Positions 1 through 64,000 of a DNA stretch of 64,000 nucleotides are shown here, one piece after another. This stretch comes from a virus. A program made the position numbers and the translations under genes. The notes beneath the pieces are model-generated. The model had not been told where the DNA came from. It saw nothing but the letters and a program-made list of their open reading frames with translations, and searched no databases. The stretch is from positions 1 through 64,000 of IMG/VR virus record IMGVR_UViG_3300045988_149268. The stretch is one strand, 5' to 3'. Each line of letters begins with the position of its first letter. Positions within the stretch are counted from its first letter, which is position 1.

Positions 1-37
1 ATTTTTTATTTGGGTTCGAATCCTACCGCTTCCGCCA
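1..37 (+). tRNA. 3-prime fragment of a tRNA (T-arm with TTCGAAT loop, acceptor 3-prime strand, CCA); body lies left of window, anticodon unknown
   Basis: ggttcgaatcc T-loop/stem followed by acceptor strand and CCA directly abutting the next tRNA; tandem tRNA array. Confidence 0.55.
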
Positions 38-38
38 T

Positions 39-114
39 GCTTTGATAGCTCAATCGGTAGAGCAGTGGTTTCGTAAACCACAGGTTGTGAGTTCAAATCT
101 CACTCGAAGCTCCA
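39..114 (+). tRNA. tRNA-Thr (anticodon CGU), CCA encoded
   Basis: Cloverleaf: acceptor GCTTTGA/TCGAAGC, D-arm GCTC..GAGC, anticodon stem GTGGT/ACCAC with loop TTCGTAA (anticodon CGT), T-arm GTGAG TTCAAAT CTCAC, terminal CCA. Confidence 0.75.
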
Positions 115-119
115 ATTAA

Positions 120-146
120 AGCGATGCAAAAGCATCGCTTATTTTA
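120..146 (+). terminator. Rho-independent terminator after tRNA array
   Basis: Perfect 8-bp stem AGCGATGC/GCATCGCT with AAAA loop followed by T-run. Confidence 0.7.
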
Positions 147-225
147 TTGCCGATTGGTCGCGCCGGTGGTGAGCGTAAGTGCCGAAAACCCAAATAAAAA
201 ATGGTTTTAGTATTTTTTGGAGCAA

Positions 226-254
226 TTGACAGAGTTCGAAAATTTTGATATAAT
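226..254 (+). promoter_or_regulatory. Consensus sigma-A/sigma-70 promoter (TTGACA-N17-TATAAT)
   Basis: TTGACA at 226-231, 17-nt spacer with TG, TATAAT at 249-254; followed by GGAGG RBS and TTG start at 286. Confidence 0.6.
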
Positions 255-285
255 AAACATATAAGAGATAAGGAGGAAAAGGAGC

Positions 286-1164
286 TTGATTAATTTAAAT
301 TTACCTGATTTTGATCTTGGTTATAATGCTTATCGCACGTTATTTGAATTAACTGCTCAACATCCAGAAATTGTATATGATGATACTAAAATCGCTGCAA
401 TTTTTGGTATGTTTAATGGAGCGATTTGGAATGGTGGCGGCATTGTTCTAGGCGGATCTGTTACAAAACAATATGTTGAAGAGATTGTGCATTTTTATAA
501 CGATATTATGCGAGTGCCGATTCGTTTTACTTGCACTAATTCTTTAATTACTGAAAAGCAATGTTATGATACATATTGCAATATGATTCTTAAAACTGCC
601 CATAATGGCAAAAATGAAGTTTTGACCTCTTCACCAATTTTGGAGCAATATCTGCGCACAGAATATCCACATTATAAATTCTGTAAGAGCATTATTACAA
701 CCGCCAATGAGCCATATGATACAAGTGGTAAATATGATTTGGTAGTTATGAAACGTCGTATGAATAATAATTGGGAATTTTTAGATACTATTCCTATTGA
801 AATGCGAGGCAAAATTGAATTTTTATGTTGTGATCCTTGTCCGGATAATTGCCCACGTATTTATAGCCACTATAGGGATTTTGCAAGAGCACAAGTTGAA
901 TTTGATGTAGGTTCATCTAATGTTAAATGCTCAATGATGGATGTAAAAGGTCAATTTACTGATTATTATACAAAACATTTGGAAACTTATATTTCACGAG
1001 AAATGATTGAAAAAGAATATGCACCTCGTGGTTTTACTCAATTTAAATTAAGTGGAAGAACAAATATTGGAGCAATTATTATGGATATTGCTAATTATTA
1101 CATTAAACCAGAATATAAGGATGATATGATCCAATATTTATATGGCTCCTATATAGGAGGTTAA
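286..1164 (+). CDS. Hypothetical protein (Cys-rich, CCDPCPDNCP motif); TTG start
   Basis: 292-aa ORF with strong RBS aaggaggaaaagg upstream; no TAG codons; no recognisable family. Confidence 0.6.
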   Translation: MINLNLPDFDLGYNAYRTLFELTAQHPEIVYDDTKIAAIFGMFNGAIWNGGGIVLGGSVTKQYVEEIVHFYNDIMRVPIRFTCTNSLITEKQCYDTYCNMILKTAHNGKNEVLTSSPILEQYLRTEYPHYKFCKSIITTANEPYDTSGKYDLVVMKRRMNNNWEFLDTIPIEMRGKIEFLCCDPCPDNCPRIYSHYRDFARAQVEFDVGSSNVKCSMMDVKGQFTDYYTKHLETYISREMIEKEYAPRGFTQFKLSGRTNIGAIIMDIANYYIKPEYKDDMIQYLYGSYIGG

Positions 1165-1165
1165 T

Positions 1166-3379
1166 ATGTTTGATATTGTAATTCCAACTTATAATACCCC
1201 AGAAAATTTGTTATTAGATTGTTTAAATGGCATTTAGCAATAGCAAATTGATCATTCACTAATTAATGTTATTTTAATTAATGATGCTGGTCAAGCAATT
1301 GATATAGATAGTATTAAATCTTTATATGATTTTCAAATATCATATTATATCAACGATACGAATGTCGGCCCAGGTATTTGTCGGCAATTTGGAGTAGAAA
1401 AAGCATCAGATTGGATTGTTTTTTGCGATGCTGATGACATCTTATTAAAAGACGCTTTATCACAATATTTTAATTTTATTCAACAGGATAAAGACATTGA
1501 CATTATTTATCCCGCACAGATTAATTTGTTGGATGAATTTTTAGCGCAATAGATTGTGTCAAATAATTTTCCAGATGGTTTATATGCAGTATGTGTCAAT
1601 AAGCATTTTTTAACACAACATCCTGATATTAAATTTTTGCCGTATTATTATCACGAAGATGGCTTATTTACTATGTAGTGTGCAATTCATAATCCTCGTG
1701 CAGTCGGCGCAAATGGAGAAATTATAGCTCATAGAATTGGCAGATATGAGTCTTTAGCAACTTTTAAAAACACAGCTATTTATGATTTAAGCTTGATGGC
1801 AAGCGCATATGCGATTTATCATCATTTTTTAAATGAGCAAGAACAACTATACCTATATAATGATTAGAGAAATTTTTATATAGAAATATTATTAAGTCGT
1901 TTGACATTTTCTGATGCTCTTGAGAATAAAGATAATCAAACATTTGTAAATCTACTGTCATTTTTTATCACTTGTATTAAAAGAGCTTTACCTTATGAAA
2001 TAGTAGAATATTTTATACAAAATTTTAGTGAAACGATTTTTAATTGTAATATTTATGATTACTATCCATCTAATTTTTTAAATGATTTAACGCAATTCTG
2101 TGAAAATGACAATCAGACAATTTTTAATTATTTATCTCAAATGGGCAAATTGGCGTTTGAGACATATGTTAAATTAAATAATATTGCATTGCCAGAATGT
2201 ACAATCACTATTCCAACTTATAATAACTCTAAACAATAGATTGAAAGAATTTTAAATCATTTTAGTAGATAGAGTGCCGCAAAGTATATTAATATTTTAA
2301 TTATAGATGATGGCTCAACAAATAATGAACTATCTCTTGTTGAATACCCAGAAAATTTGAAGATATAGATAATTAGATCTAAATTTAATAAGGGTGTTGG
2401 ACGAGCCAGACAAATTGGGCTTGATAATGTTCATACCCCATATGTAATGTTTTTTGATATGGACGATGATATTATTTATGACGACATCGTTTGGCATTAT
2501 CTTGCATTTTTCATGGCACACCCTGATTATACCGGTATTCGAGGAAAAGAAATTTGGAGAAATCCAGCGCAAAATGATAAATTACAAGAAGATGTCTCAT
2601 TAAATAGTTTACACGGACTGTGCTGTAAAGTAGACACATTAAGAGAATATGATATTAAATTTAAACCTTGGCAATATGCTGAAGATGGAATGTTTACTTG
2701 CACAATACTTTTATATGGCTTAAAAATAAAATCTTTAGAAAAAGAGACATTTTATTTCAGAGATCGTGGTTATTTAACTGAAAATATTGAAAGCACTGTT
2801 GGTAATTTAAATTTTGCCACAGATTCTTGTTTGATTATAAGAGCGCTTTTGGAAATTATGGATAGTGCAAAAGCGAATCTTGAAATTATAGAAAATTGTA
2901 AAGATTGTCTTATTAATGAAGTTTAGAATTTAAGTAATTCTATGTTTCCATATGGAAAAAATGAAGAACTTGATACGATAAAAACACAATTTTTACGCGA
3001 TCACGTAATAGATCCAAGAATTAAAAATATTTTATCTATTTATTATTTATATGAGGCAGTTCGTGTTATACCCTTTGCCATATTAAAAGCTATAAAACAA
3101 TAGCCTTGGGCTTGGGAAAATTCATCTTTAATAATGGCTATAGATAATTTACTCGCTAATGATGACTGTTATTATATAAAAATGGCATCAGGCACCGAGA
3201 ACAAAATTTATACAATAGATGGATTAGAAAAAGAAACAATAGAATGGTTTCATGACTATTTGGACTATTGTAAAAATTTACAATAGGAATGTAAAGATTT
3301 AATAATAAATCTTCCACCTTAGGCTATAAAACATTAGCCTTGGAACTATAAAACATATCAATGGAAAGGAAGAAACTAA
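1166..3379 (+). CDS. Tandem family-2 glycosyltransferase (two GT2 domains plus C-terminal extension), read through ~13 in-frame TAG codons
   Basis: Frame is open from ATG 1166 to TAA 3377 except for TAG; two copies of the GT2 signature (IPTYN...IND/DDGS...DADD and ITIPTYNN...IIDDGST...FDMDDD); track fragments 1901-2239 and 2447-2926 are in this same frame. Confidence 0.65.
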
Positions 3380-3685
3380 ATGTATAGTGTAAAATTATAT
3401 GACAACGATGGCGTTGTCAGCACAATTAATGCTGATACTATTTATTATAATAACGCCGAAAATGGCGTATATCTTATTATAACTTGTTTGAACAAGGATA
3501 ATATCGGTATTAATTTTAATGATTTTCGGGGTGCTGGTTATACTCTTATTGAAGCAGAAAATGAAGATACCGTTATTCCTTTTAATAATTTCAATTATTG
3601 CTCTTCTGTTTCCTGTATGATGAGCGAAAAAATTGTATGGTCATTACAATTTTCTGAAAATGAAGGAGCTTTAACAGTTGAATAA
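3380..3685 (+). CDS. Hypothetical protein
   Basis: 101-aa ORF, RBS ggaaaggaag upstream, followed by terminator. Confidence 0.5.
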   Translation: MYSVKLYDNDGVVSTINADTIYYNNAENGVYLIITCLNKDNIGINFNDFRGAGYTLIEAENEDTVIPFNNFNYCSSVSCMMSEKIVWSLQFSENEGALTVE

Positions 3686-3690
3686 AATAA

Positions 3691-3717
3691 TAACCACCAA
3701 TGGTGGTTATTATTTTA
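3691..3717 (+). terminator. Rho-independent terminator
   Basis: ATAACCACC-AAT-GGTGGTTAT hairpin followed by T-rich tract. Confidence 0.65.
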
Positions 3718-3732
3718 ATTGGAGGAATTAAA

Positions 3733-4791
3733 ATGTCTACTTTAAAGATAGGGCCTGGAGCAGCATCTTTAGGCAATGGTGACAGAAAGGCCGGAGTGCG
3801 ATGTAATTTTAATGCCAGTGGAACCGCAGTTGGTTATGATACAAATACTTATAATTATTCGTTATTTTCTGTAACAATGAATATTTCTCTTTGTAAATAT
3901 TATTCTGTATACGGATATTTTGACGTATATAATCAAGCGGGCACCTTAATTGGAAGAACTAAATAGTGGAATGTGGCAGAAAATGCTGGTTCTGTTAAAG
4001 CCTCCGGTGCATCAGCTATATCTTGTACTTTTACTTTAATTAATACCAATCTCGCTGCAGCAATGTAGACGAGTAGCTTTTATTTAATTATTCGTAGAAG
4101 TGGCGGAAGTGGCAACTGCTGTAATATTAGATCTGGTTGTACTGGCACGCTTACTATTAATTATACAAGAACTACTAAAAATAGCCCCCCAGTTCATCCT
4201 ACTACAATTTATTATCCGGCCACAAACGGTGTAAAGACATATAATACAAAACCATACTTTTCATCTTTAACTGGCACAGACCCCGATGGGAATAATGTGC
4301 AATTAGGTTATGCAATTTATGATACAACTACAAAAACATGGCCACAAGCGACAAAATGGTTAGATGGATGGCATAGTGGAGGAACAAGAGTATATTGGTC
4401 ACATTAGACTGCGCTAACCACTGGTCATTATTATTAGCTTTATACATATGCAAGAGATACAAGTTATACCGTTGGAACGGGCAGTTCTGGTCTTCGTGGT
4501 TTTTATGTTTTAGATAATGGGCTATCTATTGGCAGTATAATTGATGACGCGACGATAGATACGTTATAGACAAAAATTAATAATGTTCAAGCATATTACG
4601 GACAAACAAAAAAAATTTTTACTGTTTGTGATAATGGCACAAAATTAAACCGTTCACAAATAGTTGAATTAGAAAATGCAATTGAAGGAACCCCATATAT
4701 TGCTACTACTGCCTATACATCTCCTGCGGTAGGAGACAAAGCGATTGCCAGTCAATTATCTTCCATTAACACAATTATTGGAAATGCTTGA
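3733..4791 (+). CDS. Hypothetical Thr/Gly-rich protein (possible surface or structural protein), 5 in-frame TAG
   Basis: ATG 3733 after RBS ggaggaattaaa; frame open to TGA 4789 apart from 5 TAG; track piece 3700-3966 is its N-terminus. Confidence 0.6.
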
Positions 4792-4816
4792 TTTTTATAA
4801 AAATTTTTGTTATAAT
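4788..4816 (+). promoter_or_regulatory. Sigma-A type promoter TTGATT-N17-TATAAT
   Basis: Member of the repeated promoter family; 30 nt upstream of RBS/ATG 4846. Confidence 0.6.
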
Positions 4817-4845
4817 ATTTATAGAAAGTTAAGGAGGAATAAAAT

Positions 4846-5094
4846 ATGGAACAGCGTCATGATAGAGCATTTATTCGTAAAATGGCTAAAAAGAAGGCTC
4901 GTCGTAAGCAGTGGATTGTAAAACATTGTTATGGCTGGGACTATTATGATAATCTCCATCAGTATTCTAAAAATAAAATTCATTGTAGTTGTCCTTTGTG
5001 CCGAGCAAAACGCATGGGCAATCGTATGAGTTATCTGAGTATTGCAGAACAGAAAAAAATTTCTGCTATGGAAGAACAGCTTCTTGACTTTTAA
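4846..5094 (+). CDS. Hypothetical basic protein
   Basis: 82-aa ORF with RBS aaggaggaataaaat. Confidence 0.55.
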   Translation: MEQRHDRAFIRKMAKKKARRKQWIVKHCYGWDYYDNLHQYSKNKIHCSCPLCRAKRMGNRMSYLSIAEQKKISAMEEQLLDF

Positions 5095-5112
5095 AAAATT
5101 TTATGATATAAT
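5084..5112 (+). promoter_or_regulatory. Sigma-A type promoter TTGACT-N17-TATAAT; -35 overlaps the stop of the upstream gene; drives ~200-nt leader and tRNA-Val
   Basis: TTGACT 5084-5089, TATAAT 5107-5112. Confidence 0.55.
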
Positions 5113-5323
5113 AATATTGTAATAAAGAGAGCCTTACAGCAAAATTTAATTGTGTATCAGCACAAATACAAGATTTGATTTAAAAAGTTATAAATGACTG
5201 CAAGATAGTCCCCTGTATATATTGTGTGGCTCTCGCAATAAAAACATAATATATGCAACGGATTTGAGCAGTTATTTCCTCTCTTTTCTTCCCTTCAATT
5301 GGACGCCTTTAATGCGTCCTTAT

Positions 5324-5399
5324 GCGGGATTAGCGCAGTTGGTAGCGCAACTGGCTTACATCCAGTCGGTCGGCAGTTCGAGTCTGTCATTCCGCACCA
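5324..5399 (+). tRNA. tRNA-Val (anticodon UAC), CCA encoded
   Basis: Acceptor GCGGGAT/ATTCCGC, D-arm GCGC..GCGC, anticodon stem ACTGG/CCAGT with loop CTTACAT, T-arm GGCAG TTCGAGT CTGTC, ACCA end. Confidence 0.75.
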
Positions 5400-5401
5400 T
5401 A

Positions 5402-5432
5402 AAGCAGGATTGGTTACAATCCTGCTATTTTA
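5402..5432 (+). terminator. Rho-independent terminator after tRNA-Val
   Basis: AGCAGGATTG-GTTA-CAATCCTGCT hairpin then ATTTTAA. Confidence 0.65.
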
Positions 5433-5450
5433 ATATCGGAGGTACATGAT

Positions 5451-6074
5451 ATGGCCGACAATCTGTTAAATATTAGTATTCCAAAAGCGGTAGAAAATCT
5501 TTAGCTTCCAGATCCAACTCTTTTATTTTATTATTAGAATTTGGAAAAACGAATTTTTTGGTTGGATGAAGAAGTTAGTGATTATACTCTCGATTTAATC
5601 AAATATATTATCAAATGGAACGAAGAAGATGACAATATCGAACCAGAAAAACGTAAACCTATTAAAATTTTCTTTTTCTCTCCTGGTGGTGATCTTGAAG
5701 TTAATAATGCGCTCATTGACACCATTCAACTAAGCACAACTCCCATTTGGGGCATTAATGTTGGAAAATGTTTCAGCGCTGCGGCATATATTTTCTTATC
5801 TTGCCATAAGCGTTTTACAATGCCACGAGCGCAACTTTTACTCCACCAAGGCTCAGGCACTTTTTCTGGAACCTATCAAGAAATATTGCCACAAGTTATG
5901 TCGTATCAGCAACAAATTGATGATTTGGCGACTTTTGTTGCTAGCCGCACGCAATATACAGAAGAAGAAATAGCAGAAAATATCACCAGTGATTGGTATA
6001 TTCCAGTAGAAGAAGGTTTAAAAAAGGGAGTATATCATGAATTAATCATAGATATGATGATATTTTTTAATTGA
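5451..6074 (+). CDS. clpP: ClpP-family serine protease (2 in-frame TAG near N-terminus)
   Basis: S14 signature: FFFSPGGDL, catalytic Ser in GKCFSAAA, His in LLLHQGSG; ATG 5451 with RBS ggaggtacat; track ORF 5541-6074 is the same frame. Confidence 0.7.
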
Positions 6075-6093
6075 AATTAAGGAGGAATGAATT

Positions 6094-6915
6094 TTGTATC
6101 AAGGATATAAAATTATTCAACCAACAGACATCGAATTGGCCGCGTTTTATATGGAGAAAAACTTTAATCATTTTAGTTGTTTAGAAAATGAATATGTCAT
6201 TTTTAAGAACGAAGATAATGAAATAATTGATAAATATCGTTGGACAGGCACTGAGTATAAGCAAGTAAGATATGAACCTATTAAGAATATTTATACTGGC
6301 TGTATTCGCCCACGCAATCCCCAACAGTGTTTGGCTTTTGATATGCTTCAAGATAACAAAACAACTATCAAACTATTGACTGGTGTGTTCGGAAGCGGAA
6401 AAACTATGTTGATGATATTGCACGCGATTGATATGATTCAACGCGGTTTCGCTGATAAGATTGTATGGGTGCGCAATAATATTGAGGTTAAAGACTCTGT
6501 GCCACTGGGTGCATTGCCTGGCACCGCAGATGAAAAACTTCTTCCTTTTGCTGGCCCACTTCTTGACCATATTGGCGGTTTAGAAGGTATGTATGCAATG
6601 ATGGATAATAATCAATTAGAACTACAGCATCTTGGTTACATTCGTGGCAGAGATATTAAAAATTCGATTATTATTGCCAGCGAGGCAGAGAATTTAACGA
6701 CTCAGCATATTCAGCTTTTAATTGGTCGTGTAGGTGAAGGTTCTCAACTTTGGCTTGATGGCGACCATAAACAAGTTGATAAGCAAGTTTTTAAAGATAA
6801 TAGCGGGCTATTGAAAGCTGTCGAGAGATTGGCTGGACAATCCTTATTTGGTTATGTTGATTTACCAATTAGTGAACGTTCTGCCACAGCTAAACTTGCG
6901 GATTTATTAGATTAA
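6094..6915 (+). CDS. phoH: PhoH-like ATPase
   Basis: Walker A GVFGSGKT, PhoH-type C-terminal region (IIIASEAENLTTQ, LDGD); TTG start after aaggaggaatg. Confidence 0.7.
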   Translation: MYQGYKIIQPTDIELAAFYMEKNFNHFSCLENEYVIFKNEDNEIIDKYRWTGTEYKQVRYEPIKNIYTGCIRPRNPQQCLAFDMLQDNKTTIKLLTGVFGSGKTMLMILHAIDMIQRGFADKIVWVRNNIEVKDSVPLGALPGTADEKLLPFAGPLLDHIGGLEGMYAMMDNNQLELQHLGYIRGRDIKNSIIIASEAENLTTQHIQLLIGRVGEGSQLWLDGDHKQVDKQVFKDNSGLLKAVERLAGQSLFGYVDLPISERSATAKLADLLD

Positions 6916-6922
6916 AAATTTT

Positions 6923-6946
6923 GGGGAGTAGCATATGCTACTCCCC
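6923..6946 (+). terminator. Rho-independent terminator (perfect palindrome)
   Basis: GGGGAGTAGCAT/ATGCTACTCCCC followed by T-rich tract. Confidence 0.7.
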
Positions 6947-6948
6947 AT

Positions 6949-6977
6949 TTGCTTTTTATAAAAATAAATGATATAAT
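6949..6977 (+). promoter_or_regulatory. Sigma-A type promoter TTGCTT-N17-TATAAT
   Basis: Promoter-family member upstream of 6999 gene. Confidence 0.55.
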
Positions 6978-6998
6978 ATAAATAAAGAAGGTGAGAGA

Positions 6999-7787
6999 AT
7001 GGGATATTGGGAAAGAAAACATGAAATGTCCGCAAAAGCAATAGCACATACAGAAGAAATGAGTTTAAAGTTTGCGCGAGAAATTGAAAATAGCGTAAAA
7101 AATACTAAAATGTATCGTGGCGATATTAAGCGTGAAGAATATGTTAATGCTCCTTATAGACGAATAATTTTAGATCCAGAAACTACGACTCAGGCATTGG
7201 AAACATACTTAAAAGATGGTGAAAAGATTGCGATTCTAAATTTTGCCAGTTATAAAAATCCAGGTGGTTGTTTCATTGATGGCTCAACAGCACAAGAAGA
7301 ATGCTTATGTCATAGTTCTTTTTTGTATAATGTGCTTAAAGAATTTCAAAAATCTTATTATGATGTTAATGCTCAACAATTAAATCATTCTTTGTATACA
7401 AATGCCGGTCTTTATACGCCAAATGTAGCATTTAACTTCAACGGCTTTGACTGGATAAAAACGAATGTTATTACTTGCGCGGCGCCGAATTTTAAATCTG
7501 CTTATCGCTATTGCGACATATCCAAAGAAGAAAATTCCAAAGTTCTTAGAGAACGTTGTCGTTTTGTATTGGATATTGCTTATGATAATCAGATAGAAAC
7601 TTTAATTCTTGGTGCTTTTGGTTGCGGTGTTTTTGGGCAAGACCCAGAAGAAGTTTGCACTATTTTCCTTGAGGAAAATAATAAAATGAATCGTCCTTTT
7701 CATAAAATTGTTTTTGCCGTCCCCCAAGGGACAGGACTTAATGCTATGGCAAATTATTACGCTTTTAAGAGAATCATTTTCGGATAA
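6999..7787 (+). CDS. Bacterial-type PARG / DUF2263 (TIGR02452-like) macrodomain ADP-ribose hydrolase
   Basis: PARG signature GG(G)-X6-QEE present as NPGGCFIDGSTAQEE; size ~260 aa. Confidence 0.55.
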   Translation: MGYWERKHEMSAKAIAHTEEMSLKFAREIENSVKNTKMYRGDIKREEYVNAPYRRIILDPETTTQALETYLKDGEKIAILNFASYKNPGGCFIDGSTAQEECLCHSSFLYNVLKEFQKSYYDVNAQQLNHSLYTNAGLYTPNVAFNFNGFDWIKTNVITCAAPNFKSAYRYCDISKEENSKVLRERCRFVLDIAYDNQIETLILGAFGCGVFGQDPEEVCTIFLEENNKMNRPFHKIVFAVPQGTGLNAMANYYAFKRIIFG

Positions 7788-7816
7788 TTGATTTTCTTTA
7801 AAAAAAATGATATAAT
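7788..7816 (+). promoter_or_regulatory. Sigma-A type promoter TTGATT-N17-TATAAT, overlapping stop of upstream gene
   Basis: TTGATT 7788-7793, TATAAT 7811-7816. Confidence 0.55.
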
Positions 7817-7840
7817 ATTTATAGAAAGTGAGGGAAAAGT

Positions 7841-8645
7841 GATGACAGGAGAAATTCAAATTCAAGATGTAAGTAAATATACTACGTCTATGTCAAAAAG
7901 TATGATTGATAAAATGTTTTTTATGGATAAAATTAATAGTTCCATAAAAGTCATTTTTGATTATGGATGTGCTGATGGAGCATTGATTAATTTCCTTGCA
8001 CCACTTTTTCCAGATATTGCCTTTATCGGATATGATGCCAGTGCAGAAATGATAGAACATGCAATTAGCAATAAGACATATGAGAATGTTTCATTTATAG
8101 ACAATTTGGACAATTTTTCTGCTTGGCTGTCTGAAAATCATTTTGCACCGAATCAATGCGCAATTAACCTTTCTTCATTGATTCACGAAGTTTATAGTTA
8201 TTCTTCAGTTCAAGAAATTGAAAAATTTTGGAATTTTGTAAACAAGAGTGGATTCGAATATATTATTATCCGTGATATGTGCTTGGATGCGGCGGCGCAT
8301 CGACCAGCACTGAAAGAAGATTTGATTAAGGTGCGTAGTCGATATGCTGCGGATAAAATTCGTGAATTTGAAAACATTCATGGTAGTATATGCGATAATT
8401 ATAATTTAATTCACTTTCTATTGAAATATCGCTATACTGAAAATTGGAACAGAGAAGTTCACGAAAATTATCTCCCACTTGCTGTTGAGGATATTGCTGG
8501 AAAAATTGATACTCATTATGAGTTAATTTATTTTGACCATTATATTCTTCCTTTTTTGGCAAACATTGTCCAAGTTGATTTTGATATTACGATAAAAGAT
8601 TACACCCATATCAAATTTATCTATCGACAGAAAGGAAATAAATAA
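7841..8645 (+). CDS. Class I SAM-dependent methyltransferase (substrate unknown; no DNA-MTase motif IV)
   Basis: Motif I VIFDYGCADGAL; start ATG 7841 after RBS agtgagggaaaag (track shows N-terminal over-extension from 7788). Confidence 0.55.
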
Positions 8646-8646
8646 T

Positions 8647-8946
8647 ATGGATGAAACTCTTGTTCTTTGGACGCATGGTGGCTGGATTCCTTATGCAGGA
8701 ATTTACGCAACAGATGTTAGCCGTATTCAAGATTTTAACGTAGTGATTGATGCTTTATGTTCTTCTGCAGGGCGTGAAATGTATAATCGCATTATTGTTT
8801 CAAGTTTTAATGAAATGCAACTATCTTTTGGGCTGGGAACTACAGGAGAATTGCTTCAAAAGCTTCATGAGCTGGAAGTAAAATATGATTATACGGTAAT
8901 TGTACTTCCTCATTCAATAGAAATTGAACATTATTTGGGAGTTTAA
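8647..8946 (+). CDS. Hypothetical protein
   Basis: 99-aa ORF tightly packed between neighbours. Confidence 0.45.
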   Translation: MDETLVLWTHGGWIPYAGIYATDVSRIQDFNVVIDALCSSAGREMYNRIIVSSFNEMQLSFGLGTTGELLQKLHELEVKYDYTVIVLPHSIEIEHYLGV

Positions 8947-8947
8947 G

Positions 8948-9748
8948 ATGCCAAAATTTACAAAATGGGAGCAGGCAATGATGTGCTTGCGACCTCAATA
9001 TAAAACAAAAAATTTTACTTATGAAGAAGCAAAATTATATCTGTTGAACACCGGCTTTGGTAATTTTACTAAAACTTCATGGAATGCGGCAATTAAGCAT
9101 AATATTATTAAAATTGATAATAATAATACTGCTTATTTTCTTTCAGAAAAAAATGAAGCAATTGATTCAGATTGGACGACTTCGCATCGTAAATATTTTA
9201 TATGCGAGCAAGATAAAACAAAAAAAGGATATGGAGATTTCTTTACAAAAGATGAGTTAATTTCTATTAACAATATTTATTTTAATTGGAAGTCAACTTG
9301 TGAGACATATCAATATTATGGATTTCGTAGACCAAATTTGCCTGAACCTATTAGCGAAGGTTTACCTAGCGCACTTTTTGGCTGGGCACGAACAAATAAT
9401 ATGCCACTTGAAAACATTGATGGTTCAGCAGATCTTGTCGATACAGTTAATGGGGATGCTATTCAAATTAAAGGTATTTCTGCTTATGATGAAAAAGATT
9501 GCGGTCCCACTTCATTTGGTCCTAATTCTAAATTTGACAGATTAATTGTTTTGTATGTTCGCCTGGACGAAGATAAAGTGTATTTTTATGAATTTCCAGA
9601 TGCTCAAGATTATAAGAAATGGAAAGTTAATGGAAATCAAACTGTTGCAGATCAACAATTTCAAAATAAACGACCAAGATTAAATTTAATTCCAATCTTG
9701 AAGGAGAGAGGGATTCAACCTTTCTTTGTATATAATTTTAATGTTTGA
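8948..9748 (+). CDS. Hypothetical protein; candidate restriction endonuclease partner of adjacent C5-MTase (unproven)
   Basis: ATG 8948 with RBS tgggagtttaag; immediately upstream of a DNA cytosine-5 MTase; no confident nuclease motif. Confidence 0.4.
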   Translation: MPKFTKWEQAMMCLRPQYKTKNFTYEEAKLYLLNTGFGNFTKTSWNAAIKHNIIKIDNNNTAYFLSEKNEAIDSDWTTSHRKYFICEQDKTKKGYGDFFTKDELISINNIYFNWKSTCETYQYYGFRRPNLPEPISEGLPSALFGWARTNNMPLENIDGSADLVDTVNGDAIQIKGISAYDEKDCGPTSFGPNSKFDRLIVLYVRLDEDKVYFYEFPDAQDYKKWKVNGNQTVADQQFQNKRPRLNLIPILKERGIQPFFVYNFNV

Positions 9749-9773
9749 CTTATTATAAAATTTTTGATATAAT
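9745..9773 (+). promoter_or_regulatory. Sigma-A type promoter TTGACT-N17-TATAAT
   Basis: Consensus hexamers, upstream of MTase gene. Confidence 0.55.
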
Positions 9774-9796
9774 TATAAAAAAGGAGCTGAGAAAGA

Positions 9797-18411: not shown

Positions 18412-18852
18412 ATGACTATTGAAATGCTACATGATGAAATGGTCGCTGCTTGGAAGCATGGTGACATGACAATTAAAAACGTGCTTTCTAATGCTATTGC
18501 GCAAATTAAGAAAGCTGCTATTGATGCTGGATGCCGTGATAATGTATCTGAAGATTTTGTAAACGCACAACTGCTTAAAATTAAGAAAAATATCCAAGAG
18601 CAAATTGATACTTGTCCAACTAATCGCACTGAACTACTTAGTAAGTATAATGAGGAAATGGACATTATTAATCATTATGCACCGCATGTAATTACTTCAG
18701 AATCAGAAATTAAAAAGGCTATTATGAAAATTTCTGGCACAGATAAGATTGCAAAAAACCAGCGTGGTGCAATTATGAAAGTAATTAAGGCAAGCGGCGC
18801 GCTTTATGACATGGCTATTGTCAATAAGGTCATTAGCACAATGATGGAGTGA
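18412..18852 (+). CDS. GatB/YqeY domain protein
   Basis: 146 aa; ...ELLSKYNEEMDIINHY...KAIMKISGTDKIAKNQRGAIMKVIKASGALYD pattern typical of YqeY/GatB C-terminal domain. Confidence 0.55.
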   Translation: MTIEMLHDEMVAAWKHGDMTIKNVLSNAIAQIKKAAIDAGCRDNVSEDFVNAQLLKIKKNIQEQIDTCPTNRTELLSKYNEEMDIINHYAPHVITSESEIKKAIMKISGTDKIAKNQRGAIMKVIKASGALYDMAIVNKVISTMME

Positions 18853-19262
18853 TTAATTTGAATCGTGAATACCCAGATTTAAGAAGTTATTTCAATTCAA
18901 GAGATAAGAAATGGTTAAAAAAGTGCGCTAGTCAGCGGGCAAGGCTTGGACTTGCGTATTGTGATACTTGGAATTTTGATAGTTTTTTACTTGGTATTAT
19001 TATTCGTGGTTTGCGTCAATTAGCTGATAATAGCCATGGTTACCCTGGATTCGTTCCATTTGATACTTTTGAAAAATGGCAGATTTATCTTCTTGACTTG
19101 GCAGATAAATTTGAATTAGCAAGTCGTTATATTTATGATGAAGATGACTATTGGGAAACGCATAATCAACAAGAAACCGCCGTTCGACATGAACAAGGTA
19201 TGAAACTTTTAAAAGAAGCGTTTGTTGAATTGGCAGAAAATCTTCCGGCTATGTGGGACTAA
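18849..19262 (+). CDS. Hypothetical protein (GTG start overlapping upstream stop)
   Basis: 137-aa ORF, translationally coupled. Confidence 0.45.
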   Translation: MINLNREYPDLRSYFNSRDKKWLKKCASQRARLGLAYCDTWNFDSFLLGIIIRGLRQLADNSHGYPGFVPFDTFEKWQIYLLDLADKFELASRYIYDEDDYWETHNQQETAVRHEQGMKLLKEAFVELAENLPAMWD

Positions 19263-19275
19263 GGAGGTGTTGGGT

Positions 19276-20022
19276 ATGAAGCACTATGTTGCTACTGATA
19301 TACATGGCAATCTTGCTATGTATACAAAAATGATGAGTTGGTTAAATAGCCAAGACGAAGAGTTTGTATTATATTGTTTAGGTGATGCAGCAGATCGCGG
19401 CAAAGATGGCTATAAGATTATGGAGCTTTTGTTAAATGATCCAAAAGTTATTTATCTTAAAGGTAATCATGAAGATTTATTCGTACGTGCTGCGTTTGAA
19501 TATGCCGATTTAGCAATGGAATTGGATTGCACAAAACGAGAGTTAATGAAACGATTTAACAGTGATTTGGCTTCGCTTACAGATTATGGCGTAGATATGC
19601 GATTGCATTATTGTAATGGCGGAAAATATACGCTTAAAGCATGGATTGACGCTGGATGTAAAATGGATATTATCTATAAATTAAAAAAACTGCCTCTAAA
19701 AACGTCTTTTGAAAATTTTGATATGTGCCACGCTGGATGTGAAATTTCTGACTGGAACAAAGACAATGAATCTGCGCTTCTTTGGGATAGAACACATTTT
19801 AAAATGCCTTGGAAAACAGATAGAGTTTTGATTCATGGACATACGCCGATAAATCATGTTCCTGTTGATTTTAAAGATTGGCATGTAAAGTCTTATTGTA
19901 ATGGGCAGAAATATGATCTCGATACTATATGTTGGCGCACAAATATCTTGACTATGCTTTGTCTTGAAACGCAAGAAATTATAACTCTTACTAAAGATGA
20001 TACTGTATCATTTGATTTTTAA
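19276..20022 (+). CDS. Lambda-PPase/ApaH-like calcineurin-type metallophosphoesterase (2 of 3)
   Basis: TDIHGN, GDAADRG, GNHE motifs; ATG 19276 after aggaggtgttgggt. Confidence 0.65.
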   Translation: MKHYVATDIHGNLAMYTKMMSWLNSQDEEFVLYCLGDAADRGKDGYKIMELLLNDPKVIYLKGNHEDLFVRAAFEYADLAMELDCTKRELMKRFNSDLASLTDYGVDMRLHYCNGGKYTLKAWIDAGCKMDIIYKLKKLPLKTSFENFDMCHAGCEISDWNKDNESALLWDRTHFKMPWKTDRVLIHGHTPINHVPVDFKDWHVKSYCNGQKYDLDTICWRTNILTMLCLETQEIITLTKDDTVSFDF

Positions 20023-20040
20023 TTAAATTTTTGATATAAT
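20012..20040 (+). promoter_or_regulatory. Sigma-A type promoter TTGATT-N17-TATAAT overlapping upstream stop codon
   Basis: Promoter-family member. Confidence 0.55.
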
Positions 20041-20064
20041 ATATACATAAGATAAAGAAAGGAT

Positions 20065-20361
20065 ATGATTTTTATGGGAAAGAATTGTCGAGATTTTGAA
20101 ACGCATGATTTTTATTGTATTAATTGCGGTAACAAGGGTATCCCGTTGACTCGTCAAGGCAATAAGAAAAAGGGCGAAGGGCATCGTAAAAATATGTATT
20201 GTTATCATTGTAAACATACAGTAAATCATGTGGAATGTCGTTCAATGGATGAAGTCAAACAATTTCAATTTCAATTTGCAAATGGAGATTTTAAAGAAGA
20301 AGCAGAACGAGAGTTGGCTTATGAAAAAGTCGCTCCTCGACTTTCTACCCTATTGAGATAA
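20065..20361 (+). CDS. Zinc-ribbon protein
   Basis: CINCGN...CYHCKH motifs. Confidence 0.5.
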   Translation: MIFMGKNCRDFETHDFYCINCGNKGIPLTRQGNKKKGEGHRKNMYCYHCKHTVNHVECRSMDEVKQFQFQFANGDFKEEAERELAYEKVAPRLSTLLR

Positions 20362-20371
20362 GGAGTTAAAA

Positions 20372-20857
20372 ATGTCTTCTCATCTTTATGTTATGGTTGG
20401 CGCGCCTGGTAGTGGCAAAAGCACTTGGATTCGTAAGAATATGGGTATCTTATTCAAGGAATCTATGTGCGTTTATGTTAGCCGTGATGCCATTCGTTAT
20501 GGTATGCTTAATGATTCTGATGAATATTTTTCTCATGAAAAGGAAGTTTTTAATGAGATGATTTATCAGATTGTTGATGGGCTTAAAAAGGGATTTAATG
20601 TATTCGCCGATGCTTCTCATTTGAATCACGCGTCTCGCGCCAAGCTCATTAATGCGATTAATCGGCATTATATTGATTATGACGTGCGTTTCGTATTTTT
20701 TGATACTTGTTTAGCAACTTGCATTAAGCGTAATGCTCAGCGAACTGGGCGCGCACTTGTCCCTGAGTCAGTAGTTGGTCAGATGTTTGGTAATATGACA
20801 GTTCCAACCGTAGGTGAATTTCCAAATTGTGTTGGAGTTTGGATGGTGAGAGAATGA
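20372..20857 (+). CDS. pnk: Polynucleotide 5-prime-kinase, T4 Pnk kinase-domain-like (no HAD phosphatase domain)
   Basis: GAPGSGKSTWIRKN, SRDAIRYGM, ADASHLNHASR, RNAQRTGRALVPESVVGQMF all parallel T4 Pnk kinase motifs (recalled from memory, not searched). Confidence 0.6.
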   Translation: MSSHLYVMVGAPGSGKSTWIRKNMGILFKESMCVYVSRDAIRYGMLNDSDEYFSHEKEVFNEMIYQIVDGLKKGFNVFADASHLNHASRAKLINAINRHYIDYDVRFVFFDTCLATCIKRNAQRTGRALVPESVVGQMFGNMTVPTVGEFPNCVGVWMVRE

Positions 20858-21423
20858 TTTATTTTTCTTCAGATTATCATTTTAATCATGATAGAGAGTT
20901 TATTTATCAAGCGCGTGGTTTCCCGAATGTTGAAGAAATGAATGAAGCGATTATCCAGAGACATAATGAAATTGTGAAGCCAGAAGATATTATTTATGTG
21001 CTTGGTGATTTGTGTCTTGGTGGTGGTTCTGAGGAAGCACTTCAAAAAAATAAAGAACTAATTGAACGATTAAATGGCACTCTTTATATCATCCGTGGTA
21101 ATCATGATAGTGATAATAGATGTAAAATGTATCGCTCTTGTAAAAATGTTAAACGAGTTACTGCGGCGATGTATTTAAATTATAACGGTTATCATTTTTA
21201 TCTTAGCCATTACCCTACACTAACTGGTAATCTGGAAAAAGAATCTTTAAAGCAGTGCACGATTAACCTTTATGGGCATACGCATCAAGAAAAAAATTTT
21301 TACCGAGATATACCTTTTATGTATCATGTTGGTGTTGATTCCCACGATTGTTATCCCGTCTCTGTTGATGCTGCTATTGCTGAAATGAAAGCAAAAGTGC
21401 AAGAATGTTTAAACGAACTTTGA
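20854..21423 (+). CDS. Calcineurin-like metallophosphoesterase (3 of 3), overlapping/operonic with Pnk-like kinase; candidate 2-prime,3-prime-phosphate healing enzyme
   Basis: SDYHFNH, GDL, GNHD, GHTH motifs; start ATG 20854 after ggtgagaga. Confidence 0.6.
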   Translation: MIYFSSDYHFNHDREFIYQARGFPNVEEMNEAIIQRHNEIVKPEDIIYVLGDLCLGGGSEEALQKNKELIERLNGTLYIIRGNHDSDNRCKMYRSCKNVKRVTAAMYLNYNGYHFYLSHYPTLTGNLEKESLKQCTINLYGHTHQEKNFYRDIPFMYHVGVDSHDCYPVSVDAAIAEMKAKVQECLNEL

Positions 21424-21446
21424 AAACTATATAGAGGAGAATGTAA

Positions 21447-22901
21447 ATGACGTATATTATGATTGGTATTATTGTGCTCGCTGTTATTGCTGTTGCTACC
21501 CTTGCCAGTATGAGCTATGTTAAGGCTCCGCCGGATCAGGCGTTTCTAATTTCTGGTCCACGCAAGGATATGAAGATTATCTCTGGTCGAGCAGGTTTTA
21601 GAGTGCCATTTGTTGATCGACTTGATAAGTTGTATCTTGGCATTATTGGCGTAGATGTAAAGACCAAGAACTCTGTCCCAACTGCCGAATATATTAATGT
21701 ATATGTTGATGCAAACGTGAATGTTTGCGTTGGGAAGTCTAATACACTTATGGCGCTTGCGGCGAAGAATTTTCTTAATCAAAAGCCAGATGCCATTTCT
21801 CGTAAAGCACAGGAAGTCCTTGAGGGCAATATGCGTGAAATTGTTGGTCAGATGAAGTTGACTGATATGGTAACTGACCGCAAGGCTTTTGCAGAAAAGG
21901 TTATGGAAAATGCCGCGCCTGATATGGAAAAGCTGGGTCTTGAAATTATTTCTTTCAATATTCAGAATTTTAGTGATGAAAATAATGTCATTAATGATCT
22001 GGGTATTGATAATGTTGAGCAAATTAAGAAGAACGCAGCAATTGCTAAGTCTGATGCAGAACGTGATGTCGCTATTCAGAAGGCAGAAAACAAGAGAAAG
22101 GCTAATGAAGCTCAGGTTGAAGCTGCTACTCAGATCGCGCAACAAAATACCGCTCTTGACATTAAAACCGCAGAATTGAAGGCATCGAGTGAAGTTAAGC
22201 GTGCTGCTGCAGATATGTCGTATGATATTCATAAGGCAGATCAGCAAAAGGAACTTGATGTTGCTCGCACCAATGCGCAGATTGCTCAGGCAGAGCGTCA
22301 GGTTGAATTGAAGAATCAGGAAATTGCGCTGAAGGAAAAGGAGCTTGATGCTCTTGTGCGCAAGCAGGCTGACGCAGATTTGTATGCGGCGCAACAGAAG
22401 GCTCAGGCTGATTTGGTGCGTCGTCAGAAGGAGGCCGAAGCTAAGGCTTATGAGGAAATTCAGCGAGCTAAGGCCGCGAAGGAATCTATGGAACTTGAGG
22501 CTGAAGCTCGTAAGATTGTCGCGGAAGCTGATTTGATTACTGCGCAGAAGGCTGCGGAAGGTATTCGTGCTAAGGCGGAAGCTGAAGCAGAAGGAATTCG
22601 TCAGAAGGGCCTCGCCGAAGCTGAAGGTATTGATAAGAAGGCAGAAGCGCAGAAGAAAATGGGCGAAGCATCTGTTTTGGAAATGTATTTCGCTGCGATG
22701 CCGCAGATTGCACAGGCTGTTGCCGCACCTCTTGCTAATGTTGATTCTATTACCATGTATGGTGATGGTAATCAGGCAAAGATGGTGCAGGATATTACGA
22801 CTACGATTAATCAGATTATGAAGGGCGTTAATGACGCTACTGGTGTTGATTTGAATAGCGTTCTTGCTGGTTATATCGGTGGAAGAATGGCTGAAAAGTA
22901 A
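21447..22901 (+). CDS. Flotillin-like SPFH/band-7 domain protein (FloT/YuaG-like); GC-richer
   Basis: N-terminal TM, SPFH core, long Ala/Glu/Lys/Gln-rich coiled-coil (flotillin repeats), C-terminal region. Confidence 0.65.
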   Translation: MTYIMIGIIVLAVIAVATLASMSYVKAPPDQAFLISGPRKDMKIISGRAGFRVPFVDRLDKLYLGIIGVDVKTKNSVPTAEYINVYVDANVNVCVGKSNTLMALAAKNFLNQKPDAISRKAQEVLEGNMREIVGQMKLTDMVTDRKAFAEKVMENAAPDMEKLGLEIISFNIQNFSDENNVINDLGIDNVEQIKKNAAIAKSDAERDVAIQKAENKRKANEAQVEAATQIAQQNTALDIKTAELKASSEVKRAAADMSYDIHKADQQKELDVARTNAQIAQAERQVELKNQEIALKEKELDALVRKQADADLYAAQQKAQADLVRRQKEAEAKAYEEIQRAKAAKESMELEAEARKIVAEADLITAQKAAEGIRAKAEAEAEGIRQKGLAEAEGIDKKAEAQKKMGEASVLEMYFAAMPQIAQAVAAPLANVDSITMYGDGNQAKMVQDITTTINQIMKGVNDATGVDLNSVLAGYIGGRMAEK

Positions 22902-22902
22902 A

Positions 22903-22932
22903 AAGAAGGGCTAATGCCCTTCTTTTTTTATT
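22903..22932 (+). terminator. Rho-independent terminator
   Basis: AAGAAGGGC-TAAT-GCCCTTCTT then TTTTTTA. Confidence 0.75.
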
Positions 22933-23007
22933 ACCGCTTATTATCCTGAGCGGCCGTTGCTAAGCGGACATAGGCCCAGCAATTTTTTTGACTAAAATGT
23001 CCGATAT

Positions 23008-23036
23008 TTGACTTTCCAAAAATTTTATGATATTAT
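23008..23036 (+). promoter_or_regulatory. Sigma-A type promoter TTGACT-N17-TATTAT
   Basis: Promoter-family member. Confidence 0.55.
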
Positions 23037-23058
23037 AGAATTATAAAGGAGGTAGCAT

Positions 23059-23445
23059 ATGGCTATTAACGTAAAATTTAGAGTTATGGATAATTATAAT
23101 ATCCTTTGCACATTAACAATAGATGGTAAAAAATATTGTGGTCATGCTGAATGCCATCCTGATGATATTCCTATATTTTCTCAACGACTTGGAGAAAAAT
23201 TGGCATATGATAGAGCGTCAATGAATTATTTACGAGATGAACGTAATAAAATTAATGAACAAATTAAGAGTTTGAAGCACTTATTGAGCATATATAACCA
23301 AAGTCAAAAAACTAATAAAGAAAGCTATGAATATAAGATGCTTCAAAAACAAATTAATACCTATATAAGAGATTCAAAAGAATTATCAAGAGTAATTAAA
23401 GAAATTAAAGAAGAGGATATAAAATATGTTACAGAGCGTGCGTAG
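23059..23445 (+). CDS. Hypothetical coiled-coil protein
   Basis: 128-aa ORF with RBS aaggaggtagcat. Confidence 0.5.
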   Translation: MAINVKFRVMDNYNILCTLTIDGKKYCGHAECHPDDIPIFSQRLGEKLAYDRASMNYLRDERNKINEQIKSLKHLLSIYNQSQKTNKESYEYKMLQKQINTYIRDSKELSRVIKEIKEEDIKYVTERA

Positions 23446-23818
23446 CTACTTAAACGAACGAAAGCCGTTAATGATAACAGCTGATGCTTTTAAAATTTTA
23501 ATAAATAAATATAATTGCACGGATGCGCTATTCCAAAAATATTTTTTATATTTTTTAAATGCAGAATGGGATGCATTGGTGCGAGATGAAAATGGTGTGC
23601 CCTTATCTGCTGATGATAATGCAATAATGCAGTGCCTTAGAAATAATTGGATAAATTGGACTGTAACAGATAAATCTTTACAAGAACTAAACAATAAAGA
23701 CTATCCTGATGAAATATATTTTTGTGGAGCATCTTTAAATATTCTGTATAAAGCCAATTTGGTAATTGGTGATGACATGATTTTTTCTCCTGCCGAGTTA
23801 GCCAGTCAGCTTGTTTGA
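23426..23818 (+). CDS. Hypothetical protein
   Basis: 130-aa ORF overlapping upstream gene end. Confidence 0.45.
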   Translation: MLQSVRSYLNERKPLMITADAFKILINKYNCTDALFQKYFLYFLNAEWDALVRDENGVPLSADDNAIMQCLRNNWINWTVTDKSLQELNNKDYPDEIYFCGASLNILYKANLVIGDDMIFSPAELASQLV

Positions 23819-23855
23819 CTGGTTAATTTTATGAACTCGTTGCTTAAAATTTGAA

Positions 23856-23884
23856 TTGACTTTTTTTGAAAAATATGATATAAT
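23856..23884 (+). promoter_or_regulatory. Sigma-A type promoter TTGACT-N17-TATAAT
   Basis: Promoter-family member. Confidence 0.55.
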
Positions 23885-23915
23885 ATATGTAGAAAATAAA
23901 GAAAGGTGTTGGAGT

Positions 23916-25411
23916 ATGGCTGATTATAGCGTAAAAGATATAAAAACGCTGGAAGGTATTGAAGCTATTCGGCTTAGACCCGGTATGTATATTGGTTCAG
24001 TCGGGCCAGAAGGTGTTCGTCATATTACACTTGAAATTATTTCAAATGCTGTTGATGAGTATCTTAATGGTGCGTGTTCAGAAGTTCATGTCACTATTGA
24101 AAATAATAAAATTCAAGTTTCAGACAATGGTCGTGGTGTTCCTTTTGGTAAAGCAAAAGATGGCTCTGAAACACTTATTAATATTTATACAAAACTTCAT
24201 ACTGGCGCAAAATTTGATAGCGAAGGAAAAACTGGATATAATACATCTGGTGGTATGAATGGCGTAGGCGCAAAGGCAACGAATGCTCTATCATCTTGGT
24301 TCCATGTAACATCTATTCGAGATGGACAAATAGCCAATGCTTGGTTTGAAAAGGGTAAACTTAAAGAGTTTAAGACTGAAAAAACCGATGCGAAAAATAG
24401 TGGAACTACTGTTGAGTTCATTCCTGACGAAGAAATTTTTAAAGAAGGGACAGAACTCGACCCTGTTGCTTTGAAAAAGCAGTTGCAGGAACTTGCTTTT
24501 TTGTCTCCTGGTCTAAAATTTGTTCTATGTATCAATAGCAAGTGTGAAGAAATTTCAAGTAAAAATGGTCTTCTTGATTACTTGGATTACCTTTCCAAAG
24601 ATAAAGATGTATTGACATCAAAATTTTTTGCAGAGGCAAACGAGAATAGAATTGGCGTTAAAGTCGCTTTGCAGTATGTTAATGCGTATAGTGATGTCTA
24701 TAAACTATATACAAATAGCATTCCGAATAGTGGCGGCACGCATTTGACTGGTTTTAGAACCGCTTTAACACAATCTATTAACGTTTATGCCAGAAATAAA
24801 GGTTTTCTAAAAGAAAAGGATGAAAATTTTTCAGGAGAAGATTTAAAAGAGGGTCTAATTCTTGTCCTTTCTTTAACGATGCCAGATCCTGTTTTCTCTG
24901 GACAAACTAAAGATACTTTATCTTCAAGCGAGGGCCGCACCATTGTGCAGCGTTTGTGTGCTGCGAGTCTTGAGACATGGCTTAGCACGAATGAAAAAGA
25001 TGCAAAAGCAATTATTAATAAGGCACTCTTGGCACGAAAGGCAAGAGAAAATGCGAGAAAAGCAAAAGAAACAGTAAGAAATACTTCTAAGGCTTCTCGT
25101 ATCACTCTGCCTGGCAAATTGGCAGATTGTTCAAGCAAAAAGAGGCTTACGGATTGTGAGATTTTTATCGTTGAAGGCGACAGCGCCGCAGGTTCAGCTA
25201 AAGAAGCACGTGATCGTAATACTCAAGCAATTCTGCCAGTCCGAGGTAAAATTCTTAATGTATTAAAAGCGGATTTGCATAAAGCGATGAGCAATGCCGA
25301 AATTCAAAGTATGATTACCGCTTTTGGCCTTGAGATTAAAGATGGTAAAATTGTTTTGAACGAAGATAAATTACGCTATGGTAAAATTATTATTATGGCT
25401 GATGCAGACGT
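23916..25411 (+). CDS. Type IIA topoisomerase ATPase/TOPRIM subunit (GyrB/T4 gp39-like), exon 1
   Basis: GHKL ATPase N-terminus, TOPRIM EGDSAAGSAK, ends in MADADV (conserved DADVDGSHI interrupted); exon ends with T as required for group I 5-prime splice site. Confidence 0.75.
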
Positions 25412-26460
25412 CAACTAAAAATCGGCGTATGAAAAACTTTTCGCATATCAAGCGGGTCAGAATCTATTAATTATATGTAGAGGGTTCTCATATAATAATA
25501 GAAGATGGCTAACGGGAAACCCTAAACTGAAAAGCAAGGGAACCCCGTGGGAAACAAATATTAATCCATCTTCTAAGGAGATGGGAAAATGATTGGAATT
25601 TATAAAATTACCAATAAAATATCAGGAAAATCTTATATTGGTTAGTCTAATGATATTGAAAGAAGATTTAAAGAGCATTAGACAATAGGCAATAAAAGTA
25701 GAATTCCTGTTGATATCGCTATTCAAAAATATGGAAAAGAATCATTCACATATGAAATAATTGAACTTTGTTAGATTGAACAATTAAATGAAAAAGAAGA
25801 ATACTGGATTAAATTTTATGATTCATATAACAATGGTTATAATTGTAATCCTGGCGGAAATCAATCTTCAATAGGAGAAAACAATGGACGAGCGAAATTA
25901 ACTATTGAAGATGTAGAAATTATTCGGCAAGCCTACGCCACGCATAAAAAACAAAGGGAAATATATGAAAAATTTAAAGATAAAATTTCATTTAATTATT
26001 TTCAAAATGTTTGGGCGGGCAAAAGCTGGTCGCACATAATGCCAGAAGTTTTTACAGAAGAAAATAAACATTATTATATTTATGAAAATAGTAAAAACGG
26101 CAATGGTTTTAATTCTTAGTTTTCAGATGAAGAAATTGTTTATATTAGACAAAGATATGTGAATGAAAGTGCAAAACAGATATATAACGACTATAAAAAT
26201 AGAATTAAATTTCAAAGTTTTTAGGCAATATTATGGGGTCGTTCATATTCTGATTTGCCATTATACAAGAAAAAAGAAAAGCGATGGATTAATATTTGAA
26301 CCTGTATCGACTATCTCCTAAGCCTTATGGGCAGGAGAGTAGGGCTACTATTGATACGTAGTCTGGTTTTAGGAAACGAAGCCAGTTAAATGCCGAAATG
26401 GTTTCCTCTCTTTATGAGAGTAAAAGATAGTCAGCGCTCATAGAAATATGAGAATAAGTG
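25412..26460 (+). mobile_element. Group I intron interrupting topoisomerase subunit gene, carrying GIY-YIG homing endonuclease
   Basis: Exon1 stops right after DADV; downstream frame resumes with DGSHIRILFFTFIWKFCPELIEKGYIY; intron ends with G; internal free-standing ORF with own RBS. Confidence 0.7.
25589..26299 (+). CDS. GIY-YIG homing endonuclease (intron-encoded; 3 in-frame TAG)
   Basis: GIYKITNKISGKSYIG-Q-SNDIERRFKEH motif; RBS ctaaggagatggg. Confidence 0.7.
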
Positions 26461-26860
26461 TGATGGAAGTCATATTAGAATTTTGTTTTTTACCTTTATT
26501 TGGAAGTTTTGTCCAGAGCTAATTGAAAAAGGATATATTTATGCCGCGGTCCCGCCTCTATATCGAGTTATTAAAGGCACTAAATCTATCTACATTAAAG
26601 ATGATAATGCTCTTGCCGAATACCGTAAGAAACATAGTGGAGAAAAATATGAATTGCGTCGTTTCAAAGGATTGGGCGAGCAAAGTGTAGAGGAACTTGA
26701 AGAAAGCACAATGTCTCCTGCTACAAGAACTCTTAAACAAATTACTATGGAAGATGCCATCGCAGCGAGTCAAGTTTTTAACAACCTAATGGGTGAAACT
26801 GTAACGTTGCGTAAACAGTTTATTGAAAAAAATGCTTGGAGGGCAAACGTAGATGTCTGA
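26461..26860 (+). CDS. Type IIA topoisomerase subunit (GyrB-like), exon 2
   Basis: DGSHI..PELIEKGYIYAAVPPLY..FKGLGEQSVEELEESTM matches GyrB C-terminal region. Confidence 0.7.
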
Positions 26861-27140
26861 TTATATTAAGAAAGTTCCAACAGATGACTATCTTACTTGG
26901 ATAAATAAAAAGGGCGAAGTCTGCCCTCGGATGCCTAAAGATTGGAAAGATGAAGAGAAATATGGTAAGGACTATTTTGGAGCCTTTATGAATGCTGTAT
27001 GTATTAAATTAAACTCCTATGAAGAATATTATAAAAATCCTCTTCTAATGATTTCAGAAATGGTTAAGCTCCGTAGTGAGAACGAAAGACTCACTAAGGA
27101 AAATGATAGACTAATGCAGAGGTTGAAGAAACATGGATGA
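26853..27140 (+). CDS. Hypothetical protein
   Basis: 95-aa ORF overlapping upstream stop. Confidence 0.45.
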   Translation: MSDYIKKVPTDDYLTWINKKGEVCPRMPKDWKDEEKYGKDYFGAFMNAVCIKLNSYEEYYKNPLLMISEMVKLRSENERLTKENDRLMQRLKKHG

Positions 27141-27318
27141 ATCAATATTCTGTCCTAACTGTAAAACTGGTAAAATTGTAATAACACAGTTTAAAATAAT
27201 TATTCAAGAGATAAATAAAAATCAATTTCATATCATCGCAGATGCAGAATGTGAAAAATGTAAAACGCAATATAAGTTGGAAGGTGATTGCAATTCAAAA
27301 TATTTGGAAACATTTTAG
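27133..27318 (+). CDS. Small zinc-ribbon protein
   Basis: CPNCKTG...CEKCKTQ. Confidence 0.4.
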   Translation: MDESIFCPNCKTGKIVITQFKIIIQEINKNQFHIIADAECEKCKTQYKLEGDCNSKYLETF

Positions 27319-27448
27319 AAAAATTCAAACGCATAGAAAATGGGTTCGATATTATTGTTTTAAATGCGGAATTCCTTGGCAGGGGATTAAACATGATCTA
27401 TCTAAATATTCCCCAACAGAATTTTTTGAAAGCGTAAAATATTATTAG
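27242..27448 (+). CDS. Hypothetical protein (overlaps previous ORF in another frame; one of the two may be spurious)
   Basis: 68-aa ORF with CFKCG motif. Confidence 0.25.
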   Translation: MQNVKNVKRNISWKVIAIQNIWKHFRKIQTHRKWVRYYCFKCGIPWQGIKHDLSKYSPTEFFESVKYY

Positions 27449-27547
27449 GGAACTTCATCTCCAATTAATGCTGCAAAAGCAGACAAGGGATATTCTGATG
27501 CTTGGTTTCATCATAAAGGAAGGAATAAACATCATTATGAATATTGG

Positions 27548-27862
27548 ATGGACAATTTTGATGATGGCGGACAAAATATCATTATGCCATTTAAATATTG
27601 GGTTGAATTAATTTGTGATTATCTTGGAGCTAGTCATGCTTATAATGACAATGATTTTTCTTATTATAAAGAGTTTAAATGGTGGGAAGAAAAAAGTAAA
27701 CATTGCGCCATGAATCCAGCATTAATTAAAGCAACAACGGCAGTATTTGAAGCTTTGATGCGACAAGAAAATGCTTATTATCTTGATTTTTATTATCATC
27801 CGGATAAACTGTTAAGTAAAGCTTGGCTTAAACAGTATTATGACAAATATGTCAATTTATAA
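27548..27862 (+). CDS. Hypothetical protein
   Basis: 104-aa ORF. Confidence 0.45.
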   Translation: MDNFDDGGQNIIMPFKYWVELICDYLGASHAYNDNDFSYYKEFKWWEEKSKHCAMNPALIKATTAVFEALMRQENAYYLDFYYHPDKLLSKAWLKQYYDKYVNL

Positions 27863-28343
27863 TATTTATACAGATGGTAGCGCTACCAAAGAGCAATCGG
27901 GCTTTGGTTTTGTTGTCATAGACATAAATCAGACTATTATTCATATGGTTTCACAAGTTCTTCCTCCCTCTATTACAAATCAACAAGCTGAACTGCTGGG
28001 AGCAATTGCTGGATACCATTGGATAAAAAATAATATAAAAAATGTTTTTTAGATTAATATATATTCTGATAGTGCGTATTTAGTAAACTGCTATATGCAA
28101 CAATGGTATAAAAAATGGATTAATAACGGCTGGATTAATTCAAAAGGTCAAGATGTTGCCAATAAACCACTATGGTTAGAATTATTGCCTGCATTTAATG
28201 ATGAAACTGTTAATTTTTTAAAAATTGCTGGACATTCAGGAAAAGTATATAATGAATTGGCGGATGCCTTGGCAACACATCGACTTGACAAAGTAAAAAA
28301 AATATATTATAATATTGAAAGAGAAAAGGAGTTAAATGAATGA
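27840..28343 (+). CDS. rnh: Ribonuclease H (1 in-frame TAG)
   Basis: YTDGS...TNQQAELLGAI...IYSDSAYLVNC...KIAGHSGKVYNELADALA catalytic DEDD pattern; track pieces 27840-28052 and 28095-28343 share frame. Confidence 0.75.
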
Positions 28344-28573
28344 AAGAAAACATTATTCAAACACCAATAGTAGAAGAAACCGAACAATCATTTTTGGACT
28401 ATTCTCTTTCTGTAATTACTGATAGAGCTATTCCATCTGCGGAAGATGGATTTAAGCCTGTTGTGAGACGTATTCTTTATGATATGTCTGATAATGGTTA
28501 TGCAAGTAACAAACAATATGTTAAATGCGCTTCTCCTGTTGGCGATACAATGGGTCGTTTTCATCCTCACGGT
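28340..28573 (+). CDS. Type IIA topoisomerase DNA-cleavage subunit (GyrA/T4 gp52-like), exon 1
   Basis: N-terminus SFLDYSLSVITDRAIPSAEDGFKPVVRRILY..GRFHPHG(D); interrupted inside conserved HPHGD-SSIYDAL. Confidence 0.75.
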
Positions 28574-29485
28574 AAAAACTAACTATTGCCGTGGCTAAAT
28601 CGCGGAAAAAATCTGGAAGGCTGAGATGCTAATCAGAGGTGAAGGCTATACAAAGTATGGCCAGCCGCAACGCATAGAGAGTGAAAAGATATAATCTCTC
28701 CACGAGGCCGCGATAATTTGGTCAGAATTTTTTAAAGTATCTATTTGATAATTTCATACTTAATGGGGATGAAAAATCACCCACATTAAGGAGGAATTAT
28801 AATGATTGAATATAATCGACACGTTTTTGATACAATAAACACAAATGAAAAAGCATACTGGTTAGGATTTATCGTCGCTGATGGATATTTAAATGATAAT
28901 AAAAATATGTTAAGAATAAAACTCGGCGATAAAGATAAACGTCATTTAGAAAAATTCATTAAATTTTTAGATGGCGATGACTCAATGCTAAAAAAAGAAA
29001 TCAACAGTATAACTGGGAATGTTTAGTGGTATGTATCAACTTACGCGCCACAAATTCATGAGGCTTTAAAACAATTAAAAGTAGAGCAAGCAAAGAGTGG
29101 GAAAGAACATATCCCTCCTATCAGCTCCTGTTATTATAGAGATTTTATCAGAGGGTTGTGGGATGGAGATGGATTTATTAGAGAGAATTTAAGTGGTATT
29201 GGATTAGTTGGCTCTTATGAGTGTTTAGCTTTTGTTTAGGAAGTTTTTGAAACGGAGTTAAAAATTCAACCACTAAAAATTTATTCTCATTGCAATACGT
29301 ATAAAATTGAATATCGCTCTACAAAAAAATCAATTCCATTAATTATGAATTATTTATATCAAGATAAGGATGTAGCACTTGATAGAAAAATGGAATTAGC
29401 TGACCGAATTAAAAAGATATGCTAAACTTACATAAATAAAAATGTAAGAATTATAGGATAAAAAGCCTATAAGGTAATAATATTG
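28574..29485 (+). mobile_element. Group I intron in gyrA-like gene carrying LAGLIDADG homing endonuclease
   Basis: Exon1 ends HPHG (T at junction), exon2 begins DSSIYGALVGIAQ; intron ends in G. Confidence 0.7.
28802..29425 (+). CDS. LAGLIDADG homing endonuclease (intron-encoded; 2 in-frame TAG)
   Basis: Two LAGLIDADG motifs: LGFIVADGYL and LWDGDGFI; RBS aaggaggaattataatg. Confidence 0.7.
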
Positions 29486-31627
29486 GATAGTAGTATTTAT
29501 GGCGCTTTGGTTGGTATCGCTCAGCCATGGACAATGCGGTATCCATTGATTGATTTTCATGGCAATTGTGGTAGTCGTGATGGTGATGGGCCTGCTGCAT
29601 ATCGTTATACAGAATGTCGATTGGCTCCAATCGCAGAAGCGACTTTGGAAGATATTAAAAAGAATACGGTAGATTGGCAAACTACATATGCAGAAACAGA
29701 AAAAGAACCTGTTTATCTCCCGGGGCGGTTTCCGAATCTTTTGTGCAATGGAACAACGGGTATTGCTGTTGCAATGGCTTGTTCTTTTGCTCCACATAAT
29801 CTAAATGAAGTAATTGACGCAGCAATTTTTTATATGAATAATAGAGATGCTACCGCAGCAGATTTATGTGATTATGTTAAAGGTCCAGATTTTCCCACTG
29901 GCGGTGTAGTTATTAACAAAAATGAGCTAAAAACCGCATATACTACTGGTAGAGGAAAAGCTCGTATCCGCGGTGAATATATTGTAGAAACTGGAAGAAC
30001 ACATGATACTCTTGTATTTACAAGCATTCCATACAAAGTTTCAAAAGAAACCTTGGCAGAAGAAATCGACAAACTCTGTGAAACAAAAGAGATAGAAGGA
30101 ATTGCAGAAATTCGCGATGAAAGTAATAAAAAAGGCGTCCGATTTGTAATTGAAATTCAAAAAGGATATAGCGCCGAGGTTGTAGCGAATAAGTTATATA
30201 AATTAACTGATTTGGAAACTACTTATAGTTTTAATCAAGTTGCTCTTGTAAATAAAGCTCCAAAATTAATGACACTAAAAGACTTAATTCAAGAATATGT
30301 AAAACATCAAGAAGATGTTTTCAATAGACGTTGTAAATTTGAACTTGAAAAATTGAATACACGTATTCATATTCTACAGGGTCTTGTAAAAGCATCTGAA
30401 AATATTGATAAAATTATTCAAGTTATTAAACGTTCTGAAGACACGGCAAGAGCAAGAAATAATCTAATGGATGTATATCTTTTTACTGAGGCGCAGGCGC
30501 AAGCTATTTTGGATATGAAGTTAAGTAAATTAGCTCATATTGAAAAAGTAGCTTTGGAAAGAGAACTTGAAGATAAACAATCCACAGCGGAAAAACTACT
30601 TGTTATTTTAAACGATCCCGCTGTTGCACAAAAAACTTTGTGTGAAGAGTTGCTTAGTTTTAAATTAAGATTCGGCGATGCTCGTAGAACTAAAATCGAA
30701 CAAATTAATATTACACCAGAAGAAAAAGAAGTAATTGAAATTCAATCAGAAGATTGCGTAGTTTTGGTTACTGAAACTGGAAATATTAAGAGAATGACAA
30801 CGAGTGCATTTAAAGCACAAAAAAGAAATGGGCAAGGTGTAAAAACACAAAACGATATTACACATAGCATAATTTCTACCAATACTATTGATGCGTTAAT
30901 GGTATTTACAAATTATGGTAGAGTTTATAAAGTTTCAGTAAATGATATTCCCGCAGGTAATAATGTTTTTAGAGGCGTGCCAATTAATACTCTTGTTTCA
31001 ATGGACGCCAAAGAAAAATTCATTGCAATTGCTTCTGTTGAGCGTGGGACAAAAGAAGGGCAATATGTATGGTTCGCCACGAAAAATGGTCTTATTAAGA
31101 AAACCGCATTGTCTGAATATGCCGGAGTTAAACGTAAAACAGGTATTACAGCAACGAATATAAAAGATGGCGACGAACTTGTGAGTGTTTTTGTCGCTCC
31201 TGATTGTCAGCTTATGTTCTTTACTGAAAATGGAATGAGTCTTCGTATCAATGGTAAAGACATTGGCGCAACTGCGAGAACAAGCATCGGTGTTAAAGGT
31301 ATCGCATTAAAAGATGATGACAAAACCGCGGTTGTTATTCCTTGTTTTAATGAAACTGAAGTTATTTTGGCTTTTGATAATGGAACAATAAAACGAGTGC
31401 CGATTAAAGAATTTACAATTCAGAATCGAGCTGGTAAAGGTTTAATCTGCGCTAAAAATTGTAAAATTATTGATGCTGTTGCTATTAATGCTACGGATAA
31501 AATATTTGTTGCTGGGACAATATCTAATATTTGTCTTGCAGTATCAGAAATTACTTTGGGCTCTCGTGCTTCAACTGGAATTAAAGCAATTAAAAATGGT
31601 GACATTATCGCCATTACAAAGGTATGA
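29486..31627 (+). CDS. Type IIA topoisomerase GyrA-like subunit, exon 2
   Basis: DSSIY...RYPLIDFHGNCGSRDGDGPAAYRYTECRL... GyrA breakage-reunion domain and beta-pinwheel-like C-terminus. Confidence 0.75.
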   Translation, partial: DSSIYGALVGIAQPWTMRYPLIDFHGNCGSRDGDGPAAYRYTECRLAPIAEATLEDIKKNTVDWQTTYAETEKEPVYLPGRFPNLLCNGTTGIAVAMACSFAPHNLNEVIDAAIFYMNNRDATAADLCDYVKGPDFPTGGVVINKNELKTAYTTGRGKARIRGEYIVETGRTHDTLVFTSIPYKVSKETLAEEIDKLCETKEIEGIAEIRDESNKKGVRFVIEIQKGYSAEVVANKLYKLTDLETTYSFNQVALVNKAPKLMTLKDLIQEYVKHQEDVFNRRCKFELEKLNTRIHILQGLVKASENIDKIIQVIKRSEDTARARNNLMDVYLFTEAQAQAILDMKLSKLAHIEKVALERELEDKQSTAEKLLVILNDPAVAQKTLCEELLSFKLRFGDARRTKIEQINITPEEKEVIEIQSEDCVVLVTETGNIKRMTTSAFKAQKRNGQGVKTQNDITHSIISTNTIDALMVFTNYGRVYKVSVNDIPAGNNVFRGVPINTLVSMDAKEKFIAIASVERGTKEGQYVWFATKNGLIKKTALSEYAGVKRKTGITATNIKDGDELVSVFVAPDCQLMFFTENGMSLRINGKDIGATARTSIGVKGIALKDDDKTAVVIPCFNETEVILAFDNGTIKRVPIKEFTIQNRAGKGLICAKNCKIIDAVAINATDKIFVAGTISNICLAVSEITLGSRASTGIKAIKNGDIIAITKV

Positions 31628-31650
31628 GCAAAAACTCATACCTTTGACTT
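31624..31650 (+). terminator. Rho-independent terminator
   Basis: GGTATGAG-CAAAAAC-TCATACC hairpin then TTTGACTTT. Confidence 0.6.
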
Positions 31651-31672
31651 TATTAAAAATTTTTGATATAAT
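31644..31672 (+). promoter_or_regulatory. Sigma-A type promoter TTGACT-N17-TATAAT
   Basis: Promoter-family member. Confidence 0.55.
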
Positions 31673-31700
31673 AAATTATAAGAAAGAGAGAGGTTATGAA

Positions 31701-32846
31701 ATGCTCTGTATTCTTCCAATGAAAATTAATAAAATCCCAAAAGGGAAAGAGTCAATGCTTCCATCTCTTTGCGCGAGTGGCAATTATTTTGCAGAATTAA
31801 AGAAAGATGGATATTGGTATGAATTTGAAAAATCTGAAGATGGTTCTTTTTTGTTTAGTTCTAATATTAGTGCAACAACTGGAACTCTTGTGGAGAAATC
31901 TGCAAATGTTCCACACATTATGGAAGCTATGAATGTTCTTCCTATTGGCACAGTAATTGTTGGCGAAATTTATTATCCAGGCAAGACGTCAAAAGATGTA
32001 ACTCCAATTATGGGGTGTTTGCCTGAAAAAGCAATAGAAAGACAAAATGGTGAATTTGGTCAGCTTCATTATTATATTCATGATATTTTATTTTATGATG
32101 GAAAAGACTTGCGTGAATACGGTGCTTGGATTCGATACCAACTTTTGAAAAAAGTATATTTTAAACACGGATTAAATTATTGTGAATCTTTTATTGAGTT
32201 GGCGGATGCTATAACAGATAATATTGAAGAAGCTATTCATTCTGCTCTTGATGCAGGAGAAGAAGGAATGGTTCTTAAAAAGAAAACTTCTCCATATTAC
32301 ACTGGTAAGCGTTCACCGGTTTGGGAAACCATTAAGGTTAAAAAGTCAGATACTTGTGATGCTATTCTTATGGGCTATTGTTCTCCAACTAAATATTATG
32401 ATGGAAAACTTGATGTGCAGACCAACTATTGCGGAAAAGACGCTTCTGAATGGCCATATTGGGTAGTTGAACAACTTGATTTAAATACGCATAATTTACT
32501 ATCAGAGAAAAAGGTGCCAGTTGGTAAGTTTGAAGTCATCAAAGGCATAAATTTTAGAACTATGCCAGTAACAAAAGCATATTATTATGGCTGGGTTACT
32601 TCAATTCGTATCGGCGCTTTTGATAAAAATGGGCAAATAAGAGAAATCGGTACTGTTTCTTCTGGTTTGACTGATGAATTTGAAGCAGATTTTGCCCAAC
32701 ATCCAACCAAGTATTTGGGCAGAGTCGTTGAGTTAGCAGGTATGGAAAAGAATAATGATGACCATACTTTGCGGCACTTTTACTTTAAAGGATTTAGAGA
32801 AGATAAAAGTGCTAATGAGTGTTTGATTGATGAAATATTCTCTTGA
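31701..32846 (+). CDS. ATP-dependent DNA ligase
   Basis: Motif I ELKKDGYW, motif IV EGMVLKK, motif V TIKVKK; real start ATG 31701 after RBS gagagaggttat (track ORF over-extended from 31470). Confidence 0.7.
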   Translation: MLCILPMKINKIPKGKESMLPSLCASGNYFAELKKDGYWYEFEKSEDGSFLFSSNISATTGTLVEKSANVPHIMEAMNVLPIGTVIVGEIYYPGKTSKDVTPIMGCLPEKAIERQNGEFGQLHYYIHDILFYDGKDLREYGAWIRYQLLKKVYFKHGLNYCESFIELADAITDNIEEAIHSALDAGEEGMVLKKKTSPYYTGKRSPVWETIKVKKSDTCDAILMGYCSPTKYYDGKLDVQTNYCGKDASEWPYWVVEQLDLNTHNLLSEKKVPVGKFEVIKGINFRTMPVTKAYYYGWVTSIRIGAFDKNGQIREIGTVSSGLTDEFEADFAQHPTKYLGRVVELAGMEKNNDDHTLRHFYFKGFREDKSANECLIDEIFS

Positions 32847-32871
32847 TTTTTTAAAAAATTTTTGGTATAAT
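32843..32871 (+). promoter_or_regulatory. Sigma-A type promoter TTGATT-N17-TATAAT (first of two tandem promoters)
   Basis: Consensus hexamers. Confidence 0.5.
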
Positions 32872-32901
32872 TAATATATCAAAAGTGATTGAAGAAAGAA
32901 A

Positions 32902-32930
32902 TTGACTTTTGAAAAAATTTATTGTATAAT
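32902..32930 (+). promoter_or_regulatory. Sigma-A type promoter TTGACT-N17-TGTATAAT (second tandem promoter)
   Basis: Consensus -35, 17-nt spacer, extended -10. Confidence 0.6.
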
Positions 32931-32961
32931 ATACTTGTAAATTGAGGAAAGGAAAAATTTT

Positions 32962-33162
32962 ATGACTAAGAAGCAGATGAAGCAGCTTGCCACCAAGATT
33001 GCTAATCTTGAGACTATTATTCAGACCAGTAATGATGAAAACGCGATTCGAGAAGCAAAGAACAGAATGATTCAGTTAAATGAATCCGCAGAGCTTGATT
33101 TGAATGATATGATTAAGTTGGATGCTATGATTAGTGATTTGCTAAATAAAGAAAAAATTTGA
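32962..33162 (+). CDS. Hypothetical small protein
   Basis: 66-aa ORF with RBS gaggaaaggaaaaattttatg. Confidence 0.5.
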   Translation: MTKKQMKQLATKIANLETIIQTSNDENAIREAKNRMIQLNESAELDLNDMIKLDAMISDLLNKEKI

Positions 33163-33187
33163 CTTTCTAAAAAATTTATTGTATAAT
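33159..33187 (+). promoter_or_regulatory. Sigma-A type promoter TTGACT-N17-TGTATAAT, near-duplicate of 32902 promoter
   Basis: aaatttgactttctaaaaaatttattgtataat repeats the 32895-32930 sequence. Confidence 0.6.
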
Positions 33188-33278
33188 TAATATGGTTAAT
33201 AACTGATGAATAACGTCAGATTATTATAAATAAAAAAAATATTTTAGAATGCTCTAAGAGCAAAAGGAGAAATGAATT

Positions 33279-33551
33279 ATGGCTATGAAGGAAAATACTA
33301 AGCGCGTTATTACTTATCTACAGGGTCTCGATGCTAATACTGACGTTACTGCCGCTGATGTGGCTGAAGCTCTCGGAATGGAGAAACGTTCCGTTGATGG
33401 TGTGTTTACCTCTGCGATTCAGCGCAAGGAACTCGGTATTCGTGTAGAGGCTGAGATCGAGCTTGAGGATGGCACCCATAAGAAGGTTAAGTTCTTGAAG
33501 CTGAATGATGCTGGCATGGCGATTGATGTTAATGCCGAAGCTGCTGAGTAA
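33279..33551 (+). CDS. Hypothetical protein (GC-richer)
   Basis: 90-aa ORF with RBS aaaaggagaaatgaatt, followed by terminator. Confidence 0.5.
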   Translation: MAMKENTKRVITYLQGLDANTDVTAADVAEALGMEKRSVDGVFTSAIQRKELGIRVEAEIELEDGTHKKVKFLKLNDAGMAIDVNAEAAE

Positions 33552-33561
33552 TTAAATTATA

Positions 33562-33598
33562 TGGGGAGGATGAGTGAAATATTCGTCCTCCCTTTTTT
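33562..33598 (+). terminator. Rho-independent terminator
   Basis: GGGGAGGATGAGTG-AAATATTCG-TCCTCCC then TTTTTTAA. Confidence 0.65.
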
Positions 33599-33609
33599 AA
33601 GAGGTGCCT

Positions 33610-34593
33610 ATGCCAGCTATAATTTTAGGAATTATTTGCGGCTTACTCGTTTGTTGTAACTGCTTTTTAATTTTTCGGATTGGGAAAAATATAAAAGAAG
33701 AACAAAAAACTAAAGAAGCCGTAAATTATTAGAATAATAACTTACAGTAGTTAATAACTAATTGTAAGGATTTAGAAGAAAAACAAGATGATTTGTATGA
33801 ATATAAAAAATATTTGGATTCATAGGTGTCCGCGGCCAAAGAAGAATATAATATGCTTCAATAGTATTGTGAACACGCAAATCAAGAATATCATACAAAA
33901 ATATCGTTGATGGAATCTTCACAAAAGACAAAAGAATAGGAATTAATTCAAAAATATAATATTTTATGTGAAGAACAAGAAGAGCGTTTAGGAGAAGTCT
34001 CACGCGACTTTCTAACAGAATGGCGTAAAATAAGTGAAAAACTTTTAAATGATAAAAACGCTTTGGCGGCACAAGTTGAAGAGGAACGCGCCACTTTAAA
34101 TGCTGCTATTGATGCTGCAAAAAGGGCATAGCTTGAACAAATTAAAAAAGATTATTATAAAATTATGCTCGATTCAGTCGCGTAGAAAGATATTGAGCAT
34201 TTGCGCTCTATTGAACCATTATTAACTAGACCAGAGTCATTAAATAAAATTATTTGGAAAGTTTATTATGAAAAACCAGTCTCTGATATGATTGGTAGAG
34301 TTGTCGGCGACACAACTAAAACGGGTATATATAAAATAACGCATTGCGCGAGTGAAATGGCTTATGTTGGTTAGGCTGTTGATATTGCTTCACGTTGGCG
34401 TCAACATATAAAGCGAGGACTTGGTGCAGAAACGCCAACACAAAATAAATTATATCCAGCAATGAAAAAGTTTGGGCCAGAAGCATTTATGTTTGAAATT
34501 CTTGAAGAATGTGATAGAAGTAAATTAGATGAACGTGAAGATTATTGGCAAGATTTTTACCGAGTTAAAGAATTTGGATATAGTATAAAATAA
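33610..34593 (+). CDS. Membrane-anchored coiled-coil protein with C-terminal GIY-YIG nuclease domain (8 in-frame TAG)
   Basis: N-terminal TM IILGIICGLLVCC, long coiled coil, C-terminal GIYKITHCASEMAYVG-Q-AVDIASRWRQH GIY-YIG motif; frame open from ATG 33610 to TAA 34591 except TAG; not in ORF track because of TAGs. Confidence 0.55.
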
Positions 34594-34607
34594 GGAGCGT
34601 ATAAAAA

Positions 34608-34898
34608 ATGTATAGAATTATTGATGGGCGAGGAACGGGAAAGACCAGTCGCTTGATGCTTATAGCAAAAGAAAATAATGCTGTTTTTGTTTGCTCAAAT
34701 ACAAAAGCTATGGAGATAAAAGCGCACACATATGGCCTTACTGGGATACTTTTTATGTCTTATCGTGAATTTAATGAAGTAATACGTAACAAAGGCTACC
34801 TTGATCGTAACGTAGTTATTGATGACCTTGAAGCCTATATAAATTATACTATATCGCCAACTTTTAAATTTGTCGGATATGCAATTAATGAGGATTAA
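34608..34898 (+). CDS. Small P-loop (GxGKTS) protein, paralog A
   Basis: MYRIIDGRGTGKTSRLM...; tandem duplicate of next gene. Confidence 0.55.
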   Translation: MYRIIDGRGTGKTSRLMLIAKENNAVFVCSNTKAMEIKAHTYGLTGILFMSYREFNEVIRNKGYLDRNVVIDDLEAYINYTISPTFKFVGYAINED

Positions 34899-34937
34899 CT
34901 ATAAGATTCGAGTTAGTATAAATAAGGAGTATATGAA

Positions 34938-35240
34938 ATGTATAGAATAATTGATGGACGTGGCACCGGAAAAACAAGCAAATTAATGCGACTCGCAAAA
35001 GAGCGTAATGCAATATTCGTGTGCGCGGCTCCAAAAGCCATGGAAATTAAATCTCACGCTTATGGTATTACAGGTATTCGTTTTATTTCTTATCGTGAAT
35101 TTAAAAATATGCTTAATGACGAATTTCTTGATGAAGGTGGTTTCGTTGGAGATGTCGTTATCGATGAGCTAGAATCTTATATGAATTATACTTTAGGCAC
35201 AGCCTTAAAATTTGTTGGATATTCAATTAGTGAGGAATAA
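34938..35240 (+). CDS. Small P-loop (GxGKTS) protein, paralog B (more GC-rich codons)
   Basis: MYRIIDGRGTGKTSKLM...; ~60 percent identical to paralog A at protein level. Confidence 0.55.
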   Translation: MYRIIDGRGTGKTSKLMRLAKERNAIFVCAAPKAMEIKSHAYGITGIRFISYREFKNMLNDEFLDEGGFVGDVVIDELESYMNYTLGTALKFVGYSISEE

Positions 35241-35242
35241 TT

Positions 35243-35953
35243 ATGAAATTTGAAAATACAGAAGTTTTTAATTTTGAAGGTGCATTGAGAGGAATGCGCA
35301 ATCCAAAAGAAAGTTGGTCTAAGTCAGATAGCTCTTGGATACCAATGGATGATCCAGATTATAATAAATTTGCAGGTTATTACATCGGCGCAAATGATAT
35401 GAGACTCGCTTAGACTCTTATTAAAGGTGGTTCGGAGCACCGCAAATTTTTGAGACAAATTTTTGTCTCTGTTGACATTACTGCTCCATTATATTGGTGG
35501 AAGGAATTTGATACCTACAAGGTAGGCACAGTAGCAAATTCGACTTCTACTATGCACAAGCTCACTTCTAAACCAATTACTATTGATTGTTTTGAAATTG
35601 ATGATTATGATCCATTGACAACAGAAGAAATTGAAACTGGTGTAAATCTTCCTGGCGAAGAACTCATTATTCAATTTTGTGAGAGTTTGCGGCAAAAATA
35701 TCTTGAAACAAAAGAGAAAAGATATTGGAAAGAATTAGTGCGCTGGTTGCCAGAAGGATGGCTACAAACTCGCACTGTGACAATGAATTATGAAAATTTA
35801 TTTACAATGTATCATCAGCGTAAAAATCATAAACAAAATGAGTGGTCAGGAAAAGATAATCAATATTATACAAATTTTATTAGTTGGATAAAAGCCTTGC
35901 CTTATAGCAAAGAATTAATTTGGGGCATCCAAGAAAATGAAATTGACAATTAG
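35243..35953 (+). CDS. Hypothetical protein with weak ThyX(Thy1)-like pattern but lacking RHR..S..RY motif (1 internal TAG)
   Basis: GGSEHRKFLRQIFVSVDITAPLYWW resembles ThyX core hydrophobic pattern; no dUMP-binding signature; function unassigned. Confidence 0.3.
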
Positions 35954-35971
35954 TAAAATTTTTGATATAAT
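35943..35971 (+). promoter_or_regulatory. Sigma-A type promoter TTGACA-N17-TATAAT
   Basis: Consensus hexamers. Confidence 0.6.
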
Positions 35972-36004
35972 ATATGTATAAGGTAAGGAAAAGGAGTAAA
36001 TCGA

Positions 36005-36376
36005 ATGACTAAATGTGAAGAGTTTTTGGCATTTGTAGATTATTTGATGCAGAATTGTAAAGAGCCTGTTAATCCATCGGAGAATGTTCAGGCTTATCTT
36101 GATGCTTTGCGTTCTTCTGAGCGAACTGGTGAAAAGAAGGAGTTTACAAATAACGGTAAAGCTATCCTTCAGTGGCTTCAGGCAGCACCTGCTGGAATGT
36201 ATAAAGCACGAGATATTGCCGAAGGAATGGGCGCAGGTTCAAAAGCAGTTTCTGGTGCAATGCGTAAGCTAGTAATGGATGAATATGTTGAAAAGGTCGG
36301 TAAAGACCCGGTTGTTTATACTATTACAGAAAAAGGAAAAAATGTTATTTTTGAAAATGAAGGAGAAAATGAATAA
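36005..36376 (+). CDS. Hypothetical protein
   Basis: 123-aa ORF with RBS aaggaaaaggag. Confidence 0.5.
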   Translation: MTKCEEFLAFVDYLMQNCKEPVNPSENVQAYLDALRSSERTGEKKEFTNNGKAILQWLQAAPAGMYKARDIAEGMGAGSKAVSGAMRKLVMDEYVEKVGKDPVVYTITEKGKNVIFENEGENE

Positions 36377-36378
36377 TT

Positions 36379-37314
36379 ATGAAAAAGATGATTAATAAGG
36401 TACATATTGAAGGTTGGGTCTATGACCATAAGTTGACTTCCAAGGTATCTGGTGAAAAGGCTAAGAACCCCGGAGTTACTTTTATTAATGGCACAATTGA
36501 CATTGCAACAGATGACAATTGCTTGAATATTGTAACCATTCACTACAGTTATGTTACTCCTGTTACTAAGCAGAATAAGCCTAATGCAACTTATAATGCT
36601 CTTAATGCGATTCTTACCGACAATAAGACGGTAGTAAAGGTTGGTAAGGAGAATGCGGTTAAGGTTCGCGCCGATACTTCTATTGGTTTGAATGAGTTTT
36701 ATTCTGACCGCAATAGTAAGGAAGAGCTTGTAAGCGCAAAGCGTAATGAGGGTGGTTTTATTCATATTATCACTGATGCTCTTGGTGAGAAAGACACCGA
36801 CCGTAATAATTGGGAAGCTGATACTGTTGTAACTAAGGTTCGTGAAGTTGAAGCTGATCCAGAGCGTAATCTTTCTGCCAAGGTCGTAATTAGTGGTTAT
36901 ATGTTTGATTTTAAGAATGCGTTGCTTCCTGTTGATGTTGTGGCATATAAGGAAAGTGCGCAGAATTATTTCCTTGGTTTGGAAGCGTCTGAATCTAATC
37001 CCACTTTTATCAAGCTAAAGGGTCAGCAGATCTCTCAGGTAATTATTCGCACTGTTACTGAAGAGTCTGCATTTGGTGATGAACCTGATGTTAAGGAATT
37101 TAAGAATACTGTTCGTGAATTTGTTGTGACTGGCGCACTTCCTCCTTATGAATGGGATAGTGAAGAATCTATTACTGCTCAGGAAATGAAGGAAGCTCTC
37201 GCTAATCGTGAGATTACAAAGGCTGAAATTAAGCAGCGTCAGGATGAATATAATGCTTCTCGTAGCACTAAGGCCCCTGCAGCCGCAGCTACTGAAGGCG
37301 AATATCATTTCTAA
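36379..37314 (+). CDS. ssb: Single-stranded DNA-binding protein-like (OB fold N-terminus, acidic C-terminal tail ending in F)
   Basis: N-term MINKVHIEGWVYDHKL resembles SSB MxNKVxLxGRL; C-terminal ..EGEYHF; sits directly upstream of Sak4-like ATPase as in many phages. Confidence 0.45.
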   Translation: MKKMINKVHIEGWVYDHKLTSKVSGEKAKNPGVTFINGTIDIATDDNCLNIVTIHYSYVTPVTKQNKPNATYNALNAILTDNKTVVKVGKENAVKVRADTSIGLNEFYSDRNSKEELVSAKRNEGGFIHIITDALGEKDTDRNNWEADTVVTKVREVEADPERNLSAKVVISGYMFDFKNALLPVDVVAYKESAQNYFLGLEASESNPTFIKLKGQQISQVIIRTVTEESAFGDEPDVKEFKNTVREFVVTGALPPYEWDSEESITAQEMKEALANREITKAEIKQRQDEYNASRSTKAPAAAATEGEYHF

Positions 37315-37332
37315 TTTAAGGAGGATATGAGA

Positions 37333-38320
37333 TATGGCAATTAATCTTTTGAATATTCAACCCCATAAGGTTAGTCGTGATCTTAGCGGGTATATCACTT
37401 TCATTTATGGTCAGCCTAAGTGTGGCAAGACGACTTTTGCCACGCAAATGCCTTCTCATCTTCTTCTTGCCTTTGAAAAGGGCTATAATGCCTTGCCTGG
37501 AGTTATCGCATAGGATGTTAATTCTTGGGGCGAAATGAAGAGCGTTCTCCGTGAATTGAAGAAGCCTGAAGTCCAGCAGACATTTAAAAGTGTTATTATT
37601 GATACTGTTGACATCGCAGCAGAGCTTTGCCAAAAGTATATCTGTCAACAGCTTAATATTGAGAATGTTGGTGACGGCGGTTTTACCAATAATGGTTGGA
37701 GTAAGTATAAGAAAGAATTTGAAGATACTTTTCGCACTTTGACAATGCTTGGTTATGCTGTTGTATTTATTTCTCACGTTAAGCGCACTGAGGACAACAA
37801 GACTGGGGAAGTAACAATTAAGCCTTCTACTCAAAGTTCTGCACTTGCCATTATTGAAAATATGGCTGACTTATACGGCTACGCCCATCCAGTAAAGCAA
37901 AATGATGGCTCTTCTAAGGTTGTGCTTACTTTGCGTGGTCCTGATGGCGTGTCTTGCGGCGGACGTTTTAAGTATATTGATAATGAAGTTGATTTTAATT
38001 ATCCCGCAGTTGCCAAGGCTTTGACTGATGCTATTGATCGTGAAGCAAAGGCACATGACAATAAGTTTGTCACTGATGCTCGTGAAGTAGCAACCGTACA
38101 AAAGGAATATGATTATGACGCAATGATTGCTGATTTTAATAATATTACAAATGACTTGATGACCAAGGATAAGGCATATTATGGGCCTCGTATTATTCAG
38201 ATTATTGAACGGTATCTTGGTAAGGGCAAAAAGGTTGGCGATACAACTCGTGACCAGGCTGAACTGGTTTACCTTATCAATAGCGATATTCGCGCAGAGC
38301 TGATTGAAACCAAGGCTTAA
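37333..38320 (+). CDS. Sak4-like RecA-family recombination ATPase (AAA_24); 1 in-frame TAG
   Basis: Walker A YGQPKCGKTTFA; frame continuous from ATG ~37333 through TAG into track ORF 37535-38320. Confidence 0.6.
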
Positions 38321-38332
38321 AGTAATCAAAAA

Positions 38333-38365
38333 CCCCAAGTAGATAATACTTGGGGTTGATTTTTA
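38333..38365 (+). terminator. Rho-independent terminator
   Basis: CCCCAAGTA-GATAATA-CTTGGGG then TTGATTTTTATT. Confidence 0.7.
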
Positions 38366-38384
38366 TTAAAAAAAGTGATATAAT
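38356..38384 (+). promoter_or_regulatory. Sigma-A type promoter TTGATT-N17-TATAAT
   Basis: Promoter-family member overlapping terminator tail. Confidence 0.55.
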
Positions 38385-38407
38385 AATTATAGAAAAGGAG
38401 TGAGCGT

Positions 38408-38959
38408 ATGGCGCATATAGTAACGTGTACTATTTGTGGGCAAAAATTCGATAGAGATAAAATTGATGCTGTTAATACAAGTGCCAGAAGATATGCTCAC
38501 GCAACTTGTATATTAAGGCAAGGATCATTAGAAGACCAAGCAAAAGCGGAACAGATTCTCGCGGCGCAAGCCAAACAAGAACATGATTTAATCTCTCTTG
38601 AAGAATATATTAAAAAGATATTCGCCGTAGAAGATATTAATCTTAGAATAAAAAAACAAATTAATACTTTTCATGATGAATATAAATATAGTTATAGTGG
38701 AATATTAAAGTCTTTAATTTATTTTTATGAGATAAAAGGTAATTCCATTGATAAGGCTAATGGCGGAATTGGCATTGTGCCCTATATTTATGATGATGCA
38801 AATGCTTATTATAGACGATTGTGGAAGGCTCAGCAAATAAACCAGTCAAAACCAATAGAACAGTATATATCACAACCGCAGACAATAATCGCAATTTCTG
38901 TCCCAAAGCCGCCAAAACGCACTCGTCAAAAATTATTTACATTTTTAGATGAAGAATAG
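38408..38959 (+). CDS. Hypothetical zinc-finger protein
   Basis: CTICGQ...H..C motif; 183 aa. Confidence 0.5.
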   Translation: MAHIVTCTICGQKFDRDKIDAVNTSARRYAHATCILRQGSLEDQAKAEQILAAQAKQEHDLISLEEYIKKIFAVEDINLRIKKQINTFHDEYKYSYSGILKSLIYFYEIKGNSIDKANGGIGIVPYIYDDANAYYRRLWKAQQINQSKPIEQYISQPQTIIAISVPKPPKRTRQKLFTFLDEE

Positions 38960-38967
38960 GAGGCCAA

Positions 38968-40514
38968 TGATGGCATCTAAATATAATGATTCTGCGGCGA
39001 TGATGCAAGTTATTGGTTGTATTTATAAAGACCCAAACTACTATCTTGATTATAATGATAAATACGTTATAACAGAAGAAGATTTTGCAGATGATTTTCA
39101 TAGAATTGTATATGGAGTAATTTATAAATTACACGAATTAGGCGCATCGAAAATTACGCCAGAAGCGATTAATGATTTTCTTGAGACTCGCCCAAAAAGC
39201 AAAGGAATTTTTAATCTTAATAAAGGTATGGAATATCTATCAAAAGTAAAAGATATTGCGCAACCGCTTACTTTTGATTATTATTATAGCCGTTTGAAAA
39301 AAATGAGTTTATTACGAGCCTATGACAATATTGGCTTGGATGTTAGTGAATATTATGACCCAGATAATATTCTTGATTTAAAAAAGAAACAACTTCAAGA
39401 GGAATGGTTTGATAATACTTCTATTGAACAAATGGCAGATATTATCAATAAAGAGATTGAAGAAATTTATCAAACTCATGTGAAAAACGATGTTTATGGA
39501 ACAGCGTCAAAAGCGGGTGACGGTCTTGAAGAACTAATTATTCAGTTTGAAAAAAGTCCTGATGTTGGTGTTCCTCTTTATGGTAATTATATTAATACTG
39601 TAACAAGAGGAGCAAGACTTGGTAAATTTTATCTACGTTCTGCGCCTACCGGTGTAGGCAAAACTCGTTCTATGATTGCTGACGCTTGTAATATTGCTTG
39701 CTCAAGTATTTATGATACTCAATATGAACGATGGATCAATAATGGAAAAACCTTCCCTACTTTGTTTATTACAACAGAACAGAGTAAAGATGAAGTTCAG
39801 ACAATGATGCTTGCTTTTTTGTCTGCGGTAAATGAAGAGCATATTACAGCAGGTAAGTATGAAGCAAATGAGCGTGAGAGAGTAATGAAAGCTGCGCAAC
39901 TTATTAAAGAGGCTCCTTTATATATAGAAGAATTGCCTGAATTTAATCTTCAAGATATTGAAAATACTATTAAGCGTAATATTAGAGAAAATCATATTTT
40001 ATATTTTTTTCATGATTATATTCACACAAGTATTAAAATTCTTGAAGAAATTAGCCAACGTGCAGGAAAAATTGCTTTACGAGAAGATAATATTCTTTTT
40101 ATGCTAAGCACAAGACTCAAAGATATTTGTGTGAAGTATGGTGTATTTATTATGTCGGCAACTCAGCTGAATGGACAATATAACGATTCAGAAACACCTG
40201 ATCAAAATTTGTTGCGAGGAGCAAAAGCAATAGCAGATAAAATTGACTATGGGTCAATTCTTTTGCCGGTTAAAGATGATGATTTGGTTGCTCTTGAACC
40301 AGTAATAGCAAAAAATCCTGGATGGATGGGCCCGACGATAAAATTATCAGTATATAAAAATCGTCGTGGAAGATATAAAGGAGTTTATTTGTGGTGTAAA
40401 GCCGATCTTGGCACTTGTCGTATTGAGCCAATATTTTTAACTAATTATCAGTATGAGTTACAAAATATTGAAGATATAAAAGTTACTTTTAAAGAAGAAG
40501 AATCAGTATTTTAA
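38968..40514 (+). CDS. DnaB-family replicative DNA helicase
   Basis: N-terminal DnaB-like helical domain, Walker A SAPTGVGKT, RecA-like core; start ATG 38968 after taggaggcca. Confidence 0.7.
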
Positions 40515-40717
40515 TGGAGGGAATTTTTATGAATAACGTATATTACTCTAAGACAAATAAGGATAAGATTTGGGGTCGTGAATTGTCTTATACAATGACA
40601 AAAAGTGAATTTAAGGAAATTTGTGGCGATAACTTTAATCCGCAGAAAGTGATTGACTATATTAATGATACTTATGGTCTGCTTGGCACGGTGACGGAGC
40701 TGCATCTGGAGGGCTAA
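40514..40717 (+). CDS. Small hypothetical protein
   Basis: 67-aa ORF coupled to helicase stop. Confidence 0.4.
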   Translation: MEGIFMNNVYYSKTNKDKIWGRELSYTMTKSEFKEICGDNFNPQKVIDYINDTYGLLGTVTELHLEG

Positions 40718-40724
40718 TTTTTTA

Positions 40725-41831
40725 ATGCGATATTATGACAAGGACGAAATCAAAGAAAAATTAACGACTGATATGGTATTTGATATAGTTTATGAGTTTG
40801 GTGGTGAGCCAAGAATAACAAATTTTGGCTTTATCGCAGCGACTATTTGTCATAACATCGCAGGAGAAGGCTCTCATAAATTATATTATTACGAAAACAC
40901 AAAATTATTTAGATGCTATACTGGCTGTGATAGTACGTTTGATATTTTTGAACTAATTCAAAAAATAAAATTATTATCACAGCCTCAAAGTAATTGGGGT
41001 TTATATGATTCTGTTAGATGGGTGGCAGCGAGATATAATTGGGCGTCGTCAACAGAAAAAGAAGAAGCAGCCGATATTTTGCCAGATTGGGCTATTTTAG
41101 ATAAATATGAAAAATTATTGCAAGATAATATTACCACTGCACAAACAATTCAACTAAAAGAATATGATGATATTATTTTACAGCGACTTTCATATCCTCG
41201 TATTAGCTCTTGGTTAGCAGAAGGCATTAATCAAGAAATTTTAACAAAAAATAAGATTGGTTATTATCCAGGCGGAGAACAAATAACCATTCCGCACTAT
41301 GATGTTAATGGTCGTTTTATTGGTTTACGAGGTCGAACAATCTCAAAAGAAAATGCTGATTTATATGGAAAATATCGACCAGTTCTAATCGGCGGAGTTT
41401 TATATAATCATCCTCTTGGATTAAATCTATATAACTTAAATAATAGTAAAAACAATATCGCTTTGGCAAAAAAAGCTATTATATTTGAAGGTGAAAAAAG
41501 CTGTTTAAAATATGCGTCTTATTTTGGAATAGATAATGATATATCAGTTGCTTGTTGTGGTTCAGCTATTAGTTTTGTTCAAATTAAATTATTATTGGAG
41601 GCTGGCGCCACGGAAATTATTATAGGATTTGATAAGCAGTTTCAAGAAAAAGGCGATATTGAGTTTAAACATTTAATAAAAAATTTAAAAAATATTCATC
41701 GCAAATATAGTTCATATGCGACGATAAGTTTTTTATTTGATAAATGGAATTTACTTGGCTATAAAGACTCTCCTGTTGATAAAGGGCCAGAGATATTCCA
41801 GAAATTATATAAACAAAGAATCTTTTTATAA
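40725..41831 (+). CDS. DnaG-like TOPRIM DNA primase
   Basis: TOPRIM region IIFEGEKS...IIIGFDKQ; position between helicase and nuclease genes. Confidence 0.55.
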   Translation: MRYYDKDEIKEKLTTDMVFDIVYEFGGEPRITNFGFIAATICHNIAGEGSHKLYYYENTKLFRCYTGCDSTFDIFELIQKIKLLSQPQSNWGLYDSVRWVAARYNWASSTEKEEAADILPDWAILDKYEKLLQDNITTAQTIQLKEYDDIILQRLSYPRISSWLAEGINQEILTKNKIGYYPGGEQITIPHYDVNGRFIGLRGRTISKENADLYGKYRPVLIGGVLYNHPLGLNLYNLNNSKNNIALAKKAIIFEGEKSCLKYASYFGIDNDISVACCGSAISFVQIKLLLEAGATEIIIGFDKQFQEKGDIEFKHLIKNLKNIHRKYSSYATISFLFDKWNLLGYKDSPVDKGPEIFQKLYKQRIFL

Positions 41832-41843
41832 AGTAGGGATAAA

Positions 41844-43589
41844 ATGAATTATAAGGTATATACAAGAAATCAAGAATTTAATATATTAGAGCAGGTTTTA
41901 TATAACAGAGGAATTGTTGCTCCTCAACAGATGAGAGAATTTATCGCACCTGATGAAAAAGTCGTTCAAAGTGAATATGCTTTATCCAATATCGAGGAAG
42001 CAGCAAAAGAGTTATGTAGAAATTTAGCTCATCAAAATAAGATTTATATTCAGGTTGATAGCGACTGTGATGGGTATACATCATCTGCAGTTTTAATTAA
42101 TTATTTGCATCGTATTTTTCCAGCTACCGTTGAAAACAATATTATTTATAATGTACATGGAGATAAGCATCATGGAATAAATATTGATGCTATTCCTAAA
42201 GATGTTAAACTTGTTATAGCACCAGACTCATCTTCAAATGAAAATGATTTGCATAAGAAATTAGTCGAACGAGGAATACATATTATTGTTTTAGATCATC
42301 ACCAAGCAGTAGCGGATGAATCAGATCCAACAATTATTGTCAATAATCAGATGTGCAATTATCCGAATAAAGCGCTGTCTGGCGTCGGTATTGTGTATAA
42401 ATTTTGTAAGGTGCTTGACAATATTTTTCATGTTTCATATGCCGACGATTATCTTGATTTGGTGAGTTTAGGTATGACCGCGGATATGATGGATTTGCGC
42501 GAGCCAGAAACACATTATTATGTTATTAAAGGCGCAGAAAATATCAAAAACATTTTTTATAATAAAATGATTGAAAAGCAAGAATATTCGATGAAAGGTG
42601 CTGTAAATCCTTTTACAATTAGTTGGTATATCGCTCCATTAATTAACGCTGTTACTCGAAGTGGTACATTGGATGAAAAGAGACTGGTGTTTGAAGCCTT
42701 CCTTGATTATCAAGCGATTCAAGTAATTCCTTCTACAAAGCGTGGAGCAAAAGGTCAAGATGAATTAAAAGTTGAACAAGCATTGCGACTTGTAACGAAT
42801 ATTAAAAGCCGCCAAGAAAAAACAAAAAAAGACATTCTTGATAAAATTTTACCCACTATTGATGCAGAATCGACCGATCCAATTCTTGTAATTTTATTTC
42901 CCGAACCAATAGATGAAAATTTAAATGGTTTGCTTGCTAATCAGTTAATGGGAATGTTTCATAAACCAACTTTTGTTTTAAACGGATATTACGATGAAAC
43001 AAAGGATAATGATTTATATTTTAGAGGTTCGGCAAGAGGATTTGAATCAGCAAAAGTTCATGATTGGCGTAAATATGTTGAAGATAGCGGTTGCGCCGAA
43101 TATGCAGAAGGACATGAGTTTGCTTTTGGTGTATCTTTTGAAGCCGATTCTCTTGAATATTTTATCGAAAAGACAAAACAAGATTTAGGCACAGATAATC
43201 AATCATTTTATCAAGTTGATTTTTCATATTTAACTTCAGATAAATTTGATAAGGACATACTTGATTTAGGACATTTGCAAGGATTATGGGGACAAAATGT
43301 ACAAGAACCACTGGTTGTAATTGAAAAAGTAGCTTTAACTCAAAATGATATTCAGCTATTGGGAAAAGGTACATTAAAAATTACTATTCCCGGTCATAGC
43401 ACAAGCTGTATTAAATTTGGTGGAGAAGATGCTTATAATGATTTAATTAAGCATTTGCCAGAAGTGGATTCTCGTATTTATGTTTCTTTACTTGGAACGT
43501 GCGCGGTTAATGAATATTATGGCAATGAATATCCACAAATTAAATTGAAAGATTATGAAATTACTGGTATAATGGAATGGTACTTTTAA
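41844..43589 (+). CDS. RecJ-like DHH-family single-strand exonuclease
   Basis: DHH motifs DSDCDGYTS, DHH; 581 aa. Confidence 0.65.
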   Translation: MNYKVYTRNQEFNILEQVLYNRGIVAPQQMREFIAPDEKVVQSEYALSNIEEAAKELCRNLAHQNKIYIQVDSDCDGYTSSAVLINYLHRIFPATVENNIIYNVHGDKHHGINIDAIPKDVKLVIAPDSSSNENDLHKKLVERGIHIIVLDHHQAVADESDPTIIVNNQMCNYPNKALSGVGIVYKFCKVLDNIFHVSYADDYLDLVSLGMTADMMDLREPETHYYVIKGAENIKNIFYNKMIEKQEYSMKGAVNPFTISWYIAPLINAVTRSGTLDEKRLVFEAFLDYQAIQVIPSTKRGAKGQDELKVEQALRLVTNIKSRQEKTKKDILDKILPTIDAESTDPILVILFPEPIDENLNGLLANQLMGMFHKPTFVLNGYYDETKDNDLYFRGSARGFESAKVHDWRKYVEDSGCAEYAEGHEFAFGVSFEADSLEYFIEKTKQDLGTDNQSFYQVDFSYLTSDKFDKDILDLGHLQGLWGQNVQEPLVVIEKVALTQNDIQLLGKGTLKITIPGHSTSCIKFGGEDAYNDLIKHLPEVDSRIYVSLLGTCAVNEYYGNEYPQIKLKDYEITGIMEWYF

Positions 43590-43590
43590 T

Positions 43591-43619
43591 TGACATTTTT
43601 AATTAAATTTGATATAATA
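43591..43619 (+). promoter_or_regulatory. Sigma-A type promoter TTGACA-N17-TATAAT
   Basis: Consensus hexamers. Confidence 0.6.
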
Positions 43620-43642
43620 TAATTAGAAATGGAGGAGTTCAT

Positions 43643-44821
43643 ATGGAACTTACAGAAAAACAGAAACAAGGATTGGACATTGCAATTAAAAGATACCGTG
43701 CCGGTGAAGCATATACAGTTATTAGCGGTTATGCTGGAACTGGTAAAAGCACTCTTGTAAGAGTTATCGTTGGGTCACTTGGTCTTGCGCCAGGACAAGT
43801 GGCCTATATTGCATATACAGGAAAGGCTGCACAAGTTTTGCGTTCTAAAGGATGTTCAACAGCAAAAACAGCGCATAAACTATTATATAAATCAATTTTA
43901 AATGAAAAAACCGGAAAATTTTACAATATTCCTCGTGTTTATTTAGATGGCCCATACAAACTTATTGTTGTTGATGAAGTTTCTATGCTACCAAAAGAAT
44001 TATGGGATTTATTGCTTTCACATCATATTCATGTATTGGCACTCGGCGATCCCGGACAGTTGCCGCCAGTTAAAGCAGAAAGTAATGGAGTTTTAGATAA
44101 CCCACATATTTTCCTTGACGAAATTATGCGACAAGCAAAAGACAGTGAAATCATTCGTTTAACAATGAATATTCGTGCTGGAAAGCCTCTTGAATTATTT
44201 AGCGGACAAGACGTGCGAATTGTTGATCAAGATGAACTTAATAAGCCTGGTATTTGGAGATGGCCAGATCAAATTTTAGTCGCAAAAAATGCTACAAGAC
44301 ATTCTATTAATACTTTTATTCGTAAAGAGCTTTATAATAGAATAAATCCTTTTCCAGAAGAAGGAGATAAAATTATTTGTCTAAGAAATGATTGGAATAC
44401 AGCAAATGCAGCGGGAGATGCTTTAGTTAATGGTTTAACTGGCACTATTGAGAATATCAGAGAACAAGATCCAGTTAATCCTTTTGCCGAAGCTACTTTT
44501 AAAGCAGATTTTATGCCTGATTTTGAAGGTTCTGGAATTTTTACTGATTTAGAAATGGATGAATGTATTTTTACTACACATAAACAAAGTAAAAATAAAG
44601 TCCATCCAGATTGGTCTCTTCCTAAAGAATACGCACCAGAACAATTTGATTATGGATACGTGATTACAACTCATAAATCTCAAGGTAGCGAATATAATAA
44701 AGTATTAGTTCTTGAAGAATTTTTAAGAAGTCAAGGTTCTGAAGACCATATTCGTTGGCTATATACGGCCGCAACAAGAGCAAGTCAAAAATTAATTATT
44801 GTGAGGGACTATCGTTTATGA
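43643..44821 (+). CDS. SF1 Dda/RecD-like DNA helicase
   Basis: Walker A GYAGTGKST, DEVSM, GDPGQLPPV, C-terminal VITTHKSQGSEY. Confidence 0.7.
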   Translation: MELTEKQKQGLDIAIKRYRAGEAYTVISGYAGTGKSTLVRVIVGSLGLAPGQVAYIAYTGKAAQVLRSKGCSTAKTAHKLLYKSILNEKTGKFYNIPRVYLDGPYKLIVVDEVSMLPKELWDLLLSHHIHVLALGDPGQLPPVKAESNGVLDNPHIFLDEIMRQAKDSEIIRLTMNIRAGKPLELFSGQDVRIVDQDELNKPGIWRWPDQILVAKNATRHSINTFIRKELYNRINPFPEEGDKIICLRNDWNTANAAGDALVNGLTGTIENIREQDPVNPFAEATFKADFMPDFEGSGIFTDLEMDECIFTTHKQSKNKVHPDWSLPKEYAPEQFDYGYVITTHKSQGSEYNKVLVLEEFLRSQGSEDHIRWLYTAATRASQKLIIVRDYRL

Positions 44822-45306
44822 TTCATTTTGCAACGAGTTATTTTTATCAAATTAGATTTTTTCGACCAGATATGATTCCTCTAAGCACAGCAAAATTTGA
44901 TCCAAAATGGTTCCATCAGAATAAAGGGCATAATTTTACTTTTTTTGATAAAAATTATGTGCTTAATGGTTTACGATTTGAAGAATTTGCGCCTGGGCCA
45001 ATGTGTGAAGGATTATGTTGTGGGCCAGAAACTTGTTCTAAAAATGTAAATAATTGCGACTTTCTTAGTGCTTATCGTCGCCAGCTTGAAAAGGTTTCTT
45101 TTGAAAATTTAATTCATAGATGTGAAGATTGTTTGGCTTGGTATAAAATTAAACACAATATAGAATTTACAGAACCGACTTTCGTGATGATAGTTTATGA
45201 AACTCCGACAAATCCTTGTAGTGAGCGTTCAGCCATTCAAGACTGGTTTAAATTAAAAGGTATTGAATGTAAAGAGCTTTCTATTGACAAATCATTAAAA
45301 ATATGA
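44817..45306 (+). CDS. Hypothetical Cys-rich protein
   Basis: ATG overlapping helicase stop (ATGA); track ORF begins earlier at 44755. Confidence 0.45.
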
Positions 45307-45312
45307 TATAAT
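45284..45312 (+). promoter_or_regulatory. Sigma-A type promoter TTGACA-N17-TATAAT
   Basis: Consensus hexamers. Confidence 0.6.
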
Positions 45313-45355
45313 ATTATATAGAAAAGGAGCTCTTCAAGGAGGTGGAATTAAAGTA

Positions 45356-48300
45356 ATGGGATTTTTTAATGGACATAATCATACCCATTACTCTTAGGGT
45401 CTAACCTAAGAATTGTCGATTGTATTATTAAGCCAAAAGACCTAATTGATAGAGCGATTCAATTGGGTCTTTCTGGTATTGCTATCACTGATCATGAATG
45501 TTTAAGTGCGCATATGGAAATAAATTTATATGCACAAAAAATTCATGAACAATATCCAGATTTTACAATTGCTCTCGGTAATGAGATTTATTTAACTGAA
45601 ACAAGAGAAAAAGGACAGCCGTATTATCATTTTATTTTAATTGCAAAGGATGCTATTGGTCACAAAGCATTGCGTGAACTTAGTTCAACTGCTTGGTATA
45701 ATTCTTATTTTGACCGTGGCATGGAACGTGTGCCGACGCTTAAAAGTGAATTATCAAATATTATAAATAAATATAAGGGGCACCTAATAGCAACGACAGC
45801 CTGTATTGGTGGAGAATTGCCAAAATTATTGCTGGCTCGTAACAGTTTAAAGATGGCAAATTTGAACACAAATGAAGTAGATGAAAAAATTAATGATTTT
45901 ATTACATTTTGTATAAATACTTTTGGACAAGATAACTTTTTTATTGAATGTGCGCCATCTACTGCAAGTGATCAGATTCTTGTGAATAGACTTCTTGCTG
46001 CAATTAGTAAAGAATATAATCTTAAACTTGTTGTGGCAACAGATAGTCATTATCTTAGTAAAGAAACAAGATTCGCGCATAAGGCTTATTTGAATTCAAA
46101 AGATGGCGAACGTGAAGTTGACGCTTTCTATGAATTCGCCAGATTGATGGATGAAAAAGAAGTAAAGGAATTGCTTCATTACTCTTTTCCATATGAAGAA
46201 AAAATTGGTGATGCAAGATGCTACATTAAGAATCTAGAAAAAGATTTTGTTGATGTAATTTTAGAAAATACTGAATATGTTCGTCAGCAAATTACATATT
46301 ATTCATTGGCTCAAAATCAACATATTCCTACTGTTAATTTACCTGAATATCCTGCTTATATTCAAGCTGGTATTGAAAAGTATCCAACACTAACTAAACT
46401 ATTTAGCTCTTCTAATAATCAAGAGAGATATTGGGTGAATGAGTGCTGGAAAGCGCTTATTGAAAAAAAGTTAATAGATAATGATGAATATGTTGCGCGC
46501 CTTGAAACAGAAGCGGATGTAATTGATTTTATCGGTAATAAACTTGGGACTTGTCTGTTCGCATATTTCAATACTTTTAAACACTATATTGATTTGTTCT
46601 GGGAGTGCGGCAGTATCGTTGGCCCAGGTCGTGGTTCAGCCACCGGCTTTTTAAGCAATTATCTTTTGGGTATTACTCAGCTTGATCCAATTCGTTGGAA
46701 ACTCCCTTGGTTCAGATTTTTGAATAAAGAGCGTGCAGAATTGCCTGATATTGATATTGATTTGGCGCCCTCAAAAAGACCCGCAATTTTCAATGCGATT
46801 AGACAAGAGCGTGGAGAACTTGGCTTAGTTCAGGTCGTAACTTTTGGCACAGAAGGCACCAAAAGTGCAATTCAAACTGCTTGTCGTGGATATCGACATC
46901 AAGATGAGAATGGAATTGAACTATATCCAAATGGCATTGATGTTGACATTGCGTTGTATATTAGCTCTTTGATTCCTCAACAGCGTGGTTTTCTTTGGTC
47001 TATTCATGATGTTGTATATGGAAATGAAGAGCTTGGTCGAGCGCCAGTTAAAGAATTTATAAAAGAAGTTAATCAATATGATGGTCTTTTGAGTATTATC
47101 GAGAATATTGAAGGTCTTATTAAGCAACGTGGTATTCATGCTTCTGGTGTTATGTTATATGATGTAAATCATATTTATGATACTGCGGCGATTATGAAAG
47201 CACCTTCTGGAGATTTGGTAACAGCTTATGATCTTCATATGGCAGAAGCCGCCGGAGATACGAAATATGATTTTCTTGTAACAGAAGTTTCAGACAAAAT
47301 TATTGAAACATTAAAATTAATGGAAGATGATTCTGTTATTCCGACCGATTCTTTAAGAAATATCTATAACAAATATCTCCATCCAGAAATAATTGATACA
47401 GATACGTCAGATATTTGGCAAGCTCTTGCGAATGGTTCTGTTTTGGACGTTTTTCAATTCGGCACTGGTGTTGGATTAGCAATGGCTAAAAAACTTCAGC
47501 CTAAAAATCCTATTGAAATGACTGCGGCGAACGCTATGATTCGTTTGATGTCTGAGCCAGGAGTAGAAAGTCAGCAAGATAGATACTATCGTATTAAAAA
47601 TGGTGGTATTAAAATTTTTGATGATGAAATGCGCCAACATAAGTTGCCTGAACATATGATTCAAGCTCTTCATAAATATTGTGATGAATATTATGGATGC
47701 GTTCCGATTCAAGAGCAAATGATGATGATTCTTATGGATAAAAATATTTCTTCATTTACTCTTGCCGAAGCAAATGATGCACGTAAAATCGTTGCTAAAA
47801 AACAAATGAAACGGATTCCAGAATTAAGAGAGCATTTCTACAGAACGATGGAAAAAGAATATGCTGATTATGTTTGGGAATTAGCAATCGCACCACAATT
47901 GGGTTATGCTTTTAGTTTGAACCATTCACTTCCATATTCTTTTGTTGGTATTCAGACTCTTATCTTAGGCACACGATTTAATCCAGTGTATTGGAATACC
48001 GCTTGTCTTATTGTAAATAGTGGTGCGACAGATCCAGAAATGGATGGAACTACAAATTATGGTAAAATAGCAAAAGCAATTGGTGACATTACAAGCCGAG
48101 GGATTATAATTAAACCAGTTGATATTAATATTTCTGAATATGGGTTTAAACCTAAAGCAGATTCTGGTGAAATTTTCTTCGGACTAAAAGGACTTTTGAA
48201 TGTCGGCGATGATGTAATTGATATGATTTGTAAAAATCGTCCATATGTCAATTTTGCAGATTTTTTGCTAAAAGTGCCAGCAAATAAACAAGCGATTATT

Positions 48301-49269
48301 TCATTGATTAAAAGTGGAGCTTTTGATACTTTTGATGAGCGTAAAAAAATTATGGCTCAATATATTTGGAAAACTTGTGACAAAAAAGTTCGTTTGAATC
48401 TGCAAAATATGTCAACTCTTTTAAAACGTAATCTTATTCCTGATACTCTAAAAAAAGAGCGTTCTGTTTTTGAATTTAATAGATATTTAAAAGATATTTG
48501 CGGTAAAACAGATACGTTAGAGTTTTGTCTTGATGAACGAGCTATGCGTTTTCTTGAAGCTAATTTTTGTGATGCACCGATTAATATGCACGATAATTGT
48601 TACTGGCTGAATAAAAAGGCATGGGATAAGGTTTATCAAAAGGTTATGGACAAGATTCGTGATTATATTAAAGAAAATCAACAAGAAATGCTCTATCAGC
48701 TAAATAAAATGATTTTTGCCGATGATTGGCAAAAATATGCCAAAGGAACATATTCAGCTTGGGAAATGGAAGTAATGTGTTATTATTATCATGACCATGA
48801 GCTTAAAAATGTGAATAAAATTCGTTATGGATTAAGTGATTTCAATAAACTTCCAGAAGAGCCTATTGTTGATACTGTTATTCATAGAAAAGGTGTAATT
48901 ATTCCAATTTATAAATTAACTCATATTTGTGGTACTGTTATTGCAAAGAATAAAACAAAAGGCGATATTAGTCTTTTAACCACTGATGGAGTTGTTCATG
49001 TTTGGTTTAGAAAAGAATATTTCGCTTTATTCGATAAGCAAATTTCTGCTCGTGGTGAAGATGGAGCAAAACACGTTATTGAAAAAAGCTGGTTCAATAG
49101 AGGTAATATGTTAATTATAACTGGTATGCGTCGTGGTGATGATTTTATTCCAAAGAAGTATGCTTCAACGCAGGGACATCAATTATATCGTATTACTGAA
49201 ATCAAAGATGATGGAAGTTTGACTTTACAGTATGAACGAGCAAAGGGCGAACAAGAAGATGACGAATGA
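45356..49269 (+). CDS. DNA polymerase III alpha-like replicative polymerase (PHP + pol core); N-terminal 13 codons in a different frame, -1 shift needed at an in-frame TAG (45395-45397)
   Basis: ATG 45356 after caaggaggtgg RBS encodes MGFFNGHNHTHYS (PHP HxH motif) then TAG; -1 frame continues LGSNLRIVDCIIKPKDLIDRAIQLGLSGIAITDH = rest of PHP motif I/II and the 1268-aa track ORF. Confidence 0.6.
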
Positions 49270-49465
49270 TTTAATGAAAGTCAATGACGTTTTGGCGTGG
49301 CGAGAACGCCACCCAAAATGTCTTTATTGTGTATATGCACGACATCGCTGTATTAACGAAAGTGATTGGTGGGAGTGCCTTGCTAAACAAAAGTTTATAC
49401 ATAGTGCAGGCATACCGCGCTATTTTTGTAAAATATATGAACCGCATTGTGAGGATTTAAAATGA
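49259..49465 (+). CDS. Hypothetical Cys-rich small protein
   Basis: Overlaps polymerase stop; 68 aa from ATG 49259. Confidence 0.4.
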   Translation: MTNDLMKVNDVLAWRERHPKCLYCVYARHRCINESDWWECLAKQKFIHSAGIPRYFCKIYEPHCEDLK

Positions 49466-50061
49466 AAATTATAATTGCTTTAATGGGAAAGGCTGGGGCA
49501 GGAAAAGATACTTTGCTCAATAAAATTTGCGCCGAACACCCAGAATATCATAAAATTATTAGTTGCACTACTCGACCAATAAGAGAAAATGAAAGAAATG
49601 GACAAGATTATCACTTTCTATCACACGAAGATTTTATTCAAAAGGTATTAAATGGAGATATGTTAGAGGCCACAGAATTTAATGGTTGGCATTATGGGAC
49701 AATGAAATCAAGTCTTATTGATGGAATTAATATCGGTGTTTTTAATCCAGAAGGCTATGATTGTTTGACGCAATTTCCGATTAAAGACATTTGTGTTATT
49801 GGATTTTATATTAAATGTAATGATAAAGAAAGATTACTGCGACAGCTTAATAGAGAACAAAATCCAAGTGTAAAAGAAATTATTAGACGGTATAGCACAG
49901 ATGAAGCTGATTTTTGGGAACTTGATAAAGGAAATTTGCCATTGGTGTATTGTCTTAGTAACGACACTAAAGATCAATTTAACCAACTTATATCTCTTAT
50001 ACCAGAACTTGTGGGGAAGAAATCGCCAATACAAAACTTGGACAAAACTATTAAAATATAA
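49462..50061 (+). CDS. Guanylate-kinase-family nucleoside monophosphate kinase
   Basis: P-loop GKAGAGKDT plus TTRPIRENERNGQDYHF guanylate kinase signature. Confidence 0.6.
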   Translation: MKIIIALMGKAGAGKDTLLNKICAEHPEYHKIISCTTRPIRENERNGQDYHFLSHEDFIQKVLNGDMLEATEFNGWHYGTMKSSLIDGINIGVFNPEGYDCLTQFPIKDICVIGFYIKCNDKERLLRQLNREQNPSVKEIIRRYSTDEADFWELDKGNLPLVYCLSNDTKDQFNQLISLIPELVGKKSPIQNLDKTIKI

Positions 50062-50109
50062 TTTCTGAAAAATTATATATTATATACACTCGTCTAAGGA
50101 GGAATTTAA

Positions 50110-51855
50110 ATGACTACGGTGTTGAAAAGAAACGGCGATTATGTACCATTTGATAAAAATAAAATTATTTCTGCAATTAGTAAAGCATTTTTAGATGTTG
50201 ATGGTTGTTTGTATGAAACAGATACAATTACTGATATTGCCGTAGATATTGAAAGATATTGTTCAGATAAAGATATTATTTCAATTGAATAGATTCAAGA
50301 TAAAGTAGAAGAATATCTAATGCGCTCAGAAAGACCTGATGTTGCTCGTGCTTATATTCGTTATCGCTATAAAAGACAAATTGCCAGATCGGCGAGCGAT
50401 ACTTTTATGAAAGCAATAGGAGAAAAGCTCAATGGCGCGAATATTGAGAATCAAAATGCCAATGTTGATGAACATTCTTTTGGTGGTCGCAAAGGCGAGG
50501 CCGATAGTATTTTAATGAAGAAATATGCACTTGACAATATTGTGTCAGATATGGCTCGTCGCAATCATGAAAATAATAGAATTTATATCCATGATTTAAG
50601 TGATTATGCAGTTGGCTCACATAATTGTCTATCTATTCCTTTTGATCATTTGCTGGCGGATGGATTTAATACAAGACAAACTGATATTCGTCCTGCCAAT
50701 AGTATTAATACTGCTTTTCAGCTTTTAGCTGTAATTTTTCAACTTCAATCACTTCAACAATTTGGTGGAGTAAGTGCGACGCATCTTGATTGGACGATGG
50801 TTCCTTATGTAAGAAAAAGTTTTAGAAAACATTATATTGATGGTTTAAAATATATTGAAAATATAAATGACGAAGAATTATTTCAACATATTCCAATGAC
50901 CGCTGGAATTCAAGATGGAGAATATAAAATTTATAAAAGTGCATATGATTACTCAATGGAAATGACAGAACGTGAACTTCAACAAGCTGTTGAAGGTATG
51001 TACCATAATCTTAATACTTTACAATCACGTTCTGGTAATCAATTACCTTTTACTTCTATTAATTATGGCACTTGCACTTTACCAGAAGGTAGAATGGTTA
51101 TCAAGGCTTTGCTCGAAGGCTCATTAAAAGGCATTGGTAAGCATCATAGAACACCAATTTTCCCTTGCGGTATCTTCCAAATTGGAGAAGGAATTAATAA
51201 ACGACCTGGTGATCCAAATTATGATTTATTTAGACTTGCTTTAAAATCAACCGCAAAAAGATTATATCCAAATTATGCTAATATTGACTGGTCTGGTAAT
51301 ATTGGATATGATCCCAGCCGACCCGATACTTATTTCAGCACGATGGGGTGCCGCACGGCAAATGGTTGGGATATAAATGGTCTTGGCCAGCAGAAAGATG
51401 GCCGTGGTAATATTTGTCCAGTGACGATCATTCTTCCTACTCTCGCCATGGAAGCAAAAGAAGGAATTGACTTCTTATTTCCTGTTGACGAAACTCCTGG
51501 CTATATTGATACTTTTATGAAAATTTTAAATAAAGCTATTGATGATGCTAAAGATATGTTGTTAGAACGTTTTAATTATATTTGTTCTCAAAATCCAGAA
51601 TCTGCAAGATTTATGTATGAAAATGGATTAATGGCTGGTTATATCCCAGAAGAAGGCATCATTAGCGCTTTAAAACACGGCACATTAGCGATCGGGCAAT
51701 TGGGACTAGCTGAAGCACTTCAAATTCTAATTAATTGTAATCAAACAACAGAAGAAGGAATGATTTTAGCTAAAAGAATTGAGTCTCTATTTAAAACAAA
51801 AGCAAGTGAATTTAAAGAACAGTATAAATTAAATTTTGGTGTATATTATACGCCT
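50110..51855 (+). CDS. nrdD: Anaerobic ribonucleoside-triphosphate reductase NrdD, exon 1 (1 in-frame TAG)
   Basis: ATP-cone VLKRNGDYVPFDKNKI, class III RNR core; track ORFs 50110-50292 and 50320-51891 share the frame; exon ends ..GVYYTP. Confidence 0.75.
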
Positions 51856-52818
51856 AAGATTGAATTGGGCGTCGTACAAGTAATTGTATGAAAAAATAAC
51901 CTTGTTAAACGGGCAATCGTAATAAGATGGTAAGAAAGCCTAAACCCTCATGGGCATGGTAATCCCGTAGGATAAAATCTATTGGACAGAAGTGAAAATT
52001 TGTGTTTCATAAAAATTTATGTTATAATAGAACAAGAAAGTGAGGTTTTATTATGGCACGAAGAAAAATGACAGAGAGATTAATTAATCGCAACGATATA
52101 AAAGAAGAGATGCGATTAATTAAAGGAAGTAACACAGATTATATCACTCCAACCGGAAATATATATAAAGATTATGGCAATAATATGTTTTATCATAAAT
52201 CTGTTTTTCCTAATAAAAATAATGGATATTTGTATTGTGGAATTACTTATATTAATGGATAGCGACAACGAAGAGTGCATATCTTAGTTGCAGAAGCATA
52301 TTTGCCAAATCCAGATAATTTACCTATTGTATTGCACTTAGATAATGATAAAAAAAATTGTAATATAAATAATTTAAAATGGGGAACCGTAAAAGAAAAT
52401 ACTTAGCAAGCATTCAATGATAACCTACAAATTAATGATAAGAGTTGGAAAGACTCTCAGTCTATTCATGTGTGTAGTTTTGATTTACAAGGAAATTTGT
52501 TAAATAAGCATGGGTCTATCGGAGAAGCATCTCGAATGTTGCAAGTAACAAAAACAACTATTTTAAATTAGTGTAATCATAATTTAAAGACTAAACCAAG
52601 ATGCGGTTACTATTTTAGGTATTTATCTGAATATGAGTCCAAGGGTTTTGTTCTCTAACGACTATCGAAAATATAGTTATAGAGAAATACTATAATGAAT
52701 AAATGAGTAGAGTAGGCAATAGCCGAAAGACAAGGCTCTTATTATTTGGTAACAGAATAATAAGATGATAATATAGTCTAACCCTCTTAAAAATATCGGG
52801 AAACCGAAGGTAGAAGTG
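51856..52818 (+). mobile_element. Group I intron in nrdD carrying HNH homing endonuclease
   Basis: Upstream frame ends ..NFGVYYTP then stop after 12 codons; downstream exon resumes AENLCYTS.. giving conserved TPAENLC junction; exon1 ends with T, intron ends with G; internal promoter-like aaaaatttatgttataat. Confidence 0.65.
52053..52658 (+). CDS. HNH homing endonuclease (intron-encoded; 3 in-frame TAG)
   Basis: HLDNDKKNCNINNLKWGTVKEN HNH motif; frame open through TAGs to TAA ~52656. Confidence 0.6.
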
Positions 52819-53301
52819 GCTGAAAATCTTTGCTATACGTCAATGAAGAAATTTAAAGATAAATATGGGATTATTCCAAAAGTTTCTGATAAAGAGTATT
52901 TTACAAATAGCATTCACGTTCCAGTTTGGGAAAAAGTTGATATGTTAAAGAAAATTGACATAGAAGCTCAATTAACTGGATATAGCTCCGCTGGATGTAT
53001 TACTTATGTTGAATTGGACGCAGGTATGGAAAATAATTTGGATGCTATGGAAGAAATTGTTATATATGCTATGAATAAAGATATTCCTTACTTTGCCATT
53101 AATGTGCCGAATGATACTTGCCTTGATTGTGGCTATACTGGAGAATTTAACAATCATTGTCCAGAATGTGGCAGTCCGCATATTCAGCAATTAAGACGTG
53201 TAACTGGTTATTTAACTGGTAACTATAAAACTGCTTTTAATAAAGGCAAAATTCAAGAAACAGATATGCGAGTTAAACATACAGGATTAATGGAGGATTA
53301 A
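52819..53301 (+). CDS. nrdD: NrdD exon 2 (glycyl-radical and Zn-ribbon C-terminal domain)
   Basis: CLDCGYTGEF..CPECGS zinc ribbon and glycyl radical motif RRVTGYL. Confidence 0.75.
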   Translation, partial: AENLCYTSMKKFKDKYGIIPKVSDKEYFTNSIHVPVWEKVDMLKKIDIEAQLTGYSSAGCITYVELDAGMENNLDAMEEIVIYAMNKDIPYFAINVPNDTCLDCGYTGEFNNHCPECGSPHIQQLRRVTGYLTGNYKTAFNKGKIQETDMRVKHTGLMED

Positions 53302-53303
53302 TT

Positions 53304-53789
53304 ATGAAATATGCAGGTATTATATATAACGATGTTGCCGCAGCGCCAGGAATTAGTCTTTCATTTTACACCCAGGGTTGCCCCAATCACTGCCCTGGGT
53401 GTCATAATCCTTAGACTTGGGATTTCAATGGAGGCAAAGAATTTACACCAGAAGTGTTAGATTCTATCGTAACTGGGCTTCACGCTCATGGGATTAATCA
53501 TTCCCTTTGTATTATGGGTGGAGAACCATTGTGCCCAGAGAATCAATTTTTAACGCGATTGATTATTGATACGGTTAAACAGAAAAGTCCATTTACTCCA
53601 ATTTATGTATGGACTGGATATACATATGAAGAATTAAAAACAATGACTTCAAATCATTTAACCGCCATTCTTTCATCTATTGATTTTTTGATTGACGGCC
53701 CATATAAACAAGAACTTAGAGATGTTACGCTACCAATGCGAGGCAGTTCAAATCAAAGAATTATTGATATGAGAAATATTGACAATTAA
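53304..53789 (+). CDS. nrdG: Anaerobic RNR activating protein NrdG (radical SAM; 1 in-frame TAG)
   Basis: CPNHCPGC = CxxxCxxC cluster; MKYAGIIYNDVAAAPGISLSFYTQGC N-terminus typical of NrdG; track piece 53454-53789 in same frame. Confidence 0.7.
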
Positions 53790-53807
53790 AAAAATTTATG
53801 ATATTAT
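53779..53807 (+). promoter_or_regulatory. Sigma-A type promoter TTGACA-N17-TATTAT overlapping nrdG stop
   Basis: Consensus -35. Confidence 0.55.
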
Positions 53808-53829
53808 TTATATAGAAAAGAGGGATGAT

Positions 53830-54327
53830 ATGAAACGTACAGATAAAGCTATTTTTATGGAACAAGATGAATTTAATAATCTTGAAAAAACTTTTTCAAA
53901 AGAGTAGCGTGAAGCGTTTGAAAAGTATAAACAAGAGCATAAAGATGAAAAATTAGCAGAAATGTCTTTATATGAATGTAATCGCATGTTGATGGCAAAA
54001 CAGCCAGATTTTACAATTGAAGATATTGAAGCGAAAGTGCCATATCTTGAAAAATGGTTTGAAGAAAATCCAGATAAATATTTTATGCTTTTATGCAATG
54101 AATTAAATTATTATACGGTATTTCATCAATGTACAACAACTTTCGGCTCATTCACAAAGCTCGCTAAAGAAGTATTAGATTTAGCTATGAAATATATTGG
54201 CAATATCAAAGCAATTGAGACTGACACGAATGGCGTAATTGCCATTTGGGGTTGGCAGCAGGAAAAGGATGAATTGCCGCATTGTTTTTATTTATTCCCA
54301 TATGGGCAAGGAGTTGTTGAAGTTTGA
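53830..54327 (+). CDS. Hypothetical protein (1 in-frame TAG)
   Basis: ATG 53830 after RBS aaagagggatgatatg; frame joins track ORF 53962-54327. Confidence 0.45.
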
Positions 54328-54593
54328 CTTTATATTTTGAAACTTACGCAGGTTCGTTATGTGGTAAAGCTGTATTAGCAGATAACGACCAAATTATAGC
54401 ACAAATAAATATTCGTGCGAAAGATAATGTAGAACTTATTAATACCCTCGCTCATTATGCTTCTCAACATAACGTAGATTGTATTCAAACTAATAATCCT
54501 TCCTATTCAGCGCCTATCGTAGAACAAAAAATAAATGAAATTTTAGCTAATGAATATAATTATAATAAATATATAAGGATGGTATGTAAATAA
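54324..54593 (+). CDS. Hypothetical protein
   Basis: 89-aa ORF. Confidence 0.4.
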   Translation: MTLYFETYAGSLCGKAVLADNDQIIAQINIRAKDNVELINTLAHYASQHNVDCIQTNNPSYSAPIVEQKINEILANEYNYNKYIRMVCK

Positions 54594-54826
54594 TGAAATA
54601 TTTGCTGAACGTGGTTGAAACTTATCGAGTTGATACTGTAAATGAAGCGCTTGAAATGCGCGATGAAGCAAATGACCAGTCTGAGTATGAACTTGAATCT
54701 TTTCAATATACTACTAAATTTAATAAGAAAACTGAAGAAGAATATCAAGTAGTAAAAATGAAAAAGAAGATTAATGTGGAAAAGGAGCCGGCGAGCGTAG
54801 TGAATATCGCCTATACATTTGGATGA
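54593..54826 (+). CDS. Hypothetical acidic protein
   Basis: 77-aa ORF. Confidence 0.4.
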   Translation: MKYLLNVVETYRVDTVNEALEMRDEANDQSEYELESFQYTTKFNKKTEEEYQVVKMKKKINVEKEPASVVNIAYTFG

Positions 54827-55428
54827 AAATTGAAGCAGGTTTTGAAAGAATTACAAAATATCAAGAGGATAATGATGTAAAAATCCCTAATCGCAAGACC
54901 GCAGCGTCTGCAGGTTATGATTTTTATGCCGCGGAAGATACTATCGTTCCAGCTTATGATATTATGTTGTCTGATTTTCAAAATAGTCTTATTCAAGAAG
55001 AAATTTCAGACAAGGAACGCTTTAAGACAATTGAAGACGTAGATAAGGCATTTAATCCGATCTCTCTTGCGGATTTTGCCACTTTAACAAAAAAGTATAA
55101 ATTTAAACCAACTCTTGTTCCTACTGGTATTAAATGTAAAATGCCAGAAGATATCTATCTACAGTTAAGTGTGCGCAGCTCTTTGCCACTAAAGGATTGG
55201 CTTGTTTTAGCAAATGGTGTTGGTATTATTGATGCCGATTACTATAACAATCCAGACAATGAAGGACATATTTATTTTCAACTAATCAACTTTTCTCCAT
55301 TTCCGATTTTGATTAAAAAGGGAGATTGCTTTGGATAGGGCATTCTTCTTCCATATAATACTTGTGCTAACGAAGACAAAGTGACAGCAACTCGCGAAGG
55401 TGGCTTTGGTTCTACAAGTGGCAAGTAA
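54823..55428 (+). CDS. dut: dUTP diphosphatase (1 in-frame TAG near C-terminus)
   Basis: dUTPase motifs RKTAASAGYDFYA, RSSL, GVGIIDADY, C-terminal RGGFGSTG-like (TREGGFGSTSGK). Confidence 0.7.
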
Positions 55429-55935
55429 AAGAAAAATTTTAGCCTTAGATCAGAGCACGCGTGTGTCTGGCTGGGCTATTTTTTATGGAGATTAGTTAGA
55501 AAGTTTTGGACATTGGACGCATACCGCAGAAGATATTTCTATACGTATCCATGGTCTTTGTTAGGAAATTCAAGAGAAAATAGAAGCAGAAGATATAGAC
55601 TTCGTAGTGATTGAAAATATTCAGCTGGAAATGAAAAATAAGGATAAACCATTATTAAACGTTGCGACTTTTTAGAAATTAGCTTGGGTTCAAGGTGCAA
55701 TTATGGAACTATGTAATGAAATGAGTATTCCATTCACTCTTGTTTATCCAAATGAATGGCGCAAAGCATGTAATTTTTTAAAGGGGCAAAGTCCAAATCG
55801 TGATGCTTAGAAAAAAATTGCTCAATAGTGGGTGTTAAATACATATAATAAAAAATGCACACAAGATGAATCTGATGCAATTTGTATTGGCTGGGGTTAT
55901 ATACATTTAGAACCAGAAGAAATTGTTTTTGATTA
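55418..55935 (+). CDS. RuvC-like Holliday junction resolvase (5 in-frame TAG; GTG start)
   Basis: N-terminal KILALDQSTRVSGWAIF matches RuvC ILGIDPGSRVTGYAV; acidic catalytic residues later (DESDAICIG). Confidence 0.5.
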
Positions 55936-55999
55936 ATGGGCTGTTCTCAATAATCCTTCTTTCATAGAATTGAAATAATTTGTGAAGGGAGGAATTTTT

Positions 56000-56500
56000 A
56001 TGCCATTTGAACAACAAGTTTTTGATTATTTTCTTAAATGGTTCATTCCTTTTTTATGTGCAGGATTATTTTCTGCAATTTTTATACCTCTACGGAACAA
56101 ACTTAAAAAAGGACAAGAAGTGGCAGATCAAACTGAATGGGACAATCACGCTTAGGCAATTCAATAGCAAATAGATAATTTAAAAAATGAAACACAATTA
56201 TTATCTAAGCGAATTGACTTTTTACAAAAAGATGTAATCGAAAAAATTGATGAAAATACAAAAGGCATACGAACGGCGATGCTGCAATAGCAATTAAGAG
56301 GCTTAATCATTGATGGAAAGTCTTATTTAAGACGTGGTAAGATTACCATTGATCAATTAACTGATTATAATGAACGATATTCTACTTATAAAACACTTGG
56401 CGGTAATGGTCATGCTGATATTTGGGTATCAAAAATTCGTGAATTAAATATTGTACAATCGCTTAATGACAATGAAGAACTTGAAGGCTCAAATGAATAA
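56000..56500 (+). CDS. Membrane + coiled-coil protein (3 in-frame TAG)
   Basis: ATG 56000 after gaagggagga; N-terminal TM FLKWFIPFLCAGLFSAIFI; frame open to TAA 56498. Confidence 0.45.
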
Positions 56501-56545
56501 AAAAAATGGGGCGTCCGTAAAAGGACGCCCCATTTTTTTTATTTG
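56501..56545. terminator. Bidirectional rho-independent terminator between convergent + and - strand transcription units
   Basis: A-run, TGGGGCGTCC-GTAAAA-GGACGCCCCA stem-loop, T-run. Confidence 0.8.
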
Positions 56546-57060
56546 TACATTTCGCAGAATTCTTTTTGTAATGTTTGAATAAATATTGGACTAAAACTTG
56601 TTATTTGAATTTTTTGTCTTAATGCTTCAACCATCGCTAATTCGCATTCAACATCTTCAATTAGTTCTTCGATTTCTTCTTTATCGCTAATTTGTTCTAT
56701 TTCTGCCCATTCTGTATATAATGCTTTTTTTGTTTCTTCTTCCCATTTAATGTATTTGTCTAATGCCATTTTTAATGTATTCGTAACATCAGTTTGAGAT
56801 ACTTCGAGCGCGGAACGAGAATACCACTCATTTGGAATTAGATTCTCTGCATATTGGACATTTTGTAAATTAATTAGCATATGATGATATTTCAATATGT
56901 GACATTTAAAATTTTGTAAATGTTCGGCTTCTTCGCACATTTGACATTTTTGCCATTTATAAAATCCTTTCAATCCTAAAAAATGAAAGAGATCTGCCAT
57001 TTCAGTGTGGAACATAACACCAGCCAATAGATGTTCACCAATTTTTACTAAATGGGTCAT
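56539..57060 (-). CDS. Hypothetical protein (last gene of - strand operon)
   Basis: 173-aa ORF ending at bidirectional terminator. Confidence 0.5.
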   Translation of the reverse strand: MTHLVKIGEHLLAGVMFHTEMADLFHFLGLKGFYKWQKCQMCEEAEHLQNFKCHILKYHHMLINLQNVQYAENLIPNEWYSRSALEVSQTDVTNTLKMALDKYIKWEEETKKALYTEWAEIEQISDKEEIEELIEDVECELAMVEALRQKIQITSFSPIFIQTLQKEFCEMYK

Positions 57061-57470
57061 ACAGGTTTAACTGTTACAGCGGCGTTAGAAACAATCGCCG
57101 CATTTGCTCCTGTATTTACTACTGTTAATTGCGCAATGTTATTGATTGCTGGGCAAGAGGGAAGAACTCTAATTGCCGCGGTAAAGCTATAATTATCAAT
57201 ATTATTCGCTGTTGCTACGGTTGTCGTAGCCAATGCGCCTTTAACAGCGGTTCCATTATTATATAAAGAAAATTGTGACGTTCCAGTCGTGGCTGATGTA
57301 GCATCTAAATTTACTGATATAATATATGTACCAGCTTTATTAATTGTAATCGTCGGAGTTCCAGCAATATGAGTAATTCCATCGCAAGAACATTTAACAC
57401 CATTTGTATTTAAAACAACATCGCTATTAGCATTTACAGTTTGACTGTCAAGAGAGTAGGTATATAACAT
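57057..57470 (-). CDS. BclA-C-terminal/C1q-like beta-sandwich domain protein (Thr/Ala/Asn-rich)
   Basis: Start MLYTYSL after RBS gagaggaggctaacgtaatg; composition and pattern of BclA-like C-terminal domains. Confidence 0.45.
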   Translation of the reverse strand: MLYTYSLDSQTVNANSDVVLNTNGVKCSCDGITHIAGTPTITINKAGTYIISVNLDATSATTGTSQFSLYNNGTAVKGALATTTVATANNIDNYSFTAAIRVLPSCPAINNIAQLTVVNTGANAAIVSNAAVTVKPV

Positions 57471-57487
57471 TACGTTAGCCTCCTCTC

Positions 57488-58177
57488 TTAGACTCCGCAT
57501 CCACAATAATTATTCGTCGCCGCATATGGTGAAGAAGTTACATAGGCTGGACGTGGAACAGGCTGTAAAGCACCCAAGATATTTTGCGTTTGTAAGTTGT
57601 TAGACAATGCAGAGCGGGTAGTAGAAAGTTCATCTCTAAGAGTCTGAATTTGATTCTGCATCATAGCGTCTAAAATGCGTTGTGTATTTTCATTCTAAGC
57701 AGTAATAATATCGCAAGTATTTTTTGCATTTTCATAGCGCACTGCATCAATATTGCGGTTAGTGGTGCAGCAGCACTCTTGCTGAGCGAAACGATTTTCA
57801 TTCAGCTGTGTGCCAAGACCATAGAAACCATTGGTCATGGCCGATTGTAGATTAGTAAGATTCTGTAAATTATCATATTTCACAGAACCCCAGTTGTTTG
57901 CCGCATCGCGCTCAAAAGCACGAAGTTCAGAAGCGATTTCGCTCTGATTGCGGAAAACATCTTGCTGGCCGAGTCCTTGATATAATTCGGCTCTTGTCAA
58001 CGCTCCTTCCACAGCGTTGTTGTTGCCACCAAAGAATCCGCCACCGCCCCAGGCGAGTAAGAAGAACAAGAAGAAAACCCAAATCCAGGTTCCTCCTGCT
58101 CCACCAAAACCATTATTATTGCCATTTGTCATTGCCATTGCGTCTGCTAAGCTAAATCCGCCGTTTTCAAGTGCCAT
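57488..58177 (-). CDS. Glycine-rich membrane protein (1 in-frame TAG)
   Basis: GG-rich segments flanking TM WIWVFFLFFLLAW; frame continues through TAG to TAA at 57488. Confidence 0.45.
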
Positions 58178-58209
58178 TTTGATTTCCCCTTTGCTTTATT
58201 TTAGATTAT

Positions 58210-58401
58210 TTATTTATTAAACATGGATTGAAACTGCTTAAATTGTTGAAGCATTTGATTCATGTCTAAACCTTTTTCTTTGCAGATATTTAGTGCTATT
58301 TGTTGTAATTCTTCAGGTGTTTTGCCTTCCGCCATTTGCTGGGCCCTTGCGAATAGTGGATTATTAGAAAATAGGCTTAGTGGGTTGTTGTTGTTTGTCA
58401 T
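58210..58401 (-). CDS. Small hypothetical protein
   Basis: RBS aaggaggaggaactgcaaatg. Confidence 0.5.
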   Translation of the reverse strand: MTNNNNPLSLFSNNPLFARAQQMAEGKTPEELQQIALNICKEKGLDMNQMLQQFKQFQSMFNK

Positions 58402-58489
58402 TTGCAGTTCCTCCTCCTTGTTTAATCTAAGTTAATTGAGCACTAAGGTCATTAATCGCCTAATTAAATTCTTCTTTACTCACAAAATC

Positions 58490-58768
58490 CTAAGTGCTCG
58501 TCGGTTGAGGTGTTGATGGTAAGTCTGTTAATTCATACATTCTAAAAACTGCCTGACCATTTAGCCCGATTTGTTTTGTATAAATTCGATTATTTGAAAC
58601 ATCAGGAAAATAGAATGTCGTACCATCAAAATCAATTGGTATTGCGCGTACCTCATCAAGTGAAGCAACGGGACGACCGCGTAACAAATTTTGCTACGTC
58701 GCCATCTGCGATTCCAAATAATTTAACCGTTGCTATTGTTGAGGATACATTCCGTAATTTGGAATCAT
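58490..58768 (-). CDS. Small hypothetical protein (2 in-frame TAG)
   Basis: Start MIPNYGMYPQQ-Q-.. after RBS aaaggagagacaaat; extends track ORF 58490-58687 upstream through TAGs. Confidence 0.45.
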
Positions 58769-58863
58769 ATTTGTCTCTCCTTTGCTGAAATATTGAACTT
58801 TCTTTACCCTCCACTTTATATATAGAAGAGGGTAAAGAAATTATCCACATTTGCCCAACGGCG

Positions 58864-59265
58864 TCATTTAGCCGGGGTCTTATTTTCTTTTACTTGAGCC
58901 TCTATTAAATTCATAATATAACTCTGTAAATCACCAGTTGCGTTTGATAAATAATCTTTTGCATCTTCAGATAAAATTGCCATAATAGCGCTATATGTCT
59001 TTTGAAGTGCTTCTTTTTGAGCTTCTTCAGTAAAGGCGTTTTTGTCTTTTAGCGCATCAACATAAGTTTGATTTGTCGCAATAACACAATTTGTAACCGT
59101 CTTATTCAACATATCAAAATACTTCTTAAAAATTTCATTATCTGTCTTTTCTTTAAGTTCTTCATTTTTAACAGCAAAAAATTGAACCATATACTTTGTA
59201 ATAAGCCCCAATAGAGGAATAATTACAACCACAAAAAGATTTTGTAAAATTTCAGTCCAGTCCAT
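58864..59265 (-). CDS. Holin, phiLC3/Phage_holin_1-like
   Basis: 133 aa, single N-terminal TM VVVIIPLLGLITKYMV, long charged C-terminus; immediately upstream (in transcript order downstream) of lysin; RBS aagggagtatgattt. Confidence 0.55.
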   Translation of the reverse strand: MDWTEILQNLFVVVIIPLLGLITKYMVQFFAVKNEELKEKTDNEIFKKYFDMLNKTVTNCVIATNQTYVDALKDKNAFTEEAQKEALQKTYSAIMAILSEDAKDYLSNATGDLQSYIMNLIEAQVKENKTPAK

Positions 59266-59278
59266 AAATCATACTCCC

Positions 59279-60232
59279 TTATTTATAAAAAATAAAATAT
59301 TGTTTTGCTTGTGATCTTAGGTTAGATTTTTTTGATTTTGCGCGGGCCGCAGAACTTCCACCTGGGTCACAAATATAAACATAGGTATCGTCAACTTTCC
59401 ACCAACAGATGTAATGACCATGCTTTGTCCATACTCCTGGACCAACAGAACAAACAACATAGGCGCCATTTTTAATAGCCTTCTCCGCTGTTGCATATGA
59501 GCTTGTCTAAACAAAATTTGATGCTTTATATTTTTTAGCAACATATTTAAAGAAGCTCCAAGAAGTGCCATTGTTTTCTGTGCGGAATCCAGCATCAACT
59601 GCTAAAGCACACATTTCAACTGGTGTTATTTTTTTATCCCACCATGTAGCTACAATATCCGCCATTGCAGTTGGGCCACAACCAGAATTACCAATATTTT
59701 GTGTTTTATTATATGTATTATTTTTTGTGAAAACAACTTTTTTCCATTTAGAATCATATTGTTTGTAATTTACTGGCTGTTTAGTATTTGTGCCTCCACT
59801 GCTAACTGAATTAGAGCTATTGCTAGCAGAAGCTGTTCCAGATAAACCAAACAATGCCGCCCACGTTTTTTGTCCTATGATTCCGTCAGCAACAAGATTT
59901 GCGGTTGTCTAAAAGGTTTTGACATGAGCTTTTTCGTCAACTTTAAATATACCATCTTGAGCCATAGTCTATAGTAAACATTCTAAAACATTAACCCATT
60001 TACCAGAGGAACCAACTTTAAGTGTAGGGGCATCTTTTACAATTGCAGCATAAGTATTTTTTCCAACAATACCATCCGCTATTAATTCTTTACTTTTTTG
60101 ATATGCTCGAATAGCTTGCTCAGTATTTTTACCAAAAATACCATCAGCATCAATTTCTAAAATATATTGTAGAGCTTTGACATATTCATTTTTTGAGCCT
60201 TTTTTAAGAGTTACCATGTGGATTATCCTCAC
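59279..60232 (-). CDS. Peptidoglycan hydrolase: 2x PG_binding_1 repeats + Ser-rich linker + C39-like cysteine peptidase (3 in-frame TAG)
   Basis: PG-binding repeats ADGIFGKNTEQAIRAYQ / ADGIVGKNTYAAI / ADGIIGQKTWAAL; C-terminal GNSGCGPTAMADI (Peptidase_C39_2-like Cys) and GHYICWW His; track ORFs 59969-60232 and 59507-59854 are one frame; 59317-59598 is spurious. Confidence 0.6.
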
Positions 60233-60652
60233 TTTCTGTTAAAATAAATTCTTCAGAAGTCCAAAATACTTCTGGCTCTTTTTTAACGAGCAAATTATGA
60301 ATCCAATCCATTATCTTCTTCAACATCGTCATAATCCTCCTATATTTCGCCATTAAGCACTTTTTCTAAAATTAAACGACGAGTTTCAAGTTTAATTTTA
60401 TTTTCAGTTTTTGCTTTATAAGAATAAAAACCTGAAATTACAGATGCTTCAACAAAGACTGATGGAATTAAATACTCTAATGGCGATAAATCATTAGTCA
60501 TAACCATTAAAATAATTGTAAAAATTACAACCAAAATAGTTATAGCCATAATTACAATACACAGTAATTTACTAAAAGAAGTGCCGCGACTGCTATCTGC
60601 GCGCATTGCATCTTGAATATATGGATATGCCAATCGCGGCAAGTCTTCTTCA

Positions 60653-62350
60653 TTATACTGTTGCTGCTCCGAGAGCCTTCCACGTCGCTTTACCAACGAT
60701 ACCATCTACTTTCAAATTTTTATCTTTCTAAAAATTTCTTACAGCTTGTTGGGTCTTAGAACCAAAATTACCATCAATTCCAGTTTTACCAACATCGTAG
60801 CCAAGAGCAACAAGAATGGTCTATAATTCTTTTACATAATCATTAATCATTCTTTTTTTAAGCATTGGATAATTTGTAAAATCTTTTCCTTCCGCTGGTT
60901 TTGTTTCTTCTGGCTTATCTTTTCCTTGCGCCGCAATTAAAGCTGCAAAAGTTTTCTTACCAGCTAAGCCATCTACTTTTAAATCATTATCTTTCTAAAA
61001 AAGTTTTACTGCATTGATGGTTTCATCCTAATAATATCCATCTGTTGGAGCTTTATAATCTAACTCGCACAATAATTCTTGTAGTTCTTTAACATCAGTC
61101 CCAGAATAACCTTTTCTTAAAGTTCGAGATCCAAATTTATATTCTTTCAATGAATCATTAGAATCAGTATCTGGTTTTTGCACAGAACCTGAAACATATT
61201 CTACACCTGGAAACTCATACCAGTCAGTCCAAGGTCTATCTTTCAATTTGGTAATAATAATTCCTTTTGCAAAGCCATAGGCTTCAACAACTTCTCCATT
61301 GCCAATATAATATCCAACATGTCCATCTTTACGAACAGCAAGGCCAGGAATTTCAGGAATTGTATTAATTGGACCGTAATTTTTCTTTTTACTTTTAGCA
61401 TATGTAAACATTCCATTTGCACTTCTGTCAGGACATCCGTTGGAACCATATTTACTAACAATTTTTTTACCAGTTCCAATAGCTTCAATAACACCAACGC
61501 CACCGTTTGTCCAAACAAAACCTTTGCCCAGCCCAACGCAATCAGCACATACACATTTATTCGCTATTGCTTTATTATACTTCGCCATACGGCTTGAAGT
61601 GTAATGGCTTGGATATTGTCTAGATTTAGATTTTAATACAGAAGCTGTGCAATTATATACACAAGTTCCATACCAATATGGCTGTCCAACCATCTACTTT
61701 AAAAAATTAACAAAATCAATATTCGTAAGTCCCATAGTTTTCTTTCCTCCATTAAGAGTCGAGGTGTTCTCACCATAGTTGTTACGGATGTCAGTACCTG
61801 GATAATAAAAATTTAAAATCTCAATATAAGTTTTACCAATAGACGCAGCGTATTTGGCGCCAGCTTGGCTCATACCAACTCCGTGGCCGTTCTTTTTGCC
61901 TTGGGAAGCGGCCCGGTCCCATGGGTCATCGCGCGCAATTAAGTATGGTCTATCCCCTCCCCATACTTCTTTTGATGAATACGTGCGACCGCCATTTGTT
62001 GCAGCATAATTAGCATTTGTGATTAAAGAATTTTTATAAAATAGAACTTGCCCTTCTGTATCAGAAACAGCTTGATGTGCTTTGTCATAAGCGGCAGAAA
62101 AACGTGAAGCTCTAAATGCCTAATCTATACTACTTTTATCTGTAATATAGCCTTGTCTTTTATACTTATTTAAAGCAAAAGTTCTAGCAGCTATTGCTTG
62201 CGCTTTCCCAGCTTCTAAGGGCGCATTACCAATTTCTGATGGAACAACTCCTTTTAAATATTCTTCAATATCAATTTCAATTAGATTTTTATGATAATAA
62301 TTAATATTTTCTGAACGACTTAATTTTACTTTAATTATCATAACAATCAA
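60653..62350 (-). CDS. Multidomain cell-wall hydrolase: SpoIID/LytB-like domain + NlpC/P60 peptidase + 2x PG_binding_1 (4 in-frame TAG)
   Basis: SpoIID-like AQAIAARTFAL..NGGRTYSSKEVWGG..GHGVGMSQAGA; NlpC/P60 Cys ADCVGLGKGFVW and His GHVGYYIG; C-terminal PG_binding_1 repeats where TAG sits at conserved Gln (F-Q-KD..L.VDG); track ORFs 62120-62350 and 61028-61693 share frame; 60340-60705 spurious. Confidence 0.6.
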
Positions 62351-62365
62351 TCCTAAAAAAAATAA

Positions 62366-62387
62366 GCCGCATTTGCGGCTTATTTTT
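62366..62387 (-). terminator. Hairpin ATAAGCCGCA-TT-TGCGGCTTAT between - strand genes (possible attenuator/terminator)
   Basis: Perfect 10-bp inverted repeat followed (on - strand) by T-run. Confidence 0.5.
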
Positions 62388-62712
62388 ATTTTATCTCACT
62401 AAATTCAACTTCAATATTGCGATTAGCATTCTCAGCTCTATCATTAATCTGAGAAACGCTTAATGAAACGGGGATATGATCATAAAGCACATTATCAGAA
62501 TTGCCAATTAAATGAAAATCAATAATTTGAGTTCCATTCTCAACAAGAGAAAGTAAATAAGTAATCGCCAAATTCGCTTTATCTGGACTTAAAGAAACTG
62601 AAATCGTTTTATTGATTTCACCATCTCTTAAATAAGCATAATTAACAGATAAAACCTCAATCTTATTATTCGTGTCCTTGTTTAATATAAGCTGCATAAA
62701 AAGTCTCCTCAC
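62386..62712 (-). CDS. Hypothetical protein (likely start at MQLILNK ~62697)
   Basis: RBS aagtgaggagactttttatg precedes second Met. Confidence 0.45.
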   Translation of the reverse strand: MRRLFMQLILNKDTNNKIEVLSVNYAYLRDGEINKTISVSLSPDKANLAITYLLSLVENGTQIIDFHLIGNSDNVLYDHIPVSLSVSQINDRAENANRNIEVEFSEIK

Positions 62713-63293
62713 TTTTCTTTATAAAAATCAAGAGCTTGTAAGTATGCTTCTGAAAGACGCAATGAAGTTGGTCGAGAATCTTTCCAAGTTTTTACTTCAT
62801 CAAGAATAGATGATGTAGCATTAATTAAGTCAATATAAGATACTCCAACTGTAATCAATCTTATTACTGATCCAAGACCTTGCTGAATGTCAATAATACC
62901 GTGTAAATATTCATCGAATTCAGGACGATTTTCTGGCTCTTGCGTAACCTTATCTTTAATAATATCGCAGAAATTATCACACATACATAGCCAAGCATTT
63001 AAGAAATCTTCCCAAGCCATACAATTAAGATCTCTCAACATATAAGATGGCATAGCATTTGTAATCTCTTTTAATGTATACACAGTGCTAAAATCTGGGT
63101 ATTGGACAGAGCCTAAACCACCATCTCCACAACTCATTGCGGATTCAATCACTTTACTAACTTCGCCCATAGTATTTAAAAGTTGAGGATAATCGTTTAA
63201 TAGGATTACCCCAATTTCATCTCTTGTATCAAGAGATTTAAGAATAATATATCGTGCGTCTCCATAAGACATATTTTTAATCTGCATAATCAT
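62709..63293 (-). CDS. Hypothetical protein
   Basis: Start MIMQIKNMSYGD overlapping upstream gene stop (ATGATTATGCAGATTAA); track ORF over-extended to 63380. Confidence 0.45.
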   Translation of the reverse strand: MIMQIKNMSYGDARYIILKSLDTRDEIGVILLNDYPQLLNTMGEVSKVIESAMSCGDGGLGSVQYPDFSTVYTLKEITNAMPSYMLRDLNCMAWEDFLNAWLCMCDNFCDIIKDKVTQEPENRPEFDEYLHGIIDIQQGLGSVIRLITVGVSYIDLINATSSILDEVKTWKDSRPTSLRLSEAYLQALDFYKEK

Positions 63294-64000
63294 AATTCGC
63301 AAAAACTTCCTTTCTAATGCGTTCAAGTTCAAGGGTTTTATCTTCACCAATCTGTGATAAAATATAGTTATATGCGTCATATTTTAACAAGCATTCAATA
63401 CTCGTTGCAACAACAGCATACATTACGATACAAACAGATGGAATTGGTACAAATAAATTACGAGTCGCTTCGTATTGCGCACCAAGACAAGTACCGACAC
63501 AGCAGTGTCTAATTGCGCAATTAGCGCAGTATGGGAACGCTTCTTTATGTGCAAAATAGGTAGCACTCAATAATTCGGCATTAATGTTTTTAAATTTTAA
63601 AATCTTTTCATCATCTTCTACCAATTGCCCAAAATAGAAATCTTTATAGCCGGTGCGGTGACACGGATATAACATTAAGTCACTAAGTCTAACAGTAAAC
63701 TGGCTTTGAATGCCGCAAGTTAATCCGCGTCCTGTGCTACTAAAAGGTTCAGCCAAAAGATTAAAGCCACCACCCTTTAGGATAAAATCTACCATTTGAT
63801 AGGGATTGTGTTCGCACTTCTCCCAAACAAAAGCATAAAGATGACGAATAAATTTCTGTAATTCCCATACATCTTCTTGTTTCCACTCTTCATTTCTAAC
63901 TTGTAACAAATAAATTGTTTCCCAAGGAATATCATATTCTGCCATTTTTTCTTGGAACCAATCGAAATTTTTAATCCAATTTTTTATATTCTTACTATAA
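63277..64000 (-). CDS. Radical-SAM family protein, SPASM-domain C-terminal portion (partial; N-terminus beyond window)
   Basis: CANCAIRHCCVGTC = CxxCx5Cx3C SPASM motif plus upstream Cys (CHRTGY); reading frame stays open to window edge with no RBS at the 63945 ATG. Confidence 0.4.
   Translation of the reverse strand, partial: YSKNIKNWIKNFDWFQEKMAEYDIPWETIYLLQVRNEEWKQEDVWELQKFIRHLYAFVWEKCEHNPYQMVDFILKGGGFNLLAEPFSSTGRGLTCGIQSQFTVRLSDLMLYPCHRTGYKDFYFGQLVEDDEKILKFKNINAELLSATYFAHKEAFPYCANCAIRHCCVGTCLGAQYEATRNLFVPIPSVCIVMYAVVATSIECLLKYDAYNYILSQIGEDKTLELERIRKEVFANYDYAD

Follow-up and report, generated by a model that had tools for sequence, protein, structure and literature searches.

Predicted group I introns with TAG-containing homing endonuclease genes in three early-type genes of a gut phage with TAG recoded to glutamine

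A close described counterpart of the insertions analysed here is the td intron of phage T4 (subgroup IA2), with its GIY-YIG endonuclease I-TevI. Premature translation of I-TevI harms td splicing (PMC3073962), and in T4 an RNA hairpin together with a late promoter delays the endonuclease. In gut jumbo (Jug) and crAss-like phages, group I introns split nrdD, terL and polymerase genes, and for Jug phages the splicing of such introns was confirmed with metatranscriptome reads (PMC12880540; PMC7886860). A recoded case is that of the Agate phages, in which TGA is read as tryptophan; the retrieved passages of Borges et al. (bioRxiv 10.1101/2021.08.26.457843) describe, within an early gene, a group I intron endonuclease that is rich in TGA and whose in-frame stops should block its production until late infection. 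The idea of a late-only endonuclease is thus not new, having already been put forward for TGA-recoded phages. That work reportedly appeared later in Nat Microbiol in 2022.

The window, that is, the whole 64,000-nt stretch of DNA that was analysed, derives from a gut phage of about 166 kb with a GC content of 34%, in which TAG is read as glutamine. As the sequence-only reading of this DNA had proposed, the genome is TAG-recoded, and we assign TAG to Gln on comparative grounds because of the following observations. Where TAG sites were checked in alignments, homologues without TAG have Gln, the exception being a Lys at one site in one homologue; the TAG-containing ORFs are under purifying selection; a contig of 99.9% identity has a tRNA-CUA, roughly 3 kb upstream of the part corresponding to the window; and counting TAG as sense raises the coding density from 0.67 to 0.86. 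This tRNA has 90 nt and a long extra arm, unlike the usual tRNA-Gln, and is a member of a 17-tRNA array located upstream of early-type genes and on the same strand.

Three genes of this window, encoding both topoisomerase subunits and NrdD, are interrupted as follows.

23916..25411, plus strand: exon 1 of a gyrB-like gene (type II topoisomerase B subunit), ending ...DADV (GAC GU) at U25411; no in-frame TAG
25412..26460, plus strand: predicted intron I1, td-like group I, 1049 nt, last base G
25589..26299, plus strand: HEG1, ORF of 236 codons for a GIY-YIG homing endonuclease, inside the P6 loop of I1
26461..26860, plus strand: gyrB-like exon 2, starting U GAU GGA (DGSHIRILFF...)
28340..28573, plus strand: gyrA-like exon 1, ending HPHG at U28573; no in-frame TAG
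28574..29485, plus strand: predicted intron I2, group I without P2, 912 nt, last base G
28802..29425, plus strand: HEG2, ORF of 207 codons for a double-motif LAGLIDADG endonuclease, inside the P8 loop of I2
29486..31627, plus strand: gyrA-like exon 2, starting DSSIYGALV...; no in-frame TAG
50110..51855, plus strand: nrdD exon 1, ending ...YYTP at U51855; one TAG (codon 61, IEqIQD)
51856..52818, plus strand: predicted intron I3, canonical td-like (IA2-type) group I, 963 nt, last base G
52053..52658, plus strand: HEG3, ORF of 201 codons for an HNH endonuclease, between P6 and P7 of I3
52819..53301, plus strand: nrdD exon 2, AENLC... to the RVTGY glycyl-radical end

Conceptual splicing at all three sites yields a continuous conserved protein, the breaks falling within the invariant motifs DADV/DGSH, HPHG/D and TP/AENLC. 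In each case exon 1 ends in U and the intron in G; an alternative gyrB junction, with exon 1 ending at C25412, would also keep the frame, but the intron would then end in U. Intron-less genes are contiguous across the same positions: in two relatives, L001 and L002, gyrB reads through the I1 site (78-79% amino-acid identity) and gyrA through the I2 site (59-61%), and the I3 site is uninterrupted in most of the 34 nrdD loci compared, while nrdD of relatives has insertions at nine sites or more. The sequence-only reading had given the interruptions as about 1.05, 0.9 and 0.96 kb at DADV, HPHGD/SSIYD and TP/AENLC, had stated the U and G junction rule, and had suggested a comparison with intron-less homologues; all of this agrees with what we find. 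A stop codon in the exon frame follows shortly after each 5' junction, namely a TAA 5 nt into I1, a TAA 7 nt into I2 and a TGA 34 nt into I3. Inteins are ruled out by these codons and by the fact that no intein family is among the Pfam matches.

The predicted structures are as follows. I3 comprises P1 (51850-51855/51867-51872), P2, P3 (51900-51905/52730-52735), P4 (51909-51913/51964-51968), P7 (52660-52665/52773-52778), P7.1, P7.2, P8 and P9; across homologous introns 99.0% is paired and 10 pairs have compensatory changes, with three pair types at one position of P1. I2 comprises P1 (28568-28573/28588-28593), P3 (28600-28605/28708-28713), P4-P6, P7 (28672-28676/29418-29422), P7.1, P8 (28717-28723/29402-29408), which encloses the ORF, and P9 hairpins; 90.1% is paired across homologues, 17 pairs have compensatory changes, and P3 and P7 cross as a pseudoknot. 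In I1 we identify P1 (25408-25412/25424-25428), P4 (ACGGG/CCCGU) and P7 (26309-26315/26426-26432), and a 3' half with P7.1, a branched P7.2, P8 and P9. In that half, 98.2% of cells are paired in homologous introns and 16 pairs are altered on both sides; none of 500 shuffles came as high, and slid controls paired at 33-46%. The I1 equivalent of P3 (25434-25441/26397-26404) has in the window copy only 8 pairs around one mismatch, and its order is not the textbook one: the strand that pairs beside P8 directly follows the guide sequence. In the I1 family the guide follows the exon (ACGU/GCGU, CGGU/GCCG, UGGU/GCCA) over two neighbouring insertion sites, and so it does in I3 (ACGCCU/GGGCGU, ACUCCU/GGGAGU, ACACCU/GGGUGU).

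A search for the group I core with the Rfam model RF00028, which the sequence-only reading had proposed as a check, found none of I1, I2 and I3 at the gathering score, and for I2 gave no match at all. Formally this counts against the introns, but it is uninformative, because the proven td and nrdB introns of T4 likewise fall below the curated cut-off. With 14.6 bits, I3 scores far below the 40 of td, as does an I1 homologue with 16.6 bits; RF00028 aligned full-length to a 282-nt homologue that lacks an endonuclease (E = 0.054). With a covariance model made solely from the 3' half of the I1 family, the best non-self match is the T4 td intron (E = 0.012), with CGACUAUCCC...GGGAGUAGGG in common; 25 more gene-splitting insertions among relatives also match (E from 9e-17 to 0.0024), and in the members checked the end of the match coincides with, or adjoins, the resumption of the host gene. 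Exon-guide pairing in P1 with a U.G wobble at the splice site and a P3/P7 pseudoknot are both backed by compensatory changes, and together with the guide's tracking of the exon they support the proposal that all three insertions behave as group I introns.

Free-standing endonuclease genes might instead have split the hosts, with the two halves translated separately and assembled, as is reportedly the case for the ribonucleotide reductase gene of an Aeromonas phage, split by a mobE-type endonuclease; in another version, the ORFs are decaying pseudogenes and TAG is a true stop. We regard this explanation as extremely improbable. The lack of an Rfam match at the curated threshold would fit it, as would the GTG or TTG that precedes exon 2 of nrdD and gyrA by 3 nt, but the breaks lie inside invariant motifs, exon 2 has neither a ribosome-binding site nor an ATG at the junction, and the flanking RNA helices, including the exon-guide pairing, are conserved with compensatory changes. 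Decaying pseudogenes are ruled out: the ORFs extend over 201-236 codons at 34% GC with no TAA, TGA or frameshift, have dN/dS values of 0.08-0.20, and align their TAG codons with Gln.

The resemblance of the introns to td extends to their organization. Like td, I1 has a GIY-YIG ORF in the P6 loop whose end adjoins P6'/P7, a hairpin on the ribosome-binding site and a stop just past the 5' splice site (PMC3073962). It shares with td both strands of P7 (GACUAU/AUAGUC) and, where P7.1/P7.2 begins, the CGACUAUCCC...GGGAGUAGGG segment, and I3 has the td order P1-P2-P3-J3/4-P4...P7-P7.1-P7.2-P3'-P8-P7'. The hosts differ, however, being topoisomerase genes and nrdD rather than td, and I1 has two hairpins between the 5' strand of P3 and J3/4. 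As in Jug and crAss-like phages, nrdD appears as a hot spot of intron and endonuclease insertion; topoisomerase genes, in contrast, are not mentioned for Jug phages ('gyrase' occurs 0 times in a term search of the text of the Jug paper), and these phages use the standard code, with no recoding layer.

All three endonuclease ORFs are, by their sequences, intact and under purifying selection. Each belongs to the family given for it by the sequence-only reading, above the Pfam cut-off: HEG1 matches GIY-YIG with 35.3 bits (cut-off 22.6) and the I-TevI catalytic domain with 36% identity (E = 1e-10), HEG2 matches LAGLIDADG_3 with 31.9 bits (22.5), and HEG3 matches HNH_3 with 33.6 bits (24.8). Their dN/dS values are 0.20, 0.14-0.15 and 0.08-0.09, respectively. 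In HEG1 the Shine-Dalgarno sequence lies inside a hairpin and the stop codon is immediately 5' of P6'/P7; in HEG3 the start codon lies inside a hairpin and the stop codon is 1 nt 5' of P7; and the final codons of HEG2 constitute P8', J8/7 and P7' of I2.

TAG codons are concentrated in these ORFs. HEG2 has two (codons 75 and 146) and HEG3 three (codons 70, 118 and 173), as previously counted, whereas HEG1 has five (codons 19, 31, 62, 177 and 212) rather than three. This amounts to 10 of 644 codons, versus 1 of 2164 in the spliced hosts (0, 0 and 1 in gyrB, gyrA and nrdD; Fisher p = 3e-6), which are essentially TAG-free, as had been claimed. Out of frame, the TAG trinucleotide occurs equally often in the two sets (11.3 versus 9.5 per kb), and the in-frame contrast is therefore not a matter of base composition. 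We followed the contrast over about 85 related loci. In the clade, TAG made up 0 of 53,437 gyrB codons and 2 of 63,575 gyrA codons, versus 60 of 4,859 codons in the gyrB and gyrA intron ORFs. Two free-standing genes of the window are also rich in TAG.

16168..17028, plus strand: free-standing homing-endonuclease-like gene matching PHROG HNH/homing endonuclease families; 6 in-frame TAGs
33604..34593, plus strand: free-standing gene with a C-terminal GIY-YIG domain; 8 in-frame TAGs

The first of these has TAG-free neighbours, a pattern like that of the intron ORFs.

If TAG meant Gln throughout infection, with tRNA-CUA made at once or suppression tolerated by the host, there would be no temporal gate, and the presence of their mRNA would suffice for the endonucleases to be made. 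The tRNA array upstream of early-type genes on the same strand fits this reading, and so do the single TAGs that occur, both in this window and among relatives, in a number of metabolic genes, nrdD and nrdG among them. Yet the 12 replication genes have 1 TAG versus 228 CAA or CAG, the topoisomerases of the clade have 2 in 117,012 codons, and out-of-frame TAG is of normal frequency in the genes that avoid it. Such avoidance in early genes is hard to explain unless they are translated while TAG still terminates, and we therefore consider a gateless infection very unlikely.

A different question is whether the TAG codons have a regulatory role. TAG accounts for 10 of 30 Gln-type codons in the intron ORFs (33%; 20 are CAA or CAG) and for 28% in lysis and late genes (22 TAG versus 56 CAA or CAG), shares that do not differ (p = 0.64); genes of the glycosyltransferase block have a share of 0.36, and the free-standing endonuclease-like genes one of 0.45. 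Some endonuclease ORFs are TAG-free in apparently recoded relatives (HNH in L018, L027 and L037; GIY-YIG in L100), including two, L018 and L037, whose nrdD exons carry 2-4 TAGs, and the nrdD intron ORFs of relatives are mostly without TAG. These counts thus do not show that the TAGs are an evolved device to limit toxicity or couple homing to late co-infection. These data also fit a wholly passive signature, in which introns and endonucleases are real, TAG, CAA and CAG are interchangeable, and the ORFs, as selfish genes outside that constraint, have drifted to the equilibrium TAG share of the genome, with TAG kept out only of genes that must be translated before the code switch. TAG positions vary among endonuclease homologues, as expected from drift, but some are shared at synonymous divergence above 1, namely HEG1 codons 19 and 31 with L098, and HEG2 codon 146 in 4 of 6 sequences. 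Drift and gating predict the same pattern, between which sequence does not discriminate, and even under drift a full-length endonuclease would be absent before suppression. We hold the purely passive reading to be possible, if doubtful.

The reading we favor, and think probably correct, is that mobile group I introns occupy three early-type genes and that endonuclease synthesis is delayed by its need for TAG suppression, a consequence of the TAG content that may or may not also be selected for. The pre-mRNA would self-splice with guanosine, like the td intron, and a ribosome arriving from exon 1 would halt at the TAA or TGA 5-34 nt into each intron. Early in infection, with TAG as a stop, ribosomes on HEG1, HEG2 and HEG3 would end at codons 19, 75 and 70, so that no active nuclease would be made, and they would stay off the 3' end of the ORF, which borders or builds the core of the ribozyme (P6'/P7 for I1 and I3, P8'/P7' for I2). 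In I1 and I3, the hairpins that cover the Shine-Dalgarno sequence and the start codon, respectively, would be a second block; compared with the hairpin and late promoter of T4, the in-frame TAGs would add one that depends on the code switch. As in the retrieved passages on Agate phages, the recoded stop is used preferentially by a homing endonuclease gene whose intron splits an early gene of a recoded gut phage. Here the recoding is TAG to Gln rather than TGA to Trp, a single genome has three introns, three endonuclease families and two free-standing endonuclease-like genes, the contrast extends over the related loci, and there are counter-examples, the TAG-free homologues in recoded relatives, which are absent from those passages.

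Because the ORFs are rich in in-frame TAG, their full translation needs TAG as sense, as the sequence-only reading had it; that suppression, and hence synthesis, comes late is plausible. Since their TAG level is that of unconstrained late genes, adaptive gating is not demonstrated, and the codon counts give no sign of selection for TAG over and above a relaxation of constraint. The TAG content of the endonucleases most likely reflects escape from the selection that purges TAG from early genes, and it is for this reason that we view delayed synthesis as a consequence. Once the phage tRNA-CUA is active, full-length endonucleases could be made and could cut intron-less alleles in co-infecting relatives.

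Under the standard code, the open reading frame (ORF) of the gyrB-like gene terminates two codons past ...IIIMADADV, and its conserved continuation, DGSHIRILFFTFIWKF..., picks up 1049 nt downstream of the break. The gyrA-like ORF breaks after ...GRFHPHG, with DSSIYGALV resuming 912 nt on, and nrdD breaks after ...GVYYTP, with AENLCYTS resuming 963 nt on. In each gene a single junction satisfies the combination of a preserved reading frame, a U at the end of the exon and a G at the end of the intron. These junctions are as follows.

Splice junctions of the three insertions
I1, intron of the gyrB-like gene: exon ends at 25411; intron 25412-26460, terminal G26460; exon resumes at 26461
I2, intron of the gyrA-like gene: exon ends at 28573; intron 28574-29485, terminal G29485; exon resumes at 29486
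I3, intron of nrdD: exon ends at 51855; intron 51856-52818, terminal G52818; exon resumes at 52819

In two related viral contigs, L001 and L002, gyrB reads unbroken through DADVDGSHIRILFFTFIWKF, with 78-79% identity across 631 residues. Their gyrA genes are likewise uninterrupted, as is nrdD in most of 34 related loci. Because the unbroken genes of these contigs run through the same points, the conceptual splices are exact; the group I junction rule claimed in the sequence-only reading holds at all three sites, at junctions fixed by intron-less homologues. Inteins, genes in pieces and pseudogenes were considered as readings of the three insertions and rejected. A megablast comparison of the region with GenBank phages returned no match.

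That reading had also proposed a search for the group I core with an Rfam model. At gathering score, the whole window yielded two tRNAs and no match to RF00028, whose curated gathering score is 50 bits. In E-value searches, RF00028 gave 14.6 bits for I3 (E = 0.67) and nothing usable for I1 and I2; it aligned over its full length with an endonuclease-less homologue of I1 in the related locus L117, at 16.6 bits (E = 0.054). As a control, the proven self-splicing introns of T4 td and nrdB scored 40.3 and 35.7 bits. Since these also miss the threshold, the gathering score is an insensitive criterion for phage IA2 introns, and the scores of the window introns are well below those of the T4 introns. 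The Rfam check is thus undecisive, and comparative evidence was therefore used.

Homologous introns were found in five loci at the nrdD site (582/583), in five loci at the gyrB site or two codons downstream of it, including the L117 copy (282 nt, with no endonuclease gene), and in five loci at the gyrA HPHG/D site, the last reached via the LAGLIDADG protein. Pairing was counted on ORF-deleted alignments of 3-6 sequences, from which the structures themselves had been derived; the assigned helices pair much more often than the controls do.

Pairing in the intron alignments
I1, 3' half: 98.2% of cells paired; 16 pairs changed on both sides; shuffles as high, 0/500; slid controls, 33-46%
I2: 90.1% of cells paired; 17 pairs changed on both sides; shuffles as high, 0/500; slid controls, 35-40%
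I3: 99.0% of cells paired; 10 pairs changed on both sides; shuffles as high, 0/500; slid controls, 35-49%

Because the structures were drawn from few sequences, and from the same ones, the absolute pairing figures are biased toward the models, and the information lies in the two-sided changes. The strongest structural clue comes from P1, whose guide sequence changes to match the exon where the latter differs synonymously or in position. In P1 the terminal U of the exon pairs with a G of the guide sequence, and this splice-site U.G pair is always kept. In the I3 family P1 takes the forms ACGCCU/GGGCGU, ACUCCU/GGGAGU and ACACCU/GGGUGU, that is, with AU, GC and UA variants at one position. In the I1 family it reads ACGU/GCGU, CGGU/GCCG or UGGU/GCCA, at two adjacent sites two codons apart. 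P1 of I2, CACGGU/GCCGUG, does not vary in 5 sequences.

The core helices were examined in the same alignments. In I2, P3 has 2 compensatory pairs and P7 is 100% paired; in I3, P3 has 1 compensatory pair and P7 is invariant; and in both introns P3 and P7 cross, giving the pseudoknot expected of group I. In I1 the supported helices are P4, P5, P6, P7, P7.1, P7.2, P8 and P9. I1 and I3 have the strands of P7 (GACUAU/AUAGUC) and P4 (ACGGG/CCCGU) in common, and in both, the stretch from P7 to P3' holds the hairpins P7.1 and P7.2, which show compensatory changes. I2 has a single hairpin of the domain-7 type (P7.1) and lacks P2, and its ORF lies in the P8 loop.

In I1, the textbook 5' strand of P3 was sought beside J3/4, and no consistent partner was found there. 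Comparison with distant members places the equivalent strand directly after the guide sequence and its partner just 5' of P8. The order in the I1 family is P1-P3-hairpin-hairpin-J3/4-P4, versus the usual P1-P2-P3-J3/4-P4, and both hairpins covary. Across the wider family, in which L080, L084, L099, L104, L027 and L033 show this order, the P3-equivalent covaries as CUCAC/GUGAG, CCUAC/GUAGG, GCCAU/GUGGC, CCUGCU/AGCAGG, UCUUUU/GGAAGA and UCCUUU/GGAGGA. In the window copy (25434-25441 with 26397-26404) it is weak, with eight pairs around one mismatch, and its cross-pairing control was not clean because related members have U/A runs in common.

A covariance model built from the 3' half of the I1 family alone found T4 td as its best non-self match in 78 kb (E = 0.012), with T4 nrdB ranked fifth. 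The same model recovered 25 further insertions in relatives (E from 9e-17 to 0.0024), including those at gyrB sites ~569 and ~421 and at several nrdD sites, and in the members checked its matches end at or beside the point where the host frame resumes. Model alignment gives T4 td the same P7-P7.1-P7.2-P3' order as I1 and I3, with sequence that is partly shared. The IA2 subgroup is recognized by two added domain-7 hairpins, P7.1 and P7.2, together with an extended P9 (PMC4227781). A blastn search of phages with the I2 core gave short matches only, none with an annotated intron.

Taken together, guide covariation, the omega-G and the core helices bear out the proposal of three group I introns, and the group I identity of I1, I2 and I3 is well supported by sequence comparison. 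I3 is a canonical td-like intron of IA2 type and I1 a td-like variant; I2, which is compact, lacks P2 and houses its ORF in the P8 loop, is not assigned to a subgroup.

Insertions at other positions were seen in the relatives. In nrdD (L017-L037) there are at least 9 sites, at about residues 173, 219, 301, 310, 352, 413, 418, 429 and 582, with a maximum of three interruptions in one gene (L033). gyrB (L080-L117) is interrupted at about residues 421, 499/501 and 569, and gyrA (L104) at about 78 and 106; in L036 the HNH ORF is frameshifted. The endonuclease-less copy in L117, the frameshifted copy in L036 and the varied sites together make up the cycle of gain, decay and loss that homing elements are expected to go through.

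Once TAG is taken as a sense codon, one long ORF appears in each insertion. All three match endonuclease domains above the curated Pfam cut-offs, so that the three different families of the sequence-only reading are borne out.

Endonuclease ORFs of the introns
HEG1, in I1: GIY-YIG, PF01541; 35.3 bits, curated cut-off 22.6; 5 in-frame TAGs
HEG2, in I2: LAGLIDADG_3, PF14528; 31.9 bits, curated cut-off 22.5; 2 in-frame TAGs
HEG3, in I3: HNH_3, PF13392; 33.6 bits, curated cut-off 24.8; 3 in-frame TAGs

These matches to catalytic domains make the three ORFs putative homing endonucleases. The GIY-YIG domains of HEG1 and T4 I-TevI share 36% identity. HEG2 carries two LAGLIDADG-like motifs, LGFIVADGY and LWDGDGFI, and gave no match against PDB sequences. 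The TAG counts first reported for HEG2 and HEG3 stand, and that for HEG1 is corrected from 3 to 5; the spliced hosts contain 0 (gyrB), 0 (gyrA) and 1 (nrdD). The intron ORFs are without TAA, TGA or frameshift, and align gap-free with their homologues at dN/dS of 0.08-0.20 and synonymous divergence of up to ~1.3. By these measures they are functional genes, and their TAGs must be decoded. Two free-standing endonuclease-like genes lie among TAG-free neighbours.

Free-standing endonuclease-like genes
16168-17028: PHROG HNH/homing-endonuclease families; 6 in-frame TAGs
33604-34593: C-terminal GIY-YIG behind a long coiled N-terminal part; 8 in-frame TAGs

Since the three intron ORFs and these two genes are each TAG-rich, so are all five endonuclease-like genes of the window.

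Several observations bear on how TAG is read. Treating TAG as sense brings the coding density up to 0.86, from 0.67. At the aligned TAG sites checked, homologues without TAG have Gln (for example YIGqS/YIGQA, GNVqWYVS/GNTQWYVS and all three HEG3 sites), the single exception being a Lys in L100. A 165,752-bp contig from a Peruvian gut sample (ENA ERZ5855723, scaffold_14; here L124) overlaps the window over 13,685 bases with 9 differences and reaches 6.6 kb upstream of it, its position 6622 corresponding to window position 1. Its array of 17 tRNAs, some 3 kb before the start of the window, includes a tRNA-CUA (3592-3681; Rfam tRNA score 59.8 bits) and a tRNA-UUA (3810-3881). Density, alignment and the tRNA-CUA of this near-identical contig agree with the recoding first proposed, and mark the phage as recoded from TAG to Gln, as in code 15. 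At 90 nt, the tRNA-CUA has the long extra arm seen in Ser, Leu and Tyr tRNAs, though the aligned TAG sites indicate Gln. Its U1, weak first pair and G73 are identity features for GlnRS. The tRNA-UUA has no visible use, most ORFs still ending in TAA. A search for suppressor tRNAs in 60 related loci found none, because those loci hold only early-gene regions.

Given this code, we compared the use of TAG among classes of genes.

TAG and other Gln codons by gene class
12 replication and nucleotide-metabolism genes, including the three spliced hosts: TAG 1; CAA+CAG 228; TAG share 0.00
3 intron endonuclease ORFs: TAG 10; CAA+CAG 20; TAG share 0.33
2 free-standing endonuclease-like genes: TAG 14; CAA+CAG 17; TAG share 0.45
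Lysis and late-type genes: TAG 22; CAA+CAG 56; TAG share 0.28

The TAG share of the endonuclease ORFs differs from that of the replication genes (p = 1e-9) and is like that of the late genes (p = 0.64). Counted over all codons of the window, the intron ORFs have 10 TAGs in 644 and the hosts 1 in 2164 (p = 3e-6), which confirms the early claim that TAG occurs in the endonuclease ORFs and is nearly absent from the host exons. This is the contrast expected of a recoding-delayed intron endonuclease as proposed by Borges et al., in which the ORF uses the recoded stop significantly more than its early host gene does. Hosts and endonuclease ORFs do not differ in how often TAG occurs out of frame, so the depletion in the hosts is specific to the reading frame.

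The pattern in the topoisomerase genes extends across the clade, with 0 TAGs in 53,437 codons of gyrB (87 loci) and 2 in 63,575 codons of gyrA (84 loci). The ORFs of topoisomerase introns, at five different sites, have 60 in 4,859 codons, versus 2 in 117,012 for the exons, a comparison whose nominal p-value overstates independence because the sequences are related. The clade's nrdD genes differ: exon TAGs occur in one third of the loci, and most of the nrdD intron ORFs are TAG-free. In two loci from apparently recoded phages (L018, 3995-5809; L037, 3764-5578), nrdD exon 1 has 4 and 2 TAGs and the intron HNH ORF has 0, the reverse of the window pattern. L100, likewise from an apparently recoded phage, has a GIY-YIG ORF without TAG.

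Single TAGs are tolerated in some genes of the early region, namely nrdD, the gene at 53304-53789 directly downstream of it (probably nrdG), and an RNase H-like gene recognized by eye at 27840-28343, between gyrB and gyrA, which one in-frame TAG splits. The early region also holds a restriction-modification pair at 8900-10765 (L124 15569-17386; RE_Bsp6I and DNA_methylase in the precomputed Pfam annotation of the contig), with PARG-like and PhoH genes directly upstream. Each gene of the pair has one in-frame TAG in the TAG-as-sense ORF calls, which may begin upstream of the true start. An SPFH/flotillin-like gene was noted by eye at 21447-22901.

That the topoisomerase and replication genes avoid TAG almost entirely suggests that they are translated while TAG still terminates. 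Ribosomes initiating on the endonuclease ORFs in that early phase would stop at codon 19, 75 or 70, with the catalytic fold incomplete. Stops in the exon frame within the introns are never TAG; they are TAA at 5 nt in I1, TAA at 7 nt in I2 and TGA at 34 nt in I3. The 3' ends of the ORFs adjoin P7 in I1 and I3, and make up P8'/P7' in I2. In the I1 family the Shine-Dalgarno sequence lies under a hairpin whose stem varies in three homologues with pairing kept, and in the I3 family the AUG lies under a hairpin. These features, namely an early in-frame stop, an ORF end at the core and, in I1 and I3, a hairpin over the ribosome-binding site (RBS) or AUG, are common to the td/I-TevI intron. In such introns an in-frame stop just past the 5' splice site is typical (PMC3073962; PMC3984707). 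The I-TevI ORF of T4 lies in the P6 loop of td and overlaps P6a/P7 at its 3' end, and losing the RBS hairpin causes a splicing defect through ribosomes occupying the intron core (PMC3073962). The TAG codons would add a further block, one dependent on the code switch.

The start-codon hairpin of HEG3 (52026-52062) includes a perfect TATAAT. A transcript starting just past it would shed the 5' strand of the hairpin and expose the AUG, an effect like that of the late promoter of T4 I-TevI. Scanning the regions ahead of the three endonuclease ORFs for sigma-70 promoters, with a consensus that may not be the host's, gave nothing above chance and did not call this TATAAT; we therefore make no claim of separate late promoters.

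A similar phenomenon has been described with another stop codon. Borges et al. found that an endonuclease of an early-gene group I intron in TGA-recoded Agate phages preferentially uses TGA, and stated that the in-frame stops should block endonuclease production until late infection (bioRxiv 10.1101/2021.08.26.457843); the recoded stop there is TGA, and in the window it is TAG, read as Gln. Group I introns bearing endonucleases are common in nrdD and other essential genes of gut phages, and metatranscriptomes of Jug phages have confirmed the splicing of such introns, including that of nrdD (PMC12880540). Because both were already known, the window is the TAG/Gln counterpart of a described phenomenon. 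What is notable here is that a single genome shows the pattern in three introns, each with its own endonuclease family, and in two free-standing endonuclease-like genes as well, and that the pattern is clade-wide in the topoisomerase genes.

It is possible, though we would not call it probable, that the recoded stops in intron and free-standing endonuclease genes of stop-recoded phages form a translational gate kept by selection. Such a gate would prevent ribosomes from entering the ribozyme core during the period in which the early host gene must be spliced, and would delay DNA cutting until late. It would correspond, at the level of the code switch, to the RBS hairpin of I-TevI, and would have arisen independently in the TAG and TGA lineages. 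An adaptive gate is not demonstrated, because of the counter-examples and because TAG use equals that of late genes.

The finding opens no new class of mechanism. It extends the published TGA observation to a TAG-recoded lineage, and provides exact splice junctions, covariation-backed structural models and natural TAG-free homologues. Gene callers using the standard code, together with the Rfam gathering threshold, would mis-annotate three essential genes as fragments. The five endonuclease-like genes behave as late genes though they lie within or among strictly TAG-free early genes, a clear multi-copy case of a genetic-code switch partitioning a phage genome.

Follow-up and report, generated by a model that had tools for sequence, protein, structure and literature searches.

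A stop-containing 8-nt insert in a phage PolIII-alpha polymerase gene, probably cassette-derived and skipped by a ribosomal hop between identical serine codons

The DNA analysed here (the window) is a stretch of 64,000 nt, positions 1 to 64,000 of the virus record IMGVR_UViG_3300045988_149268. It carries the gene of a PolIII-alpha (DnaE-type) polymerase, identified by the domains found in its orthologues, PF02811, PF07733, PF17657 and PF14579 (PHP, DNA_pol3_alpha, finger and HHH_6), and by the N-terminal HxH motif. The reading frame of this gene is interrupted after 13 codons, and the features around the interruption are as follows.

45284 to 45312, + strand: consensus sigma-70-type promoter, TTGACA, 17 nt spacer, TG-n-TATAAT, 12/12 hexamer matches
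45325 to 45408, + strand: haplotype block of the putative cassette, comprising a filler, an RBS and a copy of codons 1–13 of its own, the gap and the landing codon
45336 to 45345, + strand: Shine-Dalgarno-like sequence AAGGAGGTGG, overlapping the 3′ end of an HNH ORF in L028 and L138
45356 to 45394, + strand: ORF1, 13 codons encoding MGFFNGHNHTHYS, which includes the PHP-domain HxH; its final codon, TCT 45392–94, is the proposed take-off codon
45392 to 45411, + strand: predicted hairpin, TCTTAGG (45392–98) paired with CCTAAGA (45405–11), loop GTCTAA, −9.5 kcal/mol, z about −6
45395 to 45399, + strand: non-coding gap TAGGG, of which TAG 45395–97 would occupy the A site at take-off
45400 to 45402, + strand: proposed landing codon TCT, the same as the take-off codon; decoding would restart at AAC 45403
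45403 to 49269, + strand: ORF2, 1288 codons and stop, the remainder of the PolIII-alpha-type polymerase (PHP, DNA_pol3_alpha, finger, HHH_6)

By alignment, the promoter upstream of the polymerase gene is common to interrupted and uninterrupted alleles. ORF1 begins at ATG 45356–58, behind its RBS, and reads ATG GGA TTT TTT AAT GGA CAT AAT CAT ACC CAT TAC TCT before ending at TAG 45395–97, with a TAA further on at 45407–09. The rest of the polymerase lies in the −1 frame, which stays open between 45379 and its stop codon, 49267–69, and reads, from 45394, LGSNLRIVDC and onwards to GIAITDH. This arrangement of a well-placed ATG, 13 codons and two stops, followed by a polymerase frame with no start upstream, had been described in an earlier, sequence-only reading, and we confirm it: neither ATG, GTG nor TTG occurs in the −1 frame before TTG 45463. 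The length of 1268 aa given earlier is the count starting at that TTG; an exact-protein look-up of the TTG-start ORF found no match.

Alignment with contiguous orthologues of 93–95% identity shows that the window has exactly 8 extra nucleotides (TAC TCT TAGGG TCT AAC), which can be read equivalently as TCTTAGGG at 45392–99 or as TAGGGTCT at 45395–402. Once 8 nt are removed a colinear HTHYSNLR is obtained, in agreement with these orthologues and with 117 of the 120 best homologues, in which HxHTxxSN(L/I/F)R is found without extra residues. Orthologues with a contiguous frame (P0001, P0137) thus exist, as the earlier reading had envisaged in proposing this comparison, but they reveal an 8-nt cassette and not a read error. 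The identical insert is present in four to five other assemblies, those named being L028, L136, L137 and L138, and L043 carries a variant differing by 1 nt (TAGTG); all five come from different samples. A first scan of viral contigs with the exact insert gave no match. The window and L028 share 97.4% nucleotide identity, and their codon differences in ORF2 are 77 synonymous and 13 non-synonymous, whilst all six differences between the 5′ ends of the cassette and parental (uninterrupted) alleles are synonymous. Both ORFs are under purifying selection, and the mostly synonymous divergence downstream, together with the recurrence, argues that the insert is neither an artefact nor a pseudogene. 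In another lineage (L008, L013, L027; 73–86% aa identity among members) the interruption is kept throughout. The insert is a real, conserved, stop-containing feature, with chance excluded by its recurrence in independent assemblies and related lineages. No Rfam family matched at the insert site or in the intron-like inserts of L010, L016 and L019.

Thirteen insert variants, with lengths of 6, 7, 8, 9 and 11 nt, were found at the same Y-S|N junction in several phage lineages; these phages come from gut or rumen and infect low-GC bacteria. A Ser codon TCY is directly followed by TAG, TAA or TGA in every one of them (13/13), as against TCY use at this Ser codon in 11 of 66 uninterrupted genes. 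At the landing position, just before AAY, TCY is found again in 10 of the 13. The other three have a non-Ser codon there (TTT in two, GCT in one) and, in place of a cognate hop, would depend on re-pairing with a near-cognate codon or on a +1 frameshift. Both in-frame variants (6 and 9 nt) have TAG, the 6-nt form being the TCT TAG TCT of L016, and plain TAG readthrough could serve in these two phages if they are TAG-recoded like the window phage.

The block 45325–45408 is common to the window, L028, L136, L137 and L138 and differs from the uninterrupted alleles in its 5′UTR as well as in the six synonymous changes. In L028 and L138 a homing-endonuclease ORF of the HNH type stands at the left end of the block, directly upstream of the polymerase and overlapping its start: the ORF finishes (…K E V E L K stop) within the AAGGAGGTGG stretch, and a TAATG forms the overlap. 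This ORF scores 24 bits on PF01844 (cut-off 21.4) and also matches PHROG HNH/endonuclease VII families. The same HNH family is found upstream of the polymerase in L013 and L027, and a second endonuclease family (phrog_374/559/9084) in L008, L010, L016 and L046. With the two families as queries, an adjacent endonuclease was detected at 7 of 17 interrupted loci and at 1 of 61 uninterrupted loci (Fisher p = 5e-5, kinship between loci being ignored). In the window no endonuclease adjoins the polymerase gene; the ORF at 44755–45306 is not one, since it has no Pfam or PHROG match and is an ordinary neighbour in uninterrupted genomes too. Alignment places the right boundary of the element at or just after the landing codon, in agreement with the boundary reported for the MobA element (10.1101/2022.08.31.505936).

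The insert therefore looks like the right-hand end of a selfish homing-endonuclease cassette. Such a mobile cassette would have consisted, as in the sister genomes, of an HNH gene, a new RBS, re-coded codons 1–13 and a stop-containing gap, of which the window would have lost the endonuclease gene and kept the remainder. By analogy with T4 mobA/gene 60, the polymerase gene would be the target of the endonuclease, and the gap and synonymous changes probably protect the phage's own copy by giving resistance to cleavage.

We consider it probable that this cassette-derived insert is skipped by a T4-like hop between the identical UCU codons. The ribosome would initiate at ATG 45356 and read 13 codons to the Ser UCU at 45392–94. 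With UAG then in the A site, the peptidyl-tRNA-Ser would leave UCU and re-pair with the identical UCU 8 nt downstream (45400–02), and decoding would restart at AAC 45403. The product would be MGFFNGHNHTHYS-NLRIVDC…, colinear with all uninterrupted homologues, and the essential polymerase gene would stay expressed. On the PHP profile this product scores 90.9 bits, from profile position 3. A hop from UCU to the downstream UCU is the only event that would yield the family-standard HTHYSNLR, and it would explain all of the insert lengths. The hop itself and its efficiency are read from the sequence, and on that footing the hop is the most likely course of events. The window has a predicted product that is colinear once the gap is removed, matching codons and a stop directly 3′ of take-off; a mobile cassette with a homing endonuclease is represented by L028 and L138 and by the association across loci, the window being without the endonuclease ORF. 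When the window was scanned for other sites of the form codon-stop-N(0–9)-same codon joining long ORFs, only the polymerase site was convincing.

The predicted 7-bp hairpin takes in the take-off and stop codons and has the landing codon in its loop. Similar hairpins are predicted in L014, L046 and L006, even L138 and L043 have single changes that weaken it, and about half of the variants, L005, L008, L013 and L047 among them, have a weak hairpin or none, which rules it out as a universal requirement. Un-stimulated hops over stop codons are inefficient in E. coli, which bears on whether a hop would supply sufficient polymerase. The two arms, TCTTAGG and CCTAAGA, are reverse complements, and template switching between them could have produced, in some variants, both the stop and the second TCT. 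As the origin of the insert, quasi-palindrome template switching fails for the non-complementary variants, the shared haplotype block and the endonuclease linkage, and we keep it only as a possible contributor.

The phage of the window reads TAG as sense in many genes; 14 in-frame TAGs are found in a glycosyltransferase, six in the endolysin and five in a GIY-YIG gene, and Pfam domains run across them. No suppressor tRNA(CUA) is present within the 64-kb window, where tRNA-Thr(CGU) and tRNA-Val(UAC) are the only tRNAs, and it may lie elsewhere in the genome. This recoding bears on the idea that the gap serves chiefly to sense the recoding state, with expression set by the speed of UAG decoding (RF1 against the phage suppressor tRNA) and polymerase synthesis adjusted while TAG passes from stop to sense in the phage. 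It would fit that ORF2 of the polymerase (45403–49269) has no in-frame TAG, that a ribosome reading the UAG of the gap by suppression would meet TAA 45407–09 and abort, and that RF2-type CUU UGA C occurs in the same region in other lineages. We nevertheless regard a sensor as the main role of the gap as unlikely: TAA or TGA occupies the same position in sister lineages, sense TAGs lie within the same polymerase gene in L013 and L040, so that a suppressor must be present during its translation, and the homing-endonuclease association accounts for origin and retention without regulation. The suggestion in the earlier reading that polymerase expression is tied to TAG recoding thus survives as a possibility for the window and fails as a general rule. 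Sensing of this kind is compatible with the cassette and hop as a secondary effect.

A programmed −1 (or +2) frameshift at UCU-UAG, giving …HTHYS-LGS-NLR…, three residues longer than the relatives, is in our judgement quite improbable. The frames of ORF1 and ORF2 are indeed related by −1, ribosomes are known to pause with a stop codon in the A site, and the −1 product scores nearly as well on the PHP Pfam profile (88.7 bits, against 90.9 for the hop product); one homologue, P0052, tolerates one extra residue nearby. The site, however, reads C TCT TAG, which is no slippery heptamer of the form X XXY YYZ: re-pairing would be from UCU to CUC, and no tandem re-pairing is available. The three-residue insertion (S-LGS-N) is found in none of the 117 contiguous homologues, inserts of 6, 7, 9 and 11 nt would need shifts of 0, +1, 0 and −1 at near-identical sequences, and the TCY before AAY in 10 of 13 variants is left unexplained. 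Slippage at this site had been the recoding event proposed previously; what stands is that recoding is needed at UCU-UAG with the stop as part of the signal, and what falls is the slip itself, for want of a slippery site and because of its three extra residues. The classical shifty stop CTT TGA C does occur in some related lineages, exactly in this form and five codons downstream of the hop site, in the polymerase genes of L093, L095, L112, L100 and L102, where a +1 shift restores NIRLLDCIN and no SD-like stimulator was seen upstream. A +1 shift of this prfB/antizyme type does not restore the frame in the window, whose 8-nt insert needs −1 or +2; it would work only where a related locus has CTT TGA C or a 7-nt insert. 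Quadruplet decoding of TAGG or TAAA likewise suits the 7-nt inserts only, and reading TAG as sense does not rescue the frame because TAA 45407–09 follows.

ORF1 might instead simply end at TAG, with the polymerase made from an internal or non-canonical start (e.g. ATT 45412 or TTG 45463) without the HxH, and the gap left as an inert scar. Gene callers do begin P0143, P0145 and P0050 at an internal TTG or ATG, and the PHP domains of some PolIII-alpha enzymes are catalytically degenerate. We think this very unlikely, as MGFFNGHNHTHYS is preserved in ORF1, whose differences from the parental allele are all synonymous, codons 45403–45462 differ between strains only synonymously in the ORF2 frame, no RBS or canonical start is present between 45403 and 45463, and the TTG-start product scores 27 bits lower on PHP. 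Least credible, to the point of being negligible, is that the interruption is an error of sequencing or assembly, or that the phage is defective and its gene a pseudogene of recent date; in a single sequence, an indel that breaks the frame of an essential gene at codon 14 would look like either. The single-base error and the pseudogene offered as explanations in the sequence-only reading are both refuted, since the indel is of 8 nt and outside a homopolymer, recurs in assemblies from different studies, is retained among relatives of 73–86% aa identity in another lineage and is flanked by coding sequence under strong purifying selection after divergence.

The skipping of a cassette-derived insert by a hop between matched codons has a wider implication, which we put forward tentatively as something that may well be so, though we would not yet lean towards it. 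Gut and rumen phages would carry a family of minimal bypass cassettes (Ser codon, stop, 0–5 further nt, same Ser codon), which HNH and other homing endonucleases would have carried into the first ~20 codons of the replicative polymerase gene. With them there would be, independently of T4, another natural system of the mobA/gene 60 type, one that needs little beyond matched UCY codons and a stop and whose output reports the state of termination or suppression. As the trigger is a stop codon, polymerase output in stop-codon-recoded phages would also report that state, and there may be a link between translation-termination efficiency and replication in amber-recoded phages. If true, endonuclease-linked bypass would have arisen twice, independently in sequence, host and gene, and the T4 arrangement would be a recurrent evolutionary solution and not a one-off. 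The 13 natural variants (gaps of 3–8 nt, three stops, cognate or near-cognate landing, with or without hairpin) could define the minimal requirements of hopping. For annotation, gene callers shorten these polymerases (e.g. P0050, P0143, P0145), and genomes with an interrupted polymerase may be thrown out by annotators as frameshifted or defective.

To our knowledge, natural programmed bypassing is confined to very few systems, namely the T4 gene 60 family, the yeast mitochondrial byps and, as a candidate, the phiHau3 terminase; no description of the present polymerase interruption was found in the literature searched. The closest analogue, as judged from the features at the locus, appears to be T4 mobA/gene 60, in which bypass goes with the MobA cassette (Huang 1988; Bonocora 2011; Manning & Atkins 10.1101/2022.08.31.505936; Agirrezabala 2017, PMC5462505). 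In both, an essential replication-related gene has a non-coding insert between identical take-off and landing codons, with UAG directly 3′ of take-off. A hairpin, described around the take-off codon for gene 60 (PMC5462505), is predicted across the take-off and stop codons of the window and of some of the other inserts. In T4 and in the sister genomes of the window an HNH gene immediately precedes the interrupted ORF and runs into its start, and each element brings its own diverged copy of the coding segment that it replaces, the end of the element falling at the landing codon or just beyond. Both systems also have relatives that have lost the endonuclease and kept the gap, and others in which different endonuclease families are substituted at the same position. 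The two differ in the gap between the codons, 5 nt in the window (8-nt insert) and 50 nt in gene 60; in the codon, Ser UCU and Gly GGA; and in the gene, a PolIII-alpha polymerase and a topoisomerase, with no sequence homology. The carriers, gut and rumen phages of low-GC bacteria with TAG as sense in the window phage, are unlike T4, and the window's bypass, unlike that of gene 60, is proposed from the sequence. Only 13–21 codons precede take-off in the interrupted genes, too few for a long nascent-peptide signal of the gene 60 kind to be likely.

The terminase of the Streptomyces phage phiHau3, with 10-nt UUA inserts, has been presented as a candidate for short-range bypass (Antonov et al. 2023, PMC10732093). 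As described there, it resembles the polymerase in several ways: short inserts (7–10 nt) break the frame of an essential phage gene where the junction is highly conserved, a codon that is decoded slowly would stand in the A site, and the colinear product favours a hop over a frameshift. The trigger differs, being the rare sense codon UUA tied to the host bldA tRNA in phiHau3 and a stop codon in the window; the part of the account cited here makes no mention of an endonuclease for the phiHau3 inserts, unlike the polymerase cassette, and gives three genes of that type, as compared with many lineages and 13 variants of the polymerase type (PMC10732093). The prfB (RF2) +1 site, CUU UGA C, is shared with the five polymerase genes that have CTT TGA C and differs from the present case in that +1 cannot mend the window's own interruption. 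In E. coli reporters, non-programmed tRNA hopping over stops has been reported (Weiss et al. 1987, as cited in PMC10732093 and 10.1101/2022.08.31.505936), and there, according to these citing accounts, as would be the case in the polymerase variants, a peptidyl-tRNA crosses a stop and pairs again with a cognate codon close by, independently of frame; TCT TAG TCT of L016 has exactly the form of these reporter hops. The reporters are low-level and artificial in those accounts, whereas the polymerase arrangement is natural, conserved and placed in an essential gene.

The polymerase gene of the window opens as the sequence-only reading had described. The sequence AAGGAGGTGG at 45336–45 precedes an ATG at 45356, from which 13 codons encoding MGFFNGHNHTHYS are read before a TAG that directly follows the last of them (45395–97), with a TAA at 45407–09. 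The remainder of the PHP motif and a complete PolIII-alpha-type polymerase are encoded in the −1 frame, which is open from 45379 to a stop at 49267–69 and, as had been claimed, has no ATG, GTG or TTG until a TTG at 45463. Ahead of the gene is a perfect sigma-70-type promoter (45284–45312, TTGACA-17-TATAAT with TG), whose conservation in relatives suggests that the polymerase gene may be transcribed by the host RNA polymerase.

The joined protein, used as a database query, returned 120 close homologues, 117 of which have the uninterrupted start HxHTxxSN(L/I/F)R. Comparison with orthologues, proposed earlier as a check, thus finds a contiguous frame, from which the window differs by an insert of 8 nt. 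The closest homologue, P0001 (95% identity over the full length, N-terminus MGFFNGHNHTHYSNLRIVDC), is encoded on the related locus L004, and alignment of this DNA with the window shows a single difference in register.

Window: CAT TAC TCTTAGGG TCT AAC CTA AGA
L004: CAT TAT -------- TCT AAT CTT AGA

In the window, TCT is followed by TAG GG and a second, identical TCT, and exact colinearity with the orthologue is regained once the 8 nt are deleted. A single-base assembly error, one of the explanations first offered, is refuted by an insert of 8 nt that recurs in other assemblies.

Related loci with the insert
L028, ERZ1034920: identical
L136, ERZ27237414: identical
L137, DRR198868: identical
L138, SRR17241505: identical
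L043, 154-kb contig binned as Lachnospiraceae: one-base variant, TAGTG

L028 is 97.4% identical to the window across 3465 nt without a gap, and the codon differences between them in the main open reading frame (ORF2, 45403–49269) are 77 synonymous and 13 non-synonymous. Close to the site, six codons differ between interrupted and uninterrupted alleles (GGA/GGG, AAT/AAC, ACC/ACT, TAC/TAT, AAC/AAT and CTA/CTT), all six synonymously, indicating that the 13-codon ORF1 (45356–45394) and the start of ORF2 are both selected to encode one and the same peptide. This rules out an artefact and the pseudogene that had been considered, and largely rules out internal re-initiation as the start of the polymerase. 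Among the full-length members listed for the polymerase's 90%-identity protein cluster, roughly one in four has a truncated N-terminal call such as the gap gives rise to.

Scanning viral, metagenome and genome collections with gapped patterns, together with a search of relatives, found 13 distinct variants, all at the junction of the Ser and Asn codons in HxHTxYSN(L/I)R. In the window the take-off codon is at 45392–94, the gap at 45395–99 and the landing codon at 45400–02.

Variants of the insert (take-off codon, gap, landing codon)
Window group: TCT, TAGGG, TCT
L043: TCT, TAGTG, TCT
L006: TCT, TAAA, TCT
L005: TCC, TAGGTAAG, TCC
L008/10/22/40: TCT, TAAA, TTT
L023: TCT, TGAA, TTT
L013: TCT, TAGT, GCT
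L027: TCT, TAGC, TCT
L014: TCC, TAATG, TCT
L016: TCT, TAG, TCT
L046: TCT, TAGGTA, TCT
L047/51: TCT, TAGG, TCT
L094: TCT, TAAC, TCT

With lengths of 6, 7, 8, 9 and 11 nt, the inserts put the two parts of the gene in a 0, +1 or −1 frame relation in different lineages. All 13 variants use TCY as take-off codon, each time followed by a stop without spacing, and a second TCY lies directly 5′ of AAY in 10 of them. Among 66 distinct uninterrupted genes, this serine is encoded by TCA (22), TCG (18), TCT (10), AGC (9), AGT (6) or TCC (1). The gap is old and maintained in the L008/L013/L027 lineage, since every member is interrupted and they are 73–86% identical in protein sequence; their nearest uninterrupted relatives are ~62% identical. 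L006 and the window each have uninterrupted relatives at 93–94% identity but are only 69% identical to each other, which shows repeated gain or loss of the gap.

Recoding is needed for expression of the window polymerase, and for this a hop is a far better fit than a −1 slip. We infer from the sequences that, once the stop codon occupies the A site, peptidyl-tRNA-Ser would leave UCY and re-pair at the next UCY, 6–11 nt downstream, in a short translational hop or bypass. A single such event explains all of the variants with a colinear product, leaving open the three with TTT or GCT as landing codon, which would need near-cognate re-pairing (at UUU via G·U at the middle position) or a +1 shift instead. 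In the two variants with an in-frame TAG (L016, L046), sense readthrough could serve, provided that TAG is a sense codon in those phages too. Programmed −1 slippage at ucu-uag, as originally proposed, was right as to the need for recoding, but its mode fits less well: there is no slippery heptamer (C UCU UAG), the product HTHYS-LGS-NLR would be three residues longer than every relative, and the 6-, 7- and 9-nt inserts are left unaccounted for. Pfam PHP scores (hop product 90.9 bits, −1 product 88.7, TTG-start product 64.1) are a poor discriminator between decoding models. A hairpin is predicted in the window between TCTTAGG (45392–98) and CCTAAGA (45405–11), with the landing codon in its loop (−9.5 kcal/mol, z ~ −6), and similar ones of different sequence in L014 (CCTAATG/CATTAGG), L046 and L006 (TCTTAAA/TTTAAGA). 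In roughly half of the variants the hairpin is weak or missing, and it is weakened in L138 (CTA to CTT) and in L043; by this modelling it is a possible stimulator of the hop rather than a requirement.

Within the window lineage, interrupted alleles have in common a distinct block from the ribosome binding site to the landing codon (aaggaggtggaattaaagta ATG … TAC TCT TAGGG TCT AAC), whereas the 5′UTR of uninterrupted alleles differs (ataaaggagaatgtgag). Further 3′ the sequence is mosaic: directly after the landing codon, L138 already has AAC CTT AGA as in the uninterrupted type. Between the shared promoter and the block, L028 and L138 have an ORF of 244 codons, interspersed with four in-frame TAGs, which includes …PSLDHIIPKSRGGTNDINNLQFL… and ends …VENIKEVELK-TAA, the TAATG overlapping the polymerase start. 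It scores 24 bits with Pfam HNH, above the cut-off of 21.4, and matches PHROG HNH/endonuclease VII families. Alignment of interrupted with uninterrupted 5′ regions places the element 3′ of the original ribosome binding site; it carries the endonuclease gene, a new ribosome binding site, its own copy of codons 1–13 and the gap, and its end lies at, or just past, the landing codon. The endonuclease ORF is missing from the window and from L136, which have short, differing fillers and keep the remaining cassette.

In L013 and L027 a homologous HNH ORF takes the corresponding position and overlaps the polymerase start, and a second endonuclease-type ORF, matching phrog_374, 559 and 9084 ('HNH/homing endonuclease', E down to 2e-48), is found there in L008, L010, L016 and L046. 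Counting these two families only, over distinct loci that have 1 kb or more of upstream sequence, an endonuclease adjoins 7 of 17 hop-type loci vs 1 of 61 uninterrupted ones (Fisher p = 5e-5, relatedness ignored). The families in L008/L010 and L013/L027 are unrelated; both end …GD(D)-stop and overlap the same polymerase start (xTGATTAATATAAATACTCAG) at one position, suggesting that one endonuclease may have replaced another inside the cassette. The element in the window is best viewed as a homing-endonuclease/bypass cassette in orphaned, miniature form, of the same kind as T4 gene 60.

The polymerases of L093, L095, L112, L100 and L102 read …TTA CTT TGA CTG CAT…, in which CTT TGA C is the exact RF2 (prfB) +1 frameshift heptamer, five codons past the hop site. 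In L093, L095 and L112 it lies ~15 nt 3′ of the Asn codon, and in all five loci a +1 shift there gives back NIRLLDCIN. In L100 an endonuclease-type ORF lies directly upstream as well. These loci add weight to the idea that interruptions which depend on a stop and are associated with endonucleases have a hot spot in the polymerase's N-terminal coding region.

Elsewhere in the gene, at about residues 420–830, long non-coding inserts split the polymerase ORF of L010, L016, L019/L025 and L034; the motif ggctaacggtatcagtgaaat is common to those of L010 and L019, and L008 encodes the same protein without an insert. They look like mobile introns, and an Rfam search with those of L010, L016 and L019 gave no match. 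Two window ORFs on the + strand, 29483–31627 and 31470–32846, overlap by ~157 nt in different frames and could be a frameshift-joined gene, for example for a tail component.

The phage of the window reads TAG as sense, since in-frame TAGs are many (14 in a two-domain glycosyltransferase, 6 in a SpoIID/PG-binding endolysin, 5 in a GIY-YIG gene) and Pfam domains run across them in all three.

Genes with in-frame TAGs and tRNA genes in the window
39–114: tRNA-Thr(CGU)
1130–3379, + strand: gene with 14 TAGs
3694–4791, + strand: gene with 5 TAGs
5324–5399: tRNA-Val(UAC)
16153–17028, + strand: free-standing homing-endonuclease-like gene with 6 TAGs, 34% identical to the endonuclease-type ORF upstream of the interrupted polymerase genes in L008/L046
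25577–26299, + strand: free-standing GIY-YIG gene (Pfam) with 5 TAGs
33601–34593, + strand: free-standing homing-endonuclease-like gene with 8 TAGs, GIY-YIG-like motif by eye in the C-terminal part
60653–62395, − strand: gene with 6 TAGs

TAG is nearly absent from the replication module (~36–50 kb), and no suppressor tRNA was found within the 64 kb. A ribosome in which a suppressor reads the UAG of the gap would halt at the TAA four codons on, so the yield of the hop could drop as suppression rises. The suggested tie between polymerase expression and the recoding state may hold as such a side effect; it is probably not the reason for the gap's existence, because the stop at the site is TAA or TGA in other lineages and L013 and L040 have sense TAGs within the same polymerase gene. 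In-frame TAGs in ORF2 align with ordinary residues, and are therefore sense, at codon 636 in L013/L036, codon 72 in L039 and codon 167 in L040. L033 has an in-frame TAA at codon 183, where relatives have Glu (FIECAPS).

A literature search found no description of the polymerase interruption. Candidate bypasses of 7–10 nt in Streptomyces phage terminase genes (PMC10732093) are a second precedent for gaps as short as that of the polymerase, and differ in being triggered by a rare sense codon. The cassette has no sequence homology with T4 gene 60, from which it differs also in the gene interrupted, in the size of the gap (5 vs 50 nt), in the codon used (Ser UCU vs Gly GGA) and in how short the nascent chain is at take-off. 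It closely resembles MobA/gene 60 of T4-like phages as described in the literature (10.1101/2022.08.31.505936; PMC5462505) in having an HNH gene directly upstream that overlaps the interrupted ORF, a diverged copy of the replaced coding segment encoded by the element, a bypass cassette in which a stop follows the take-off codon and the landing codon matches it, relatives that have kept this cassette and lost the endonuclease, and the substitution of other endonuclease families. The MobA/gene 60 bypass sequence is reported to shield the DNA from the endonuclease, and the polymerase cassette may by analogy confer the same immunity.

Follow-up and report, generated by a model that had tools for sequence, protein, structure and literature searches.

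In-frame TAG codons read as glutamine in the endolysins and other genes of a large tailed phage, with an odd suppressor tRNA in its close relatives

The stretch of DNA considered here, which we will call the window, consists of the first 64,000 nucleotides of the IMG/VR virus record IMGVR_UViG_3300045988_149268 and has a GC content of 34%. It comes from a large tailed phage with a replication module resembling those of SPbeta and Phass-1. Related contigs measure 160-176 kb; no terminase gene was found in the window itself. The features on which the argument depends are gathered in Table 1.

Table 1. Genes, gene blocks and tRNAs of the window, with the TAG codons found in frame.
Feature	Position	Strand	Length	In-frame TAGs	Basis or context
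Tail end of tRNA array	12..114	+			tRNA-Ser(UGA) 3' fragment ~12-37; tRNA-Thr(CGU) 39-114
Tandem family-2 glycosyltransferase	1166..3379	+	737 aa	13
Hypothetical protein	3700..4791	+	363 aa	5
tRNA-Val(UAC)	5324-5399				tRNA calls; apart from array
Cys-rich hypothetical protein	16168..17028	+	286 aa	6
GIY-YIG homing-endonuclease-type ORF	25589..26299	+	236 aa	5	between two GyrB-like gene pieces
RNase H	27840..28343	+	167 aa	1 (28050)
Second GIY-YIG protein	33604..34593	+	329 aa	8	Pfam
Replisome block (DnaB-like helicase, primase, RecJ-like exonuclease, Dda-like helicase, PolIII-alpha-type polymerase)	38949..49269	+		0	PHROG matches
HNH endonuclease ORF	52053..52658	+	201 aa	3	HNH_3 (Pfam); inserted between two nrdD parts
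RuvC-like Holliday junction resolvase	55400..55936	+	178 aa	5
Hypothetical protein	57488..58177	-	229 aa	1 (57695)	phrog_16490
Gln-rich hypothetical protein, lysis cassette	58364..58768	-	134 aa	5 (58733, 58694, 58490, 58460, 58427)	translation
Holin	58864..59265	-	133 aa	0	phrog_13712, E = 4.7e-31
Endolysin 1: two PG_binding_1 repeats, Peptidase_C39_2	59279..60217	-	312 aa	3 (59969, 59909, 59507; first base, low coordinate)	translation, Pfam
Small membrane protein between the lysins	60295..60705	-	136 aa	1 (60340)	transmembrane-like sequence
Endolysin 2: SpoIID, NlpC/P60-like middle, two PG_binding_1 repeats	60653..62341	-	562 aa	6 (62120, 61694, 61028, 60995, 60821, 60728)	translation, Pfam

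Neither endolysin is whole unless the nine in-frame TAGs that the two genes carry are read through, and the TAGs cited in a preliminary description of this DNA are where it had located them. Under the standard code, endolysin 2 falls into pieces of 76, 141, 221, 10, 57, 30 and 24 aa. The domain matches run across the TAGs: the first TAG of endolysin 2 lies within SpoIID (residues 21-102), the third TAG of endolysin 1 within Peptidase_C39_2 (residues 170-285), and, with the TAGs masked as X, PG_binding_1 (PF01471) scores 65.7 and 100.2 bits against a gathering threshold of 23. We aligned the four PG_binding_1 repeats of the window with three solved PG_binding_1 domains, the TAG-bearing repeat of endolysin 1 being placed by this repeat alignment only. 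Three TAGs occupy the FQ column (KTF-TAG, KLF-TAG and RNF-TAG) and one the LQ column (KEL-TAG), so that four of the six TAGs in the repeats lie on the eight conserved-Gln slots (hypergeometric P = 6e-6). The preliminary description had put five TAGs on such glutamines, which is right for four of them and wrong for ECLL-TAG: the latter lies four residues past the LQ column, in a variable column (N/T/C/V), and the LQ column of that repeat is Glu. The sixth TAG, in GYY-TAG (residue 441 of endolysin 2), is the sole one on a conserved Gly column.

Homologues of the lysins give a similar picture. PDB alignments place Q opposite three TAGs of endolysin 2, and 22 of 22 standard-code IMG/VR homologues of this protein carry CAG or CAA opposite KLF-TAG. 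At its first TAG, Q stands in all 106 sequences that align there (drawn from 120 database homologues), some of these Q being TAGs translated by the gene caller. We also compared the window with eight related loci (L023 and L025-L031; 62-97% amino-acid identity), in which the codons were read from the DNA. There, five of the six TAG columns of endolysin 2 contain CAA or CAG, column 441 being AAA or GGC, and all three columns of endolysin 1 are CAA or CAG in L028, one of them being CAG in L026 as well. As for the other proteins of the cassette, the small membrane protein matches phrog_17876, a PHROG entry with no assigned function, and its TAG column is TAG in L026 and TAT in L028; two of the five columns of the Gln-rich protein are CAA in L027, and the rest are TAG in L026 and L027.

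The pattern extends well beyond the lysis genes, and the preliminary description had pointed to several of them. In the glycosyltransferase, a Glycos_transf_2 match (E = 3.6e-30) spans TAGs, as claimed for the GT2 genes; full-length homologues exist (P0001-P0006), and four TAG columns are CAA or CAG in L023 and L025. TAGs do follow the GIY-YIG motif twice, at 25643 (YIG-TAG-S) and at 34372 (YVG-TAG-A). In the first of these proteins, the Pfam GIY-YIG match (residues 2-85) spans three TAGs, and the column of 25643 is CAA in L030 and AAA in L025; in the second, L030 or L031 has CAA at six of the eight TAGs. The RNase_H match (residues 7-147) likewise runs across the TAG, where L030 has CAA. The TAGs announced for ClpP are indeed present; they lie N-terminal to the Pfam match and are therefore silent on the inserted amino acid. 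In the RuvC-like resolvase, a phrog_159 match (residues 10-169) spans all five TAGs, of which two are CAA or CAG in relatives and two others AAA, GAA or GCG; its PDB matches, limited to HIV protease and non-significant, were discarded. The HNH endonuclease interrupts an nrdD gene that is a single unbroken gene of 730 aa in L028, and no group I intron was detected by Rfam near the endonuclease insertions, even at E = 0.1. The 363-aa hypothetical protein has no Pfam or PHROG match. The Cys-rich protein has no Pfam match and is covered by no related locus, which leaves its six TAGs without comparative support.

At the scale of the window, we counted 80 in-frame TAGs in 26 genes, close to the ~75 in ~25 genes first estimated. 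ORFs found to be spurious by comparison with relatives were taken out beforehand: 36316-37308 and 28388-28675, both on the minus strand, and 36084-36275, 32224-32484 and 32674-32826. Reading TAG as sense raises the coding density from 0.819 to 0.926, compared with 0.846 for a control in which TGA is read as sense. A greedy cover of the window takes 101 ORFs, of median length 108 aa, in the standard code; when TAG is sense, 86 ORFs suffice and the median grows to 178 aa, in line with the fragmentation that had been described. The code-15 ORFs end with TAA (54) or TGA (28), and no gene needs TAG as its terminator, as had been stated. TAGs close to C-termini are kept in relatives or replaced there by a sense codon; in particular, a real TAG stop backed up by a TAA at 35951-35956 is ruled out by L029, which has CAA-TAA at the same place.

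One could still suppose that TAG is an ordinary stop, and that the fragments are small genes, decaying pseudogenes or the product of sequencing or assembly errors. The fragments can, after all, be listed as standard-code ORFs, and the public annotation of some short related contigs cuts genes up in this very manner (RNase H, for instance, is called as a 70-aa protein in L031). Against this, the TAGs cut domains mid-fold, and Pfam or PHROG matches spanning them comprise SpoIID, PG_binding_1, Peptidase_C39_2, GT2, both GIY-YIG, RNase H, AAA_24, DUF5662 and RuvC. Frames are interrupted by TAG only, never by TGA or TAA, and a start codon with a Shine-Dalgarno-like motif within 15 codons downstream accompanies just 2 of the 65 TAGs of the multi-TAG genes; the other 63 have no nearby signal from which a separate gene could restart. 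In independent assemblies made from different samples (the eight related loci), the same positions are kept as TAG or hold CAA or CAG, and purifying selection persists past the TAGs, endolysin 2 being 95% identical over its full length in L026. We regard the ordinary-stop explanation as scarcely credible.

If TAG is a sense codon, the question becomes that of the amino acid. The Q found in P0001 and P0002 was rejected as evidence: the source genes cannot be translated in table 11 and the database Q is the TAG itself, and DNA codons were therefore used instead. Counting the relatives that have a different sense codon opposite a TAG of the window, informative data were obtained for 49 columns, with 71 observations that are not independent, as the relatives are akin to one another. 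Q is found in 31 of the 49 columns and in 40 of the 71 observations (as CAA or CAG), followed by K (8) and E (5). Substitution-matrix log-likelihoods are -155 for Gln, -196 for Glu, -204 for Lys and -226 for Ser, with Tyr below all of these, which gives Gln a lead of 41 nats over Glu and of 71 over Ser; the same procedure was correct for 9 of 10 control codons. In the first five loci, the codons opposite the window TAGs include 17 CAA and 11 CAG, and, in the reverse direction, the TAGs of the relatives face 13 CAA and 11 CAG of the window, with no other codon exceeding 3. The share of Q in the exchange profile is 56% for TAG, to be compared with 38% for CAA and 67% for CAG.

Another amino acid would be the natural alternative. 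Tyr, Lys and Glu all have codons one base change away from TAG, and K, E, Y or I does occur at a few TAG columns in relatives; Ser is the obvious candidate, for reasons that concern the tRNA and are given below. Yet the likelihoods disfavor each of them, CAA, the commoner of the two Gln codons opposite TAG in the first five loci, is two substitutions away from it, and TAG occupies the conserved FQ, LQ and SpoIID Q columns. Taken at the level of sequence comparison, these data show that this phage uses TAG for glutamine (translation table 15) and ends its genes with TAA and TGA. The three parts of the preliminary description, namely that TAG is sense, that it specifies Gln and that the standard code fragments the genes, are supported.

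Phages recoded in this way often, though not always, encode a suppressor tRNA with a CUA anticodon, and the preliminary description had suggested a search for a tRNA(CUA) and for RF2 or GlnRS homologues. The tRNA calls gave no tRNA(CUA) in the window, and neither RF2, GlnRS nor any other aminoacyl-tRNA synthetase was found among the ~60 window proteins scanned. The window opens at the end of a tRNA array. An exact look-up of the two proteins at the window edges, meant to extend it, found neither on record. Over window positions 11-14134, the nearest relatives, L023 and L025, show a nucleotide identity of 86-92%, and they diverge from the window at bases 1-10, inside the tRNA-Ser gene; in both, the array runs on upstream and includes a tRNA(CUA), 2.5-3.7 kb before the point that matches the window start. 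These two tRNAs score 60.7 and 53.9 bits with the Rfam tRNA model and are 89-91 nt long, with a long variable arm.

It is this tRNA that gives the Ser alternative its appeal: the long variable region looks like the arm of a tRNA-Ser, G73 is present, long variable arms mark Ser identity in other systems, and suppressor tRNAs with such an arm insert Ser in E. coli (PMC5389517). The rest of the molecule speaks for Gln. The cloverleaf has a 7/5 acceptor/T architecture supported by covariation, and the acceptor is tRNA-Gln-like, with A1·C72, G2-C71, G3-C70, G73 and G10-C25, the last of which is invariant in 18 of 18 members of the tRNA family. By sequence, the GlnRS identity set (weak 1-72, G73, G2-C71, G3-C70, 10-25 and U35) can be recognized in it; G36 is absent, the decoding hairpin being CUA with A at position 36, and a CUG or UUG triplet stands in the loop of a second hairpin. 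An amber tRNA-Ser has been given Gln identity through changes of the 1-72 and 3-70 pairs (review PMC9976931). The 7/5 cloverleaf, along with the likelihoods of Ser and Gln, sets it apart from the allo-tRNA or Ser-type long-arm class, and we hold it very improbable that TAG is read as any amino acid other than Gln.

TAG usage differs sharply between gene classes. The replisome core (the replisome block together with GyrA, GyrB, ligase and a YorF-like protein) has no TAG for 162 CAA and CAG in 5058 codons. TAG makes up 16 of the 88 Gln-type codons of the lysis cassette (P = 2e-8), 18 of 51 in the homing endonucleases and 18 of 52 in the GT2 gene and its neighbour. This separation of TAG-free, presumably early genes from TAG-bearing, presumably late ones is a tendency, not a rule, because NrdD, NrdG, dUTPase, RNase H and AAA_24 have one TAG each, the RuvC-like resolvase has five and the holin has none. 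The same pattern was described by Borges et al. (bioRxiv 10.1101/2021.08.26.457843) and Babkin et al. (PMC10607447).

We propose that the suppressor tRNA(CUA) is borne by the phage, presumably in a tRNA array such as the one found immediately before the corresponding point in the nearest relatives, and that it is charged with Gln. The genes needed early (helicases, primase, polymerase, gyrase and ligase) have no TAG and would therefore be translatable by the unmodified host machinery. Both endolysins, the other recoded proteins of the lysis cassette, the homing endonucleases, the glycosyltransferase and the RuvC-like resolvase would become translatable later, once the suppressor tRNA has built up; as these genes would have to wait for it, the recoding would act as a timer and a safety catch on lysis. 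For this explanation, in which the use of TAG as Gln is what the sequences show while the temporal order, the origin of the tRNA in this particular genome and its charging enzyme are inferred, we estimate a probability of roughly 0.9.

The bias could also arise with no role in timing, if recent, fast-evolving or mobile genes had simply drifted under permanent suppression. The highest TAG shares are indeed those of mobile or accessory genes (35% in homing endonucleases, 35% in GT2, 37% in RuvC and unknowns), the holin, which is the classical lysis timer, is free of TAG, several metabolic enzymes have a single one, and TAG exchanges freely with CAA and CAG between close relatives. However, the absence of TAG from the core, at 0 against 162 Gln codons, is hard to reach by drift alone, and independent recoded lineages likewise recode lysis genes and leave replication genes in the standard code (bioRxiv 10.1101/2021.08.26.457843). 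Drift alone seems to us the less probable account, if one to be taken seriously, and we retain the timing proposal.

The suppressor tRNA of the relatives has one more peculiarity, which was observed in these relatives and in other phage contigs and not inside the window. Its variable region holds an extra hairpin with a 7-nt loop that reproduces the loop of the cognate sense anticodon. This second loop is Y-U-CUG/UUG-A-R in amber suppressors whose acceptor is of the tRNA-Gln type, and C/G-U-CCA-A-A in opal suppressors, found in other phage contigs, whose acceptor is of the tRNA-Trp type. UCCAA occurs in 25 of 26 opal tRNAs, in 0 of 55 amber tRNAs and in 2 of 271 other long tRNAs, and [C/U]UGA in 48 of 55 amber tRNAs and 0 of 26 opal ones. 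The stems of the second hairpin covary and the loops are fixed; the single-sequence folding energies of the suppressor tRNAs are no better than those of shuffles and tell nothing further. Close to the opal tRNAs, coding density gave only a weak and indecisive sign of TGA recoding (+0.086 vs +0.063). As to the host, the cluster names gave no information; in a scan that returned mostly noise, four relevant tRNAs lay in tRNA arrays of genome contigs, and two of these contigs are titled as Bacillota-type MAG bins.

These observations lead us to a tentative idea, which we would not put forward as the likely one: the amber suppressor of this phage lineage might represent a two-headed class of suppressor tRNAs of phages, in which the cognate loop is kept for identity. 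The first hairpin would decode the stop, and the second could give GlnRS (or GluRS with GatCAB) and TrpRS their anticodon signal, possibly through a switch in which one or the other hairpin sits in the anticodon position. Full-text literature searches found no description of such a class. This would bear on how a recoding phage keeps its CUA or UCA tRNA correctly charged when the anticodon is what these synthetases read. A natural tRNA that keeps its cognate loop, if confirmed, would make the charging question directly testable and could help to engineer efficient suppressor tRNAs.

For annotation, the consequence is immediate. The standard code shatters about a quarter of the genes, both endolysins included, in this phage and in many relatives; dozens of related contigs of 160-176 kb exist in public metagenomes, and the public gene calls on them are already inconsistent. 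Table 15 is the right choice for calling genes in these genomes. TAG to Gln recoding is already known in gut phages and has been confirmed by proteomics in other phages (PMC9523058). The window is a further case of the published code-15 pattern, and with it an SPbeta/Phass-like lineage of Bacillota type joins the phages that keep lysis genes behind a reassigned stop; it is a confirmation and no surprise, and only the odd suppressor tRNA of the close relatives is possibly new.

How does this phage compare with known recoded systems? The code 15 phages (crAss-like, Lak, Jade, Sapphire and Agate; Borges et al., bioRxiv 10.1101/2021.08.26.457843; Peters et al., PMC9523058) share with it TAG as Gln, recoded lysis genes and intron or homing endonucleases, a standard-code replication machinery, a low GC content and a phage-borne suppressor tRNA, which is seen here in the relatives. 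They differ in that neither RF2 nor an aminoacyl-tRNA synthetase was found in the window and that its holin is not recoded. With the Agate clade, in which phages are placed by large-terminase phylogeny, the agreement is limited to genome size (154 ± 27 kb vs 160-176 kb for the related contigs; bioRxiv 10.1101/2021.08.26.457843) and gene-class bias.

Phass-1 (Babkin et al. 2023, PMC10607447; OQ749652.1; 'Caudoviricetes code 15 clade' at NCBI) also reads TAG as Gln, and has a large tRNA array, a Bacillota-type gene content and no synthetase of its own. Among phage records, it is the best match of the window DNA polymerase, with 39% of the amino acids identical and on a par with Enterococcus EF1-like and SPbeta-like phages; no close relative of this polymerase was found in IMG/VR. 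Megablast of window positions 40000-62000 against phage records matched only the nrdD segment of Thomasclavelia phages. With no megablast match to Phass-1 and a polymerase this distant, we do not place the phage in Phassvirus, the three proposed species of which are 80-86% identical in nucleotides among themselves (PMC10607447). Nor does Phass-1 appear to carry the long suppressor: the tRNA-Sup-CTA recovered from its genome (outside bases 50-86 kb) is an ordinary one of 77 nt, unlike the 89-91 nt tRNAs with two anticodon-like hairpins of the window's relatives.

Among suppressors, E. coli supE and the engineered amber tRNA-Ser-to-Gln switch (PMC9976931) offer the closest parallel, with a CUA tRNA charged with Gln by virtue of the acceptor stem, the 10-25 pair and U35, and a GlnRS that tolerates a long variable arm. 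These are, however, host or laboratory suppressors of modest efficiency, whereas up to 13 TAGs per gene would demand efficient decoding here, and they lack the extra hairpin with a CUG/UUG loop of the natural phage tRNA. The allo-tRNAs and tRNA-Sec-like suppressors (Mukai et al., PMC5389517) resemble it in their long variable arm, their stop anticodons and their occurrence in metagenomes and phages, but the allo-tRNAs have 8/4 or 9/3 acceptor/T architectures and Ser or Ala identity, in contrast to the 7/5 tRNAs of the relatives, whose acceptor stems are of the Gln type (of the Trp type in the opal class) and for which the comparative data exclude Ser.

Reading TAG as a sense codon raises both coding density and ORF length in the window. 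A greedy cover by non-overlapping ORFs gives a coding density of 0.819 under the standard code (101 ORFs, median 108 aa) and of 0.926 with TAG as sense (86 ORFs, median 178 aa), and the control in which TGA is read as sense gives 0.846 (103 ORFs, median 108 aa). Leaving out the ORFs judged spurious by comparison with relatives, we count 80 in-frame TAGs spread over 26 genes, close to the roughly 75 in about 25 genes of the preliminary description. TAGs are spanned by domain or family matches in the tandem family-2 glycosyltransferase (GT2), two GIY-YIG proteins, RNase H, AAA_24, DUF5662 and a RuvC-like resolvase, and the HNH match, at residues 74-117, has a TAG on either side and crosses none. 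Only 2 of the 65 TAGs of multi-TAG genes have a start with a Shine-Dalgarno-like motif within the next 15 codons, so the TAGs are not each followed by a credible ribosome-binding site and start, which would have made the fragments separate genes. As had been proposed, all ORFs predicted under code 15 (TAG as Gln) end with TAA (54) or TGA (28). The TAG of the TAG-TAA tandem at 35951-35956 was considered as a stop and rejected: related loci carry CAA-TAA (L029) or AAA-TAA (L030) there, and this TAG is therefore also sense. The other TAGs close to C-termini have conserved sequence beyond them, or are replaced by a sense codon.

The identity of the inserted amino acid cannot be taken directly from the Q residues of the closest database homologues of the glycosyltransferase (P0001, P0002) and of Endolysin 2 (P0009, P0011, P0013), since the genes of their source contigs fail to translate under table 11 and these Q are thus TAG as rendered by the gene caller. 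We therefore compared codon by codon the DNA of eight related loci (L023, L025-L031; 62-97% amino-acid identity), which jointly cover about 11-14700 and 17500-64000 of the window with small gaps. Of the window TAG columns, 77 can be aligned with one relative or more; in 95 observations the relative likewise has TAG, and in the others it has CAA (27), CAG (13), AAA (7), GAA (5) and then scattered singles. The informative set, from which two spurious ORFs were dropped, comprises 49 columns and 71 observations, in which TAG faces Q 40 times, K 8 times, E 5 times, I 4 times and Y 3 times. A BLOSUM62-based likelihood favors Q (-155.0) over E (-196.4), K (-203.9) and S (-226.0), and the same procedure recovers the right amino acid for 9 of 10 control codons. 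With 56% Q, the exchange profile of TAG is intermediate between that of CAA (38%) and that of CAG (67%). All 22 IMG/VR homologues of Endolysin 2 that lack in-frame TAGs carry CAG or CAA at the KLF-TAG column, and these standard-code sequences agree with TAG being read as Gln. A separate observation on codon usage is that the SPFH/flotillin-like gene uses 25 CAG and 6 CAA, that two other genes (10844-12340 and 4846-5094) use only CAG, and that the whole window has 506 CAA and 197 CAG; these CAG-biased genes may have been recently acquired.

The region 59279-62350 is a lysis cassette, as indicated by two endolysins with a holin directly downstream. With TAG masked as X, Pfam finds in Endolysin 1 two PG_binding_1 repeats (65.7 bits, cut-off 23) and Peptidase_C39_2. 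In Endolysin 2 it finds SpoIID and a PG_binding_1 pair scoring 100.2 bits, and between them lies a part without Pfam assignment that is common to IMG/VR homologues. Matches to each of these domains (SpoIID, Peptidase_C39_2 and PG_binding_1) cross in-frame TAGs. Under the standard code, Endolysin 2 is broken into fragments of 76, 141, 221, 10, 57, 30 and 24 aa and Endolysin 1 into fragments of 87, 19, 133 and 75 aa. We placed the PG_binding_1 columns by aligning the four repeats with three solved PG_binding_1 domains and by inspecting HMMER alignments to PDB chains. Five TAGs had been assigned to conserved Gln positions of these repeats. This holds for KTF-, KLF- and RNF-TAG, which occupy the FQ column, and for KEL-TAG, which occupies the LQ column, but not for ECLL-TAG, which sits in a variable column four residues beyond the LQ column, in a repeat that has Glu at the LQ position. 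The sixth, GYY-TAG, is on a conserved Gly column. That 4 of 6 TAGs fall on the eight conserved-Gln slots has a hypergeometric P of 6e-6. Solved structures have Q opposite three of the Endolysin 2 TAGs, the TAG-bearing repeat of Endolysin 1 being placed by repeat alignment only. Of the nine lysin TAG columns, residue 441 of Endolysin 2 is the only one at which no relative has a Gln codon.

Coordinates of the features discussed, in the window unless a related locus is named
Feature	Location	Strand	Remark
tRNA-Ser(UGA), 3' fragment	~12-37
tRNA-Thr(CGU)	39-114
tRNA-Val(UAC)	5324-5399
YqeY-like protein	18412-18852
SPFH/flotillin-like gene	21447-22901
GyrB-like gene	23856-26860
GyrA-like gene	28340-31627
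nrdD	50110-53301
Holin	58864-59265		just downstream of the lysins; zero TAG
Endolysin 1	59279-60217	minus	312 aa
Small membrane protein	60295-60705	minus
Endolysin 2	60653-62341	minus	562 aa
Long tRNA(CUA)	L023:6295-6385, L025:5219-5307		upstream of window start; 89-91 nt
UUA-anticodon tRNA-like gene	L023:6409-6484, L025:5821-5898

The use of TAG differs between gene classes. Measured as TAG/(TAG+CAA+CAG), it is 0/162 in the replisome and topology core (5058 codons), which is the reference for the Fisher tests, 7/216 in other enzymes (P 0.022), 16/88 in the lysis cassette (P 2e-8), 18/51 in homing-endonuclease ORFs (P 5e-13), 18/52 in GT2 plus its neighbour (P 6e-13) and 14/38 in the RuvC-like gene and two unknowns (P 8e-12). 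Borges et al. described the same pattern, including recoded endonucleases inserted in early genes, and read it as late and lytic functions being locked until the suppressor of the phage is in place (bioRxiv 10.1101/2021.08.26.457843). This mechanism most likely applies to the phage of the window as well. Drift in accessory genes would also produce a bias between gene classes, and it stays a live alternative because the holin is free of TAG and several enzymes carry a single one. Endonuclease ORFs that contain TAG also split three genes of replication or nucleotide metabolism: an HNH ORF lies in nrdD, a GIY-YIG ORF in the GyrB-like gene and a LAGLIDADG ORF in the GyrA-like gene. Some relatives have these genes intact or with another endonuclease. 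Rfam detects no group I intron at any of the three, and the insertions may be introns, inteins or free-standing.

As for the decoding of TAG, a tRNA(CUA) was not found in the window, where only tRNA-Thr(CGU), tRNA-Val(UAC) and the tRNA-Ser fragment are present, and neither RF2 nor GlnRS was seen among the approximately 60 window proteins scanned. The closest relatives at this end are L023 (from a 162,590-bp contig) and L025 (from a 71-kb contig), with 86-92% nucleotide identity to window 11-14134. Both carry an array of 18-23 tRNAs, of which tRNA-Thr is the last gene, and in this array a tRNA with a CUA anticodon lies 2.5-3.7 kb upstream (60.7 and 53.9 bits with the Rfam tRNA model). Window bases 1-10 do not align to the relatives, though they are inside the tRNA-Ser(UGA) gene; the window has just the 3' part of this tRNA, so a rearrangement or the end of a contig must lie here. 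The acceptor end of the tRNA(CUA) (A1·C72, G2-C71, G3-C70, G73) is like that of the phage's own tRNA-Gln(UUG), and G10-C25 is invariant within the tRNA(CUA) family. According to a review of identity elements (PMC9976931), Gln identity is conferred by, among others, the 1-72, 3-70 and 10-25 base pairs and U35, and a long-armed amber tRNA-Ser acquired it through acceptor changes. The relatives also have a weak, AT-rich tRNA-like gene with an ochre-reading UUA anticodon (loop UUUUAAA, two acceptor-stem mismatches, no encoded CCA; 39.5 and 34.3 bits, Rfam tRNA threshold 29), kept in both L023 and L025 despite TAA being the main terminator. The YqeY-like protein (PF09424, E = 9e-12), whose gene adjoins that of serine hydroxymethyltransferase and is also found in L031, resembles by descent the tRNA-binding tail of GatB; a link to the charging of the Gln suppressor would be pure speculation.

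To see whether such a length is usual for a tRNA(CUA), IMG/VR was searched for CUA anticodon loops upstream of a common T-loop, with tRNAs called by ARAGORN, and an analogous scan was made for opal suppressors; both rest on a fixed pattern of anticodon loop and T-loop, and their loci are from IMG/VR (L032-L246, L369-L488). The amber scan gave at least 185 tRNA(CUA), at least 78 of them long (at least 55 unique sequences). Among the matches listed, the extra region has CUGA in 40 and UUGA in 8 of the 55 unique long tRNA(CUA), and in 19 and 26, respectively, of 198 long Ser, Leu or Tyr tRNAs of the same loci. In 45 of the 46 motif-centred tRNAs among these matches, a loop of 7 nt with two or more in-register closing base pairs can be drawn, with the consensus Y32 (41/46), U33 (36/46), C/U34, U35, G36, A37. 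This is the tRNA-Gln anticodon loop, identical to the CUCUGAA, CUUUGAA and CUCUGAC of ordinary tRNA-Gln genes in the same loci. Again among the matches listed, there is covariation in the 3-bp closing helix: its cells are paired in 87.5% versus 50.6% in shuffles (0 of 500 reach 87.5%) and 24-51% in slid controls, and 32 cells are changed on both sides versus 12.1 in shuffles. Among the matches listed, U or A occupies position 1 in 68 of 78 long tRNA(CUA) and in 43 of 46 tRNA-Gln genes, but in only 208 of 945 other tRNAs. At loci with a long tRNA(CUA), the coding-density gain is 0.16 with TAG as sense and 0.05 in the TGA control, and it is 0.00 at standard-code control loci.

The opal class, with at least 26 unique long tRNA(UCA), has tRNA-Trp-like acceptor stems. 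Among the matches listed, its second-hairpin loop is CUCCAAA or GUCCAAA, and CUCCAAA is found in 40 of 47 authentic tRNA-Trp genes of those loci. The motifs are not common to the two classes among these matches: in the extra region, UCCAA is present in 25/26 opal, 0/55 amber and 2/271 other long tRNAs, CUGA in 0/26, 40/55 and 21/271, and [C/U]UGA in 0/26 opal and 48/55 amber tRNAs. The layout is a D arm, A26, a first hairpin with the stop-reading triplet, a linker, a second hairpin with the sense triplet, 3-7 nt and the T arm; in the opal class the 3-4 nt past the second hairpin resemble a normal short variable loop, and minimum-energy folding of one opal example gives a five-armed cloverleaf. 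Either hairpin may occupy the anticodon position. From these sequences, we conjecture that the retained sense-anticodon loop would keep recognition by anticodon-reading synthetases. We found no description of a two-hairpin suppressor tRNA design in the full-text literature, subscription journals being outside this coverage.

Protein searches returned dozens of related contigs of 160-176 kb, so this lineage is common in public metagenomes. Near-identical contigs are present, for example, in ENA ERZ27237426, ERZ27295819 and ERZ1024477. Gene calls for the group are inconsistent in public records: long contigs are called with TAG as Gln, and small fragmented ORFs are found in the GenBank record of Phass-1 (OQ749652.1) and in the short contig L031 (a 97% relative), where RNase H, for example, is 70 aa. 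A promoter-like motif at 35940-36000 (TTGACAAT, a spacer, TGATATAATATA, then AAGGAG) recurs at several places in L023, L025 and L028-L031. YorF- and YorH-type genes are among the gene calls of the relatives, and the best phage-record matches of the window DNA polymerase are Phass-1 (39% amino-acid identity), Enterococcus EF1-like and SPbeta-like phages. For Phass-1, TAG-to-Gln recoding and suppressor tRNAs have been published (PMC10607447), and NCBI places it in the "Caudoviricetes code 15 clade"; the window is too distant to belong to its genus. The kind of recoding is already known, and the phage of the window is a further example of it. The suppressor of Phass-1 is an ordinary short tRNA, unlike the 89-91 nt tRNA(CUA) of the relatives of the window.

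Follow-up and report, generated by a model that had tools for sequence, protein, structure and literature searches.

A phage radical-SAM/SPASM gene is probably the second of an enzyme pair at the distal end of a tail-fibre region and may act on repeat-rich proteins

Bacterial RiPP pathways, as well as the maturation of sulfatases and quinohemoproteins, employ radical-SAM/SPASM maturases, and the HXS anti-phage system has recently been added to this list. To our knowledge, no such maturase has yet been tied to the structural genes of a phage. In HXS, a 214-residue protein with HxS repeats is matured by two radical-SAM (rSAM) enzymes and a small partner, and the modified site was located in an SHRSS motif (PMC13128918). 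His-x-Ser and Tyr-x-Lys motifs (H-A-S and Y-S-K) are proven cyclophane sites, and ChlB (PDB 9gm3) is a multiple-cyclophane synthase (PMC12912966). Here we compare with these systems an rSAM/SPASM gene, rSAM-2, that lies at the edge of a 64,000-nucleotide stretch of DNA from an uncultivated phage (the window). The features that we consider are listed in Table 1.

Table 1. Positions of the enzyme gene and of the features downstream of it in the window.
Feature	Position	Strand	Basis
rSAM-2, C-terminal 240 codons and stop codon, radical-SAM/SPASM maturase	63277..64000	-	ORF, HMM, ortholog
SPASM auxiliary-cluster region, seven conserved Cys of the rSAM-2 fragment	63430..63717	-	coordinates and alignment
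194-aa all-helical protein	62709..63293	-	ORF, homologs P0015-P0019, AF2
103-aa protein, preceded by GGAG	62386..62697	-	ORF, jackhmmer
Intrinsic-terminator-like hairpin AAGCCGC-AAAT-GCGGCTT, then A and T8	62355..62387	-	sequence, scan (62358-62387)

The preliminary description of this DNA had recognized a partial radical-SAM/SPASM gene with a frame open to the window edge, and both points were confirmed: the frame runs from 63999 to a TAA codon at 63279-63277, and the translated fragment scored 30.4 bits (E = 4e-7) against the NCBIfam SPASM model TIGR04085, whose cutoff is 27. The quoted cysteine motif, CANCAIRHCCVGTC, maps to 63487-63528 and supplies the core SPASM cysteines C158-x2-C161-x5-C167-x3-C171. 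The additional cysteines that had been mentioned are C95 in an RGLTC context (63715-63717), C113 in a YPCH context (63661-63663) and C190 in a PSVC context (63430-63432), and with them all cysteines of the seven-Cys SPASM pattern (C-x(9-15)-G-x4-C ... C-x2-C-x5-C-x3-C ... C) are present in the fragment. An alignment of 11 sequences showed that the seven columns are invariant or nearly invariant. The first spacer has the canonical form C-x11-G-x4-C in the distant subgroup of the family, and in the close subgroup it is 17 residues long with the Gly replaced. Pfam, including PF13186, gave zero matches on the 240 codons. PF13186 and PF04055 did match full-length, more distant homologs (P0009 and P0014); PF04055, with a gathering cutoff of 29.5 bits, scored 39-53 bits on these two, 25.6 on P0008 and 18.1 on P0001.

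It had also been presumed that the rSAM core lies beyond position 64,000. The tail of the window is collinear up to its edge, at 88 % DNA identity, with L024, a 162-kb metagenomic phage contig that was reached through a search with the 194-aa protein. The rSAM-2 ortholog of L024 (8629-10017) has 462 residues, is identical to the window fragment at 234 of 240 positions (97.5 %) and carries the radical-SAM motif CNLGCKYC at residues 54-61, so that the core is not missing there. The precomputed Pfam match of this ortholog was marked weak. The CX3CX2C motif is also found in P0001, P0008-P0012 and P0014. About 45 residues precede it in rSAM-2, which has no RRE-like domain. Judged from its sequence, the window gene is that of a radical-SAM/SPASM enzyme of the peptide/protein-maturase type.

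A profile search of the PDB with the rSAM-2 family matched CteB (5wgg) at E = 1e-26 and anSME at 6e-14. The AF2 model of the homolog P0001 (pLDDT 80.7) was aligned by Foldseek with CteB, anSME and ChlB at TM 0.56-0.60 (0.56-0.62 for ChlB), CteB (0.58) being the best match and anSME reaching 0.60. The best sequence and structure matches were all peptide or protein maturases (PapB, CteB, anSME, ChlB and SuiB) and the best NCBIfam models were those of RiPP maturases (PapB, SCIFF, nif11 and CbpB), with PapB (NF047865) at the top for both phage rSAM enzymes. All scores stayed below the family cutoffs: for PapB 35.2 bits with the fragment, 49 with P0001, 92 with P0009 and 102 at the highest (cutoff 340); for CteB/SCIFF, TIGR03974, 21.6-24 bits (cutoff 425); for anSME, TIGR03942, 12.9-27.4 bits (cutoff 349); and for HxsB 19.8 bits with P0001 and 53 with the rSAM-1 of locus L003 (cutoff 370). 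The same was true of the triceptide models, where P0001 scored 22 bits with YhhB, 16.4 with FxsB and 14.6 with XyeB (cutoffs 370-450), and the L003 rSAM-1 57.8 with YhhB and 48.8 with GrrM (cutoffs 310-450). Because every named family stayed below its cutoff, its chemistry cannot be transferred to the phage enzymes by homology.

The likeness to CteB (5wgg/5why) and PapB consists of the CX3CX2C core and the seven-Cys SPASM region, over both of which the profile alignment extends. However, sequence identity to CteB is about 17 %, the profile covers CteB residues 90-439, and the N-terminal RRE of CteB (residues 1 to about 90) is missing from the phage enzyme. The substrates differ too, since CteB and PapB act on a short Cys-rich peptide whereas the phage candidates presented below contain one to few Cys; the adjacent six-Cys peptide expected for SCIFF has no SCIFF-like counterpart in the phage loci. 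The enzyme also resembles anSME (PDB 4k36-4k39), which is likewise an RRE-less SPASM enzyme of similar size and fold and acts on a folded protein. An anSME-like enzyme would install formylglycine in a sulfatase of the phage or in a related hydrolase, a function that might seem to agree with the rank of anSME among the best matches and with the annotation of Campylobacter phage homologs as 'arylsulfatase regulator'. We nevertheless consider it highly improbable, given the TIGR03942 scores, because none of the neighbourhoods examined holds a sulfatase domain and because the conserved Cys of the B proteins introduced below has P/A at +1 and does not lie in the C/S-x-P/A-x-R motif.

The gene had been placed at the head of a late - strand block, which proved to be an artefact of the window edge: in L024 the block extends further upstream, where it encodes another rSAM enzyme, a pair of repeat proteins, fibre proteins and an LRR protein of 2632 aa. 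The same order, fibre gene, repeat protein A, repeat protein B, rSAM-1 and rSAM-2, is found in the relatives, and in the close subgroup rSAM-2 is followed by the 194-aa helical protein and the 103-aa protein. In all 13 loci that have upstream sequence (29-97 % identity to the window protein), the gene immediately before rSAM-2 also encodes a CX3CX2C protein and overlaps rSAM-2; the two genes, rSAM-1 and rSAM-2, are translationally coupled in each of the 13. Wherever enough sequence was available (12 of 12 loci: L001, L003, L004, L007, L012, L015-L019, L021 and L024), two proteins rich in Tyr, His, Ser, Thr and Asn precede rSAM-1. The module is flanked by genes with tail-fibre N-terminal motifs, Baseplate_J and DUF4815, and a protein of 170-200 aa is encoded downstream of rSAM-2 in all loci. 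The possibility that the two enzymes are recent duplicates was rejected, as their identity is just 24 % across 291 aa in L003 and as those of L024 have no more than the cluster motif in common. Taken together, the window gene is probably the second of a pair of rSAM enzyme genes at the distal end of a tail-fibre region of uncultivated phages, and the 88 % DNA identity to L024 leads us to infer that the window genome carries the upstream genes of the module as well.

Proteins A and B have 82-538 residues and consist of a short helical N-terminus, a conserved Cys and a core rich in Tyr, His, Ser, Thr and Asn, with no obvious signal peptide on inspection of the sequences. In the eight large cores tested, the core is a four-residue repeat, [Y/H/N]-x-[S/T/G]-x, and lags 4, 8 and 12 give the autocorrelation maxima (as high as 0.46), with a negative value at lag 2. 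Ser or Thr occupies position +2 from Tyr, His, Trp or Phe in 52 % of cases within the repeat cores, against a background of 27 %, and the six largest cores contain 31-77 [YHWF]-x-[ST] motifs per protein, about twice the shuffled expectation. The Cys at the leader/core junction is invariant in B proteins (10 of 10), in the context C-[PA]-[STA]-[HY]. Neither A nor B belongs to a Pfam, NCBIfam or PHROG family, and a search of 5.8 billion proteins with repeat protein B returned 344 candidates, none of them significant.

We lean slightly towards the explanation that a paired maturase, of which the window enzyme is the second member, crosslinks the repeat-rich, fibre-like proteins A and B. We infer A and B as the substrates, the type of crosslink and a location in the virion; the window enzyme probably targets these repeat proteins, and not the small downstream proteins or the lysis genes. 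According to this explanation, both enzymes would reductively cleave SAM at the CX3CX2C cluster, the 5'-deoxyadenosyl radical would attack side chains of the [Tyr/His/Asn]-x-[Ser/Thr/Gly]-x cores by hydrogen abstraction, the SPASM clusters would handle electron transfer, and covalent intramolecular crosslinks would arise at many sites. The crosslink that we favour would be a three-residue, cyclophane-type C-C bond from the aromatic ring to C-beta of the residue at +2; alternatively, a thioether might be formed from the conserved Cys of the leader/core junction. Such crosslinking would yield a fibre or adhesin that is rigid and resists proteases. The triceptide maturases (ChlB, XyeB, YhhB, FxsB, GrrM and MicB) resemble the phage pair in that their substrates repeat an aromatic-x-X motif. 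Their known substrates, however, are short peptides with 1-5 motifs that are released by proteolysis, whereas the phage cores span about 50-470 residues and no protease accompanies them. Several considerations count against the proposed crosslinking. At +2, many core repeats have Gly or Ala, where a C-beta crosslink would form poorly or not at all; proteins of 82-538 aa that are modified at as many as ~77 sites would have no precedent among the substrates of this enzyme class; and adjacency in the structural modules of phages can persist without an enzyme-substrate relation. A broader proposition, namely that widespread uncultivated phages make protein-sized RiPP-like products in which A and B (up to ~77 motifs) are stitched many times by the rSAM pair, we regard as possible but rather doubtful.

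The layout of the module recalls HXS in its two different rSAM enzymes, in the small non-catalytic protein beside the second enzyme and in the protein-sized substrate with aromatic/His-x-Ser repeats, but this likeness is one of analogy only. There is no family-level homology, the five repeats of HXS are basic HxS repeats whereas the phage proteins have tens of Tyr-dominated tetrads, and the module is phage-encoded, belongs to a tail-fibre block and has no PG-binding domain. The same analogy allows for a different use of the same enzymes and substrates, in which A and B would be non-virion, HxsA-like effectors that act in counter-defence or in superinfection exclusion by blocking the entry of competitors' DNA. 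The HXS-like set of two rSAM enzymes, a small partner and a His-x-Ser repeat protein speaks for it, as does the finding that matured HxsA stops the entry of phage DNA (PMC13128918). On the other hand, the HxsA, HxsC and HxsD models (TIGR03976-03979 set) gave no match at E <= 0.01 among the rSAM enzymes, repeat proteins and downstream proteins, HxsB was far under its cutoff, and A and B have neither the peptidoglycan-binding domain of HxsA nor an obvious signal peptide. They are also Tyr-rich and not basic, and their genes are flanked by fibre genes within a late block of structural genes. For these reasons an effector role appears improbable to us.

Two further readings would disconnect the enzymes from A and B. 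SPASM/twitch enzymes also act on sugars, and Ser/Thr-rich repeats are typical targets of O-glycosylation, so the rSAM pair might act on a non-protein substrate, such as a sugar for fibre glycosylation, a nucleotide or a cofactor, with the adjacency to A and B being indirect. DesII was indeed among the structural matches of the P0001 model, although at a lower TM (0.39-0.44), and inspection of the sequence near the L007 module revealed a GT2-like glycosyltransferase (3547-4596). We think that there is little chance of this, because all of the best matches are peptide or protein maturases, the module has no sugar-nucleotide gene that is kept from locus to locus, and in each locus the two distinct rSAM enzymes co-vary with the two repeat proteins. 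Less likely still is a classical small RiPP, a bacteriocin-like product of a short precursor ORF that went undetected. Short ORFs are easily overlooked and the top NCBIfam matches are RiPP maturases, but the enzyme has no RRE, the genes of the module are so tightly packed or overlapping that conserved intergenic room for a short ORF is absent, neither a protease nor an exporter is found in the neighbourhood, and the B proteins already have a leader-Cys-core organization.

The preliminary description had considered the arrangement uncharacterized in phages, and the searches agree with it. Neither megablast nor tblastn with the rSAM-2 fragment and P0001 found a match in 50,697 GenBank phage records, neither cultured phages nor 185,579 reference genomes contain the module, and a search of the GTDB representative genomes found no relative. 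PHROGs contained nothing beyond a generic 'radical SAM' family, phrog_1802 being the only match, and literature searches on phage radical SAM/SPASM enzymes with tail fibres, virions or RiPPs yielded nothing on this module. The only cultured-phage relatives are those of phrog_1802 in Campylobacter phages CP220 and CPt10, at about 26 % identity to the distant P0014, which alone matched them; the window protein and P0001 did not. We rejected them as instances of the same module, since their rSAM genes are unpaired and have replication and nucleotide-metabolism genes, but no repeat proteins, as neighbours. A second match of P0014, a scaffold labelled 'UNVERIFIED Bacteriophage sp.', was also set aside, because inspection of its ORFs showed that it resembles a bacterial rSAM maturase beside a SecD-like membrane protein. 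A scan of JGI metagenomes found relatives of the window enzyme but not the source contig, and an exact 58-mer from the window edge had no match in IMG/VR. The enzyme family counts 435 members, and in metagenomes it forms hundreds of clusters at 50 % identity. If A and B are indeed stitched at many sites by the rSAM pair, they would be the first virion structural proteins crosslinked by radical-SAM enzymes and the largest and most repetitive substrates known for such enzymes. Crosslinking of fibre proteins by the module, if it takes place, would bring a new kind of post-translational chemistry into the assembly of virions, would provide enzymologists and peptide engineers with multi-site substrates of very large size, and would explain why oxygen-sensitive enzymes are found in the late operons of phages that infect anaerobes.

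The two small ORFs downstream of rSAM-2 proved to be real genes that are conserved in relatives. The start of the 194-aa gene, from its ATG on, shares 17 nt with the end of rSAM-2, an arrangement suggestive of translational coupling, and the protein is kept in the same position in L001, L004, L007, L013 and L024. Its homologs P0015-P0019 are 46-94 % identical by BLASTP and share no conserved Cys; its final 22 residues, RPTSLRLSEAYLQALDFYKEK, are near-invariant, being identical in five of six aligned sequences, with two conservative changes in P0019 (S178V and R179K). The AF2 model (pLDDT 83.3) is an all-alpha bundle of seven helices. It gave no Foldseek match at E <= 0.001 in the PDB or BFVD, and despite the confident model an RRE or other known fold was rejected on this result. 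Homology to the positionally equivalent proteins of ~170 aa in distant loci was not supported (hhalign probability 0.14 %). The ATG of the 103-aa gene at 62697 agrees with the start of its ortholog, and jackhmmer matched this protein only in close relatives (L024, L004, L013, L001 and L014). Neither small protein belongs to a Pfam, NCBIfam or PHROG family.

The initial suggestion had been that the enzyme modifies one of these two proteins or a neighbouring lysis or virion peptide. The overlap of rSAM-2 with the 194-aa gene, the synteny of the trio in close relatives and the near-invariant C-terminal residues, which could be a site of recognition or modification, are in line with it. Nonetheless, we judge it unlikely. 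The 194-aa protein is too large and structured for a RiPP precursor, with no conserved Cys and a predicted well-folded helical bundle; for neither it nor the 103-aa protein, which is confined to the close subgroup, could a homolog be detected in those distant loci that retain the rSAM pair; and both are devoid of a repeat or leader/core architecture. The small proteins are thus poor substrates. We instead regard the 194-aa protein as a candidate enzyme partner, possibly a non-catalytic partner of rSAM-2 by analogy with HxsD, which binds HxsC. A link to lysis was not supported either. Lysis genes do follow the small ORFs, as had been reported, with a SpoIID/NlpC-P60/PG-binding lysin, a membrane protein and a second, PG-binding/C39-like lysin, but the strong, canonical terminator hairpin, identical in L024, intervenes and ends the rSAM-194-103 unit ahead of the lysin gene. 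The genes that come after the module in distant relatives are those of tail fibres and not of lysis. A scan for sigma-70-like promoters gave a number of sites not above the shuffled expectation. The phage reads TAG as a sense codon, and because of this the lysin looks broken under the standard code.

The minus-strand frame of rSAM-2, the radical-SAM/SPASM gene cut by the window edge, runs for 240 codons from this edge to a TAA at 63279-63277 with no stop between. The motif recognized in the preliminary description (CANCAIRHCCVGTC) maps to 63487-63528 and belongs to a seven-cysteine SPASM signature that is complete in the fragment: C95 (RGLTC), C113 (YPCH), C158-x2-C161-x5-C167-x3-C171 and C190 (PSVC). 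When 11 family members were aligned, all seven columns were invariant or nearly so. No Pfam model matched the 240-codon fragment; the NCBIfam SPASM domain TIGR04085 scored 30.4 bits (E = 4e-7; curated cutoff 27), and Pfam Radical_SAM, Fer4_12 and SPASM all matched more distant full-length homologs. The conserved cysteines, the TIGR04085 score and these Pfam matches together place the SPASM observation well beyond chance. The radical-SAM core had been presumed to lie beyond 64000, an expectation that an upstream region lacking it would undo, and it is indeed present in an ortholog. A homolog (P0015, 94 % identical) of the 194-aa protein encoded downstream of rSAM-2 lies on a 162-kb ENA contig, L024, with which the window is collinear over its final 11 kb (DNA identity 88 % across the first ~8.6 kb, reaching the window edge, and 84 % across a further 2 kb). 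The L024 ortholog of rSAM-2 (462 aa) agrees with the window fragment at 234 of 240 residues, and its residues 54-61 read CNLGCKYC (CX3CX2C); P0001 (called at 414 aa) and P0008-P0014, likewise full-length relatives, share this cluster motif. Because only about 45 residues precede it in the L024 ortholog, rSAM-2 would carry no RRE domain. By its sequence, the window gene is a radical-SAM/SPASM enzyme.

Among NCBIfam maturase models, the PapB ranthipeptide maturase ranked first, followed by SCIFF, nif11, CbpB, DynA, QhpD and anSME, all with scores far under cutoff (e.g. 35-49 bits vs 340). Comparison of the family profile with the PDB gave E = 1e-26 for CteB (5wgg) and 6e-14 for anSME (4k36), and an AF2 model of the homolog P0001 (pLDDT 80.7) reached TM values of 0.58 with CteB, 0.60 with anSME and 0.56-0.62 with ChlB, a multiple-cyclophane synthase (PMC12912966). 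Judged by the curated models of each family, the enzyme is not a member of the PapB, CteB, anSME, HxsB/C or triceptide maturases. The subthreshold scores and the profile and structure matches place rSAM-2 among the SPASM enzymes of the peptide/protein-maturase branch, outside all its named families, and it would work like known SPASM maturases of this kind. Sulfatase maturation of the anSME type, favoured by the anSME matches and opposed by the curated anSME model, is very improbable, and a non-protein substrate, which sits poorly with the maturase branch, is unlikely. An exhaustive HMMER scan of the 240-aa fragment against 1.84 billion cluster representatives gave 435 matches at E <= 1e-3, of which 320 reached <= 1e-10 and 73 reached <= 1e-30; most have 420-470 aa, and they form a distinct, moderately large and unnamed family. 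No relative was found among 185,579 GTDB species representatives; those in cultured phages were distant, confined to Campylobacter CP220-like phages and set in an unrelated context. A scaffold matching P0014 (L027; GenBank MT835472.1, 'UNVERIFIED: Bacteriophage sp.', 59225-74214) was set aside, as on inspection of ORF translations it looks bacterial and not phage-derived. Going by those translations only, the matching ORF encodes a CX3CX2C enzyme of 451 aa that is extended at the N-terminus and resembles SCIFF-type maturases; after it comes a large membrane protein of SecD-like appearance.

The preliminary description, right about the enzyme class, had put the gene at the head of the late minus-strand block. 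In L024, however, this block continues upstream, past the window's cut, through a second radical-SAM gene (rSAM-1), two unusual proteins (A and B) and fibre genes (Table). For 17 further loci, ORFs were called with TAG translated as sense. Upstream sequence is present in 13 loci, whose homologs share between 29 % and 97 % identity with the window protein, and all 13 have a second CX3CX2C gene immediately 5′ of the rSAM-2 homolog. The paired enzymes are highly divergent (in L003, 24 % identity across 291 aa), and in the close subgroup the SPASM cysteine pattern of rSAM-1 is reduced to its first half, which makes this enzyme twitch-like. Wherever the sequence extends far enough (L001, L003, L004, L007, L012, L015-L019, L021 and L024), A and B precede rSAM-1, so that the four genes strictly co-occur. 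The setting is that of tail fibres: the module is flanked by typical tail-fibre N-termini (…YTPNYNLxxP…), Baseplate_J, DUF4815 and PAAR.

Table. Features of the window and order of the minus-strand block in the collinear relative L024
Feature	Position	Strand	Remark
NrdD (anaerobic ribonucleotide reductase)	50110-51891 and 52765-53301	+	apparently split in two ORFs
NrdG, radical-SAM activase of NrdD	53304-53789	+	adjoins NrdD
dUTPase	54823-55428		
149-aa protein	57057-57506	-	conserved in relatives; L001 homolog with weak BclA_C (exosporium C1q-like) Pfam match
229-aa protein	57488-58177	-	conserved in relatives; Gly/Phe-rich membrane segment, CCC motif, C-terminal CGCGV
Small membrane proteins	60295-60705, 58864-59265	-	flank second lysin-like protein
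Second lysin-like protein	59279-60232	-	three PG_binding-like repeats, C39/CHAP-like domain
Terminator AAGCCGC-AAAT-GCGGCTT-A-T8	62355-62387		canonical; between 103-aa gene and lysin; identical in L024 (88 % DNA identity)
C-terminus of 194-aa protein (RPTSLRLSEAYLQALDFYKEK)	62712-62777	-	22 residues, near-invariant in six-sequence alignment
2632-aa LRR protein	L024, first in upstream order	-	
Several structural genes	L024, second	-	
Fibre protein	L024, third	-	427 aa (standard code) / 618 aa (TAG as sense)
364-aa protein	L024, fourth	-	
286-aa protein	L024, fifth	-	
rSAM-1	L024, sixth	-	motif CNMACKYC
rSAM-2 ortholog	L024, seventh	-	19-nt overlap with rSAM-1

Proteins A and B matched no Pfam, NCBIfam or PHROG family, and a search of 5.8 billion proteins returned no match to them. 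B begins with a helix-like segment of ~30 residues, which in the distant group has the form …TKIRxxHIxELRxAI…, and then has a cysteine invariant in 10/10 sequences; A has two such segments and then a conserved Gly-Cys. The core after the cysteine varies in length between about 50 and about 470 residues. Eight large cores of the close subgroup consist nearly throughout of Tyr, Thr, Ser, Asn, Gly and His. In these, autocorrelation of aromatics and of Ser/Thr fell below zero at lag 2 but showed peaks of up to 0.46 at lags 4, 8 and 12, and position +2 from an aromatic was Ser/Thr in 52 % of cases (background 27 %) and Gly/Ala in 24 %. The six largest cores hold 31-77 [YHWF]-x-[ST] motifs each, about twice the shuffled expectation (5-9 SD over), and the two L001 cores only 11 and 13 (1.4-2 SD over). 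A leader-like N-terminus, a junction cysteine, a repetitive core and two adjoining maturase-type enzymes make up the layout of a protein-sized RiPP precursor. A short precursor that escaped detection would also suit a peptide maturase; beside proteins of this layout we hold it to be a distinctly poor candidate. In a divergent locus (L015 2-560; ERZ795058 NODE-4064) the repeat proteins are far richer in cysteine (e.g. ...CPLNCTGVCTAV..., ...HCSANNVAHCGGNYTCY...), which suggests that the balance between cysteine-based and aromatic-based chemistry may vary by lineage. Inspection of one relative, L007, revealed a GT2-like glycosyltransferase (3547-4596) just upstream of the fibre and repeat-protein genes, so these Ser/Thr-rich proteins might also be glycosylated.

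Reading the partner genes in relatives, outside the window, we consider it somewhat probable that rSAM-1 and rSAM-2 act as a paired maturase on A and B. They would modify both proteins, most likely by crosslinking at multiple sites. The bonds could be three-residue cyclophanes, an option raised by those proven at Y-S-K and H-A-S motifs (PMC12912966) and by the structural neighbour ChlB; with CteB and PapB as best matches, the main alternative would be a thioether from the junction cysteine. Any one bond type is considerably less likely than the paired maturase overall. In architecture the module comes nearest to the bacterial defence system HXS, which combines two radical-SAM enzymes with a small partner and an HxS-repeat protein (PMC13128918). 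That likeness would favour an HXS-like effector role over a virion role for the same enzyme-substrate pair; we think this improbable, as the phage proteins share no family-level homology with HXS and have a composition, size, domain content and genomic setting of their own. The picture is that of a putative paired radical-SAM/SPASM maturase module, borne by phages and tied to tetrad-repeat, fibre-associated proteins.

The substrates first proposed were the 194-aa (63293-62709, -) and 103-aa (62697-62386, -) proteins encoded downstream. The 194-aa gene starts 17 nt before the rSAM-2 stop, an overlap that suggests translational coupling. Its homologs (46-94 % BLASTP identity) have no conserved cysteine, and its AF2 model is confident (pLDDT 83.3) and has seven helices, a fold that nothing in PDB or BFVD matched significantly; a role as RRE was rejected, as the protein is not RRE-like. 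The C-terminal 22 residues are fully identical in five of six sequences, including homologs only 50-52 % identical overall, and P0019 (46 % BLASTP identity) has two conservative changes there (S178V, R179K); such constancy suggests a docking peptide or another strong constraint. Proteins of ~170 aa at the equivalent position in distant loci have no detectable homology to it, and conservation of the 103-aa protein is limited to the close subgroup. Neither looks like a substrate, and despite their position beside rSAM-2 there is only a slim chance that they are. A better reading takes the 194-aa protein as a candidate partner of rSAM-2, on the model of the HXS system, where HxsD binds HxsC (PMC13128918).

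The proposed link to the lysis genes was not supported either: the terminator after the 103-aa gene sets the lysis cassette apart as a separate or attenuated unit, and distant relatives have further fibre genes after the module and no lysis genes there. The strong terminator hairpin is flanked on both sides by A-/T-tracts and could act in both directions. The lysin (SpoIID/NlpC-P60/PG-binding; 60653-62350, -) contains in-frame TAG at 62122, 61696, 61030 and 60997, and under table 11 it appears as three or four broken ORFs. TAG is read as sense in late genes of this phage and also in L001, L004, L007, L012 and L024. In alignments of window and relatives TAG most often faced Gln (27 of 70 amino-acid-facing positions; 15 more faced TAG), as at Q47 (CAG) of the rSAM-2 fragment, opposite TAG in L024. 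The only tRNAs that ARAGORN detected in the window are tRNA-Thr (39-114) and tRNA-Val (5324-5399), neither of them a suppressor. With the second lysin-like protein beside the SpoIID/NlpC-P60 lysin, the cassette appears to encode two different cell-wall hydrolases, and the small membrane proteins could be holins. NrdD and NrdG in the window fit an obligate-anaerobe host.
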